Positions 1-51,012 of a DNA stretch of 51,012 bases are shown piece after piece. How positions within the stretch are numbered: position 1 is the stretch's first letter; every line of letters begins with the position of its first letter. Under the pieces are notes generated by a model. It searched no databases and had not been told where the DNA came from. It was given only the letters and a program-made list of their open reading frames with translations. The DNA is from an uncultured bacterium. GTDB taxonomy: Bacteria > Armatimonadota > HRBIN16. The translations under genes and the position numbers were made by a program. The stretch spans positions 11,153-62,164 of the forward strand of contig CAZFLA010000008.1 of assembly GCA_964519405.1 (NCBI GenBank), read 5' to 3'.

Positions 1-286
1 TATCTGTGGATTCACTCTGATGGTAGAGGAGGGTGGAGGAGGCCGTAAGCTAGCCGCACTCTACGTTCAACCCGATCAGCAAGGCAATGGTTGGGGCACA
101 CACTTATATGAAGCCGCAACCGAAGCATTTCCCATGAGCACCAATGTGACGGTTGACATATTCAAAAACAACCTTAAAACTATGGAGTTCTTTAAACATC
201 ATAAGTTTGAAATCATAGGTGAGGGTAAGGTTAAAGTCGGCAAAAATTCCTATGACATGGTTCGGCTTCAAAGGCATCTTGTGTAA
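1..286 (+). CDS. GNAT-family N-acetyltransferase, 3' part (5' end outside window)
   Basis: The frame stays open back to base 2. LYVQPDQQGNGWGTHLY fits GNAT motif A (Q/R-x-x-G-x-G/A acetyl-CoA loop). An imperfect GC hairpin lies about 305-332 downstream. Confidence 0.6.
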   Translation, partial: ICGFTLMVEEGGGGRKLAALYVQPDQQGNGWGTHLYEAATEAFPMSTNVTVDIFKNNLKTMEFFKHHKFEIIGEGKVKVGKNSYDMVRLQRHLV

Positions 287-445
287 CTGTTATCGGCGCC
301 GGGCGTACGATATATGACGCGTCCGGCGATGCTTTCATCTGTTATACGTTTACAAATCGGCACTCATGGTGTAACCTTTGTTACAATACTATATGGTAAT
401 TAACGCACATCTGTATGCTGCCAGTATTTCAGCCTAAGGAGACCC

Positions 446-2293
446 ATGTCAGCCCCAACAACCCCAGAAAATTCTAGTGTCCGCGAAGATATCCGAAACT
501 TAGCGATTATCGCTCACGTAGACCACGGCAAAACCACCCTTCTAGACGCCATCCTTCGACAGTCCGGAACCTTCAGAGCCAACCAGGTTATTGAAGAACG
601 CGTGATGGACAGCAACGACCTCGAACGTGAAAAAGGGATTACTATCCTCAGCAAAGTGACCAGTGTGAAGGTCGGCAACGTCAAAGTCAACATCGTTGAC
701 ACACCAGGACACAGCGACTTTGGCGGTGAGGTGGAGCGCATTCTCAGAAGTGTAGATGGGGTATTGCTGCTCGTTGATGCTTGTGAAGGCACGATGCCTC
801 AGACACGGTTTGTGTTAAAGAAGGCGTTGGCTCAAAAACTGAAGCCTATCGTCGTGGTGAACAAGATCGACCGTCCTGGTTCGCGTCCATACGAGGTCAT
901 TGATGAGGTGCTCGACCTGTTCATTGAACTGGGATGCGATGCAGATGCCCTCGAGTTCCCATACATATTTGCATCGGCTGCATTGGGATATGCTGTTGTG
1001 AAGCCAGAGGATACACCTGTAGACATCAAGCCTCTGTTTGATATCATTTTGAAGTATGTCCCAGCACCTGTTGCGGACCTTAATGGTTCTTTCCAGATTC
1101 AAGTTACAAACCTGGATTATGATGACTATATAGGTCGGTTATTCGGTGGAAAAGTGCTGCGAGGACGCGCCAAGAAGGGCGAAACAGTGACCATCACCAA
1201 ACGTGATGGCAGCACAGAAAACTTCCAGATCACACGAATATTCGGCTACCACGGGCTAAAACGTGTTGACATCGATGAGGCAGAAGCAGGCGACATCGTG
1301 TTGATGGCCGGCACTGAGGATGTTCAGATTGGTGCCACAATCACCTCCACCGACTGCTTAGACGTTCTTCCGCTTATCGAAATTGATGAACCCACCGTGT
1401 CGATGGACTTTATTGTCAACAACGGGCCATGGGCGGGTCGAAGCGGTAAATACTTGATGATGCGTAATCTGCAAGCACGGCTAATCCGCGAGTGCAGAAC
1501 CAACATCAGCCTCAGGTTAGCCGATACCGATCAGCCGGATTCCATCAATGTGGCAGGCCGTGGTGAACTTCAGCTAGCCATCTTGCTGGAGCAGATGCGC
1601 CGAGAAGGTTTTGAGGTGATGGTTAGCCGTCCGAGGGCAATCACCAAGACGATTGATGGTGAGCTCTGCGAGCCGATCGAAGAACTAACTGTAGATGTGA
1701 ATGATGAAGCCTTGGGCATGATCATAGAACAGATTTCCCGTCGAAAAGGTGAAATCACCTCGATGGGAAAAGATGAAGGCGGAAACAACCGCGTGGTATT
1801 CGATATACCCACACGCGGCCTCATCGGATTGCGGACAGATTTCCTTAGCTGGACACGCGGGCTTGGAATTATGTCGCACATATTTAAGAAATATGACACA
1901 TACCGCGGTGACATTATTGCGCGACAAAATGGCAGCTTAATATCTAAAGAAACCGGCAATGCGACAGGATACATGATTGAGCCTCTTCAGGAACGTGCTA
2001 CGTTGTTTGTGTCACCTGGCGATGATGTATATGAAGGCATGATCGTTGGAGAGAACAGCCGTGAAGACGATATGGTTGTAAATATCACCAAAGAGCGTCA
2101 AAAAACCAACATGCGCAGCAGTACTAAAGATGCGACCGTCATGATAATACCTGCCAAGAAGTTCCAACTGGAGCAGGCGCTAAGCTTCTTAAAAGAAGAC
2201 GAGCTGCTTGAGGTAACGCCAGAAGCACTGCGTTTCAGGAAACGAGTTTTGGGTACAACCGACCGGTTGATCAGCAACCGCCATAAAGGCTAG
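446..2293 (+). CDS. typA: Translational GTPase BipA/TypA
   Basis: 615 aa with G1 AHVDHGKTT, G3 DTPGH and G4 NKID motifs. The full length is collinear with the BipA/TypA architecture. AAGGAG SD lies just upstream. Confidence 0.93.
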   Translation: MSAPTTPENSSVREDIRNLAIIAHVDHGKTTLLDAILRQSGTFRANQVIEERVMDSNDLEREKGITILSKVTSVKVGNVKVNIVDTPGHSDFGGEVERILRSVDGVLLLVDACEGTMPQTRFVLKKALAQKLKPIVVVNKIDRPGSRPYEVIDEVLDLFIELGCDADALEFPYIFASAALGYAVVKPEDTPVDIKPLFDIILKYVPAPVADLNGSFQIQVTNLDYDDYIGRLFGGKVLRGRAKKGETVTITKRDGSTENFQITRIFGYHGLKRVDIDEAEAGDIVLMAGTEDVQIGATITSTDCLDVLPLIEIDEPTVSMDFIVNNGPWAGRSGKYLMMRNLQARLIRECRTNISLRLADTDQPDSINVAGRGELQLAILLEQMRREGFEVMVSRPRAITKTIDGELCEPIEELTVDVNDEALGMIIEQISRRKGEITSMGKDEGGNNRVVFDIPTRGLIGLRTDFLSWTRGLGIMSHIFKKYDTYRGDIIARQNGSLISKETGNATGYMIEPLQERATLFVSPGDDVYEGMIVGENSREDDMVVNITKERQKTNMRSSTKDATVMIIPAKKFQLEQALSFLKEDELLEVTPEALRFRKRVLGTTDRLISNRHKG

Positions 2294-2323
2294 TAATCTA
2301 CTAGTTATATGCGTTTGATTGAA

Positions 2324-2362
2324 CCAAGGGGTCTAGCGATGAGCTAGGCCCCTTGGTGTTTA
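2324..2362 (+). terminator. Rho-independent terminator after typA
   Basis: 14-bp stem ccaaggggtctagc / gctaggccccttgg with loop gatga, followed by tgttt. Confidence 0.6.
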
Positions 2363-2481
2363 TGTAGTCGTTGTTTATATAGACTTGTTGGTATCATGGT
2401 GGTGTATATACAATTGCCAGCAGCACACCTATATCTATTTCTCGTCGACTTGTGGCGATTACCGCCATACTATGTAGGAGA

Positions 2482-3630
2482 ATGAAGGCAGCAATGCGGA
2501 TTACAGCTTTATTAACACTCAGTTTTGCCTTGGGATTGCTGATGACCTCAGGCTTGCATGCCCAAGAGCAAAGTGCCGTCAAGGTAGCGGATACCGAGAA
2601 CGTCATCATCTATATGAAGCAGGGCATCTATGCGGTTTTTCCTTACATGCCTAAAGATCAGCCAAAAGATGGCGTCGTGATCGGGTTTGCTACACGCACA
2701 GTCCCGTCGCACACAGATATGACCGGCGGTTGTGTGGTCATGAAATCTGCCGATGGATGCAAAACATGGAACATTGTGCTGGAAGATAAAGACTGCACTA
2801 TGACCGAGGAAGTTGGGGATCTTCATGCATTAACATTTCCCAACGGCACAAAAGTCAGCTTGCGTTCTGCCTGGCAAATATATCCGGCATCTAAACGAGC
2901 GGAGTTGGAAAAAGCGGGCTGGGAGATGGTAGACATCACTCAAAATCGGATTGTGGCCCTTTCTGCCCATTCCATGAAGACCTCCAAAAACGGCGGCAAG
3001 AGTTGGACGACCAAGACGCTGCCGATGTATGGCAACTCTGGCATCATGGGCTTTCATGGCGGAATAATCACCGATCAGGGCATCTGCCTATATCCGGTAT
3101 ATGGGTTGTTGATGGATGGTGATGCAGGTCATTCGCTGGTGTATCGCAGCGCCGATAATGGCAAAACCTGGACATTAAATCATATCATCGCCGATAGCCA
3201 CGGCCTAATCCCTATGAATGAAACATCGTTAATCGACCTTGGCAAGGGGCATATACTGGCATTTGTGCGCACAGGCGACGATGTTGATCACCTGTTCAGT
3301 GCAGAGTCGATAGATGGAGGTGTTAACTGGGGACGACTAAAAGATACTGGTATCACGGGGCACCCATCGGATTTCTTGAGACTGAGTAACGGCGACATCG
3401 TACTAACATATGGGTACCGCCACAAACCATATGGCGTTCGGGCGAGGATCAGCAAAGACAACGGTAAGAGCTGGGGCAAGGAATACATCATCCGTGATGA
3501 TGGCTTTAGCACCGATGTTGGGTATCCTATGTCCATTCAACTACCTAATGGAAAGATATTTACCTCGTATTATTTCCGCTATCAAGGCGGGCCGACACAT
3601 ATCGCCGGTACCTTATGGAGAGAACCATAA
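2482..3630 (+). CDS. Secreted BNR/Asp-box repeat beta-propeller protein (sialidase-like fold)
   Basis: Five Asp-box S-x-D-x-G-x-T-W-like motifs (SADGCKTW, SKNGGKSW, SADNGKTW, SIDGGVNW, SKDNGKSW). Signal peptide MRITALLTLSFALGLLMTSGLHAQ. The start is ambiguous (2452, 2482 or 2494). Confidence 0.7.
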   Translation: MKAAMRITALLTLSFALGLLMTSGLHAQEQSAVKVADTENVIIYMKQGIYAVFPYMPKDQPKDGVVIGFATRTVPSHTDMTGGCVVMKSADGCKTWNIVLEDKDCTMTEEVGDLHALTFPNGTKVSLRSAWQIYPASKRAELEKAGWEMVDITQNRIVALSAHSMKTSKNGGKSWTTKTLPMYGNSGIMGFHGGIITDQGICLYPVYGLLMDGDAGHSLVYRSADNGKTWTLNHIIADSHGLIPMNETSLIDLGKGHILAFVRTGDDVDHLFSAESIDGGVNWGRLKDTGITGHPSDFLRLSNGDIVLTYGYRHKPYGVRARISKDNGKSWGKEYIIRDDGFSTDVGYPMSIQLPNGKIFTSYYFRYQGGPTHIAGTLWREP

Positions 3631-3655
3631 ACTGTTTGCGATATTCGCAGCATAT

Positions 3656-3688
3656 AAAAAAGCCCCTTGGAGAGTGCTCCAAGGGGCT
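3656..3688. terminator. Terminator between convergent genes (strongest for alr on the minus strand)
   Basis: 10-bp stem agccccttgg / ccaaggggct with an 8-nt loop. The minus-strand reading is followed by ttttt, the plus-strand reading by taaat. Confidence 0.65.
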
Positions 3689-3731
3689 TAAATCTGTGAT
3701 ACGGCAGCAGGTTGGTCCTGCGATAGTTAAT

Positions 3732-4850
3732 CTAGTCGTTGTTGGTGTGATAGACCCTCGGTATCAACGGACTGGTGGGGATACGCAATGAGGGCACATC
3801 AATGACGCTGCCTAACTGGATCTCGGGAAAGTCGGTTACGTCCAGCACGGTAAACTGCATGGCGACCCGTCCTAATACAGGCACCGATTTTCCATTGTAG
3901 AACACGTGGTTGCGGTGATTCGCCCACTTGCCAACAAGCTTAACAATGTTTTGCCGGTAGAATGGTCCCGTGGGCATCACAGTGTATCCATCAGCATATC
4001 CTATGGGGATCACTGCTGTTCTTGTGGATCGCATTGTTTTGGTTTCGGCACCATATCCCACGCAGTATCCTGCTGGAAGCTGCTTAACTTCGCATACCCG
4101 CGATTTCAGCTGCCAGGTAGGTTGAAAATGGAGCTCGTGTTTGCAGTGCGGTACGGAGCATTGCCCAAACAATGCGGAACCAACTCGTACCATGTGCAGC
4201 CTGGCATCGGGATACCTTATACATCCTGAACTATTTGCGATGTGCGGTTGACAGCTTTGAGGTAACTCGAATGCTAGATCCTTGATCATTTTTGTGAACT
4301 TCAGCAGCTGCTTGTGGCATCCATGCGGTGATGCATCCATGGCGGTAGCAAAATGCGAGTAGATGCCGTCGATGCTCATGAGGGGGCATGTCAGCGCCAG
4401 GTTCAGCATGCCCTCTAACTCGCTTGGCAATAAACCAAGTCTGCCCATACCAGTATCCACCTTGAACTGAACATGAGCTGTTTTATTAAGGGACACAGCC
4501 ACTTCAGTCGTCTTCGATACACTAGATGGACGTGTGAGGGTCATGCTGATATCACGTTCGACAGCTTCAGCAATTTCATCATCGAACAGGGGAGTAAATA
4601 CCAGAATTGGCGCAGTGATACCGGCATCGCGTAAGGCAACCGCTTCACCCAGGCGTGATACCGCTAAGGAGTGAGCACCTGCCTGCAGCAGCCTCCGACT
4701 GGGTTCTATAACCCCATGCCCATATCCATAGGCCTTAACAACAGCTATGATGTCTACATCCGCACCAACAAGCTGTTTCATGGACTTGAAATTATACTCA
4801 ATAGAATCGAGGTTAACATCAACCCAAGTGTCTAGCGGTTTACCTGCCAT
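3732..4850 (-). CDS. alr: Alanine racemase
   Basis: PLP-lysine motif VVKAYGYGHG near the N-terminus and PIGYADGY (catalytic Tyr region). 372 aa is a typical length. Confidence 0.85.
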   Translation of the reverse strand: MAGKPLDTWVDVNLDSIEYNFKSMKQLVGADVDIIAVVKAYGYGHGVIEPSRRLLQAGAHSLAVSRLGEAVALRDAGITAPILVFTPLFDDEIAEAVERDISMTLTRPSSVSKTTEVAVSLNKTAHVQFKVDTGMGRLGLLPSELEGMLNLALTCPLMSIDGIYSHFATAMDASPHGCHKQLLKFTKMIKDLAFELPQSCQPHIANSSGCIRYPDARLHMVRVGSALFGQCSVPHCKHELHFQPTWQLKSRVCEVKQLPAGYCVGYGAETKTMRSTRTAVIPIGYADGYTVMPTGPFYRQNIVKLVGKWANHRNHVFYNGKSVPVLGRVAMQFTVLDVTDFPEIQLGSVIDVPSLRIPTSPLIPRVYHTNND

Positions 4851-4856
4851 GTAGCC

Positions 4857-5963
4857 CTACTCCTGATGTTTTTGTGCCCGCCGTTTAAGGATATTCCTAA
4901 CTTTAGGCATACCAACATTCCATACCCAATACCAAGACGGTGACAGAACCATATCATACTCGCCAATGTACTCCACGAAGCGCGGATTAAACCCTTCTTT
5001 AAACCTGTTTAATCCTTCCAGATGCGCATCACCTGCACCCTTCTTTGGGCTAACGCCGCGGAAATCATACCATTTACAACCCGACTGCTGGGCCCACTTT
5101 ATCAGCTCCCACTGCATCAGGTGGTTTGGCATCATATTTCTGTGTTCATTGGAGCTTGCACCATAAGTATACATCGCCCGATCACCAAAAATATACGCCA
5201 ATGCACCAGATAAAGGTTTGTCTTGATAAAAAGTTAGTGCCATTTTCATCATTCCTGCGGGAACGAGTAAGTCCCACATCTGCTCAAAGTATGATAACGA
5301 TCGAACGAGGAAGCCATCGCGGGCACAAGTTTCCTTAAGCAGCTCATAAAACACCGGAAGCTGATCTCTTGTGCAGTTGGTGTCTACAACAACACCTTTT
5401 CGTGCAGCCAAGCGAATGTTATATCGCCATTTCTCTTTGAAACTGGCTAGCAGTTCATCTTCAGGCTTATCTAGATCGAGCTGCATCACGCATTTTGGCT
5501 GCGTTCCGCCAAAGCCAGACGCATTGTGGTGGATGAACCCGGCAGCTCGCATGTTCTGCTCATCTGTCTGCTGTTCTATCAACACAGGTGGATCAATTTT
5601 TAGCAGAATGGCGTGCTGTTTCACCGATAGTTCGCGAAGGTGAGCCATGAATTGCTGTGTGAGTTCACTGTCAGACGAATCCCATACAGGCCCACGCGGT
5701 GCATATATGATGCACCTGCCCGTGCGGGGGATATCGCGACGAAGTAATGAAGCCGCCGCAACGACCTGGTCGCCGCGGCGTGCCATCACGCGGATAGGCT
5801 TCCAGCCGGACTTTGCCTTTAACTCTCCCCATTCGTAGCTCTGCATAAGGTCGCCAGTCGGAAATGCCGCAATGAATGCATTGAACTTATCTTTATCTTG
5901 TTCAGAAATTATCTGAAAATCGAGGTTATTTGTCATATTTATCTTTGTATACATGAGCTGCAC
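4857..5963 (-). CDS. FemAB-family peptidoglycan interpeptide-bridge aminoacyltransferase
   Basis: 368 aa. SYEWGELKAKSGWKP, RYNIRLAARKGV and NHLMQWELIKWAQQSGCKWYDFRGV resemble conserved FemAB/FemX blocks. The gene lies 6 nt upstream of alr in the same strand run. Confidence 0.7.
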   Translation of the reverse strand: MQLMYTKINMTNNLDFQIISEQDKDKFNAFIAAFPTGDLMQSYEWGELKAKSGWKPIRVMARRGDQVVAAASLLRRDIPRTGRCIIYAPRGPVWDSSDSELTQQFMAHLRELSVKQHAILLKIDPPVLIEQQTDEQNMRAAGFIHHNASGFGGTQPKCVMQLDLDKPEDELLASFKEKWRYNIRLAARKGVVVDTNCTRDQLPVFYELLKETCARDGFLVRSLSYFEQMWDLLVPAGMMKMALTFYQDKPLSGALAYIFGDRAMYTYGASSNEHRNMMPNHLMQWELIKWAQQSGCKWYDFRGVSPKKGAGDAHLEGLNRFKEGFNPRFVEYIGEYDMVLSPSWYWVWNVGMPKVRNILKRRAQKHQE

Positions 5964-5982
5964 TTCCGTGCAGCACAGTGAT

Positions 5983-6741
5983 TTACATACCGACCTGATC
6001 CATCAGGTCGAATACCTCCTCTTTACTTAGGGCACGCCACTGCCCTGGAGCAAGTCCCTTCACACTAATATGCCCAAAAGCAAGCCGATGAAGCTTCACA
6101 ACATTACCGCCAACAGCCGAAATCATGCGTTTCACCTGGTGGTTTCGTCCTTCGTGTATGGTGATTTCCAAATGCGTGGGGTTTCTGTCGAACCATACTT
6201 TGGCCGGAGCGGTGAGCCCATCTTCCAGCTCAACACCTTCGCGCAGCGCTGCGATTTGCTCTCTGTCCAGCGGTCTGTCGATTAGTGCCAGGTATGTTTT
6301 GTTTACGCCATACCTTGGGTGTGTCAGCCTAAACGCCAGCTCGCCGTCATTAGTTAGCAGCAGAGCTCCGGTGGTGTCGATATCCAGCCTACCGACCGGG
6401 TAAACACGCAGCTTTATGCCCTTCATGATGTCGAGCACTGTGGTCTGCTGCTGCTGACCAACACAGCTCGTGACGATCCCCTCGGGCTTATTGAGGAGGT
6501 AGTAGACTAGCCGTCCGGTGAGTTTGGCTTGTTTACCATCGACGGTGATATTGTCGGTGGGAAGGGCTTTTGCTCCGAGTTCATCGACGACCTTACCGTT
6601 CACTGTGACACGGCCATCAGTAATAAGCCTTTCGCAGGCTCGACGTGATCCAAAACCGGCTTCGGCTAGGAGCTTCTGTAACCTTACTGGTTCTTGGGGG
6701 GCTGCATTTTCATTGGATGTCATTATTCGTTGTTTCCTCAT
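5983..6741 (-). CDS. rluB: rRNA pseudouridine synthase, RsuA/RluB family
   Basis: N-terminal S4 domain (RLQKLLAEAGFGSRRACERLITDGRVTVNG) and catalytic motif GRLDIDTTGALLLTNDG. The start could be an internal Met at 6723. Confidence 0.8.
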   Translation of the reverse strand: MRKQRIMTSNENAAPQEPVRLQKLLAEAGFGSRRACERLITDGRVTVNGKVVDELGAKALPTDNITVDGKQAKLTGRLVYYLLNKPEGIVTSCVGQQQQTTVLDIMKGIKLRVYPVGRLDIDTTGALLLTNDGELAFRLTHPRYGVNKTYLALIDRPLDREQIAALREGVELEDGLTAPAKVWFDRNPTHLEITIHEGRNHQVKRMISAVGGNVVKLHRLAFGHISVKGLAPGQWRALSKEEVFDLMDQVGM

Positions 6742-7024
6742 TTAATGTTAAGTGAGCTGCTTTTTGCCTGCATTCCGAAATGACATCAGCGGGTATCAAA
6801 CGGTAAGCCAGCCAGATAGCTCCTGGTACGATGAGCAGATCATCTAAATATCCGATGACCGGAATAAAATCCGGGATGATATCGATGGGTGATGCTGCAT
6901 ATGTTAAGGCTGAAACTAGTAAGATGCGGGAGAGCCATGGTGTCCTCGAGTGAGTCGCTATTAACTTGGCCACGATCAACTGCTGTTTTACTGATGCGAG
7001 CTTCTGCTTAATGTTGGCTTTCAT
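6710..7024 (-). CDS. DUF1232 (YkvA-like) small membrane protein
   Basis: Signature IDIIPDFIPVIGYLDDLLIV and two hydrophobic segments. Overlaps the rluB start by 32 nt. Confidence 0.55.
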   Translation of the reverse strand: MKANIKQKLASVKQQLIVAKLIATHSRTPWLSRILLVSALTYAASPIDIIPDFIPVIGYLDDLLIVPGAIWLAYRLIPADVISECRQKAAHLTLNEETTNNDIQ

Positions 7025-7032
7025 GCGATGGT

Positions 7033-7058
7033 GAAAAAGGGGGGCGCAGCGCCCCCCG
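7033..7058 (-). terminator. Rho-independent terminator after dnaN
   Basis: G/C-only 7-bp stem ggggggc / gcccccc with loop gcagc. The minus-strand reading is followed by ttttt. Confidence 0.6.
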
Positions 7059-7073
7059 ACGTTGTGATCTGCA

Positions 7074-8192
7074 TCATCCCGATGCCATAGGCATCATGAC
7101 GCACAAAAAGGCATCATCATCTACAGGGCGTATCACGAATGGCCGCAGAGGTTCGGTGAGTTCCACCTGAACTCCGTCTGCATCGATGACATTTAACAGA
7201 TCGACCAGATATCTGCCGTTGCAGATCAGTGTGATGTCATCACCCTCGCGCACCATGTCTACTTCCTCATGCGCTCGGCCCGATGTGGGGCTCTGAGCTT
7301 CCAGCATGAGATACTCACCGCTGGTGCTTAGTGTGACACGGTTCATGTCGTCGCGAGACACAATGTTCACACGCTTGCATTTGCTAAGCAAAGAGGCTGT
7401 TTCCATTGTGAGCTTGCGTGTGCAGTTTGCAGGGATAATGCGTTGATAGCTTGGGAACTGGCCCTCAATCAGCCGTGCTGTCATGATGACCTGCTTTGGA
7501 CTCTCCGTCAACGTGAAACAGATCTGTGTGGTGCTTAAAGTGATGGCCACTTCACCGGTGTAGTCACTAATGATGCGTATCAGCTCGTTAAGTGCACGAG
7601 CCGGTACAACGGCCGAAACTACGTCATCAATAGCGTTGGTGCCGATGATCGCAGAGCGAACAGCCATACGGTGGGTGTCGGTAGCAACCAACCTGAAGGT
7701 GACGCCATCGTACTCCAAAAGCTCACCAGCAAGAATCGGGCGTGTGTCATCACTGGCTACCGCGAAACTGGTCTGCTTTATCATCTCTTTCAATGTTTCT
7801 GCTGAGACAGTCAGTGTGGTGCCTTCTGCTTGCGTTGTTAAAGCCGGATACTCGTCAGGATCGCGTCCTAGCAGTTTGTATTCTGACCGTTCTGCGGTCA
7901 ACCGAGTGCTGAAGGAAAGGTCGCTCTCCAAGTTCAGTGTTCCATCAGGCCATGTATTTAATACTTCGTTAGCCGTTTTGGAAGGAATGGTGATTTGCCC
8001 CTCTTGTTCTACGGTGCAAGGCACCACGCATTCTATGCTCATCTCTAGGTCGGATGCCGTAAGGTGTATACCATTATCGCGCGTAGAGATAAGTATGTTT
8101 TGCAGTATCGCCATGGAACTTCTTTGGCTGACCGCATGTGAAACTGTGCTAACGCCTTCTTGCAGGTCTTTCCGGATAGCGGAAACCTTCAT
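7074..8192 (-). CDS. dnaN: DNA polymerase III beta sliding clamp
   Basis: 372 aa. The N-terminus MKVSAIRKDLQEGVSTVSHAVSQRSSMAILQNILI...LTASDLEMSI is typical of DnaN, with a three-domain length. Confidence 0.9.
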   Translation of the reverse strand: MKVSAIRKDLQEGVSTVSHAVSQRSSMAILQNILISTRDNGIHLTASDLEMSIECVVPCTVEQEGQITIPSKTANEVLNTWPDGTLNLESDLSFSTRLTAERSEYKLLGRDPDEYPALTTQAEGTTLTVSAETLKEMIKQTSFAVASDDTRPILAGELLEYDGVTFRLVATDTHRMAVRSAIIGTNAIDDVVSAVVPARALNELIRIISDYTGEVAITLSTTQICFTLTESPKQVIMTARLIEGQFPSYQRIIPANCTRKLTMETASLLSKCKRVNIVSRDDMNRVTLSTSGEYLMLEAQSPTSGRAHEEVDMVREGDDITLICNGRYLVDLLNVIDADGVQVELTEPLRPFVIRPVDDDAFLCVMMPMASG

Positions 8193-8276
8193 TATCGCCT
8201 CCGTTGAGTATATCTATAGTTATTATTAATCATGTTGATTTTACGTGATTATGAAGATAGGCACAAGCTTTATGGT

Positions 8277-9209
8277 CTATCGGTTGTTCTTTAGCTTGTC
8301 CAGCATCTCATCTATGATGAGCTTCAGTGATTCTAATGTGTCTATTGTTTCGCTGCGTGTCTTTTCAGACATCTCCATCCCGTCTACATTAGCGACCAGC
8401 ATGATGGCGTCTCTCACGAGTTCATCTGCCGATCTTGGGGTGGTCATGGCACCCATGGGCACCGCTGGGGCTTCCATCGGCTGCTGCATTGAGTTGTCGT
8501 AGCCTTCTATGGGAGGCAGTTCAGGGTTGATCCATTCTGCCCAGTCGATCTTTGGCGACTTTAACAGATCGTTGGCGTGTTCTGGGTGGTCTTTGATGGC
8601 ACGCACCAACTTGGCAGTGTCGTCTGTTGAGAGCTTTTCAGACTTAATCTTTTCCACCACTTGCGACTGCAGCTCCGGTTCCTCGTTTAACTGAGTCAAG
8701 AACCGGGCGTGTTTTGGCGTAACCGCGCCGTCAGATGGTCGGTTCGGGCGGTTCTCTACCTCATTTGCTATTTCCTGAGGGAGATTCAACAGCTCAAGGG
8801 TATAGTTCAGCATCCGCTCGGAGATACCCAGCCGTCCTGCCAGCTCCTTGTTGGTGAGGTAAAGCTGCTCTTTCGCCTTCTTTAGTGCTTTCGCCTTATC
8901 GTATGGCTGAAGGTCTTCACGCTGCATGTTCTCAATAAGCTGGTTGGTGACAATCTCATCAGTTTCGATATCACGGATGACGCAGGGAACCTCATACATG
9001 CCTGCCAATTGAGCAGCACGCCAGCGACGCTCACCTACGACAACTTGGAACATATTAACATTATGTAAAGGCCGAACTAATAATGGCTGTAGTAATCCAT
9101 GCTGCTTAATGCTGTCTGCTAATCCCTGAAGTGCCTCTTGATCCATGCTCTTGCGCGGTTGCTCGGCATCTTCTACGATCTGCTGAACCGGTATGAACTG
9201 GATTTCCAT
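8277..9209 (-). CDS. parB: ParB/Spo0J-family protein with long C-terminal extension
   Basis: ParB box motifs LLQPLLVRP and VVGERRWRAAQLAG, followed by an HTH region (NKELAGRLGISERMLNYTLEL). I chose the Met at 9209 (MEIQFIPV) rather than the ORF-track start at 9269. Confidence 0.75.
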   Translation of the reverse strand: MEIQFIPVQQIVEDAEQPRKSMDQEALQGLADSIKQHGLLQPLLVRPLHNVNMFQVVVGERRWRAAQLAGMYEVPCVIRDIETDEIVTNQLIENMQREDLQPYDKAKALKKAKEQLYLTNKELAGRLGISERMLNYTLELLNLPQEIANEVENRPNRPSDGAVTPKHARFLTQLNEEPELQSQVVEKIKSEKLSTDDTAKLVRAIKDHPEHANDLLKSPKIDWAEWINPELPPIEGYDNSMQQPMEAPAVPMGAMTTPRSADELVRDAIMLVANVDGMEMSEKTRSETIDTLESLKLIIDEMLDKLKNNR

Positions 9210-9330
9210 TGGCGAATCCCTCCGAAACTGGTAATGTAAATCATGATGGATGGTATACAATACCACCACTTAAGTAGTCTACACCAACAAAGCTATCGGG
9301 ATGACGCCGGTCGCTTGATAAGGATGATCA

Positions 9331-12066
9331 ATGGCCAATTCGCAGCTCCCGCTCCTACTACTCGTCGACGGTTACAGCCTGTTGTTTCGCGCGTTTTATG
9401 CATCGCGATATCTATCTACATCGCAAGGTGTGCCCACTAACGCGGTATACGGCTTCGCAAACACGTTGATATCCCTGCTGGAGCGGTTCCATCCCGAATC
9501 GGCGATTGTCGCCTTCGATCTGCCCGAACCCACGTTTAGGCATATAGAGTATCCCGATTATAAGGGCCATCGTCCTCCTGCCCCCGAGGAGCTGATTGCG
9601 CAGATACCATACGCGCTGCGGTTGGTTGAAGGGTTAGGCTTTGGCCAGGTCTCAAAGGCTGGTTTTGAGGCAGACGACATCATAGGAACATACAGCCATA
9701 TCGCAACAGAGCAAGGGTATCGTGTGGTGATATTAACAGGCGATGGCGACAGCTTTCAATTGGTGAATGACAATGTGAGCGTGGTGATGCCCCAAAAGGG
9801 GTTTCAAGAGACAACAATATACGATGCCGACCAAGTGAAGGCAAAAACCGGAGTGTGGCCCTGCCAAATCCCAGACATGAAAGCGATGAAAGGGGATGCT
9901 AGCGATAACATCCCAGGTGTTCCCGGCATTGGTGAAAAGACCGCTGCTGCATTATTGGCGAAATGGCCTACCTTGGAAGGTATCTATCAAGCTATCGATG
10001 AGGTCACTCCCGAACGAATTAAGAAGCTGCTGGTTGAGCATCGCGCTTTAGCTGAGCTGAGTAAACGGCTGGGCACCATCGTGTGCGATGTAGACGTGGA
10101 ACCTGTATTGCCTCAGCGTGCAATAGGCGCAGACGCAAGGGATAAACTGCTGGCGCTGATGAATGAGCTGGAGTTTCGGTCTATAGCCAGAAAGATTGAT
10201 ACCCTGATCAATATGCCTCACCAGTTTTCGCCAGGTGCTGACCAACCCGCAACTATTGCCGTTGAGTCCACCCAGCAGCTGCCTCAACCGGTTGAGCTTG
10301 AAATGCCTGTAGTGATAACCAGCATGAAAATTGCTTCGCATCCTATAACATCGGCTGATGAGTTTCAGAAATTGATGGACCGGATGCAGACAGCAGAGCA
10401 GGTGGGCTGTGCCGTGCAGTGGCGAAACACGCATATTCTGGACATCGTTCCTGAACGGTTGGCTATCAGTTTTGGTGAAGGGGAAAGCTGGATAGTTCCG
10501 TTGGACGCCGGCGGAGGCCTGTTCGCGGAGCCGTCTCCATACCTTTCAATTATAGATGCCTTAGCAAAACGGCCTCAGGTGTGCATGGCTGGCAGCAAAA
10601 CTCTGGCTGCTTATCTGCAGAGGGAGCAGAAGAAGCTGCCTGTGTGTCATGACCCCTTGCTTGCGAACTACGTGCTGGATAGCTCGCGCGGCGGTAACAC
10701 GATACATCAAGTTGCGGAGAACTGGCTGCATGTTGAGATGCCGGCTAATACCGACCCCGCGTGTATTGCTGCGGAAGCTGATGCCGCAATACGGCTGATG
10801 CCTGTGTTGCTGGAAGCCATGGACCAACAGTCGGTGCGCAATGTGTATGAGCAGATTGATCTGCCGTTAGTGCCGGTGTTGGCTGAGATGGAGTTGACCG
10901 GCATTGCTGCCGATAAAGATTACCTCTTTAAACTATCAGATGAGTTTCAGACTCAGATATCTCGTTACGAGAAAGAGATATATCTCCTAGCTGGCCAGGA
11001 GTTTAACATCGCATCGCCCAAGCAGTTGGGAGCTATACTCTTCGATGCCGAAAAGTTGAACCTGCCAAGCGGCCGCAAGACATCGAAAGGGGCTTGGTCC
11101 ACCGATGCCGATGTTCTGGAAGCGCTAGCTGAAGAACACCCCATCGCAAGGCTGCTCATTGAGTATCGCGAGATATCCAAACTTCGCAGCACCTATGCAG
11201 ATACCTTGCCGCGGTTGCTGCATCCCGCCGACGGGCGCATTCACAGCAAATTCAACCAGATGGTCACCGCAACAGGGCGGTTATCGAGCAGTGATCCCAA
11301 CCTGCAGAACATCCCTGTGCGCAGCGAACTGGGCATGAAGATCCGCCATGGTTTCGTGGCGGGACCAGGCTGTCAGTTGGTATCTGCAGACTATTCCCAA
11401 ATCGAGCTGCGATTGCTGGCCCATGTGTGCGGTGATGAACGGTTGATTGATGCATTTGAACACGGGCAGGATGTGCATAGGGCCACAGCCTCCATATTGT
11501 TTGACTGTGCCGTAGACGAAGTTACCAGCGCTCAGCGCCGCCGCGCAAAAACGGTAAATTTCGGGGTACTATACGGACAGAGCGGTTTTGGCTTAAGTAA
11601 TGCACTAGGGGTTTCACGATCGGAAGCCAGCAGCTTTATTACCGATTATTTCGAACGACTGCCTCGCGTTAAGGAATATGTAGAACAGACGAAGGCATTT
11701 GCTCGTCAAAACGGGTATGTGCAGACGATATTTGGTCGAAAGCGCATGATGCCGGACATTCGGCACAGCAACAGAACTGTTCGCGCAGCCGCGGAGCGTG
11801 CTGCTGTGAATAGCCCTTTACAAGGAGCTGCCGCCGACCTCATTAAGTTGGCGATGATTAAGATAGCTCCCGAACTGCATAAACGGGGTTACAAACTCTG
11901 CCTGCAGGTGCACGACGACCTGATGCTGGAAGTACCTCAGGATGAGGTGCTCAATGCAGCCCAATTGCTGAAAGACGCCATGATCAACGTAACATCGCTG
12001 CGAGTGCCTCTAGATGTTGACGTGAAGGCTGGTGGTACATGGAGTTCCATGGAACGACACCTATAA
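9331..12066 (+). CDS. polA: DNA polymerase I
   Basis: 911 aa. 5'-nuclease N-terminus (LLLVDGYSLLFRAFYA), polymerase motif A DYSQIELRLLAH, and motif C QVHDDLMLEV. Confidence 0.95.
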   Translation: MANSQLPLLLLVDGYSLLFRAFYASRYLSTSQGVPTNAVYGFANTLISLLERFHPESAIVAFDLPEPTFRHIEYPDYKGHRPPAPEELIAQIPYALRLVEGLGFGQVSKAGFEADDIIGTYSHIATEQGYRVVILTGDGDSFQLVNDNVSVVMPQKGFQETTIYDADQVKAKTGVWPCQIPDMKAMKGDASDNIPGVPGIGEKTAAALLAKWPTLEGIYQAIDEVTPERIKKLLVEHRALAELSKRLGTIVCDVDVEPVLPQRAIGADARDKLLALMNELEFRSIARKIDTLINMPHQFSPGADQPATIAVESTQQLPQPVELEMPVVITSMKIASHPITSADEFQKLMDRMQTAEQVGCAVQWRNTHILDIVPERLAISFGEGESWIVPLDAGGGLFAEPSPYLSIIDALAKRPQVCMAGSKTLAAYLQREQKKLPVCHDPLLANYVLDSSRGGNTIHQVAENWLHVEMPANTDPACIAAEADAAIRLMPVLLEAMDQQSVRNVYEQIDLPLVPVLAEMELTGIAADKDYLFKLSDEFQTQISRYEKEIYLLAGQEFNIASPKQLGAILFDAEKLNLPSGRKTSKGAWSTDADVLEALAEEHPIARLLIEYREISKLRSTYADTLPRLLHPADGRIHSKFNQMVTATGRLSSSDPNLQNIPVRSELGMKIRHGFVAGPGCQLVSADYSQIELRLLAHVCGDERLIDAFEHGQDVHRATASILFDCAVDEVTSAQRRRAKTVNFGVLYGQSGFGLSNALGVSRSEASSFITDYFERLPRVKEYVEQTKAFARQNGYVQTIFGRKRMMPDIRHSNRTVRAAAERAAVNSPLQGAAADLIKLAMIKIAPELHKRGYKLCLQVHDDLMLEVPQDEVLNAAQLLKDAMINVTSLRVPLDVDVKAGGTWSSMERHL

Positions 12067-12262
12067 ATGACATCGACATGAAGTTAAATTGAGTTTCGTC
12101 GCGCAATTCGTGCAATATTTTGTTATTATGAGGCAGGAATGCGCCTTATCTCGGCATAATATATTAAGAGGCGTACAATTATTACCGGACGCCCAATCAA
12201 CTTGGCTAGTTGGGCGTAGCAACCGCAGATAGCCATGTCAACCTAGGAGAGTTCAAACGACC

Positions 12263-13567
12263 ATGTTGGACGACAACAACGTTCAGTCTACTCAAGGCGA
12301 TAATGCATCGCAGATGAGTGACGCCGACCTTTTTGCTCAAGCGATGGAGCAACCCGCTGATGGGCTGAGCCGTAGCGTGCGCCCTGGCCAAATCGTTCGC
12401 GGTACCGTAGTTAAGGTAGATCGCGATGGTGTTTTGGTAGATATCGGGTACAAGTCCGAAGGCTTTATTTGCCCAGATGAGCTAAGCCTGACTAATGAAA
12501 ATCCCGAAGATGTCGTGAAAGAAGGTCAAGTGATTGACTGTTGCGTATTACGCATGCACGGCGAAGAGGGACAGATACTGCTGTCTAAGCGAAAAGCTGA
12601 TTTTGACGTAGCTTGGAAGCGACTAGACGAACTTCAGCAGGCTAACTCCACGATTCAAGGTGAAGTTAAGCAGCATGTTAAAGGCGGACTGATCGTTGAA
12701 GTAGAGGGTGTACGCGGATTCGTACCTGCTTCCCAAGTAGGCACTGCTCGCGGACGCGTGTCAGACGCAGCCCTCGATAATATGGTCGGTAAAATAGTTC
12801 CGCTTAAGGTTCTTGAAATAGACCGTATGAAGCGCAAAGCCGTCTTTAGCAATCGACAAGCTGAAGAAGAGCAGCGTGAAGCTCGCCGCAAAGAAGTGAT
12901 GGGGCACATCGCCGAAGGTGTAGAACTTGATGGTGTGGTTCGCCGCATCGTTGATTTCGGTGCATTCATCGACCTCGGTGGTGTAGACGGTCTTCTTCAC
13001 AAAAGCGAGATTAGCTGGAAGCGCGTTAATCATCCTGGTGAAGTGCTGAAAGAGGGCGATACCGTGCGCGTGAAAGTATTGCGCATGACTAACGACTCCA
13101 ACCGCATTTCTCTTGGTATGAAACAGCTAATGAGCGATCCTTGGAAGGATGCAGAACACGCATATTATGTAGGTCAGAAAATTCATGGTCACGTGGTGCG
13201 TTTCGCTCCATTCGGTGTGATCGTAGAGCTGGAAGGCGAGATCGAAGCTACTATTCACACCTCGGAACTTGCTGACAAGAAAGTGAAGCATCCGAGTGAA
13301 GTGGTGACCATTGGCGACGACATCGAAGCCATTGTTACCAACGTGAATGCTAATGACCGCCGCATGAACCTAAGTCTGCGTCAGTTGAAGAAGCAGATTG
13401 AAGAGAAACAAGAGCATGAAGCTGTTGTTGCTTACTCAAACAAAGTCGGTGAGGCTGGCGCTTCAACGATCGGCGAGCGATTAGCTCAGCTTCGAAGCGA
13501 AGCAGAAGCGGCAGAGGCGGCAGAAGCTGCTGAAGAAGCATCCGCTGAAGAGACGAAAGAGGCCTAG
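12263..13567 (+). CDS. rpsA: 30S ribosomal protein S1 (four S1 domains, acidic Ala/Glu tail)
   Basis: Repeated S1 OB-fold blocks (G-x-V-x-x-V...GVLVDIG, GGLIVEVEGVRGFVPASQ, FGAFIDLGGVDGLLHKSE, FGVIVELEGEIEATIHTSE). C-terminal tail AEAAEAAEAAEEA. Confidence 0.88.
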   Translation: MLDDNNVQSTQGDNASQMSDADLFAQAMEQPADGLSRSVRPGQIVRGTVVKVDRDGVLVDIGYKSEGFICPDELSLTNENPEDVVKEGQVIDCCVLRMHGEEGQILLSKRKADFDVAWKRLDELQQANSTIQGEVKQHVKGGLIVEVEGVRGFVPASQVGTARGRVSDAALDNMVGKIVPLKVLEIDRMKRKAVFSNRQAEEEQREARRKEVMGHIAEGVELDGVVRRIVDFGAFIDLGGVDGLLHKSEISWKRVNHPGEVLKEGDTVRVKVLRMTNDSNRISLGMKQLMSDPWKDAEHAYYVGQKIHGHVVRFAPFGVIVELEGEIEATIHTSELADKKVKHPSEVVTIGDDIEAIVTNVNANDRRMNLSLRQLKKQIEEKQEHEAVVAYSNKVGEAGASTIGERLAQLRSEAEAAEAAEAAEEASAEETKEA

Positions 13568-13572
13568 CCTCT

Positions 13573-14190
13573 GTGGATGAGCATCTAGGGTACCTAAAGC
13601 AGGCCCTAGCGGTAACCGGTGGTATTGCAAGCGGCAAAAGCAGAGTAACTTGCTGTCTTGCTGAACTAGGTGCTCATTCAGTAAGTTTAGATGATGTATC
13701 TCGCGCCCTTAGTGAACCAGACGGGTTAATAACCAGAGCCGTAGCAGTTAATTTAGGGCGTGAGTTCTTGAATCCGCAAGGAAGGTTAGATCGGGCACGT
13801 TTAGCCAATTATGTATTTAATAGTGCCAGTAATCGAAAGCACCTAAACAGTATTACTCATCCGTTGATATTAGCGGAATGCAACCAACAGTTAGCCAAAG
13901 CTGCTGCAATGCAGCCCAAACCACTGGTAGTGGAAGTTCCATTACTGTTTGAGTGTGGTATGCATTATCTCTTTAAGGACACACTGCTAGTTTGGTGTAG
14001 CCCTGAAGTGCAGATAGAAAGACTGCTGCAAAGAGGCCTTTCTATTGATGAAGCGCAACTGAGGATTGATAGTCAGCTGCCAGTGCGTGTGAAACGACAT
14101 CTTGCGGATTTTGAAATAGAAAATAGTGCCGACTGGAACCTCACCGAGCGTACTTTGTTGACCATATGGAAACAGTGGACTTCACGATAA
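13573..14190 (+). CDS. coaE: Dephospho-CoA kinase
   Basis: P-loop VTGGIASGKS close to the N-terminus, 205 aa, GTG start. Confidence 0.85.
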   Translation: MDEHLGYLKQALAVTGGIASGKSRVTCCLAELGAHSVSLDDVSRALSEPDGLITRAVAVNLGREFLNPQGRLDRARLANYVFNSASNRKHLNSITHPLILAECNQQLAKAAAMQPKPLVVEVPLLFECGMHYLFKDTLLVWCSPEVQIERLLQRGLSIDEAQLRIDSQLPVRVKRHLADFEIENSADWNLTERTLLTIWKQWTSR

Positions 14191-14268
14191 CCTATGGCTA
14201 AGCTCGACGGTACCCTGTGACACAAGCTACCGGTCTAACAGATGACATCTAAGTGGAGGAACCGTTAA

Positions 14269-15951
14269 TTGAAACGCAATCGGGAAACCAACTCAAGCCG
14301 GGTTAAGGGCTGGTTGGCAGCACTGTGCGGCCTCGTGGTCAGTTTAGTTGCCGTGGGTGCTCATGCCCAGACCGAGCAGGCCCAAGTGGCTGTAACCGAG
14401 TTCACTGCCCGCACTAGCTCCCAGCAGACCCTTGTTGCCAGAGCTGCTACGGATGCTGTCGCCTTGGAACTCTCTCGAAACGGGTTCGTGGTGATGTCCC
14501 GCTCTTTAGTTCAGGCTGCACTGTCTGACCTGAGCCTTGACATTCCTTTAGATAAGGTGGGCATCTCTCAACTAGGCCAGAAGTTGGGTGCCACATCTAT
14601 CGTTCAAGGCACAGTTGTAAACTTGAAGCTAGAGGGATCACCCAAGAAAGCCAGCGTTAACCTCATTGTTCGCATGACTGATCCGCTGTCCGGTGTTGAT
14701 ATCAACGGCGCTTATGTAAGCGGAAGCAGCAATCAGCGCGTTGGATACGATGGTGATGATCAGCAGCTCATTCGTGAAGCTATTACTAATGCAGCATATG
14801 AAGCCGCAAGAACAATGGCCCAATACAACCTGCCTAACGCATATGTGTTAAACACCATCGGCGTAGACGAAGTACTTATTAATCAAGGTGCTCGAGGCGG
14901 CATGTCTGTTGGTATGGAGCTTCTAGTGCAGAGCCACGGGCAGAACATTGGCCGGCTTCGGGTTTCTCGCGTAAGCGATACCGATGCAATTGCTAAGATT
15001 CTTTCTTCTTCACGTGGTATCAAACCGGAAGATAAAGTTCGCGCCATTTTCTCCGTTCCAGAAGTTGCCACAGTTCGTGGGAACACAGTGATCAAGCCTG
15101 CTAAGATGGCCAAACCAAGTGTATGGACCAGTGTAGGTAAGGTTCTGCTAATTGGCGCTGTCATCTATGGTGCTTCACAGATCGCCAGTGGTGGTAACAC
15201 CGGTGTCACCAACGCTACCGCTAGAGCGTGTATTGCTCCTGCAGGTACACCAGCTGTTATTGTTAGCTGGAAACCAAGCATGTTTGCTCAGGGCAACAAT
15301 GATCGTATGCAGTATTACCTCATTCGCGACGATGTCGCTTATGAAGGCAACACCGATGCAAAAGAAGGTTGGATCGCAACAGGTATTAACACCGATACAT
15401 CTGGTAACAGCAATGTGACCTCATATATGGATACTACCGTGGTTGCTGGTGCCCGACATGCTTATCGTGTTGTTCTTGAGTATCGCTATGTTAGCCCTGC
15501 TGACAACACCACAACTGAAACACGCTTGAGTGACCCTGTTTGGACAAACACTGTAACTACAGTGGGTATTCCAAGCTGCTTATCACCTGCAGATGGTTCC
15601 GACAGTGAAGATATTTCAGCAATGAAGTTCACCATTGCCACCGCCGCAGGAGCTGATCAGTATCAGGTTCAGATTTCAACCGATCCATTATTCCCAGCTG
15701 CCAGCACATATAGTGCTGTTCTAGCAGCCGGTAAGACAACATCTGATGAACTCAACCTAACCTCCAGCAGTTTAGTCGGTTCCAAATTGGCTGCAGCGTT
15801 TAAAGCTGCTCAGTCACAGCGTCTGCCTATCTACTGGCGAGTCGGTGCCCGTCACATCGGTGATGTCAATCCTTCACCGGATGGATGGATCTATGGTGAT
15901 AGGTTCCAGTTTGTATCATCAGATACACCACCAAATCCACCAGCAGATTAA
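14269..15951 (+). CDS. Secreted or anchored envelope protein: signal peptide, TolB-N/LpoB/CsgG-like alpha/beta domain, hydrophobic helix, and FN3-like C-terminal region
   Basis: TTG start 8 nt after GTGGAGGA. Signal peptide ...VAVGAHA/QT. VAVTEF...TDAVALELSRNGFVVMSRS...LGQKLGATSIVQGTV follows the pattern of the LpoB/CsgG/TolB-N fold. Hydrophobic helix VGKVLLIGAVIYGASQIA. The function is unknown. Confidence 0.6.
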   Translation: MKRNRETNSSRVKGWLAALCGLVVSLVAVGAHAQTEQAQVAVTEFTARTSSQQTLVARAATDAVALELSRNGFVVMSRSLVQAALSDLSLDIPLDKVGISQLGQKLGATSIVQGTVVNLKLEGSPKKASVNLIVRMTDPLSGVDINGAYVSGSSNQRVGYDGDDQQLIREAITNAAYEAARTMAQYNLPNAYVLNTIGVDEVLINQGARGGMSVGMELLVQSHGQNIGRLRVSRVSDTDAIAKILSSSRGIKPEDKVRAIFSVPEVATVRGNTVIKPAKMAKPSVWTSVGKVLLIGAVIYGASQIASGGNTGVTNATARACIAPAGTPAVIVSWKPSMFAQGNNDRMQYYLIRDDVAYEGNTDAKEGWIATGINTDTSGNSNVTSYMDTTVVAGARHAYRVVLEYRYVSPADNTTTETRLSDPVWTNTVTTVGIPSCLSPADGSDSEDISAMKFTIATAAGADQYQVQISTDPLFPAASTYSAVLAAGKTTSDELNLTSSSLVGSKLAAAFKAAQSQRLPIYWRVGARHIGDVNPSPDGWIYGDRFQFVSSDTPPNPPAD

Positions 15952-16068
15952 CTTGGGTTTAGTGTAAAACAAATACGAGTAATATGGCCTGTCCTAAGAA
16001 AATGCGGGCAGGCCGGCTCCTTGTGACGAAGCCGGAATTCGTAGGTTAGATTACGCGGGAGGATACCT

Positions 16069-19000
16069 GTGATAAACATCATACGGCGGATAACTCAGTG
16101 GTTCGCTCCGTTTGCGTTGCTTTTAGCAGTTATTTGCGGCAATGCAGCTATGGCGGCTACTGACCACGCACCAAGTGAGGCCATTGTGTGGGCCAATGCT
16201 GGCGTAACGAGTCAGCAGATTTCCGATTTGGCAACCAACAACGGATACAAAGTAATTCCATTACTGATGGATGATGTATACCGTATCGTTAAACCGACCA
16301 CCACAAAGGGTCGAAGTGGTTCCGATTTGGTTGATGCATCTGGGGATATCATTTCCCTATATCAGAAATCCGGACTATGTAAATATGTAGGTCAGAACCG
16401 GCTTGCGAAACTGGCACAAGTAACACCTTCATCTACGCCCAATGACCCTAGGTATGCAGAGCAGTGGGGCTTGCCTCTTATGAAAGCTCCTGCAGCATGG
16501 GATGTAGAAAAAGGTAAGAGTGATGTTGTCGCAGTCGTGATTGACTCGGGATGTGTGTTAACCCACCCTGATCTGAACTCACCAAGATTGATGAAGTCAT
16601 TAAAGGATGCTAATGGCAATGATGTCATGCTTGATCCTGGTGATTTAGATAATGATCCGTCAGCTGTTTATTACGCTGATGACGCCGAAGGGGCATGGGA
16701 ACATGGTACTCATGTAATGGGTATTATCGGTGCTACTGCAAACAACGGTATCGGAGTCTCAGGAGTTGCACAGCAGAACGTAAATTTGCTGCCCATTAAG
16801 ATTGCGCGGTGGGATGCGACTAATAAGGTATGGACCTTACCAGAAGACGCTCAGATAAACTCGATAAAAGTTGCTATCAACGCGAAGCAATTTCTTCCCA
16901 AGCAACTTGGTGTGTCTGAAGTAAAGATGGTAGTAAACATGAGCTGGGGCGGAAATAGTTTATCCGACACTCCAGATCTTAATGATCCATTAAATGCATT
17001 GCTCCTTCAAGCCGCAAACAACTATAACATTTTGTTTGCAATTTCCGCCGGTAATGGTGCGACTGAAGGCAACTATCCTTTCTACCCTGCGAATATGGCA
17101 TCACAGAGTAAGAATATTTTCTGTATCGCTTCTGTAGGCCCAACAAGCAAGCGCGCGTATTACAGTACTTATCGTCCATATACAACAATCGCCGCGCCAG
17201 GCGGTGATATGAGCATGGGTAGTACAGCAGGGATTTTAAGCTGCGGCCCTAACAGATTAGGTGCTGGTGTTGATGACTACATTTATATGCAGGGAACATC
17301 GATGGCTAGCCCAATGGCTGCTGGTGCGATTTCCATCTTGTTATCTAAAGGCTTCCGCCCAGATACCATTAAGGACATCTTAACCAGAACAGCAAACGCA
17401 GCAACTTATACAGTTCCTAATGCTGAAGTCGGATATGGTATCATCGATCTTTATAAGGCTGTAACCTCTAAGACGGTTAGCATTACATTAAACAGCAGTA
17501 ACCTAAGCAAAACAGCCGGTGTATACACCTTTAGAACTAAGAGCAACACCTTCCAGTTCAATTCGTATAACACATCAGCTAAACTGATTACCGCCAAATT
17601 GGATGACGAAGTCGTTGATGCAGCTAACATCAGCTATACTTCGGTTGACGATAAGAACGGCGTAGTTGATATTACCGTTCCATCTGATACCGGTACCCAC
17701 ATTCTGAAAGTTACTGCGGCTAACAGAGATGATCATACTGAGACAATTTCTGAAACGGTAAACTTCAACGTATCTCCTTATGTTTATGACATAAGCAGCA
17801 CTCCCGCAAAGATGCGTTTAATATCTTTACCGATTTATCAGCATCAAGATGATTCAACAAACAGCGTACCTGCAGATCAAATTCTGAGTGCCGATGTAGA
17901 TGGCGGATCATCTGCAGCCTTTACTCTTCTGCGATGGCTTCCTAGTAATAATGATGGAGCATGGTCATCATGGTCCAGCACAGGAAGCAAAGACGCTTTG
18001 GCTTCATTTGAAAACAACGGTGTAGTCGCTGGTTATCCAGCTCTAACCGCTCAAGGTAAGTCGATGAGCCCAGTTGGCCTGGGATATTTCGTAAAGAGCA
18101 ATGTTAATCTGTATGCTGTTTCCACGGGAACAGTGACATCAGCGAGCCCATATGAAGTTCAACTGCAAAAGGGATGGAACCTAATAGGTAACCCATATAC
18201 CTTCGATGTAGCTTGGAATGGCTGCCAGATTAAAACAGATGACGGTAATACATACGGAGTTACTGCGGCTGCAACTGAGAACCTGATTCTTCCAAATGTA
18301 TACGGGTACGATAATGGTTCTTACTATTGGTTAACCGCACCGTTCGGTCTGCTTCGAGCTTGGGAAGGATACTGGATTAAGGCTCTTGAGCCTTGCAAAC
18401 TGGTATTCAATCCTGCATCAGGCGAAGCTGCAAAATCTAAGAGCAACACCGAAACATGGAATGTTAAATTCGGCCTAACGTTAGACGGACAGCCTGCAGG
18501 TAATGTAGTGATCGGCGGAGCAAATAACGCATCCGACGGCTACGATCTGCTAGATGTTATTGCTCCACCAGCAATCAACCCCAACATTAAGTTGATGGGT
18601 GTGGATAGTGCTCTTCTTAAAGACGTTAGAAGCAACAGCGGAAACCAGAAATGGTACATGACTGTTCCTAGCGATGGAACGAAAGCTACCATTTCATGGT
18701 CGGTTACAGGTTCAGTACCTTCAAGAAGCCGATTAATGATTACGGACCTTGCCAGTGGAAGTAAGTCAATCGTAAGCAAATCAGGTGACATTACTTGCAC
18801 ACCAGGCAGCAAGCTGCTTGTAGAACAGCTTGAAAATGGTACAGGTAATCTTCGCATCAGCAGCATGAGGGTACGCCCGTCACGAAGCGGTGCTGTAAGT
18901 GTTGATTACACTTTAAGTGCATCTGCCACAGTAAAGGCTACTGTATACGACGCATCAGGTAAATCCGTCGCTGACATTCCTGTAGGAACAAAGAGCAGCG

Positions 19001-19140
19001 GGCCAAGTTCGATGAGCTGGAATGGCAAAAACCGAGAAGGTGTGTCTTTACCAGCAGGTTTATATACCATGACTCTAGATGTAACAAACGAAGAAGGGAA
19101 CCGTGTGACGGCATCTCAGCCCGTGGTTCTCGTCAGGTAG
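16069..19140 (+). CDS. Secreted S8 subtilisin-family serine protease with shared C-terminal cassette (GWNLIGNPY module plus FlgD-Ig-like end domain)
   Basis: GTG start after GGGAGGA, with a signal peptide. Catalytic triad blocks VAVVIDSG (Asp), HGTHVMGIIGA (His) and GTSMASPMAAGA (Ser). The C-terminal 97 aa are paralogous to the ends of the next two genes. Confidence 0.9.
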   Translation: MINIIRRITQWFAPFALLLAVICGNAAMAATDHAPSEAIVWANAGVTSQQISDLATNNGYKVIPLLMDDVYRIVKPTTTKGRSGSDLVDASGDIISLYQKSGLCKYVGQNRLAKLAQVTPSSTPNDPRYAEQWGLPLMKAPAAWDVEKGKSDVVAVVIDSGCVLTHPDLNSPRLMKSLKDANGNDVMLDPGDLDNDPSAVYYADDAEGAWEHGTHVMGIIGATANNGIGVSGVAQQNVNLLPIKIARWDATNKVWTLPEDAQINSIKVAINAKQFLPKQLGVSEVKMVVNMSWGGNSLSDTPDLNDPLNALLLQAANNYNILFAISAGNGATEGNYPFYPANMASQSKNIFCIASVGPTSKRAYYSTYRPYTTIAAPGGDMSMGSTAGILSCGPNRLGAGVDDYIYMQGTSMASPMAAGAISILLSKGFRPDTIKDILTRTANAATYTVPNAEVGYGIIDLYKAVTSKTVSITLNSSNLSKTAGVYTFRTKSNTFQFNSYNTSAKLITAKLDDEVVDAANISYTSVDDKNGVVDITVPSDTGTHILKVTAANRDDHTETISETVNFNVSPYVYDISSTPAKMRLISLPIYQHQDDSTNSVPADQILSADVDGGSSAAFTLLRWLPSNNDGAWSSWSSTGSKDALASFENNGVVAGYPALTAQGKSMSPVGLGYFVKSNVNLYAVSTGTVTSASPYEVQLQKGWNLIGNPYTFDVAWNGCQIKTDDGNTYGVTAAATENLILPNVYGYDNGSYYWLTAPFGLLRAWEGYWIKALEPCKLVFNPASGEAAKSKSNTETWNVKFGLTLDGQPAGNVVIGGANNASDGYDLLDVIAPPAINPNIKLMGVDSALLKDVRSNSGNQKWYMTVPSDGTKATISWSVTGSVPSRSRLMITDLASGSKSIVSKSGDITCTPGSKLLVEQLENGTGNLRISSMRVRPSRSGAVSVDYTLSASATVKATVYDASGKSVADIPVGTKSSGPSSMSWNGKNREGVSLPAGLYTMTLDVTNEEGNRVTASQPVVLVR

Positions 19141-19155
19141 TGGAGGAATACAGGC

Positions 19156-21861
19156 ATGAGTATTACCTGTAAGAAGAACGGCATAGTGCCTGTATTGGCA
19201 CGAACAGCTGCTGCTGTGACTATGCTATTTGTCGGAACTGCGAATTCATGGGCGATCATGTCGCCCATAGTTCCGATAAAGGTGTCCGATGATAAGCTAT
19301 CGGCATCATCGTATAGAATTTTAGTGCGCAACGAAAAAATTGAGTTCGCTCAAGGTACAGGAAATCAGGTTGCCCACTTCTCCGATGGAACTAATCCTAT
19401 TATGGAGGACTGTGCCGGACGCATTTCTATGGGCACAGTTTCAGGTGCAGGTTTTACATCGGAAGATGACAATCTCGCACTGCATGGAATGCACAGTTGG
19501 CCTGCGGGCAACGCCAGTTATATTGACGTTGGAACGGGCACAACGGCTGCTGATATGACATGGACCATGTATGGCGGTGACGGTGCTTGGTCAACAAGCC
19601 CGTTCCTAGACCAAACAAAAAGGCTCATGACCAGCAGTTGGACTGTTGACGGTGTTCTCGTCACACAGAGTGTGGAATTAATAGGTTCATGGGCTAAGAT
19701 CTCATGGAAGCTGACCAACAACAACACTGAAGGCCGTTATGTAAATATGCGCATGACACTGTCTCAGATGTTGAACCTAATGAATATTCCATATGTAGCT
19801 ATTCCTGGATATGGCGTAGTTAAATCAGATACGACAATCTCTGGAGCTAATATGCCTTCAGAATTGAGTATTTTGCCATCTCAACAGGCAGTTGCTCCTG
19901 AGTTAAAGATACTTTTCAAGGGAAACAATCTTGCTGAACCCAGCTTGATTCAAGTCGGTGATCACTCACTTCCTGGTGGGGGACGACTTGGTGATGGTAT
20001 GGATCCTAACGGAGCTGTGCCTTCGCATCCAATTGGGTGGCTAGGTGCACGAGTAACATTTAAGCCAACAACCGTTGCTGCAGGTGCCTCTGTAACAATG
20101 AGCACCATGATCGGTTTAGGATCAAGCAGCTTAAACGCACCTAGCGGCAGCAAGTTCTCTGCAGAGACAGAGTGCCGTCGTTCTGTGAGCTTGAATTCCT
20201 CTATCGCAGGATATTATGATCCATCCACCATGGATATATATGGTTATACAACCAACCTGCATGATGAAACACAGAATCGCTCACTTAGCAATGTAAAAAT
20301 GACAATCAGCCTTCCAAAAGGTCTAAAGCTGGTTTCGGGGCAGAGTCTTGCTCAAACAATCGACACAGTCGAACGTGCTGAAACCAAAGGCGTAAGCTGG
20401 AAAGTTCAGCCGGACGGAACTGCATACGGGGATCTTGAGTATTCGGTCACTGTTACATGGGATCAAGTTACACATATAGTAACTCGTAAAGTATTTGTGC
20501 CAATGATTCCTCAAACCGATGTGTCTTCCGTGTATCAACTGAAAAGTTTCGGATACTCGTTTAGCAACCCATCTCCAGCTACAGTATTGGGCGTTGCTGA
20601 TGGAAGTGCATTATCCGAGACATATGATATGTTTGGTTGGGACAACAGCGCACAGAAGTATGTAGCCGGTGATGGACTTACGGAAATCTCCCCTGCTACT
20701 GGCTACTGGCTGCGTGTTAGAAATTCCGAAGATGCAGGCATCAAGCCATTGTATGGTGCAATCGAATCAGGAGACCCATTTGGTACATCTCCATATCGAG
20801 TGAACCTACCGGCTGTGATGAAAGGTTGGACATTAATTGGCAACCCATATCCATATAGCGTGGCTGTGGGCAACCTGAAGATCTTCGATCGATCTACACA
20901 GAACACTCTGACAATCGCCGATGCCGTTACACAAGGTAAAGTGCGAGGCACCATATTTAGATGGCAGCCGAAGAGCGGCTCTTATAATGGTGGATATCAG
21001 TCAGTATCAATCGTGGCTCAACCTGGGGAACTAATGAAGCCAGGCGATGGTTACTGGATGTATATCTCAGGTAAATATTTAGGTCTTGAGTATTACGGCT
21101 CCAGCGTAACTGGTGCTACTCAAACACTAACCACACCAAAAAGCGCATCTAATGGCTGGCGAGTGACCGTCGGCGGATCGGTTGCCGGTATAGCTGGCGG
21201 CGAAGTGGCCGTTGGCGGCAGCGCATCTGCAAGTGATACCGAAGATGGTTTAGATACACCTGTCCCACCAGCAAGTCCTGAAACAGCAATACAGATGAGT
21301 TTAGGCGGAGGTCTTTCAGAAGACATCCGAACACTTACCGGACGAAAAGTATGGGACTTAACGGTGAGTGCTCCGCAGGGAACGGACAGTGTCAATCTTC
21401 AGTGGAATGGCATGAAGAGTGTTCCATCTAACGTACGTCTAACGCTTGTAGACAGCAGTACTGGACGCAGCAGAGATATGCGCGGTAACAGCAGCTACGT
21501 AGTAGATATGAGCGGAAAGACCACAAAAACTCTAAAAGTAGTGGCTGAACCGGCAGGAAGTTCGGCTCTGCGAATCAGCAGTGTAAGAGTTGGACGGACC
21601 CGAGCCGGATCTGTTCAGTTGAGTTATAACTTATCCGATAACGCAACCTGCAGCGTGCGAGTCATGGGTGCAAATGGCAGCGAAGTAACAACACTAGCTG
21701 CTGCAGGATCCAATACCCGCGGAGTCAATACCATCACGTGGAATGGACATGATGCACAAGGTGTCAACGTACCGGCTGGTGCTTACCTCATGGAAATCAC
21801 AGCCAGTACGGAAGACGGTCAGACTGCAAAAACCGTTCAACCTGTAATAATGACACGCTAA
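19156..21861 (+). CDS. Secreted 901-aa protein, orphan N-terminal region plus shared C-terminal cassette
   Basis: Starts 15 nt after the protease stop, with GGAGGA SD. Signal peptide ...FVGTANSWA. Contains KGWTLIGNPYPY and GDGYWMY motifs. The terminal domain ...ITWNGHDAQGVNVPAGAYLMEI...QPVIMTR is FlgD-Ig-like. Confidence 0.8.
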   Translation: MSITCKKNGIVPVLARTAAAVTMLFVGTANSWAIMSPIVPIKVSDDKLSASSYRILVRNEKIEFAQGTGNQVAHFSDGTNPIMEDCAGRISMGTVSGAGFTSEDDNLALHGMHSWPAGNASYIDVGTGTTAADMTWTMYGGDGAWSTSPFLDQTKRLMTSSWTVDGVLVTQSVELIGSWAKISWKLTNNNTEGRYVNMRMTLSQMLNLMNIPYVAIPGYGVVKSDTTISGANMPSELSILPSQQAVAPELKILFKGNNLAEPSLIQVGDHSLPGGGRLGDGMDPNGAVPSHPIGWLGARVTFKPTTVAAGASVTMSTMIGLGSSSLNAPSGSKFSAETECRRSVSLNSSIAGYYDPSTMDIYGYTTNLHDETQNRSLSNVKMTISLPKGLKLVSGQSLAQTIDTVERAETKGVSWKVQPDGTAYGDLEYSVTVTWDQVTHIVTRKVFVPMIPQTDVSSVYQLKSFGYSFSNPSPATVLGVADGSALSETYDMFGWDNSAQKYVAGDGLTEISPATGYWLRVRNSEDAGIKPLYGAIESGDPFGTSPYRVNLPAVMKGWTLIGNPYPYSVAVGNLKIFDRSTQNTLTIADAVTQGKVRGTIFRWQPKSGSYNGGYQSVSIVAQPGELMKPGDGYWMYISGKYLGLEYYGSSVTGATQTLTTPKSASNGWRVTVGGSVAGIAGGEVAVGGSASASDTEDGLDTPVPPASPETAIQMSLGGGLSEDIRTLTGRKVWDLTVSAPQGTDSVNLQWNGMKSVPSNVRLTLVDSSTGRSRDMRGNSSYVVDMSGKTTKTLKVVAEPAGSSALRISSVRVGRTRAGSVQLSYNLSDNATCSVRVMGANGSEVTTLAAAGSNTRGVNTITWNGHDAQGVNVPAGAYLMEITASTEDGQTAKTVQPVIMTR

Positions 21862-21884
21862 CGGTAACGAGGAGTATTTAAGAG

Positions 21885-24800
21885 ATGATACAATCCAGAA
21901 AACTCTGGACCCGTTTACGGTACTTAATGTGCTTGGTGTTCATGATGTCCCTATACCTTAGTATAGGGACTCGGAATGCACAAGCAACGCCGAAACTGTC
22001 GTGGGGCGGTGATCTTGTTACCCCTCACCATAATCATTCGGTAATCGGATGGGGTGAATATGCGACAGGTGCAGGATGTGATGGTACTATTGCATCATGG
22101 TTTGTCATATATGGTCCAACAATATTACCTGATGCTGCTGATGAGATTGTCACAGATGTCAGGTTGTATGCTGGTGGCTCGTATAACAAGGAATCAAATC
22201 CCCCATATGTTAATTTTATTGGATCTCTGTATAGCCCATCATGGGTGATACGTGGAGATGCACTTGGATCTGGAACGTTAAGAATCGAGATCACATGGCA
22301 TAAGGGAACCGGAGCTGACCAATATTTGCGAAGCGATTTTCCTGCTCCATTTACGAATGTTGTAGTATCAGGAAGTCATGCTCAGCTTTTCAGACAAGCG
22401 TTATGGCCCGATCGATCAACATCGCCACAGGTACAAAATGACCCACTTCTAATCGTCCAGAATGGCCAAGACATTCGAGGACGAGACGAAGGAAGTAGTT
22501 CATCGGTATATGAGTTCCGTATTCGTTATCGGCACCCGGGAGGATTACCGCCATTTGCTAGTGGTTTGTTCAAGGCAGATGGAGGGTATCCTACTGGATA
22601 TAGATATAAGGATGGATTTACCGCATCAGGATCACAGGCATTTAAAAAGTGGGTGCCTGATATTAACAATCAAGGTGGTAATGGTTCAGTACCACTGAGA
22701 AATGGTGTCGCTGTTGTATTTGGCAGCAAAAACCCGAATATCGTTCAGAACCTTCAGGGCATATACCACTATATGCAAGCAGTAAAATATGATGGCACAA
22801 AAATGGTGCCCTATAGTCCTACTTCGGCTGACTATGCATCTAATGATGGTGTAATCTACCGATGGAGATGGGAACCCGGACATTCTGAGAACAACAATGG
22901 ACAAGCTGGAAGGCCGGGTTTCTTCCCAGGTACTGTTGGTGATAACCGGTTTGGTGTAGGTTTCGAAAACATTACAGGTAAAGACTTCCAGAGCAGCATG
23001 AATGGGTATCAGTTCAGTGCCGGATCGGAATATTTCCCTGCATTTGATGATACTATGCCTCAAGCGGCTTGGTTTAGAAGTGTTAAACCTGGAATTCTTG
23101 ATGATAACCCAGATACAAAGGAACCATGGGATCCGCGCGTGGCTCCTAATGGAGAAGTTATCCCTAACTACCCACTTCCGGCAACAGAGAATCCAAAGAT
23201 ACTTACGAGCCTTTGGGGTGCTGACTGGAGTTCGAGTGTATCCAACTGGTTGTATCTAGGTACTATATCTGCTGGTGCTAAGTCCACCCGTGACTTAGTA
23301 AATCCCGACAAGGATTTAGTTACGCGCCAAGGTCCGTTCCATCCACTAGCATCTGGATATACCCAGATGAACAGGAATATCATCTTCGATACCCCTAATG
23401 AAAGTGGATCGAACCGTGAGATATCCCTACTAAAGAACCAAGTTCCTGTGTTCTATGGAACAAAGGCTGGCGAATATGTCTTTAACATTCGTTATTGGGG
23501 CCAAAATATTCCGTCATCAATCTATGTAGTAATTAAGAACCGCGTAACGAATTTAACACGAAGGATCCCGTTGACACTAACTGCAGTCCCAGGAGAAATC
23601 ATTATAGATTCTGTGAGTGCTAAAGCAGCGTTAATACCTTCAAATGCGGGAGATACATATTCGGCCACAGTCAACTTGAGTGACATGGTTGGTTCCAATG
23701 AGTATTATTTTGAAGCTACAGATGGTGATAGGATAGTTAACTATCCCGTTCGAAATTCGGACGATCCTATGTGGCCATCACAGAATGTGTTCGTTGGACC
23801 ATATGTGAATAATCCACCTTCGATTAGTAACATTAGCGTTTCTCCTTCAACAGGAACGTATAACGACAAGATTACCTTTAAGGTGACCTACAGCGATCCT
23901 GATAAGCAGCGTCCACAGCGATATCGACTATGGCTGAAGGTTAAGCCGTATACCGTGACCGATGGTGGAAAGACATTTACAACTGAGTGGCGTTCATTCA
24001 TTATGAACCCAGTAGACCCAATCCCTGCTACTTCCGATAACGAGGTTCTTTCGAGCCCGCAACTGGTAGATTGGGACAAGGGCGTTCAGTTTGAATACAC
24101 AGTAGATGCTAATACTGAGCTGTGGTCACTTGGCGATGCCAAGAGTATGACCGGCAAGTATTTCTTCGAGTTCATGGATAGTTGGGGTGACCCCGCTGAC
24201 CCAGCTTGGAAGAACCCGCTTGACTACTTGACTTCCAACGTTCCTGGTGAAGTTGTTGTTAGCCCAGCAGGTACATGGATCGACAAAAACAACGACAACA
24301 GAATTAACTATTCTACAACAGATAGTGAAATTATCGCTGATGTCGCTGCTAATGGTCCTACCATTCAAATCGAAGTTAAGCCATATGTGGTGATGCCATC
24401 AACAACAGTAGGCGCCGAAATCGACTGGGCACCTGCAGCTGATGTTCTCGGTGGTGAAGATAAGAACGAGATTATTAGTGGAACACCTCGTGTTGCCGTC
24501 TATACAAAATACGTTCAGAAGAACGCACGTGCTGCATCTAACGTCACTGTTGAAACCGCTCCGTTAAGTGACAATGAAATTCTTAACGAGAAGTGGAAAG
24601 ATGCCTCTTGGAAGCCTTCAAGTGCATCTACAACAGTCGTTGCAGCAGCAACCGATACATCAACAGATTACGTGAATGGTAAGGGATACAAAGCCCTATT
24701 ACCTGACATCGCCACTAACAACTATGTCTATCGCGTACAAGCTACTAATAACGCATCAGATGAGTTTGGAAGTGTCGTTGGCCCATGGCAGCGTGTTACC

Positions 24801-27131
24801 AAAGCCATAGCTATTACAGAGCCTACTCTTGGCTTAAAAGACGCATTGGATGCTGATGTTGTTGCTGAAGCGCCAGCTTCTGGTGATGACAAAACAACAT
24901 ATACATTCCGTGTTGTTTATAAAGACACACTAGGCTTAGGCCCAGGCACAAAAGACGGTGCATTCGTCAACATGCTGATCGGCATTAACAAGATGTCCTT
25001 CCCGATGTCTGCAGTAAAAGCCGACGGAACAGCTTATACACCAACCTCAGACGACTATATCGCAGGTGTTATCTTCCAAGTGAAGTTGACTCCAGATGAT
25101 GTTGCTAAGATTGGTCTTGGGCAGCATGACTATTCATTCATAGCGAATAACGGCACAAAAGACGCTGTTGCTCTAACAGGAGCTTCGAAGGTTACTATCA
25201 ACCAGTTTGATAAGTTGAGCGCTGCTGGAGTGTCAGTATTGCGCGATGCTGAAACAAACGCAATAACAGGTTACACCTTCCGTGTAACTTATACCGACGC
25301 TCAGGGCAGCAAGCCAATTGGCGGTATCGAGCAGGTCAACGTAACTGTTGGCGGTAAGACATTCCCAATGGATACTGAAGCTGCTGGTATCAACTACGTT
25401 AGCGGTGGAATGCTCAGCAAGACAGTTGCTGCTTCCGATCTGCCACAAGATGTAGTTGTGCGCAATGCATACTTCAGATTTGGTGAAGGAGTTGGACAAC
25501 TTACAATTAGTGGTCTCGCATCACTAGTTAAGACCAGTTCGTCTGTCTCTTACACATCAGTTCAGAACCAACTGCCAGTTAAGTTCAACGTTAAATACGT
25601 TGGCGGCGTCAGCAATGATGCTCCTATGGCCGACAGCATGAAAGTTACTATTAAGAGTGCTTCAGCTACCAAGAGCTTCCCACTGACAATATCTGGTAAC
25701 GCACCTACCGATTGGACTAAGGGTGCTGCCTATACAGCAACTATCAGCAGCGACGAGTTCTTTACTGCTGGTGACTACACCTTCACCTTCAATGGAATGG
25801 ACAGCAACGGTTTAAGTTTGGAACTAAGTAATACGGCATTCAAGTTTAGTATTGCTTCAATTCCAACATCAACCTTCGATATAGAAGCTGGATTAGATCT
25901 CGTTGCACTGCCATTAGTGCCAAGCAGTTCTGTGCTTGCTGACTTCATCGGTATCGATCCTGCAACTATCAATGCCATGACATATACTGGCAGCAGCAAT
26001 GCACCATATGCAGCAGCTGTAACAGCAGATGCCAACAGTGGTTATTGGATTAAACCTGCAGCCGCAATGACCTTGACACTTAAGGGCAGCCAGTCCGATC
26101 AAAACGCAGCACAGAGCTACACTCTGCGCAAGGGCTGGAACCTTATTGGTGTTCAGTTTATCAATGGTGCAGCGCTGGCCGATGCCACCATCACCATTGG
26201 CGGTGTTACCACAAGCCTGGCACAAGCTGGTCTGCAAGACAGTGTTGGTAACTGGGCATGGGGATACAACAAGACGAGTGGTTCGTATAAACTCGTGGAC
26301 GGTAGAAATGGTAATGCCGGTGTATTGAACATCGGACGTGGTTACTGGATTTACAGCTGGGTAGAAGGCGCTGTATTGAAGCTTTATGCTCAGTCAGGTG
26401 TTGCCCCTGCATCAGTTGCGAAATCCAACGTGACGGTTGATTGGGCAGCAAACCTAAAAGCCACTTGCGGTGACCGCAGCGATACAGCAACCATCGGTGT
26501 TGCATCACAGGCAAGTCGAACTCTGAAGCCAGCCGCTTTAGCTGAGTATGTTCAGATCGTTCTGAACAGCAATGGTCTCGTAGCTGGTGAAGATATTCGA
26601 CGAACTGGCAACCTAACCAATGTATACACATTTGACGTCATTACTGACCAACAGAATCAGCCTGTAACTATTCAGCTTGACGGAATAGCTAGACTAGCTG
26701 GAAAATATGACGTAATGTTAACAGACATCTCCGGTAATGTTACAAGAAGCCTAACTGGATCTGGCAGCTATACATTCAACAGTGGAGCAGCAGCAAAACG
26801 CAGCTTCAAGGTAACTGTTGGACCTAGAAGCAATCAGAGCCCTGTTATTACAGCACTTCGTGTAGCTAAAACCCGTGGTGGTGTAGCACAGATCAGTTTT
26901 GGTCTGAGCAATAATGCAACAACTACTGTCGAAGTAATGGATGTCACCGGTCAACTTGTTAAGCAGCTTAATTCAAGCAGCGTAAGCAAGGGCACCAACA
27001 CTGTTACATGGGACGGCCGCAACCAAGCTGGTGTATCAGTGCCGGCTGGTGCTTATATCGTGAAGGTAAGAGCAGATTCGGAAGATGGCAGCTCTAGCCA
27101 AGCGATGAGCCCCTTCGTGGTAGTTCGCTAA
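21885..27131 (+). CDS. Secreted 1748-aa giant protein with internal repeat modules and the shared C-terminal cassette
   Basis: Starts 23 nt after the previous stop, with GAGGAG SD. Signal peptide ...IGTRNAQA. Four modules of the type T-(Y/F)-T-F-(R/K)-V-x-Y-x-D lie at about 23.8-25.7 kb. Contains KGWNLIGVQ and GRGYWIY motifs. The terminal domain is ...VTWDGRNQAGVSVPAGAYIVKV...SPFVVVR. Confidence 0.8.
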   Translation: MIQSRKLWTRLRYLMCLVFMMSLYLSIGTRNAQATPKLSWGGDLVTPHHNHSVIGWGEYATGAGCDGTIASWFVIYGPTILPDAADEIVTDVRLYAGGSYNKESNPPYVNFIGSLYSPSWVIRGDALGSGTLRIEITWHKGTGADQYLRSDFPAPFTNVVVSGSHAQLFRQALWPDRSTSPQVQNDPLLIVQNGQDIRGRDEGSSSSVYEFRIRYRHPGGLPPFASGLFKADGGYPTGYRYKDGFTASGSQAFKKWVPDINNQGGNGSVPLRNGVAVVFGSKNPNIVQNLQGIYHYMQAVKYDGTKMVPYSPTSADYASNDGVIYRWRWEPGHSENNNGQAGRPGFFPGTVGDNRFGVGFENITGKDFQSSMNGYQFSAGSEYFPAFDDTMPQAAWFRSVKPGILDDNPDTKEPWDPRVAPNGEVIPNYPLPATENPKILTSLWGADWSSSVSNWLYLGTISAGAKSTRDLVNPDKDLVTRQGPFHPLASGYTQMNRNIIFDTPNESGSNREISLLKNQVPVFYGTKAGEYVFNIRYWGQNIPSSIYVVIKNRVTNLTRRIPLTLTAVPGEIIIDSVSAKAALIPSNAGDTYSATVNLSDMVGSNEYYFEATDGDRIVNYPVRNSDDPMWPSQNVFVGPYVNNPPSISNISVSPSTGTYNDKITFKVTYSDPDKQRPQRYRLWLKVKPYTVTDGGKTFTTEWRSFIMNPVDPIPATSDNEVLSSPQLVDWDKGVQFEYTVDANTELWSLGDAKSMTGKYFFEFMDSWGDPADPAWKNPLDYLTSNVPGEVVVSPAGTWIDKNNDNRINYSTTDSEIIADVAANGPTIQIEVKPYVVMPSTTVGAEIDWAPAADVLGGEDKNEIISGTPRVAVYTKYVQKNARAASNVTVETAPLSDNEILNEKWKDASWKPSSASTTVVAAATDTSTDYVNGKGYKALLPDIATNNYVYRVQATNNASDEFGSVVGPWQRVTKAIAITEPTLGLKDALDADVVAEAPASGDDKTTYTFRVVYKDTLGLGPGTKDGAFVNMLIGINKMSFPMSAVKADGTAYTPTSDDYIAGVIFQVKLTPDDVAKIGLGQHDYSFIANNGTKDAVALTGASKVTINQFDKLSAAGVSVLRDAETNAITGYTFRVTYTDAQGSKPIGGIEQVNVTVGGKTFPMDTEAAGINYVSGGMLSKTVAASDLPQDVVVRNAYFRFGEGVGQLTISGLASLVKTSSSVSYTSVQNQLPVKFNVKYVGGVSNDAPMADSMKVTIKSASATKSFPLTISGNAPTDWTKGAAYTATISSDEFFTAGDYTFTFNGMDSNGLSLELSNTAFKFSIASIPTSTFDIEAGLDLVALPLVPSSSVLADFIGIDPATINAMTYTGSSNAPYAAAVTADANSGYWIKPAAAMTLTLKGSQSDQNAAQSYTLRKGWNLIGVQFINGAALADATITIGGVTTSLAQAGLQDSVGNWAWGYNKTSGSYKLVDGRNGNAGVLNIGRGYWIYSWVEGAVLKLYAQSGVAPASVAKSNVTVDWAANLKATCGDRSDTATIGVASQASRTLKPAALAEYVQIVLNSNGLVAGEDIRRTGNLTNVYTFDVITDQQNQPVTIQLDGIARLAGKYDVMLTDISGNVTRSLTGSGSYTFNSGAAAKRSFKVTVGPRSNQSPVITALRVAKTRGGVAQISFGLSNNATTTVEVMDVTGQLVKQLNSSSVSKGTNTVTWDGRNQAGVSVPAGAYIVKVRADSEDGSSSQAMSPFVVVR

Positions 27132-27142
27132 AACGAAGATCT

Positions 27143-27168
27143 GGATGACCGACTTCGGTCGGTCATCC
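27143..27168 (+). terminator. Strong hairpin terminator closing the three-gene operon
   Basis: Perfect 11-bp stem ggatgaccgac / gtcggtcatcc with a ttcg tetraloop. The downstream T tract is weak (aaacatttg). Confidence 0.65.
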
Positions 27169-27233
27169 AAACATTTGCAATCATCATACATGTGAGAGAT
27201 TTATAATACTCTCATCGGTAAGGAGATATCTGG

Positions 27234-28001
27234 ATGAATATCAATCGACGGTCGACCGTCTCCCAATTGACCATCGTGATGGCAATGGGTGCACTGCTGG
27301 CTCCTATATTTGGATCAGCAGCAAAAGCAGAAACAGTTCCTGCACCTCAGCCTAAAAAGAGCTTACTGGTGATGCCCGTAGAAAAGAACTACACAGAAGA
27401 AAGCACAGAAAACTTCCTGCGCGATCTCGGTCGTTCAATCCGCGGCGCCGTCAGTATGAACTCCAATATGGATGTTGTAGAATTCACAGAAAAAGACCCA
27501 ACTGTCCAGCGCGCATTAAGCGACAGCTCAATTCGCCGCGAAGACATCAAGAACGCCAGCGAGAATTCCGCTGTTACTGCACGTATCGCGTCTGAACTTG
27601 GTGCTGATTATGCATTGACAACTTCTGTGGACGAGTATGCTTACGATATGGATAAGGGCACTTTATCAGCATCAATTAGCTGCCAGATCGTGGACGTTCG
27701 CAGCAAGAAGGCAACAAAAGTGATTTCGGTTAGTTCCGATATAAAAGGCGACAAATCGCAGTTCCTAGGTGAACTGGAGACTAAGCTTAAAGCTGATCTA
27801 TCCAACAAGGCAGCCGTTGAACTCTTTGGTGCGATGCCTGAAGTTACCGTGACTACAGTCAAGGCAAAGAAGAAGAGTAACAACAATGTACTATGGTGGC
27901 TATTAGGTGCTGGCGTCATCGCAGCAATCGCTGGCAACAGCGGCGGCGGCAGCAGCAGCGGCTCTGGTAACAGCGTGGTTAATCCTCCAGCTACTCCATA
28001 G
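27234..28001 (+). CDS. Secreted TolB-N/LpoB/CsgG-like domain protein with C-terminal hydrophobic helix and Gly/Ser tail (paralogous architecture to 14269-15951)
   Basis: AAGGAG SD. Signal peptide ...IFGSAAKA/ET, with no lipobox Cys. LLVMPVEKN...IASELGADYALTTSVDEY follows the same fold pattern. The C-terminus is KKKSNNN-VLWWLLGAGVIAAIAG-NSGGGSSSGSGNS. Confidence 0.6.
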   Translation: MNINRRSTVSQLTIVMAMGALLAPIFGSAAKAETVPAPQPKKSLLVMPVEKNYTEESTENFLRDLGRSIRGAVSMNSNMDVVEFTEKDPTVQRALSDSSIRREDIKNASENSAVTARIASELGADYALTTSVDEYAYDMDKGTLSASISCQIVDVRSKKATKVISVSSDIKGDKSQFLGELETKLKADLSNKAAVELFGAMPEVTVTTVKAKKKSNNNVLWWLLGAGVIAAIAGNSGGGSSSGSGNSVVNPPATP

Positions 28002-28017
28002 TAATACCTTGTCTAAA

Positions 28018-29958
28018 GTGATTATCTCCGTTAAATGCCGCTGGATATATATATGTCTAGCGGCAATTATTTTGCTTTCAACGTCTTACGTCAAAGCCGC
28101 AAATACTAGCCTGGAAATACGTCCGGAGCCGCCGAAACTGGTTGCAGACGGTAAAAGCACGGGTATCATACACATCACCGCGCGGGACTCAAGTGGGCGC
28201 CCGGTGCCGGATGGAACATCTGTGCAATTGACAGCAAGTTTAGGGCAGCTTAAAGATGCTTCTGTAGAGACCTCAAATGGTGTAGCCACCGTAGAGATTA
28301 CAAGCTCTGCAGTTAAAGGTAAAGCAACCATTACTGCCAGCATACCAGGACAAGCTATTGCAAGTACGCAAGTTGCATTTGTTGATGAATCTGAGGCTTA
28401 TATTGATATCCCCAAATACTTCTCAATGGATGGCGGCGGATATCTAGCTTACAGCAGTGATTACCGCATTGTAGAGGCGTTTAGTGAGAACGAAGCAGTG
28501 TTCTCCGGTGGGCAGGTTACAGTCCGAGCAAGCTCGTGGCAATACGATACTAGAGCCAACTCACTGGTTGCTCAGCAAGCGGTGCTTACGCGCAAGACGA
28601 AGTCATATAACTTCTATCGGCTTTACTACAACCCCATGAGTGATTCTGGAATCGGTGTATTGCAGAACGATGACGGAACATCGCAGACAGTGATGTTCGA
28701 GCAGGGCGAAATGAAGCAGCCCGAAACCCTCATTAGTCCTAACCTGTTTAATCTTCAGGATTTGTCAAACAGCCAGGTTCTTTTTACCATGAAAAAAGGG
28801 GTGCTGGTTCCTAATCAACGGGTTCAAATGTTTAAGGCGAAGATGTACGTGGCCGGCATGAAGGCCATGACTATACCTATGTATGATCTATCGCTGCAGA
28901 GCGATGAACCATTAGGGCAGTCATTCCTTGGTGCTTCCAGCAGTGGGTTAACGGTGGATCTCCCGTTGTATTATCAAATGAAGCCCGGCAGTGTGGGGGC
29001 AGTGCACATACGTCGTGGGCAAATATATAACAGCTCTGCAGACGGCGGGGAGAAGGTATGGTCTGTTGATGTCATACAGAAATACTCCGAATCTGGCAGA
29101 GCTAATGGGGAATACGGCATATATCGAGCGAACAGGGACGACTGGACGCTTCGATGGAACCATAGTGCAACCTACAATAAGTCTTCTACTGGTTACATGT
29201 ATCTTGAAACTCCGTCTAACAGCGCAGTATACGCAAATACCGGGTATAGCTATCGCAATAGCTCAGGGCGTTTAGGACTAAGCCTCAGCGGAAACAGCGA
29301 ATTCTCTGGTGATAAGGCGCGATCTGCACACGGACAAGTCTATTGGGAAACCAAATCGATGAACTTAAGCAAACAGCTCAGGTTTACTCTATCACCGTCA
29401 GTAAGCTCCGACTGGGTGGAGACTGAGAATGTCAGCAGGACTCAAACTCTATACGGTGCCACCGCGAGATTGTATGTGAACCCTGTGAATTTGCTGGGAT
29501 TTCGTTGGATGCCCACAGGCAGTATAGGCTATAAAGATGGTTATGAAAGACTGCGGGGTATTACTCAAGACGCAACAATAATGGCTATGCGCAATGTGGG
29601 TAATAACGGCGCATTAAGCTTGGTATATAACTACCACGATAGTCCACAGGTAAATAACACCAACAAACAGTTAGTTAGTGCTCAGTTAAGTATTATGCCC
29701 ACTCAGTGGATGAACTTAAGTGTTGGCGGCAGTAAATCTCTTGATATCACCAACGAATCTATAGTTGGTAGTTTAGCTTTCAAGCTTGGCAGTGCTGTGT
29801 TATTGGGGGCTGATTACTCCGGCAGTCGTTATATTGATGACCAGTATGAAGAACTAACTATGTGGTTGGGTTACAGGTTGGGGGTTCGTCAGCTTAATTT
29901 CAGTTGGAGCAATAAAACCAATGATTGGCGTTTTGATATTCTAAACAGCAGTTGGTAA
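28018..29958 (+). CDS. LptD/OstA-like outer-membrane beta-barrel protein with N-terminal bacterial Ig-like (Big_1-type) domain
   Basis: I chose the GTG at 28018, which gives the signal peptide IISVKCRWIYICLAAIILLSTSYVKA. The Ig-like block is LVADGKSTGIIHITARDSSGRPVPDGTSVQLTASLGQL...ATVEITSS. GQSFLGASSSGLTVDLPLYYQMKPG and TLRWNHSATY parallel the E. coli LptD blocks RRSGFLIP...FYLPYYWNIAPN and LFYWNHSGV. The C-terminal half is rich in Y/S/N/G and ends in ...ILNSSW (aromatic terminus). Confidence 0.55.
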   Translation: MIISVKCRWIYICLAAIILLSTSYVKAANTSLEIRPEPPKLVADGKSTGIIHITARDSSGRPVPDGTSVQLTASLGQLKDASVETSNGVATVEITSSAVKGKATITASIPGQAIASTQVAFVDESEAYIDIPKYFSMDGGGYLAYSSDYRIVEAFSENEAVFSGGQVTVRASSWQYDTRANSLVAQQAVLTRKTKSYNFYRLYYNPMSDSGIGVLQNDDGTSQTVMFEQGEMKQPETLISPNLFNLQDLSNSQVLFTMKKGVLVPNQRVQMFKAKMYVAGMKAMTIPMYDLSLQSDEPLGQSFLGASSSGLTVDLPLYYQMKPGSVGAVHIRRGQIYNSSADGGEKVWSVDVIQKYSESGRANGEYGIYRANRDDWTLRWNHSATYNKSSTGYMYLETPSNSAVYANTGYSYRNSSGRLGLSLSGNSEFSGDKARSAHGQVYWETKSMNLSKQLRFTLSPSVSSDWVETENVSRTQTLYGATARLYVNPVNLLGFRWMPTGSIGYKDGYERLRGITQDATIMAMRNVGNNGALSLVYNYHDSPQVNNTNKQLVSAQLSIMPTQWMNLSVGGSKSLDITNESIVGSLAFKLGSAVLLGADYSGSRYIDDQYEELTMWLGYRLGVRQLNFSWSNKTNDWRFDILNSSW

Positions 29959-29971
29959 ATGAAATCCACTA

Positions 29972-30014
29972 AATGCCATCGGAGGCTGCATGCGCATCTC
30001 TCCGATGGCATTTT
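29972..30014 (+). terminator. Rho-independent terminator between convergent genes
   Basis: 13-bp stem aatgccatcggag / ctccgatggcatt followed by ttg. Confidence 0.65.
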
Positions 30015-30023
30015 GCTGCATAT

Positions 30024-31514
30024 CTATACCCCTCGCGAACTCCTGACTTCAAGGGCACGCTGATATAGCTCGACGTAGTGTTCAGCAGGGCGAAGCCATC
30101 CGAAATCACTATTGAGTGCTGTGTTGACTAGATACTTCCACACGTTAGGATCATCCGCATACGCGCCAATGGCTCTGCGGAGGGTGGCGTCGAGTTCCTC
30201 AACCGTAGGAGTAGAGAATGTAAATCCGTTACCGATGCGTGAGTTTGGTGAATAGTTAATGATGGTATCTGCCAAGCCGCCGGTTGCCCGCACGACAGGT
30301 ATTGTGCCATATCGCAGAGCCATCAACTGACCCAACCCGCATGGCTCAAATCGGCTGGGCATTAAGAATATGTCACTGCCTGCATAGATGCGGTGAGCCA
30401 TTGATTCGTCGAACCTAATAAGCGCCTTCATCTGCGCCGGCATTCGCCGTTCCAGCGACATCAGGTAGTCGCGGAAGTGCTCATCGCCTGTACCTAGCGC
30501 TATGAACTGAGCACCCGTTTCCCGCATAATGGGTTCGATGACAGCTTCTATCAGATCGAGCCCTTTTTGCTCGGCTAACCTGCTGACCATACCGATCAGC
30601 GGAACATCACGACGAGGGGCCAAACCGCATTCGCGTTGAAGTGCCTCTTTACATATCAATTTTCCAGAAGCATCATCTGCACTGAAGCGAGCTGGAATGT
30701 GGCTGTCGGTTTCGGGGTTATATACATCAGTATCGATGCCATTGACTATACCGAACAGACGATGCTGATTCTTCAAACAGGCGAGTACCCCATCAAGACC
30801 ACTGCCATACTGGGGGGTGAGTATCTCTTTGGCGTAGGTCTCGCTTACGGTATTCACCACATCGGAGCCTGTTAAGCCAGCTTTCAGGAAATTCATCTGA
30901 CCGTAGAACTCCAGGCCGTCTATACTCCATGAACTCATCGGCAGACCAGTCGCCAGGAATGTATCCCATCCAAAGTGTCCTTGGTAGGCTAAATTGTGAA
31001 CGGTGTAGACAGTTGCTGTGTTGCTTAGTTGTGGTTTTGTGCATCGAAGCTGTTCAAGATAATAGGGCAGTAAGCCTGTATGCCAGTCGTTGATATGGAT
31101 GATGTCAGGTGACCAGTCGATGACATCAGGTAGCTCCAGAGCTGCGCGATCGAAGAAGATATATGCCAGAGGGTCTGCTGTGTATATTTTCGTGCTGTCG
31201 ATAGCATCTGTGAAATACTTGTAATGTCCCAGTGTATATACTGGTGTACCGTCGGTTAAGTGTGTGAGGCTGAAATGAGCATGAGTATGCCAGTTGTCGT
31301 TGATTGTCACGGCAACTCGGTTTTTTACAGTATGTGATACGATGTTTGGATCGGCCTCATTCATGCTGTACGAAGGCATCAATATCCGAACATCGTGTCC
31401 CATGGCGCGCAAAGCCTTAGGAAGAGCTCCTGCCACATCGGCAAGACCGCCAACTTTAGCAAATGGAGCCACTTCAACAGATACGAAGAGTATTTTAAGG
31501 GGTGTCATAATCAA
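30024..31514 (-). CDS. glgA: Glycogen (starch) synthase
   Basis: K-x-G-G-L motif (FAKVGGLADVAGALPKAL) at the N-terminus. 496 aa with a GT5-type layout. Confidence 0.9.
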   Translation of the reverse strand: MIMTPLKILFVSVEVAPFAKVGGLADVAGALPKALRAMGHDVRILMPSYSMNEADPNIVSHTVKNRVAVTINDNWHTHAHFSLTHLTDGTPVYTLGHYKYFTDAIDSTKIYTADPLAYIFFDRAALELPDVIDWSPDIIHINDWHTGLLPYYLEQLRCTKPQLSNTATVYTVHNLAYQGHFGWDTFLATGLPMSSWSIDGLEFYGQMNFLKAGLTGSDVVNTVSETYAKEILTPQYGSGLDGVLACLKNQHRLFGIVNGIDTDVYNPETDSHIPARFSADDASGKLICKEALQRECGLAPRRDVPLIGMVSRLAEQKGLDLIEAVIEPIMRETGAQFIALGTGDEHFRDYLMSLERRMPAQMKALIRFDESMAHRIYAGSDIFLMPSRFEPCGLGQLMALRYGTIPVVRATGGLADTIINYSPNSRIGNGFTFSTPTVEELDATLRRAIGAYADDPNVWKYLVNTALNSDFGWLRPAEHYVELYQRALEVRSSRGV

Positions 31515-31689
31515 CCCTGCCTTTCATGGTCACCAACACTGATATTTTACCTGTTTCAGCCCAAATATTTGCACAGACAACGATTATACAGAGCGATTAT
31601 CGGTGACTTGGCTACACAAGTGATACTTGCAAAGAAGGTGTAATAATGCTACAATGCCGGCGTATCCTTATTATTTTATGGAGGCTGAT

Positions 31690-33615
31690 ATGAATTATGT
31701 AGTAGCCTTGGGGTTGTTGATACTGGCGGCTGTGGCACAGGCTGCACCCACTCAGGTTTCCCTAAGTAGTCTGCAAATTGATAGGATCGAGCAAGGTTTC
31801 GGTTCGCCGCGTGCTGATCTATCAGTGGATGGTAATCCGATTTCCATAGGCGGTGTAGTCTATAACCATGGTTTAGGATCTCACGCCAATGCCTTGTTTG
31901 CAGTGAAGCTGGATGGTAAAGCAGAACGCTTTACAGCAGCTGTTGGTATGGACGACGAAAAAGCCGGCGCAGGTCACGCAAAGTTTTCGGTATGGACAGG
32001 GAAGAAGCTGCTTGCTGAGTCGCCAATGATGTATGGAAAACAGAAAGCTCATACGTTTGATATCGATGTTCGCAATTTGGATATTATTATTTTAAAAGTT
32101 GAAACAGATAACATCGATTCAGCACATGCAGACTGGGCAGACGCATACATCACGATGGCCGACGGCTCTGCAAAGCCGGAAATCATCGCGATGCCTGCTG
32201 ATCGTTCTGTGCCGGAAGTTGCCCATATTAAACCGGGTATTCCGAAGATTAACGGAGCTTCAGTGATCGGCTGCACTCCAGGTTATGATTTTGTCTATCG
32301 ACTGCCGATTAGTGCCGCATGCCCTGTGACTGTAACCGCCAAAGGTCTGCCTGAGGGTTTGGTTCTTGATGGGAAGACAGGTATTATCCGCGGAAAAGTT
32401 AAGTCCGCTGGCGAATATAATGTCACATTCCGCGTTGGCGGCAGCCTAGGCGGGGATCGCCGTGTGATTAAGATCGTTGCTGGGACGCACAAGCTTGCTT
32501 TAACCCCTCCTATGGGATGGAACAGTTGGAACTGTTGGGCTAGTGCCATTGACGATGCCAAAGTTCGCGCCGCTGCTGATGAGTTCATCAAGAGCGGACT
32601 AGCTGCTCATGGTTATCAGTTCATCAATATTGATGACTGCTGGCAGGCTGGGCGAGATGCTAATGGCAATATCGTGGCAAATGAGAAATTCCCTGATATG
32701 GCTAAGTTGGCTGAATATGTGCATAGTAAGGGCTTGAAGATCGGCACCTACTCCTCACCTGGTCCATACACCTGCGGTGGTTATACCGGCACATATCAGC
32801 ACGAGGACCAAGATGCTATGTCTTGGGCGGCATGGGGATTTGACTACATCAAGTATGACTGGTGCAGCTATGGTTCAATCGCCAAACCAGGTCTTGCTGA
32901 GATGATTAAGCCTTATCGCTTGATGCGCAAAAGCCTCGACAAAGCTCCTCGCGATATCGTGTATTCATATTGCCAGTATGGCATGGGAGAACCATGGAAG
33001 TGGGGACCACGCGAAGGGGGCAACCTCTGGCGCACCACAGGTGACATCACCGATACATGGAATTCCATGATCTCCAACTCGCTGTGGCAGACCAACATCG
33101 CTGAGTACTCGTCACCAGGTCATTGGAACGACCCAGATATGCTGGTTCTGGGATATGTGGGATGGGGACCATCTCTGCATCCAACGCGCCTCACACCGCA
33201 TGAGCAGATGACTCACATGTCGCTGTGGTGCATTCAAGCATCACCACTGCTCATCGGCTGCGACCTGACCAGAATGGATCAGTATACGCTTGACCTGCTA
33301 ACCAATGATGAAGTGTTGGCTGTGAACCAGGATCCACTGGGTAAAGGCGGCAAAGTGGTTCTGAAGCGCGACGATGTTCAGGTGTGGGCTAAACCTTTGG
33401 CTGATGGCTCAACAGCGCTCGCTGTGGTCAACCTGAACTGGACTGCTCAAAACTTCAAGTTTACATTGAAGGAATGCGGCTTGGTCGATGGTATGTCTGC
33501 ACGCGATCTGTGGAAACAGAAACCGGCGGGCAACCAGTTAAAGTCTATGACCGTAAAACTTGGCGGGCATGGTTCTGCTATGTATAAGCTGACGGCGCCG
33601 AAGAAAGTTAAGTAG
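31690..33615 (+). CDS. Secreted alpha-galactosidase (GH27) with N-terminal NPCBM carbohydrate-binding domain
   Basis: ATG at 31690, preceded by GGAGG. Signal peptide MNYVVALGLLILAAVAQA. NPCBM-like block GLGSHANALFAVKLDGKAERFTAAVGMDDE. GH27 blocks PPMGWNSWNCW and YIKYDWC. Confidence 0.85.
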   Translation: MNYVVALGLLILAAVAQAAPTQVSLSSLQIDRIEQGFGSPRADLSVDGNPISIGGVVYNHGLGSHANALFAVKLDGKAERFTAAVGMDDEKAGAGHAKFSVWTGKKLLAESPMMYGKQKAHTFDIDVRNLDIIILKVETDNIDSAHADWADAYITMADGSAKPEIIAMPADRSVPEVAHIKPGIPKINGASVIGCTPGYDFVYRLPISAACPVTVTAKGLPEGLVLDGKTGIIRGKVKSAGEYNVTFRVGGSLGGDRRVIKIVAGTHKLALTPPMGWNSWNCWASAIDDAKVRAAADEFIKSGLAAHGYQFINIDDCWQAGRDANGNIVANEKFPDMAKLAEYVHSKGLKIGTYSSPGPYTCGGYTGTYQHEDQDAMSWAAWGFDYIKYDWCSYGSIAKPGLAEMIKPYRLMRKSLDKAPRDIVYSYCQYGMGEPWKWGPREGGNLWRTTGDITDTWNSMISNSLWQTNIAEYSSPGHWNDPDMLVLGYVGWGPSLHPTRLTPHEQMTHMSLWCIQASPLLIGCDLTRMDQYTLDLLTNDEVLAVNQDPLGKGGKVVLKRDDVQVWAKPLADGSTALAVVNLNWTAQNFKFTLKECGLVDGMSARDLWKQKPAGNQLKSMTVKLGGHGSAMYKLTAPKKVK

Positions 33616-33630
33616 GCGCAATCAACTACA

Positions 33631-33661
33631 GGGGGCAGCCATTCGTGGCTGCCCCTTTTTT
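33631..33661 (+). terminator. Rho-independent terminator after the alpha-galactosidase gene
   Basis: Stem gggggcagcc / ggctgccccc with loop attcgt, followed by tttttttg. Confidence 0.8.
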
Positions 33662-33725
33662 GCGATATAGGGGGCTACCATATGGGGCATTACAGCTATA
33701 AGGGGCAACCACAGTGGGTTGCATG

Positions 33726-34787
33726 CTACGCTTTGGCGATCATCTCCCGCAGGCGGTCGTGAATGCGCTTCGCGTCCTCCACACTTCCTGCGCCTTGGTT
33801 GAACAGATAGCGTGTGCCAGGCAGGGCCATATCCAGCAGGTTTCGCACTAGCGCTTCGTCCGTCCAAAGCATCAGCACCGCCTTGTTTTCAAAAGCCTCC
33901 ACGGCGGGCTTCGCACCTGGTGACTGGAACATGCGGTTTATTGCACGCAAGTTCTTCAAGCGGGTGAAGTTGTCATACTGGTGGTCGGCTGTGGCGCAGC
34001 AGTGGATAAACAAACCGCCAAACCGCTCGCTGAGCTTGTTTAGGCTGGGAGCCGCAAACTGCTTAAACATGGCTGTTGAGATGCTGCCAACCTCATCTTC
34101 CGATAAGCAAATGCCCATGTTGTCGGGAATCCAAACATATGGCACGTGACTTAGGCAGCCAGTGGGATACAGCCGTAGGAACTCGGCTGTGAACATCTCT
34201 ACCAATCGGCAGCACTTGTCGATGAGCCTGCTGACCGCCTCGGGTTCATCATACATGGCTGTGAACAACTCTTCTTTTCGCCATATCAACGCGGCGATGT
34301 CTAGTGGGCTCTGCACATCGGGCACAGCGATGATAGCGTCTTTACCTAGCCTCCGCTGCAGTGCGGCTGCCATTTCAAACACCCTGTCTATGCAGCGTGA
34401 GTTTAGTGATGGCTCGGGCAGGGCATCGGCTTGAGCTGCCGACATGACCAACGGTATCGCGCAGGGGATGTTGTTGCCATATACATGCACCTCGCAGCCG
34501 TAGGCATCGGCAAACAGCTGCGTGCCTGAAACAAGGCTGGCGATAGGCACGCTGTCGTCGCCGGTTTGCTCGTGCCAGCTCATGCGTTGCTCATAGAGCC
34601 TAACCATCTGAGGCACCCAGTCGGCAATTGGCCTGGCTGATGTGGTGAAGTCACCATCTGACCAGTCTACATTGCCGTAACCCGCATCCATGATGACGCC
34701 ATGCCGTTCGAATTTGCCCGTAAACAAGTTCGTGAGGAACTGTTTATTCGCCGTAATTCGGTTGCTCATGAAGCTCACCCCGCTCAA
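33726..34787 (-). CDS. Uroporphyrinogen-decarboxylase-like (URO-D superfamily) protein, function unknown
   Basis: The 353-aa ORF is coding-like. The DEVGSIS..F..F..P....L......LFIHCCA pattern resembles URO-D/MtaA-like TIM barrels. This is a weak assignment made by eye only. Confidence 0.4.
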   Translation of the reverse strand: MSGVSFMSNRITANKQFLTNLFTGKFERHGVIMDAGYGNVDWSDGDFTTSARPIADWVPQMVRLYEQRMSWHEQTGDDSVPIASLVSGTQLFADAYGCEVHVYGNNIPCAIPLVMSAAQADALPEPSLNSRCIDRVFEMAAALQRRLGKDAIIAVPDVQSPLDIAALIWRKEELFTAMYDEPEAVSRLIDKCCRLVEMFTAEFLRLYPTGCLSHVPYVWIPDNMGICLSEDEVGSISTAMFKQFAAPSLNKLSERFGGLFIHCCATADHQYDNFTRLKNLRAINRMFQSPGAKPAVEAFENKAVLMLWTDEALVRNLLDMALPGTRYLFNQGAGSVEDAKRIHDRLREMIAKA

Positions 34788-34995
34788 TGTGGAGGATGAT
34801 TAACCAAACCCATATGGGTATGTTACATGAACTGTATCAGCTGTGAGTTTGTTTGTCAAAACCCAACTGCGGACAATTGCGTGATCGTAGGGGAGTGTTC
34901 TCAAGATGCACTGAGGGGGCACTCACTAACAGGATTTTGCTGTGAACACGGTGAATAACTGCATCATATCATCACCTCTTGTTTGGGAGGCATCC

Positions 34996-36954
34996 ATGAG
35001 CGCACCACCACCAGAAACCGCATCGAACACCGTAGTGCCGAAAGTGAGGCTGGGTGCGATCATCTTGTCTCTATTGTTAGTTCCCCTCAATAGTTACTGG
35101 ATTGTTCGCAGCGAGGCGATGGATTATAGTGGATTCCCCACCATTATATCGTTGTTTTACAATGTGATTTTCAGTCTCATGGTCATTGGCTTGGTTAATG
35201 CGGTTGTCAGGCGTCTGCGGCCAAATCTGGCTCTGAACCAGTGGGAGCTTCTTGTGGTGTATGCCATGGTTGCTACTGGAAGCAGCTTTGCAGGGCATGA
35301 CTATCTGCAGATGCTGGTGCCTAGCATGGCGCACCACACAGTATTCGGCACTCCGTTTAACCATTGGCACGAACAAGTGGCCCGTTATTTGCCCGATTGG
35401 ATGGCTATTAACCACGACAGCGAAGCGGTGAGGGCGTTCGAACGCGGGCACTCCACGCTATACACATGGGCGCACATCCGCATATGGATCATCCCGATGA
35501 GTGCTTGGGGCGTATTCCTGATGTGCACAGCCATGGCCACACTGAGTATTTGTGTCTTGCTAAGGCGTCAGTGGATAGAAAATGAGAAGCTGAGTTACCC
35601 TGTCGTGCAAATCCCGTTGCTCATCACCGAACAGGGGGGTGCCGGTTGGATCTTCAAATCTAAGCTGTTTTGGGTGGGGTTTACCATAGCTGCCTATTTG
35701 GATATTCATAATGGCTTAGCCGCGCTATTTCCAACGATTCCTCCGATACCAGTTAAGCAGCAGGATATCGGCTCGTGGGTCACCCTGTCATCGCCATGGA
35801 ATGCCATCATGCCCACCAATATCAGCTTCTATCCGTTTGCTGTTGGACTGAGCTACTTCATGCCGACCAATCTCTCATTTTCATGCTGGTTTTTCTTTTG
35901 GCTTCGTAAACTTCAGCAAGTCGCCTGCAGTGCTTTGGGTTGGAGCGGTCAAGACCCCAACATGCCTTACGTAAAAGAGCAGTCGTTTGGAGCGTTGATG
36001 GTGATCATACTCGCCTCGTTATGGGTAAGCCGAGGATACCTTAAGACCGTATGGACGACTGCATGGTATCAAGCCAGTCACCGAGGCGCTGAATCACACG
36101 AATACCGTAATGCGATGGTGCTGTTAGTGGCCAGCATGGCGGGAATGGTGCTATTTCTCGTTCTTGCGGGTATGAGTATCTGGGTTGCAGCACTGTATGT
36201 GCTGTTGTATATTTTGCTCTGTACATCGATAAGCCGCATCCGAGCCGAATTAGGCCCGCCAGCGCACGAGTTTGGCAGTATGGGCTGCTCTGGCATGATG
36301 GTGTATAGTTTTGGGACAACCATCTTGGGGCCTCAAAACTTAACGATTTTAGGGATATTGTGGTTCCAAAACCGAATGTACCGCGGTCTATTGATGCCTC
36401 AGCAAGCCGAATGCTTGAAAGCCGCGCAAGCATCGGGAATGAAGCCGCGTTACATGGTTGGCGTTCTTGCTGCGGCGTCATTTGTGGGGCTCATCGCGGG
36501 GTACTGGGCGCTGCTGCACCATAGCTACGCACGCATACTGCCCGCATATGTGCATCCAGGTGCGCCAGGCAGTGCCTTTGCGGCTGAATACCTAACAATA
36601 CTCAGCAGTTGGCTGGGCACTCCGTTTGAGCCGAAGGTCGCCAACATCACGGCGATTGGTGCAGGGGCGGCGATCACTGCTTTATTAACTAAACTCAGCA
36701 TGCTTTGGTATGGCAACCCGTTTCATCCAGCAGGATACGCACTAGGTATGGCTTTTGGGTTGGACTACATCTGGTGTCCGATATTAATAAGCTGGCTGCT
36801 AAAGAGCATTATCTTGCGTGTGTATGGGCTTAAAGGCTACCGATATGCCATGCCGTTCTTTGTGGGGCTCGTGTTGGGCGAGTTCGCGGTTGGCGGTCTG
36901 TGGAGCTGCATTCGCGGCTTAACGGGAATACCAACATATTCGTTCTACTTATAG
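34996..36954 (+). CDS. Large polytopic integral membrane protein (at least 12 predicted helices), function unknown
   Basis: ATG at 34996, 5 nt after GGGAGG. Long runs of hydrophobic segments occur throughout (for example IILSLLLVPLNSYWIV and MVLFLVLAGMSIWVAALYVLLYILL). No catalytic motif was recognised. Confidence 0.7.
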   Translation: MSAPPPETASNTVVPKVRLGAIILSLLLVPLNSYWIVRSEAMDYSGFPTIISLFYNVIFSLMVIGLVNAVVRRLRPNLALNQWELLVVYAMVATGSSFAGHDYLQMLVPSMAHHTVFGTPFNHWHEQVARYLPDWMAINHDSEAVRAFERGHSTLYTWAHIRIWIIPMSAWGVFLMCTAMATLSICVLLRRQWIENEKLSYPVVQIPLLITEQGGAGWIFKSKLFWVGFTIAAYLDIHNGLAALFPTIPPIPVKQQDIGSWVTLSSPWNAIMPTNISFYPFAVGLSYFMPTNLSFSCWFFFWLRKLQQVACSALGWSGQDPNMPYVKEQSFGALMVIILASLWVSRGYLKTVWTTAWYQASHRGAESHEYRNAMVLLVASMAGMVLFLVLAGMSIWVAALYVLLYILLCTSISRIRAELGPPAHEFGSMGCSGMMVYSFGTTILGPQNLTILGILWFQNRMYRGLLMPQQAECLKAAQASGMKPRYMVGVLAAASFVGLIAGYWALLHHSYARILPAYVHPGAPGSAFAAEYLTILSSWLGTPFEPKVANITAIGAGAAITALLTKLSMLWYGNPFHPAGYALGMAFGLDYIWCPILISWLLKSIILRVYGLKGYRYAMPFFVGLVLGEFAVGGLWSCIRGLTGIPTYSFYL

Positions 36955-37389
36955 GCAGCTATACTGACGACCATGATGGCCCAATGTATACAGCCGTATG
37001 ACGGAATACACAGTAAAAATACCAGTTTTTAGGGATTAATTTCTGTACGAATCCATACGTTAATGCTAGGTTAATGCACATAATCTGCTACATAACTCCG
37101 TGAAACATACGGGCTGTTGTGCTTGGCAGTGGACGAACATGTAGCAATTTTGTTTCTGGTGAGACTATCACGTCGAAATCTGTGCACATTGCACGGATCT
37201 GATCGCTCTGGCATACTGATTTTACGCGGAAGCGAAGGTGCCTCAGAAACGCCCGAGGTGCATCACTTCCTGATTTAATGCAGTACAAGCCTTCAAGCAT
37301 CGCTTATGTAAGCGATGGGCAAATCTACCCGTCAATCACGTTGATGTTGATTTAGCCACTTATTGTATTATCTCGAGAGAGGCCTATGC

Positions 37390-37587
37390 ATGACACTAGA
37401 GAGTTCGACTACATTCCGCGAAGGAATGTCTGATTCCAAAAATCTAGCCGATTGGCTGATGAGTTTAATGGCGAAGTCGTTAAAGAGCGGCGACAGTATG
37501 TTGCTGCATCGCGAAGATGGCGACAAGCCCGTAGACGTCACCCGTGTGGGTGTGTTAGAAGATAAGGCCGAACTAAGCCTGAATTAG
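37390..37587 (+). CDS. Small hypothetical protein (65 aa)
   Basis: ATG lies 7 nt after GAGAGAGG, and the ORF is followed by a hairpin terminator. No similarity was recognised. Confidence 0.35.
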   Translation: MTLESSTTFREGMSDSKNLADWLMSLMAKSLKSGDSMLLHREDGDKPVDVTRVGVLEDKAELSLN

Positions 37588-37610
37588 TTCATAGTGAAGA
37601 GTTGTTGGAA

Positions 37611-37648
37611 GGCCCTCGTAGTTATTGCGAGGGCCCTACGAGTTTTTA
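37611..37648 (+). terminator. Hairpin terminator after the small ORF
   Basis: Stem ggccctcg / cgagggcc with an 8-9 nt loop. A tract agttttta follows a few nt downstream. Confidence 0.45.
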
Positions 37649-37881
37649 GGTGAGTACCGATGCCATTCATTTGGCTTTAGCTGAGGTTTGATGTCTGGCT
37701 GTTTTACCGTGTTATTTGTTCCATGATGCCCTAAATCGGCTTGTGGATGCGTTGATGGGGAAAATATACCGTAGACCAACTTAGGAGCCGTGAAGAGTGG
37801 TTTTTGGTGGCCGCAGGGTGTGGCTTCGGTGGGTTATTCGCCGTGAGTTTGCATGTTGAGCCCAATCAAAATGGCTATGAT

Positions 37882-37910
37882 GCCGCGGGTTTAATCACCA
37901 ACACGACCAC
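37882..37910. repeat. Short dispersed motif gccgcgggttta(a/g)tcacc(a/c)acacga, copy 1 of 4
   Basis: The same 25-nt motif, in the same orientation, recurs at 38202, 42669 and 42862. Confidence 0.8.
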
Positions 37911-37915
37911 AATAG

Positions 37916-38182
37916 CTCGTACCAGAATCTGCCCGATGATACCCATTCGCGTATATTCGCGTTTATCCGCGGTTTGGATTCCAAGAACACTAACGCAGAT
38001 GACACAAATGAACGCTAATGAACGCAGATATTCTGCAGCCCATCTTCTGGGACTTAATGTCCATAGCTCCGCTCATGCTGGGTCGCAACAAAATCTGCCC
38101 GATGATACCCATTCGCATATAATCGCGTTCATCCGCGGTTTGGTTTCCTACGAACACTAACACAGATGACACAAATGAACCC
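37916..38182. repeat. 167-bp tandem element, locus 1 (1.6 units)
   Basis: The units start at ctcgtaccagaat (37916) and gtcgcaacaaaat (38082). The element ends at ...gatgacacaaatgaacc, the same unit position as at locus 2. It is clearly homologous to 43087-43852. Confidence 0.85.
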
Positions 38183-38201
38183 ACGTCAAAAAAGCTATGA
38201 A

Positions 38202-38332
38202 GCCACGGGTTTAGTCACCCACACGACTACGTTCCGGGAGCTGACGCTCCGGGAACTGCGTTTCGTGCGGGTTCCTGCACCGCGCGGCTCATCATTAGCG
38301 GCCGGTGTCGCTGCGCTCCGACCGGCGCAGTG
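38202..38332 (+). repeat. 130-nt three-hairpin element, copy 1 (candidate structured RNA or REP/MITE-like repeat)
   Basis: Homologous to 42862-42989. Hairpins lie at 38231-38256, 38264-38286 and 38301-38326. Confidence 0.75.
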
Positions 38333-38546
38333 ATACCAAAGCGCCCTGTGTCTTGGGACACCGATGTTTCCATGTTGCTTGTATGGAGCCATTCATTGAC
38401 ATTTACCCATATCCGCTGCACTGCAGCCAGCATGTGAATGTTATTTTGCAAGTGGCTCTGTTGAATGACGTTTCTATGTAGGCTGCGTTTATATAATTCT
38501 ATAATGCCGAGTTGTGTTATGTCTGCATTGACACTGCGTGTTGAAT

Positions 38547-38584
38547 CAAAAACCGACCAGCCGCATCGATGGCGACTGGCCGGT
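38547..38584 (-). terminator. Rho-independent terminator after the 334-aa gene
   Basis: Minus-strand reading: accggccagtcgc-catcgat-gcggctggtcggt (includes G-U pairs), followed by ttttgatt. Confidence 0.6.
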
Positions 38585-38605
38585 TCACGTATGAGCCAAG
38601 TGTGA

Positions 38606-39610
38606 CTACTTAGTCTTCTTGACAGGGGCTTTCTTAACGGCTGGCTTTACAGCTTTTTTCACCGCCGGTTTGGCGGCAGGTGCGCTTTTTACGGCAGCTG
38701 GCTTTGTCGCCGCATTGAACTGCTCCGCCGTCATGGATGTAATAATCGCCTGCATTTTAGTGTCAACCTGAACATCCTGTGCTGGCGTGGTGCCCTGTGC
38801 GGGAACACCCATGTTCATCGTCATGTTGATGTCACCATTTCCGCCTACAGTTAGACCTGTAGCAACATCAATCATGGTGACCATATCAATGGTGCCATTG
38901 CCAGATAACTTCATAGCGCCTGCTGCAGGATTGCTTTGAGCTGCAGCTTCAAGAACCTTACTCATGTCAAGCTGTCCCTTACTTCGGATGCTTGCAATCT
39001 GCTTGCCTGCCACATTTTCCACTTTTTCCAAGGTGTTGGTCAGCTTCATCATGGGGCCTTCTGCCTTCGGCAGAGCAAAATCGGTATCCCAGCTTTCGCC
39101 AACCTTAATAGGTGACTTCGGGAAATAGGTCATACCCGATTGTTTCATCATGCTGTTAAGGTCCATTTGGTTAGGCAGGTTGGGTACACTGGTATGGTCC
39201 ATAGATAGTATCTCTAGCGGCTGGCCGTATTCATTAATCTTCATCGTTACGCCGATTTTCATGTTTTGCAGCGGCGTCGGCACTGTTTGGTTATTCATCA
39301 CCATTTTGCCGTATGAAATAGTGGTCTTTGCCGTGTATACGTTGGATGCATCTTTGGCGAGATACTCCGTATTATTATACGTTTCCATGTTCATTGCATA
39401 GGCCATTGTTTGTCCATCCATGGTCGTCACAATGTTGCCTTTAATGGCTATGCCTAGCAGTGACTTAGCGCCAGCGGGAACATTCAATTTTAACTGGTAG
39501 GCAGCGTCCGATGTTGTGTTGGCGGGAGCTGTCTCTTGAGCGGACAGCACCATGGGACAGACAGCCATTGCGGCACACATCAGTGTCACCGTCTTTGTGA
39601 AAAGGTGCAT
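38606..39610 (-). CDS. Secreted protein with Lys/Ala/Pro-rich basic C-terminal tail (paralog A)
   Basis: Signal peptide ...CPMVLSA/QE. The body is paralogous to 40019-41005 (for example MTYFPKSPIKVGESWDT versus LSVYPEKPVKAGDSWQS). The tail is KPAAVKSAPAAKPAVKKAVKPAVKKAPVKKTK. Confidence 0.75.
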   Translation of the reverse strand: MHLFTKTVTLMCAAMAVCPMVLSAQETAPANTTSDAAYQLKLNVPAGAKSLLGIAIKGNIVTTMDGQTMAYAMNMETYNNTEYLAKDASNVYTAKTTISYGKMVMNNQTVPTPLQNMKIGVTMKINEYGQPLEILSMDHTSVPNLPNQMDLNSMMKQSGMTYFPKSPIKVGESWDTDFALPKAEGPMMKLTNTLEKVENVAGKQIASIRSKGQLDMSKVLEAAAQSNPAAGAMKLSGNGTIDMVTMIDVATGLTVGGNGDINMTMNMGVPAQGTTPAQDVQVDTKMQAIITSMTAEQFNAATKPAAVKSAPAAKPAVKKAVKPAVKKAPVKKTK

Positions 39611-39983
39611 GAAAGATCCTCCATATGATCTCTACTGCATTAAGGTGCTGCCGCAGTAGGTCGTTATTATTATCGTATCTTGGCAGTAAATTATACTGCC
39701 AAAGCTAACTTTTCTGCTCTGATCCAGCAGCCTAAAAATAGGACTGTATATATGTTACTTCCGTTTCCTAACAGAAGCTTTCTTTACAGGGATTCATTAT
39801 TACGCTGACAAGGGATTCGGGTTCTTTGGAATAATCCATCCGATGAGATGTGCGCATTTATCTTCAGTGTTGGCTGCAGCCGGATCATTTGCTCTGGCGA
39901 TATTGATACACAGTTAAGCACTGACAACAGCAATATGATGAACCTGTAAGGATATATACGCACGAAAATCCTAGAGGTATTGG

Positions 39984-40012
39984 CTCACCTGGTGAGGACT
40001 TCACCAGGTGAG
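39984..40012 (-). terminator. Perfect 12-bp hairpin immediately downstream of paralog B
   Basis: ctcacctggtga-ggact-tcaccaggtgag. There is no clear U tract, so terminator function is uncertain. Confidence 0.4.
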
Positions 40013-40018
40013 TTGTGA

Positions 40019-41005
40019 TTACTTCTTAACAGGCTTTTTAACGGGTTTCTTGGTGACAGTGGCTTTCTTCGCGGTGGTGGTCTTCTTTGCGGCTGGTTTG
40101 GCTGTGGCTTTCGTGGTTGCCTTTACTTCCGGTTTCTGCGTCACGATTTCTGATGACGCGACATTTCCTGTGAATGCCATCGAAAGTTTTATGTTTGCTT
40201 CCTCACCGTCGATTTGGCCAGCAACATTGATATCTGTGTTGATATCGATGGTGGAGTCGAGTGTCATGCCCGTAGCTAGGTCGACGCTGCTGGTACTGTT
40301 GCCAGTAAGTGTGCCTGTAAGGTTCAGCCCTTGGGGTAGACTTGCCGCTTCACTGAGGGATTTTGTTAGGTCAACGACAAACTTGGTGTTAATGCGTGCA
40401 ATCTTCTTGTCGCCAGAATCGTCAACAGATTCCAGAACATTGGTGGCAGTGACTTTACCGTTAGCTGTACTTGGCATGATTACTGCTGATTGCCAGCTAT
40501 CGCCAGCTTTTACGGGTTTCTCAGGATATACAGAAAGACCGCTTTGGCCCATGAGGTTGTTCATAAAGTTTTGTATGTTGGCATTTGGCATTAACTTCTG
40601 AACGGATTCAATTCCCGAACCAGAGACCAAGGCACCCATAGGGTTCATTTTAAACTGCATCGTGTAACTGGAAGCAGGGGGGATGCTTACCGGAGATCCG
40701 TTGGCGGTGATACTCAAACCTTCGAATGTGTATTTGAATTCGGTGTTCTTGTCTGCATCAACATTAATAACATTTTGTCGCATGGACATTGTCATTTGAA
40801 CATCAAAAGGCTGTGGTTGTAGGTTATCTTTCGTCATGATGGTTCCTTGGCCTGCGATGACCGACTTTACTCGGTAGGCAGAACCAACTTTAGGGGCCAA
40901 ACGGAGAAGATAGCCAGCTGAAGGGGTGACTTGTGATATTGCAGGAGCACACACTATGGCGCTAAATGAGGCCATAGCTAAAAACCGTGAAACAGACTGC
41001 TTCAT
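40019..41005 (-). CDS. Secreted protein with Lys/Thr/Ala/Pro-rich basic C-terminal tail (paralog B)
   Basis: Signal peptide MKQSVSRFLAMASFSAIVCAPAIS/QV. The tail is KPEVKATTKATAKPAAKKTTTAKKATVTKKPVKKPVKK. Confidence 0.75.
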   Translation of the reverse strand: MKQSVSRFLAMASFSAIVCAPAISQVTPSAGYLLRLAPKVGSAYRVKSVIAGQGTIMTKDNLQPQPFDVQMTMSMRQNVINVDADKNTEFKYTFEGLSITANGSPVSIPPASSYTMQFKMNPMGALVSGSGIESVQKLMPNANIQNFMNNLMGQSGLSVYPEKPVKAGDSWQSAVIMPSTANGKVTATNVLESVDDSGDKKIARINTKFVVDLTKSLSEAASLPQGLNLTGTLTGNSTSSVDLATGMTLDSTIDINTDINVAGQIDGEEANIKLSMAFTGNVASSEIVTQKPEVKATTKATAKPAAKKTTTAKKATVTKKPVKKPVKK

Positions 41006-41092
41006 GAGCAGACACCTCTTAATAAAATGATTCGCTTAATTGTACCTCAGATTTATGTGGTTGGTATGTAAAAATGGTAGACATATATGGTT

Positions 41093-41836
41093 CTACGATG
41101 CTTCGATGACGCTTATATATGTGATCGTATCAACGTCAACAAGCTCACAGCCATAAGCATCGATGAAGCAACGGTCGTATTTGTCGGTATGCAGGTTGTA
41201 GTGAAGGCTCCACAGCCCCCAGTAGAGATCATAGTGACGGTCGCCTACACCGGCATCGCCCACGTCAATAATAGCATTGAATTTCCATTTATTAATGATG
41301 ATATTCGGCAGGCAGTAGTCGCCGTGTATTAGTGTGGTATCTGAAATTCGTTGTTGAAGGTGAGCGCACGCCTCTTCAATTTGAGACAGCTCCTGCTGAG
41401 CCTTGCCGGTGCTGTTTTGAAGGCGCGTTAGCTTATCTGACGCCTGTTGAACAATCTGATGTGTGAGGTTACGGAAAGGGCATTGCTGCGTTGGCAGCTC
41501 ATGTAGGCCGCGAAGGCTTTCGCCATATAGGGCAGCTAGTCTTTCAGGGTGTTTGACGTGGCTGGGATGTGTGCCGTCTTCACCTTCAGCCGCTTGAACT
41601 AGCAGATAGTCGTATCCCTCATGGCTTTCATAACTGATTGCTTCTGGTGACATACCATGTTGGTAAAGATATGCATACATGGTTGCCTCATGCTGAAGCG
41701 AATGAAGAGCCGCCTGCTTAAGGTAGACCGGCTGTTTGCCGTCAATAAACCATACACGTGCGATATCGCTGCAGTGGCTGTTATATATATCTGCATCGCA
41801 TAAATACCCGAAGATCGACTGAGGCAGATCAGGCAT
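41093..41836 (-). CDS. Aminoglycoside 3'-phosphotransferase-like kinase (APH family)
   Basis: Brenner/APH motif HGDYCLPNIIIN and IDVGDAGVGDRHYDL. The N-terminus LPQSIFGYL resembles APH(3') WVERLFGY. I chose the Met at 41836, because the ORF-track start at 41926 lies inside a hairpin. Confidence 0.75.
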   Translation of the reverse strand: MPDLPQSIFGYLCDADIYNSHCSDIARVWFIDGKQPVYLKQAALHSLQHEATMYAYLYQHGMSPEAISYESHEGYDYLLVQAAEGEDGTHPSHVKHPERLAALYGESLRGLHELPTQQCPFRNLTHQIVQQASDKLTRLQNSTGKAQQELSQIEEACAHLQQRISDTTLIHGDYCLPNIIINKWKFNAIIDVGDAGVGDRHYDLYWGLWSLHYNLHTDKYDRCFIDAYGCELVDVDTITYISVIEAS

Positions 41837-41881
41837 CGGCTCGGTATATGGTGTACGCCGCACTAAAGTAACCTCGTATAT

Positions 41882-41920
41882 CGCGACACCCCGGTGTATT
41901 GCATATCCCGGGGTGTCGCG
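41882..41920 (-). terminator. Strong 13-bp hairpin, possibly the orphaned original groEL terminator
   Basis: cgcgacaccccgg-N13-ccggggtgtcgcg, 46 nt downstream (minus strand) of the groEL-tail remnant. The U tract is weak. Confidence 0.4.
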
Positions 41921-41965
41921 GCACACATAGCGTGTATGTCAGCAGTATCTGTTAATGCGAAACGA

Positions 41966-42035
41966 CATATCGTATCTGCCTGCGCCGCCTGCTGGCATTT
42001 CTGGAGCAGGAAACACAGCTTTTGGCTTCTCAACG
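41966..42035 (-). pseudogene. Remnant copy of the groEL 3' end (last ~23 codons)
   Basis: 70 bp align with 43947-44016. The first 38 nt have 2 mismatches, then about 10 nt diverge, then ttttggcttctcaacg is identical. The remnant translates to VEKPKAVFPAPEMPAGGAGRYDM, versus [23 protein letters not shown] in GroEL. The stop codon is lost. Confidence 0.75.
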
Positions 42036-42043
42036 TGGGCCTT

Positions 42044-42286
42044 CTATATCTCTATTTTTACTCTTGATTTTGGATACATCCAGTCGGTACTGTCGTTGCC
42101 CGCGTATATGCGGATTTTCGTGGAATCTGATATGTCAAGAGAGAATTCGGCAACCCCATTATAATCAGTGCGTTCTTTCCAATCTTCACGAAAACCAGAC
42201 AAAAGACCTTCTTTTTTCACCCATACTTCGACATTGTTTTTGCCGACGCCGTTACTGTCTGTTACGAGAACCGTCATATGAATCAT
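42044..42286 (-). CDS. Small stand-alone beta-sandwich-like protein (carboxypeptidase-regulatory-like pattern), hypothetical
   Basis: GGAGA SD lies 6 nt before the ATG. VLVTDSNGVGKNNVEVWV...TDYNGVAEFSL resembles CarboxypepD_reg-type small domains. This is a weak call. Confidence 0.4.
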   Translation of the reverse strand: MIHMTVLVTDSNGVGKNNVEVWVKKEGLLSGFREDWKERTDYNGVAEFSLDISDSTKIRIYAGNDSTDWMYPKSRVKIEI

Positions 42287-42668
42287 CGATGATCTCCATT
42301 TCATTTTATGCTAATGCAGTCGATATTCTAGTAGTTGGGTCGATAGTTGGTTGTATTAGGCGTTATTGTTGGTATTTTTACATACTTCGTTGGTAATGCA
42401 CTTTTGCGAACTATGGAACCAAGATTCTGTGATTCTTTGGCGCAAGTGGGTCTCGGTTGATATTTGGGTAGGAATACCCTCATGCAGCCTCGCTAAACAC
42501 ACACTCTTAAATCCGTTTAGCATAATATTGAATATATCTTTACGATATCATGTTGTCAAGGCTGAACAACGCATAATAGAAAGGAAAATACCTATCGATA
42601 TTAATGATTTATATATAGTAAGTGCGCCAATTGGGTAGACAATAGATCCAATCGCAAAACAGCTATTA

Positions 42669-42692
42669 GGCCGCGGGTTTAGTCACCCACAC
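42669..42692. repeat. Short dispersed motif, copy 3 of 4
   Basis: gccgcgggtttagtcacccacacga, identical to the start of the 42862 element. Confidence 0.8.
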
Positions 42693-42861
42693 GATGTTGT
42701 AGTTCAGACGATGATGCGGATCGCTGCTGCCTAACCAACGCCCGCCGGAACTCGGGCCGGTATTTATCAGCGATGGGTGACAGTATCCGTAACGGGACAC
42801 CGTCACAGACGATGTCACGGACAGGCCACCGAACCCATCGCCATAGGCATATGGTAACAGT

Positions 42862-42989
42862 GCCGCGGGTTTAGTCACCCACACGACTACATTCCGGGAG
42901 CTGATGCTCCAGGAACTGCGTTTCGTGCGGGTTCCTGCACCGCACGGCTTAACAATTACGGCCGGCGTCGCTTCACTCCGGCCGGCGCA
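42862..42989 (+). repeat. 130-nt three-hairpin element, copy 2
   Basis: Aligns over its whole length with 38202-38332. Hairpins lie at 42891-42916, 42924-42946 and 42961-42986. Confidence 0.75.
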
Positions 42990-43086
42990 TGGATGCCACT
43001 TCATTACCGTTAGGAAGGTACACATGTATCTGATGATTGGTGTGTTGTGCATCAATGCTCACGCTGTGATTCATCTCCCATACTAG

Positions 43087-43852
43087 CTCGTACCAGAATA
43101 TGCCAGATGATACCCATTCGCGTATATTCGCGTTCATCCGCGGTTTGGATTCCTGAGAACACTGACGCAGATGACACAAATGAACGCTAATGAACGCAGA
43201 TAATCTGCAGCCCATCTTCTGGAACCTAATATATTCAGCTCCGCCCATGCTGTGTCGCACCAGAATATGCCATATGATTCCCATCCGCGTATATCCGCGT
43301 TCATCCGCGGTTAAGATTCCTGAGAACACTAACGCAGATGACACAAATGAACGCTAATGAACACAGATAATCTGCAGCGCGTCCCATGGGACCTAACATA
43401 TTCCGCTCCGCCCATGTTGTGTCGCACCAGAATTTGTCAGATGATTCCCATTCGCGTATATTCGCGTTCATCCGCGGTTTGGATTCCTGAGAACACTGAC
43501 GCAGATGACACAAATGAACGCTAATGAACGCAGATAATCTGCAGCCCATCTTCTGGAACCTAATATATTCAGCTCCGCCCATGCTGTGTCGCACCAGAAT
43601 ATGCCATATGATTCCCATCCGCGTATATCCGCGTTCATCCGCGGTTAAGATTCCTGAGAACACTAACGCAGATGACACAAATGAACGCTAATGAACACAG
43701 ATAATCTGCAGCGCGTCCCATGGGACCTAACATATTCCGCTCCGCCCATGTTGTGTCGCACCAGAATTTGTCAGATGATTCCCATTCGCGTATATCCGCG
43801 TTCATCCGCGGTTTGGTTTCCCGAGAACACTAACACAGATGACACAAATGAG
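43087..43852. repeat. 167-bp tandem element, locus 2 (4.6 units, A-B-A-B-A pattern with a perfect 334-bp higher-order repeat)
   Basis: Unit starts are at 43087, 43254, 43421, 43588 and 43755, exactly 167 bp apart. The B units 43254-43420 and 43588-43754 read identically. Confidence 0.92.
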
Positions 43853-43860
43853 CCAAATGC

Positions 43861-43892
43861 AAAAAGCCCCGGGTGGATATATCCACCCGGGG
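43861..43892 (-). terminator. Rho-independent terminator of groEL
   Basis: Perfect palindrome ccccgggtggat-at-atccacccgggg. The minus-strand reading is followed by cttttt. Confidence 0.8.
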
Positions 43893-43943
43893 ATTTACCT
43901 GCGGGCTTAGCCGCAGGTGCGGAAACCCTCTGCTGACGCAGAG

Positions 43944-45886
<1,943 letters not shown>

Positions 45887-45943
45887 CGCTGTTACCTCCT
45901 TATCGGTTTCGGGATATCCCGGTTGGTTGTGTCATTAAATATG

Positions 45944-45970
45944 TTAGCACTCTCTGCGTCTGAGTGCCAA
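45944..45970 (-). promoter_or_regulatory. CIRCE operator (HrcA binding site)
   Basis: TTAGCACTC-N9-GAGTGCCAA versus the consensus TTAGCACTC-N9-GAGTGCTAA (one mismatch), located in the groES 5' leader. Confidence 0.9.
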
Positions 45971-45975
45971 TAAAA

Positions 45976-46004
45976 TATATACCATGGGTATCCACATGAG
46001 TCAA
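45976..46004 (-). promoter_or_regulatory. Sigma-70-type promoter of groESL
   Basis: Minus-strand reading is TTGACT, 17 nt, TATATA. CIRCE starts a few nt downstream of the -10. Confidence 0.7.
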
Positions 46005-46028
46005 GTGTTATCAAGTAAATTGTAGATT

Positions 46029-46358
46029 TTATTGTTCGGATGCGTTGTTTGCCTCTTGGAGCCTGCGTGACTTTATGTTGTGCCGCAGCATGATGAGTAA
46101 ACTCACGATATAAAGCAGTGCTGGCAACCCGAAGATGAGATGGTTGTGAAAATCAGGAAGACAGAGAATGCAACTTAGTATCGGAACCACTAGTGAACTA
46201 TAAACAGCCCAACGTTGCTTGCATATGAAGCCGACGATCGGCACTATGACTAGTGCAGCCGCAACGAATAGGATCTTGTTGTGTGTCATATCATAAAAGA
46301 CTAAATACGGTAAGCAAGACAGTATCCATAACACTGCTGACACCACTTTATGCGCCAT
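46029..46358 (-). CDS. Small membrane protein (3-4 helices), hypothetical
   Basis: 109 aa and almost entirely hydrophobic segments (VLWILSCLPYLVFY, FVAAALVIVPIVGFI, SLVVPILSCILCL, LPALLYIVSLLIML). Confidence 0.5.
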   Translation of the reverse strand: MAHKVVSAVLWILSCLPYLVFYDMTHNKILFVAAALVIVPIVGFICKQRWAVYSSLVVPILSCILCLPDFHNHLIFGLPALLYIVSLLIMLRHNIKSRRLQEANNASEQ

Positions 46359-46510
46359 GAAACCATACCCCCATTATCGATTTGACGGTCGTTATTATAG
46401 TCATACGTGGAATAACAACGGTTATTTCCGACTGCATTATCTTCAGTTTATAACGGATGGCAGCAATATGGGGGTGTTTATACGGTATGAGGTTTCATGG
46501 GATGTATTTA

Positions 46511-46722
46511 TATGTCGACGAAATGGCGATTCGTCGACATTGCATAGGTGATATGTCGATGGTGTCGACATATTGGATGCAACATGTCGATAAAACTCGA
46601 TTTCGTCGACATTATATGGGTGATATGTCGATGGTGTCGACATATCGAGTGCGACATGTCGATAAAACTCCATTTCGTCGACATTACCTAGCGCATATGC
46701 CGACCCCCTCGACATATGCGAT
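46511..46722. repeat. Three tandem 72-bp units rich in GTCGA(C/T) boxes, each with a 23-bp palindrome ATATGTCGA-N5-TCGACATAT
   Basis: Unit starts are at 46511, 46583 and 46655. The palindromes lie at 46551-46573, 46623-46645 and 46695-46717 (the last has one mismatch and a ccccc spacer). Confidence 0.9.
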
Positions 46723-46780
46723 ACCCGTTAGGAAACGGAATGAAGGCGCCACACGGTAAAATGAGGTTAGTAGAGAAGGT

Positions 46781-47413
46781 ATGGGAGGCTGTTTTGTGAA
46801 ACGGTTCGTCATTGGTATCACAGGGGCGAGCGGATCGATATATGCCGCGCGCTTAATAAACTTGTTGTCACCCTTATGTGAACAACTTCTGGTGGTGGCT
46901 ACCAGCACTGCTCATAAAGTGTGCGCGTATGAGCTGCCGAACGGCAACCCTCTTGACTCCGTGAACCTTCCGGTCAATGCGACACTCTATCAAAATGATG
47001 ATCTGTTTGCGTCGCCGGCTAGCGGAAGCTTCCAGCACGATGGAATGGTGATCATCCCATGCAGTATGGGCACCGCCGGCAAGATTGCTCATGGTATCGC
47101 TGATAATCTGCTTGTTCGGGCGGCTGATGTGACTTTGAAGGAAAGGCGTCCGCTAATTATCGTGCCTAGGGAGACACCATTCAACCTGGTGCACCTTAGG
47201 AACCTCACTGCGTTAGCTGAGGCCGGTGCCTGCATTCTTCCGGCTAGTCCGAGTTTCTATGGGCCGTCAAACAGCGTGAATGAACTTGTAGACTCTGTTG
47301 TAAATCGCGTGCTATGCCAACTCCACTGCGTTCCCCCGCAGATGTACGAGTGGGGCGTTGATGATGAAAGGGAGATAGATAATGATACATGCAGAAAACC
47401 CGAAAGTGAGTGA
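46781..47413 (+). CDS. ubiX: Flavin prenyltransferase UbiX/Pad1
   Basis: ITGASGSIYAARL and PCSMGTAGKIAHGIADNLLVRAADVTLKERRPLIIVPRETP are characteristic UbiX blocks. The start may be the GTG at 46796, 7 nt after GGGAGG. Confidence 0.85.
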   Translation: MGGCFVKRFVIGITGASGSIYAARLINLLSPLCEQLLVVATSTAHKVCAYELPNGNPLDSVNLPVNATLYQNDDLFASPASGSFQHDGMVIIPCSMGTAGKIAHGIADNLLVRAADVTLKERRPLIIVPRETPFNLVHLRNLTALAEAGACILPASPSFYGPSNSVNELVDSVVNRVLCQLHCVPPQMYEWGVDDEREIDNDTCRKPESE

Positions 47414-48563
47414 TTGGGATAAAGTGGTTACTTTCCATTTACGTCCGAAGAGCTTGATACGCGGTATCGCCATCGCAGCAGTTGCGATTACGGTTGGGTA
47501 TCTTATTGGTGTGGCAAATCGCCAGCCAGATATGCCACAGATAACGGGCAACAAGGCCGCTGCTGTCGGTGCTCCCGATTTTCGATCAGTAGCGAAATCG
47601 GCGCTGCCATCGGTTGTTAACATCAAGAGTGCCACAGTTATCCCCGGACGACGATCGCCCATGGCCGATGATCCCTTCTTTCAGTTCTTCTTTGGCGGGC
47701 AGGGAGACATGCGTATACCCGATAGGGTGCAGCAGAGCTTAGGATCTGGCGTTATTGTGAGCAAGGATGGCTTGATATTAACCAATAACCACGTGGTAAA
47801 TGGTGCCACACAGATTCAGGTTACATTAAGCGATGGCCGCAGCATGCAGGCTAAACTCGTCGGCACCGACCCTGGTGTTGATCTGGCGTTGTTGCGAATC
47901 AGTGCCAATAACTTACCTGCTATCACATTTGCGGATAGCTCAAAAGCGGATGTTGGCGAATGGGTATTAGCGATTGGTGCTCCGTTTGGGTTGAAGTCCA
48001 GCGTTACTGTTGGCATTGTCAGCGCAAAGGGCAGAAGCGATGTGGGGATCAACCTGTATGAGGACTTCATCCAGACTGATGCTGCGATCAACCCAGGCAA
48101 CAGCGGCGGCGCTTTGGTGAATGCAAATGGTGAGTTGATTGGTATAAACACCGCAATCTTCAGTCAGAGCGGCGGAAGCGTGGGCATAGGTTTTGCGATA
48201 CCAAGCAGATTAGCTCAACAGACAATGGCTACACTGCTGAAAAGCGGCACCATTACACGCGGTTGGCTGGGTATCATCCCATCGGACGATGCCGATGTGC
48301 CTACCGATAAGGGGATTGTGGTTGCCAATCTGTTCCGCAGCAGCCCTGCCGACAAAGTTGGCGTGCAGCCTGGCGATGTCATCGTGAAGGTCGATAACCG
48401 CTCATTTAAGACCAGCGGTGAGCTGAAAAGCTACATCATCGGCAAAAAAGCGGGTGAAAAGGTGAACCTTACGGTGAAGCGCGGCAGCCAGGAAGCATCC
48501 GTTGATGTGCCTGTCATGGACCACCCCTTTGACTCCAGCGGACGTGCTGTGCCCGGAATATAG
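47382..48563 (+). CDS. htrA: HtrA/DegP-family periplasmic serine protease with PDZ domain
   Basis: N-terminal anchor helix. Catalytic His (TNNHVV), Asp (DLALLRI) and Ser (GNSGGALVN). C-terminal PDZ (GVQPGDVIVKVDN). Overlaps ubiX by 32 nt. Confidence 0.88.
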   Translation: MIHAENPKVSDWDKVVTFHLRPKSLIRGIAIAAVAITVGYLIGVANRQPDMPQITGNKAAAVGAPDFRSVAKSALPSVVNIKSATVIPGRRSPMADDPFFQFFFGGQGDMRIPDRVQQSLGSGVIVSKDGLILTNNHVVNGATQIQVTLSDGRSMQAKLVGTDPGVDLALLRISANNLPAITFADSSKADVGEWVLAIGAPFGLKSSVTVGIVSAKGRSDVGINLYEDFIQTDAAINPGNSGGALVNANGELIGINTAIFSQSGGSVGIGFAIPSRLAQQTMATLLKSGTITRGWLGIIPSDDADVPTDKGIVVANLFRSSPADKVGVQPGDVIVKVDNRSFKTSGELKSYIIGKKAGEKVNLTVKRGSQEASVDVPVMDHPFDSSGRAVPGI

Positions 48564-48582
48564 CACACCGCTCCGAATCATA

Positions 48583-48624
48583 AAGCGAGCTAGGCCATTT
48601 ATCGTTGGTCTAGCTCGCTTTTCG
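48583..48624. terminator. Terminator between convergent genes
   Basis: 11-bp stem aagcgagctag / ctagctcgctt with a 16-nt loop, followed by ttcg. Confidence 0.55.
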
Positions 48625-48654
48625 TAATATCGGGCTTTCAGCAGGATGCTCTGG

Positions 48655-49836
48655 CTAACGTGACTTGCGCTTAGTCCATGCCTTAATTGCTGCTGCGAGG
48701 TCATTCAACCGAGAGCAGTCTGGCTTCTTGGCCGTTTCGTCTGTGCCAAGAATGGGGCACAAGAAGCCGCCCTCCGAGTGTTCATTCCATGCATATATCA
48801 ACACGCTGCTAGCTTCGCACTTGCTGGGGTTGGCTTGTATATACTCAAAGGCGTTGGTTAGCATCTTACCAATTTCACCCGATTTTGGTTCTTGATACCA
48901 CAGTGAATTTGGGTTGCGAGGACGGTCATCTGCACCGCTCATTAAGGGCACAATCACCTTACGTGGACCACCACCGATATCGCCATTACCAAGAAACTCA
49001 TCACTGATATGCCGCCACAACTCCGTGTATGGGGTTCCTGTTTTACTTGCTCCGAAGGCTCCTCGGTATGCGCTGACGGCGTCTAGTCCTGCTTCGTCGA
49101 TGTATCGAGCGGCCCATATCCCGCCAGCATTCATACCGACGATATATGGGTTACCCAGTTTGGCTTTGGCGAACTCATCGCGAAGGTATTTTATGCCTTT
49201 TTTGAGCTGATCAACCTGGTAATCTTTATCGCCCAGCTGCACTGACAACGCATCCGGTCCCATGATGTAGAACAAAGGGCGACCGTTAAGCACCTTTTGG
49301 TAACTTGGCTCCTTCATCAACTGGATATACTCAGCCACGTAGTTTCGCCAGTCACTCCATGCGGTTTCTGCTCCTGCAGTGGGTAATCCCGCACCAATAT
49401 GGTCACCAATGCAGATGAGTGCGAAGTTCACCCGTTTCTTGAGCGGGCTGTCGAGATAGGCCTGCAGGTTGTTCCTAAGCTGCCAACCATCGCCCTTACT
49501 TTTAAGGTAATGACAAAACGCGAAGTAGCTGATACCTGCATCCGAAGCGTACCGGATCTCCTGGTTGGTGACTTTTTGGATTTCACTCTGTTTATACTTG
49601 GGGTTGAATGCTAAAGGGTGCTCAGCGTCACCTGTGCGCTTAACAAACCAGGGTGCACGCCAGTGATACTGAGCCGGTTTTAAAAATCCAAACTCTTGCT
49701 TATAGCAGATATCAGGACTGCCGTTATACCCATCCCACCTAATCACCCCCACCAACGGATGCTTTGGAGCAGTGGCTGCGATGACGGAGCTAGAGAGTAG
49801 TATCACTGCAGATAATGCGGTAATGAGCAACTTCAT
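48655..49836 (-). CDS. Secreted protein of unknown function (possibly glycoside-hydrolase-like)
   Basis: Signal peptide MKLLITALSAVILLSSSVIAATA. 393 aa with coding-like composition. No catalytic motif was recognised with confidence. Confidence 0.6.
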   Translation of the reverse strand: MKLLITALSAVILLSSSVIAATAPKHPLVGVIRWDGYNGSPDICYKQEFGFLKPAQYHWRAPWFVKRTGDAEHPLAFNPKYKQSEIQKVTNQEIRYASDAGISYFAFCHYLKSKGDGWQLRNNLQAYLDSPLKKRVNFALICIGDHIGAGLPTAGAETAWSDWRNYVAEYIQLMKEPSYQKVLNGRPLFYIMGPDALSVQLGDKDYQVDQLKKGIKYLRDEFAKAKLGNPYIVGMNAGGIWAARYIDEAGLDAVSAYRGAFGASKTGTPYTELWRHISDEFLGNGDIGGGPRKVIVPLMSGADDRPRNPNSLWYQEPKSGEIGKMLTNAFEYIQANPSKCEASSVLIYAWNEHSEGGFLCPILGTDETAKKPDCSRLNDLAAAIKAWTKRKSR

Positions 49837-49861
49837 GGAGACGGGTTCCTCCTAGCGCGGA

Positions 49862-50887
49862 CTAAACACGAAGGTTAAGTGAATGCCTTTTGATAAGCTC
49901 ATTGACATGGATACCGCAGGGGGCTTGGTGATCGGCTCCGTTATCAAGCAGCCATTGAGCGAGCTCCTCGTGCCGGCATCGGCATGCCACATGCAGTGGT
50001 GACCATCCAAACGCGTCAGCAGCGTTCAACGATTCGGGGTGTTTGGTTAGTATCTGCAGAGCAATCTGATCGTCATTAAGGAAACAGGCTTGGGGCAGAG
50101 ATAGCTCCCAGTCATCATAAAAGAAGCTCAACGCGACCGCGATATTAATCGCACGTGCTGCAACTGGCTGAACAGCTGCTTCATCTGTGTATTTGGAGAT
50201 GACGCCAAACTCCTCCTGCGGCGATACATTCATGTATGAGCACTCATAACCGAAGAGCGCGGGGTTCATACATGCATTGAAAGCGTTGAGTCCGGTAAAG
50301 TCGCATTCGTAAGGGTCTACGTCAAGCAGCAGAAGGGCGTTGACGACATCATCATTTCCATGCAGAGCTGCCAGCACCATTGGCGGACGCCCATCGACAT
50401 CCAGAACCCGTGGATTTGCTCCGCTTAGCAACAGCTCTTTTGCAACCAGCGGTGTAAGGTAGTGGCATGCTGTGTGCAAGGGAGTTTGTCCTGTGGAGTC
50501 GAGTGAATCGACGTATGCACCATATCGCAGCAGTGTTTTCACGCTGAGCAGCGGTCCATATTTGCATGTGAGGTGAAGCGCCGTGGTCTGGCTGCCATCC
50601 GGTTTAATGATCGGCTCGTCGATATCGGCCCAATATTCCATGATGGTGCTAAGAAGCTTAGGCTGTTCGGCGATGGCTGTGGGCAGAAGGGGGGTGCTAG
50701 CGGCACCCTGTTCCAGCAACAACCTCAAGAGGTCTTCGTGACCCAGTGATAAAGCAACTTCAGCGGCTGAACAACCAGCCTCATCTGTGGCGCTGAGCAG
50801 CTCGGGGTTGTCGTGAAGCTGAGCAGATACCTGAGCTATTTGATTGCTTCGCACAGATTCGAACCATTGACTGACCAAGCCGTTCAC
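49862..50887 (-). CDS. Ankyrin-repeat protein
   Basis: Several ANK consensus blocks (TALHLTCKYG..SVKTLLRYGAYVD, GQTPLHTACHY...LLLSGANP, GWSPLHVACRCRHEELAQWLLDNGAD). GTG start and no signal peptide. Confidence 0.8.
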   Translation of the reverse strand: MNGLVSQWFESVRSNQIAQVSAQLHDNPELLSATDEAGCSAAEVALSLGHEDLLRLLLEQGAASTPLLPTAIAEQPKLLSTIMEYWADIDEPIIKPDGSQTTALHLTCKYGPLLSVKTLLRYGAYVDSLDSTGQTPLHTACHYLTPLVAKELLLSGANPRVLDVDGRPPMVLAALHGNDDVVNALLLLDVDPYECDFTGLNAFNACMNPALFGYECSYMNVSPQEEFGVISKYTDEAAVQPVAARAINIAVALSFFYDDWELSLPQACFLNDDQIALQILTKHPESLNAADAFGWSPLHVACRCRHEELAQWLLDNGADHQAPCGIHVNELIKRHSLNLRV

Positions 50888-51012
50888 TCTCCGACATTTA
50901 CTGATATTCTATTCCTAGTGTGCATTATACCGTCCGAATGGATGTATAACATGATATCGCAATGCGTCACCTAAAATGACACCGAACGATCAGATGTTTC
51001 GTCATCTAAAAT

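Follow-up and report, generated by a model that had tools for sequence, protein, structure and literature searches.

A conserved six-gene locus of Armatimonadota encoding three putative surface proteins with a common C-terminal cassette related to T9SS cargo tails

The window, i.e. the whole 51,012-nucleotide stretch of DNA from an uncultured Armatimonadota bacterium that was analysed, contains six consecutive genes, referred to as g1–g6:

14269..15951, plus strand: g1, 560 aa
16069..19140, plus strand: g2, 1023 aa
19156..21861, plus strand: g3, 901 aa
21885..27131, plus strand: g4, 1748 aa
27234..28001, plus strand: g5, 255 aa
28009..29958, plus strand: g6, ~649 aa

The gaps between g1–g2, g2–g3, g3–g4 and g4–g5 are 117, 15, 23 and 102 nt respectively, g5 and g6 are separated by ~7 nt, and GGAGG-type SDs lie upstream of the genes. 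The g6 start is most likely TTG at 28009 or GTG at 28018, both of which were preferred to GTG at 27907. The open reading frames, strand and spacing of g1–g5 are all as claimed in a preliminary description of this DNA, which had seen g2–g4 as a tight three-gene operon; the short gaps of 15 and 23 nt stand, but the actual unit is the six-gene block. Its neighbours are housekeeping genes (polA, S1 and coaE), a placement that is also conserved, and no T9SS gene was found in the window.

A signal peptide is encoded by each of g2, g3 and g4. In g2 it is followed by a propeptide, an S8 subtilase domain (aa ~122–467), an Ig-like linker and the cassette considered below. The subtilase call made in the preliminary description was borne out by a Pfam score of 125.8 bits; the DSG/HGTH/GTSMA triad is readable in the sequence, and the nearest solved relatives are extracellular subtilisins, with the alignment starting at aa 122. 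Proteins of the g2 type make up 49 of the top 150 cassette matches. The g3 product comprises a signal peptide, a conserved β-sandwich of ~300 aa that matches no Pfam family, a NEW3-like Ig domain and the cassette; its AF2 model is all-β (pLDDT 77.7), its N-terminal part also occurs in 26 of the top 150 cassette matches, and within its family NPCBM_assoc is present in nine of the 27 members and FlgD_ig in all of them. Between signal peptide and cassette, g4 encodes a region of ~1300 aa in which four or more weak Ig-like repeats (motif xYxFRVxYxD) can be recognised. Internal repeats had been noted here before and, weak as they are, they proved significant, with local scores of 57–68 against a null of 27.7 ± 5.1 (maximum 48). 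Orthologues of g4, of 1650–2450 aa, lie at the equivalent position in relatives, and the N-terminal regions that had been termed orphans are in fact conserved families.

These N-terminal parts differ from one another, and all three proteins end in a common cassette of ~445 aa. BLASTP alignments of the tails, spanning 325–370 aa, gave E values of 1e-41 (g2/g3), 2e-30 (g3/g4) and 4e-19 (g2/g4), a likeness that, as judged from these alignments, is far above chance level and upholds the earlier claim of one tail on three unlike secreted proteins. A cassette HMM of 448 positions matched g2, g3 and g4 and none of the remaining open reading frames in the window. The cassettes and their terminal domains are located as follows:

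17800-19137, plus strand: g2 cassette, aa 578-1023
20521-21858, plus strand: g3 cassette, aa 456-901
25884-27128, plus strand: g4 cassette, aa 1334-1748
18847..19137, plus strand: g2 terminal FlgD_ig/CTD-like β-sandwich (FlgD_ig E 6e-14, 52.2 bits), ending in ...PVVLVR
21565..21858, plus strand: g3 terminal FlgD_ig/CTD-like β-sandwich (FlgD_ig E 8e-9), ending in ...PVIMTR
26838..27128, plus strand: g4 terminal FlgD_ig/CTD-like β-sandwich (FlgD_ig E 7e-16), ending in ...PFVVVR

The cassette has four parts, namely two duplicated 'GWNxIGxP...GYW' β domains, an Ig-like domain and an FlgD_ig tail ending in Arg, which is the last residue in 118 of the top 150 matches. Its domains 1 and 2 form an internal tandem duplication (hhalign 95.7%); the cassette first described is real, with its length and duplicated start now added. 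The preliminary description had named FlgD_ig and S8 as Pfam families to look for, and they were found above cut-off in g2–g4 and in g2 respectively; in the AF2 model of g3, strands 807–899 build the terminal domain. The non-FlgD part of the cassette is matched by 5651 metagenomic clusters at 50% identity, and other cargos joined to the cassette include M6, PD40, CarboxypepD_reg, SdrD_B, FG-GAP, WD40, propellers and adhesin repeats, which supports the proposed logic of variable cargo and common tail beyond this locus.

The gene set had been said to match no named system, which fails for the cassette: profile comparisons show its homology to the C-terminal part of FCB T9SS cargo. The same cassette precedes true NYPNPF-type T9SS tails in MAGs of Bacteroidota (Cyclobacteriaceae) and Calditrichaeota and in Ignavibacteria-like and Chlorobiaceae-labelled MAGs, and a profile with FCB sequences matched Flavobacterium johnsoniae RemA (residues 1022–1398, E 5.5e-8) and the PorU CTD (E 1.3e-5). 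The RemA link is transitive, because a profile built without the FCB sequences no longer recovers it. Could g2–g4 then be ordinary T9SS cargo, with type A CTDs recognised by PorV/SprA and a canonical or divergent T9SS encoded elsewhere? The cargo range of the cassette is like that of T9SS, the homology extends over the pre-CTD and CTD of FCB cargo, RemA included, g4 marginally passes TIGR04183 (25.1 bits against a cut-off of 23), and the end of g3 shows weak similarity to the PorU and PorZ models at their C-termini. However, g2 falls under that cut-off (20.4 bits), g3 has no TIGR04183 match, and PF18962 stays below its cut-off (18.6 in g4 against 27). Among the 51 top cassette-family members, Por_Secre_tail occurs in only two, as against FlgD_ig in 42 (S8 is present in 29), and an Armatimonadota-only profile gave 1e-10 for FlgD and only 0.02 for the PorU CTD. 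In addition, the YPNPF motif of the FCB relatives is absent from the Armatimonadota tails, which have no NYPNPF and end in ...P-x4-R rather than ...KKMLLLK, the window holds no T9SS genes, and T9SS is not known from outside the FCB group. We therefore regard ordinary T9SS cargo as very unlikely, and the Armatimonadota tails, to judge from their sequences, are not of the ordinary Por_Secre_tail type, despite the marginal pass of g4. Sortase or exosortase logic, which had also been suggested, was rejected for g2–g4 because they have neither a C-terminal TM helix nor a sorting motif.

Conservation of gene order had been put forward as a check, and the arrangement is indeed kept across deeply diverged Armatimonadota: the block is syntenic at every evaluable locus (Fimbriimonadales, Chthonomonadales and others) at 25–35% amino acid identity. 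The order g1-g2-g3-g4-g5-g6 is unchanged at loci L001, L004 and L022, whereas g4 precedes g1 in L002 (Fimbriimonadales) and L003 (an Armatimonadota MAG); g2-g3-g4 are present at the Chthonomonadales loci, L005 has g4-g5-g6 and L013 has a reduced block. Synteny of g1 was found in L001–L004 and L013, and g5 lies immediately 5′ of g6 in L001–L005 and L022. Genes g1, g5 and g6 were seen only at Armatimonadota loci, always with cassette genes alongside. Synteny of this depth across orders, together with the constant company of g1, g5, g6 and the cassette genes, excludes for practical purposes that unrelated surface-protein genes are adjacent here by chance. In clustering, a cassette joins those of the same gene type and not the others of its own genome, and the triplication is therefore ancient.

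Two intergenic elements of the block are also conserved:

15952..16068, plus strand: g1–g2 spacer with two GC hairpins and the g2 SD
27142..27169, plus strand: g4–g5 hairpin with a 12-bp GC stem and a UUCG loop

The last ~75 nt of the g1–g2 spacer, for which no Rfam family match was obtained, are near-identical in relatives, although coding-DNA identity to these is just 66–70%. The g4–g5 spacer folds with z = −4.15; its hairpin is retained in L001 and L004 via one compensatory change (A-U to G-C) and is followed by a second stem-loop adjoining the g5 SD. This hairpin, previously called a strong terminator, is strong and conserved, but has no U-tract on the plus strand, and, since g5 and g6 remain syntenic, it does not mark the end of an operon in evolutionary terms. 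It could nevertheless divide two transcription units.

The g6 product consists of a signal peptide, an Ig domain matched by Pfam Big_1 and Invasin_D3, an LptA/LptD_N-like jellyroll (aa ~138–236) and a barrel of ~24–26 strands ending in W. With its AF2 model (pLDDT 74.9) the top 14 Foldseek matches were all LptD (E 3e-13 to 9e-9), with ushers next at ~1e-6, all at low TM-scores of about 0.3; the predicted fold thus agrees with the LptD-like barrel first noted downstream. The g6 family profile matched LptD (E 1.2e-3) and LptA (E 0.05) in the PDB, and every named full-length homologue is from Armatimonadota. The g1 product has a signal peptide, a PelC/LpoB-like N-domain, a small β domain, a hydrophobic helix (aa ~285–305), two FN3-like domains and a Pro-rich C-terminal end, and that of g5 a signal peptide, a PelC/LpoB-like domain, a basic cluster, a hydrophobic helix, a Gly/Ser-rich stretch and the end ...NPPATP. 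The two N-domains are homologous (hhalign 96.5%, E 9e-10), as expected from the TolB-N/LpoB/CsgG-like anchored type proposed for both. Their PelC/LpoB matches are weak (E 0.01–0.05), e.g. E 0.013 for the g5 family profile against PelC (5t11); the g5 Pfam matches to LpoB and DUF3280 are also weak, and Pfam LpoB matched one g1 homologue. All g1 homologues are hypothetical proteins, the named ones from Armatimonadota MAGs.

These folds might indicate a supra-operon for envelope biogenesis that includes no protein translocon of its own, in which g6/g5 would be a divergent Armatimonadota LptD/LptE-like LPS exporter, g1 a related periplasmic envelope protein and g2–g4 abundant surface-layer or periplasmic proteins with some other exit route, if any, and the cassette as an OM/LPS anchor or oligomeriser. 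The best structural matches of g6 to full-length LptD, the LptD_N/LptA signals in its family, the place of g5 directly 5′ of g6, fitting a plug or partner gene, the setting among polA, S1 and coaE and the structured hairpin between g4 and g5 all argue for it. Yet no Pfam or NCBIfam LptD model matches g6, LptD_N is significant in only five of 29 relatives, the extra Big_1 occupies the N-terminal edge, the expected docking site of LptA, g5 (like g1) has no lipobox, and a profile of g5 and its orthologues, run against solved structures with E values of up to 10 admitted, matched no LptE. That g5-g6 are strictly linked to cassette genes across orders, also in L013, is unexpected for a general LPS machine, and we consider this explanation unlikely, if a serious contender. 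It seems distinctly improbable that g2–g4 are filament or fibril subunits polymerising through their Ig-type cassette domains, with g6 as an usher-like pore whose periplasmic Ig domain receives them. The FimD and PapC matches of g6 and its ~24 predicted strands would suit an usher, three co-expressed subunits with a common module would fit a heteropolymer, and 8jmw, the S8 peptidase entry 'Fibril form of serine peptidase Vpr', is matched both by the g3 model and by domains 3 and 4 of the cassette. Against this, LptD matches g6 approximately seven orders of magnitude better than ushers do, the jellyroll is LptD-like, Pfam found neither a PapD-like chaperone nor pilin-size subunits, and Vpr was matched only weakly (E 1.8e-3, or 0.019 when the profile contained Armatimonadota sequences alone).

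We tentatively favour a locus, specific to this lineage, that exports and anchors surface proteins; it would be akin to T9SS cargo modules and differ from them in its outer-membrane partners. In such a cell-envelope locus, which would have been inherited vertically through Armatimonadota, g2 (as a subtilase zymogen), g3 and g4 would be exported by Sec, and the cassette would lead them, as surface export and anchoring module, to an outer-membrane apparatus of g1, g5 and the g6 barrel with its periplasmic Ig domain and jellyroll. Beneath this barrel, which would offer passage or docking, g1 and g5 may form periplasmic rings or a plug; the N-terminal parts of g2–g4 would be displayed on the surface, where the three proteins would probably form one stoichiometric complex, and the g2 subtilase would serve there as a protease or might process tails in the manner of the T9SS protein PorU. 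For folded cargo of 100–190 kDa a barrel the size of LptD is narrow, which counts against export via g6, as do the low TM-scores of g6, the weak PelC/LpoB matches and the missing lipoboxes against the export reading as a whole. Of the cargo-sorting scheme first proposed, the conserved order and the common tail on variable cargo hold and the three-gene unit and sortase logic do not; sorting itself we infer. The locus may represent an undescribed route for placing proteins on the cell surface.

Among known systems, chaperone–usher pili (FimD/PapC) share with g6 a large barrel and a periplasmic N-terminal β domain, but here there are no chaperone, pilins or plug signal, and LptD matches far better. 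LptD–LptE resembles g6–g5 in the periplasmic jellyroll preceding a large C-terminal barrel and in the small α/β protein encoded next door; it differs in that g6 matches no LptD barrel model and carries an N-terminal Big_1, g5 resembles neither LptE nor a lipoprotein, and the pair is always linked to cassette genes. PelC–PelB and CsgG-type outer-membrane export use a periplasmic ring of PelC/LpoB/TolB_N-like proteins beneath or inside a barrel. A PelC ring with a PelB porin is the logic that g1/g5 and the barrel would match, with N-domains weakly like PelC, LpoB and DUF3280 encoded beside it; g1 and g5, however, are not lipoproteins, each contains a hydrophobic helix and ends in a Pro-rich stretch, to which g1 adds FN3-like domains, and the putative substrates are proteins rather than polysaccharide or curli subunits. 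T9SS cargo with type A CTDs (RemA, PorU and PorZ) differs in its FCB host and in its tails, those here having no NYPNPF, ending in ...P-x4-R and scoring mostly below cut-offs, and its partners are SprA/PorV/PorU instead of an LptD-like barrel and PelC-like proteins. The likeness lies in the Sec signal peptide, varied cargo and terminal Ig-like β-sandwich, and in a ~445-aa cassette homologous to the region up to and including the true tails of FCB MAG proteins; the tail-bearing protease g2 recalls PorU, although it is a serine subtilase and PorU a C25-type cysteine protease.

The stretch is chromosomal DNA with a GC content of approximately 48%, in which the six plus-strand genes designated g1 to g6 have bipA, alr, a femAB-like gene, dnaN, parB, polA, S1, coaE, glgA and groEL as housekeeping neighbours. 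The block is laid out as follows, the conserved spacers being those aligned with L001, one of the loci from other genomes used for comparison (L001–L022):

14269–15951, plus strand, g1, candidate PelC-like protein
15952–16068, conserved spacer
16069–19140, plus strand, g2, predicted subtilase with C-terminal cassette
19141–19155, conserved spacer
19156–21861, plus strand, g3, N-domain with C-terminal cassette
21862–21884, conserved spacer
21885–27131, plus strand, g4, repeat-containing region with C-terminal cassette
27132–27233, conserved spacer
27234–28001, plus strand, g5, candidate PelC-like protein
28009–29958, plus strand, g6, LptD-like fold, from a likely start

The positions of g1–g5 agreed with those in the preliminary description; the spacers measure 117, 15, 23 and 102 nt, each with a GGAGG-type SD sequence. 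A mechanical ORF call placed the start of g6 at GTG 27907, overlapping g5 by 95 nt; TTG 28009 or GTG 28018 is the likely start, as this gives a normal signal peptide approximately 7 nt past the g5 stop codon, with g5 and g6 nearly abutting. The strong terminator proposed at 27143–27168 had to be rejected, as the hairpin at 27142–27169 is strong but has its T-run on the minus-strand side, leaving the plus strand without a U-tract. Spacers within the block showed 78–91% and 73% nucleotide identity with L001, against 66–70% for the coding DNA, and approximately 75 nt upstream of the g2 start were almost identical across three genomes. The g4–g5 spacer (folding z = -4.15) keeps its hairpin via a compensatory change. 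These structured spacers may be cis-regulatory or processing elements; a search of 13500–31600 matched no Rfam family. Elsewhere in the window, a FemAB-family peptidyltransferase gene adjoins that of alanine racemase (3732–5963) in what is a diderm-type genome, which suggests interpeptide bridges in the peptidoglycan, and a large DUF6785/DUF6784 protein (34942–36954) has two neighbouring DUF6263 paralogues (38606–39610 and 40019–41005).

The common C-terminal region that had been noticed in g2, g3 and g4 was confirmed at 27–32% identity (BLASTP E values of 1e-41, 4e-19 and 2e-30). An HMM of this cassette, built from relatives, spanned residues 578–1023 of g2, 456–901 of g3 and 1334–1748 of g4, and matched no further ORF in the 51 kb. 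From an alignment of 26 cassettes and an AF2 model of g3 (pLDDT 77.7), the cassette consists of four all-beta units. The first two are copies of one domain of approximately 90 aa, the GYW domain (motifs hxSxP...W/Y...GxGYW and GWNxIGxPF...GYW), with homology between the copies (hhalign 95.7%, E 9e-9); the third is Ig-like, with the motifs W..L.A....D..N.IG...A.DG.D..D..KPP ... VTL.WP., and the fourth is an FlgD_ig sandwich. No Pfam family covers the first three units. FlgD_ig (PF13860) exceeded its gathering cut-off of 27 bits in all three proteins (52.2, 35.8 and 58.5 bits for g2, g3 and g4), Pfam also found the S8 family in g2, and the cassette profile matched solved FlgD structures with E values of approximately 1e-10. 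The terminal residue was arginine in 118 of the 150 best cassette relatives. The last two cassette domains (positions ~300–413) also matched an S8 peptidase of 803 aa, PDB 8jmw_A, ‘Fibril form of serine peptidase Vpr’ (E 1.8e-3), which was likewise among the Foldseek matches of the g3 model; this is a hint that S8 proteins bearing tails of this kind are able to polymerise.

The N-terminal cargo differs between the three proteins. Judged from its sequence, g2 is an ordinary extracellular subtilisin that has a propeptide and whose Asp/His/Ser triad (VIDSG, HGTHV and GTSMA) is intact: PF00082 scored 125.8 bits over residues 153–457, and solved subtilisins aligned from residue 122 with an E value of 2e-26. 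The N-terminal regions of g3 and g4 had been called orphans, but these are conserved families: among the best 150 relatives, the S8 part of g2 occurred in 49, the g3 N-domain in 26 and the g4 region in at least four. The internal repeats reported for g4 proved weak but real (local scores of 57–68, where shuffled sequences averaged 27.7 ± 5.1), and xYxFRVxYxD motifs recur among them. A Foldseek search with the whole g3 model gave matches of a generic multi-Ig kind (alpha-2-macroglobulin and receptors, TM ~0.1), of which we made no functional use, and an exact look-up of the g2, g3 and GroEL proteins gave no match.

An earlier word-indexed search with a three-sequence profile had returned only six weak matches, so that an exhaustive HMM search was needed. 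Its query was the cassette without FlgD_ig, and 5651 representative clusters passed E ≤ 1e-3, 2037 of them E ≤ 1e-10 and 112 E ≤ 1e-30; the cluster names were all hypothetical or unnamed. Among 51 top matches, Pfam detected FlgD_ig in 42, S8 in 29 and Por_Secre_tail (PF18962) in two; 30 other full-length matches carried CarboxypepD_reg, PD40, SdrD_B/SpaA, Peptidase_M6, FG-GAP, WD40 and other domains, 22 of them with FlgD_ig. Such varied cargo indicates that the cassette is a C-terminal module of general use in secreted or surface proteins, beyond the g1–g6 operon. In Capsulimonadaceae (L015, 6719–10270) and another member of the Armatimonadota (L019, 6039–8555), proteins have the GYW double domain as their last part and lack the Ig-like and FlgD_ig units, indicating that the cassette is modular within the phylum. 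A second class of proteins among the matches of the exhaustive search (P0059, P0067, P0070, P0121, P0123, P0130, P0133, P0135 and P0146) likewise has only the GYW part, often in several copies, and a different C-terminal motif with a cysteine approximately seven residues from the end (for example ...CELIFASE, ...CTLRLKTF and ...DCVLILKK), which may be a further sorting signal, used in a different lineage.

A scan for the cassette pattern in one genome per GTDB species yielded 21 loci, the closest being OW818647.1 and OY781964.1 (Armatimonadota MAG), at approximately 70% amino acid identity, with others in Fimbriimonadales, Chthonomonadales, Capsulimonadaceae and a few FCB MAGs. Gene orders, mapped by BLAST and HMM, were:

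L001 and L004: polA-S1-coaE-g1-g2-g3-g4-g5-g6
L022 (GCA_026003195.1): g2-g3-g4-g5-g6
L002 (Fimbriimonadales) and L003 (Armatimonadota MAG): coaE-g4-g1-g2-g3-g5-g6
L006–L009 (Chthonomonadales): g2-g3-g4, then the end of the locus
L005: g4-g5-g6
L013, 6245–11313 (Fimbriimonadaceae MAG), reduced: S1-coaE-g1-one g3-like cassette protein-start of a g6-like gene at the contig end

The arrangement of the block is thus conserved, in variants, across Armatimonadota loci, and the probability that we are dealing with chance adjacency is negligible. In the reduced block of L013, neither an S8 gene nor g5 lies between the genes listed. Genes g1, g5 and g6 occurred in Armatimonadota loci only, each time beside cassette genes, and the named homologues of g1 and g6 were Armatimonadota without exception; the window therefore derives from a member of this phylum. 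In a neighbour-joining tree, cassettes grouped by gene type (g2, g3 or g4) and not by genome, from which it follows that the triplication is older than the orders and that the copies have not been homogenized. These data clearly show a six-gene envelope locus, conserved in the phylum, with three ancient paralogous tails.

The remaining genes of the block encode the presumed outer-membrane partners. The AF2 model of g6 (pLDDT 74.9) contains a Big_1 Ig domain, a long-strand beta structure at residues 138–236 and approximately 24 further strands by DSSP. Against the PDB, its 14 top Foldseek matches were all LptD (E values of 3e-13 to 9e-9, full-length alignments, TM ~0.3), followed by ushers at approximately 1e-6. 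The g6 family profile matched LptD (7omm, E 1.2e-3) and LptA (E 0.05), and LptD_N (PF03968) was matched by five of 29 family members (best E 1.6e-5), although not by g6 itself. The N-domains of g1 and g5 are homologous (hhalign 96.5%). Their resemblance to PelC is weak: the g5 profile matched PelC with an E value of 0.013, and Pfam LpoB/DUF3280 matches were weak. Single-sequence PDB searches with g1 and g6 gave no match, and the g1 profile found only noise in the PDB. Both g1 and g5 have cleavable-looking signal peptides of the SPase I type (AHA/Q and AKA/E), with no lipobox cysteine. Further on, each has a cluster rich in lysine, then a hydrophobic helix, a stretch rich in Gly and Ser, and a proline-rich terminus (g1, residues ~275–310 plus the C-terminal end, ..NPPAD; g5, residues ~210–255, ..NPPATP); g1 additionally contains two inserted FN3-like domains. 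The charge distribution of both is contrary to what the positive-inside rule predicts for an anchor in the inner membrane, and an outer-membrane-spanning helix is one possibility. A GlyGly-CTERM-like reading of these C-termini was discarded, as the order of the elements is reversed.

Tentatively, we favour a reading in which the cassette directs g2–g4 to the surface and anchors them there via g6, g5 and g1. The main rival, possible if somewhat unlikely, is that g5 and g6 are the phylum's divergent LptE and LptD, the cassette merely anchoring or oligomerizing proteins. The fold of g6 is LptD-like by Foldseek, and LptD has a C-terminal 26-strand barrel; however, g6 matched no Pfam or NCBIfam LptD barrel model at E ≤ 0.1 and, where LptD has the lipoprotein LptE as its partner, the neighbouring g5 is an alpha/beta protein without a lipobox and without an LptE match. 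A filament with an usher-like pore is improbable, since the usher-like fold of g6 is secondary only (E ~1e-6) and the block contains no chaperone or pilin families of a chaperone–usher pathway.

The surface placement of large proteins in diderms outside Proteobacteria and Bacteroidota is largely unknown ground, and the Armatimonadota are widespread and barely studied. In this context, the locus is a concrete and testable candidate: a universally conserved set of genes in which T9SS-like cargo modules would be coupled to PelC-like proteins and a barrel resembling LptD. Pfam lacks at least three of its domains or regions, namely the GYW domain, the N-domain of g3 and the barrel of g6, and g1 and g5 have sub-threshold matches only. 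A functional coupling would be relevant to the origin of the T9SS C-terminal signal, to whether Lpt-type barrels can be recruited for protein display and to the annotation of thousands of metagenomic proteins that are listed as hypothetical and ‘FlgD Ig-like domain-containing’. Should g6 turn out to be no more than LptD, the phylum's divergent LPS translocon and its major surface proteins would still be defined by the locus. The proposal of an undescribed surface or secretion module is supported in part, the observation behind it having been borne out; ‘undescribed’ is judged here by the absence of curated families and names alone.

Comparison with sorted substrates elsewhere set aside those of sortase, exosortase and rhombosortase, as g2–g4 end in a beta-sandwich and a terminal arginine, with no C-terminal hydrophobic segment, TM helix or motif; the g1–g6 block has no sortase-type gene. 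In MAGs of Cyclobacteriaceae (L012, 143 bits), Chlorobiaceae-labelled bacteria (L016 and L017) and Calditrichaeota (L018), the cassette precedes NYPNPF tails with ...KKMLLLK-type ends, and P0001, P0002 and P0021 likewise carry it before NYPNPF-type tails. These data clearly show that the cassette is common to the Armatimonadota locus and FCB T9SS cargo. A profile including FCB sequences matched Flavobacterium johnsoniae RemA 1022–1398 (8gl6_D, E 5.5e-8) and the PorU CTD, the T9SS C-terminal domain (E 1.3e-5). In contrast, an Armatimonadota-only profile lost RemA and gave E 0.023 for PorU, with FlgD still at 1e-10; the RemA link is thus transitive, and direct homology of the Armatimonadota cassettes to RemA was rejected. 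Ordinary T9SS cargo is very unlikely. TIGR04183 (cut-off 23) was marginally exceeded by g4 (25.1), but g2 fell below it (20.4) and g3 did not match, and with PF18962 (cut-off 27) g4 scored 18.6 and g2 and g3 gave no match; none of the T9SS core components SprA/Sov, PorV, PorU and GldK/L/M/N was found within the 51-kb window. The (N)YPNPF motif that opens T9SS CTDs, present as NYPNPFNP or AYPNPFS in L012, L016 and L017, is missing from all 23 Armatimonadota cassettes, which have LRIxxxxVxxxR in its place and end in ...P-x4-R instead of a K-rich last strand. The Armatimonadota tails form a separate branch of the FlgD_ig/CTD fold.

Armatimonadota are a diderm phylum outside the FCB group, and PorU and PorZ belong to the resident attachment and processing complex of the T9SS. 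A more specific proposal, which we regard as rather doubtful, is that Armatimonadota possess a T9SS-independent secretion and attachment system for CTD-type cargo, in which the ancient GYW-GYW-Ig-FlgD_ig module would be recognized by the LptD-derived outer-membrane barrel g6 with the PelC-like ring proteins g1 and g5, and the subtilase g2 with its tail would join g3 and g4 in a resident surface complex for attachment or processing, with a PorU/PorZ-like role. If so, the CTD cargo module either is older than the SprA-based T9SS translocon or moved independently of it. With regard to the PelC/LpoB/CsgG family, g5 scored 13.8 bits for LpoB against a cut-off of 22.3, a resemblance only. Our data clearly show that the outer-membrane partners of the cassette locus are unlike those of any named secretion system; the locus combines a cargo module of the CTD type with outer-membrane partners that are different and specific to the lineage.
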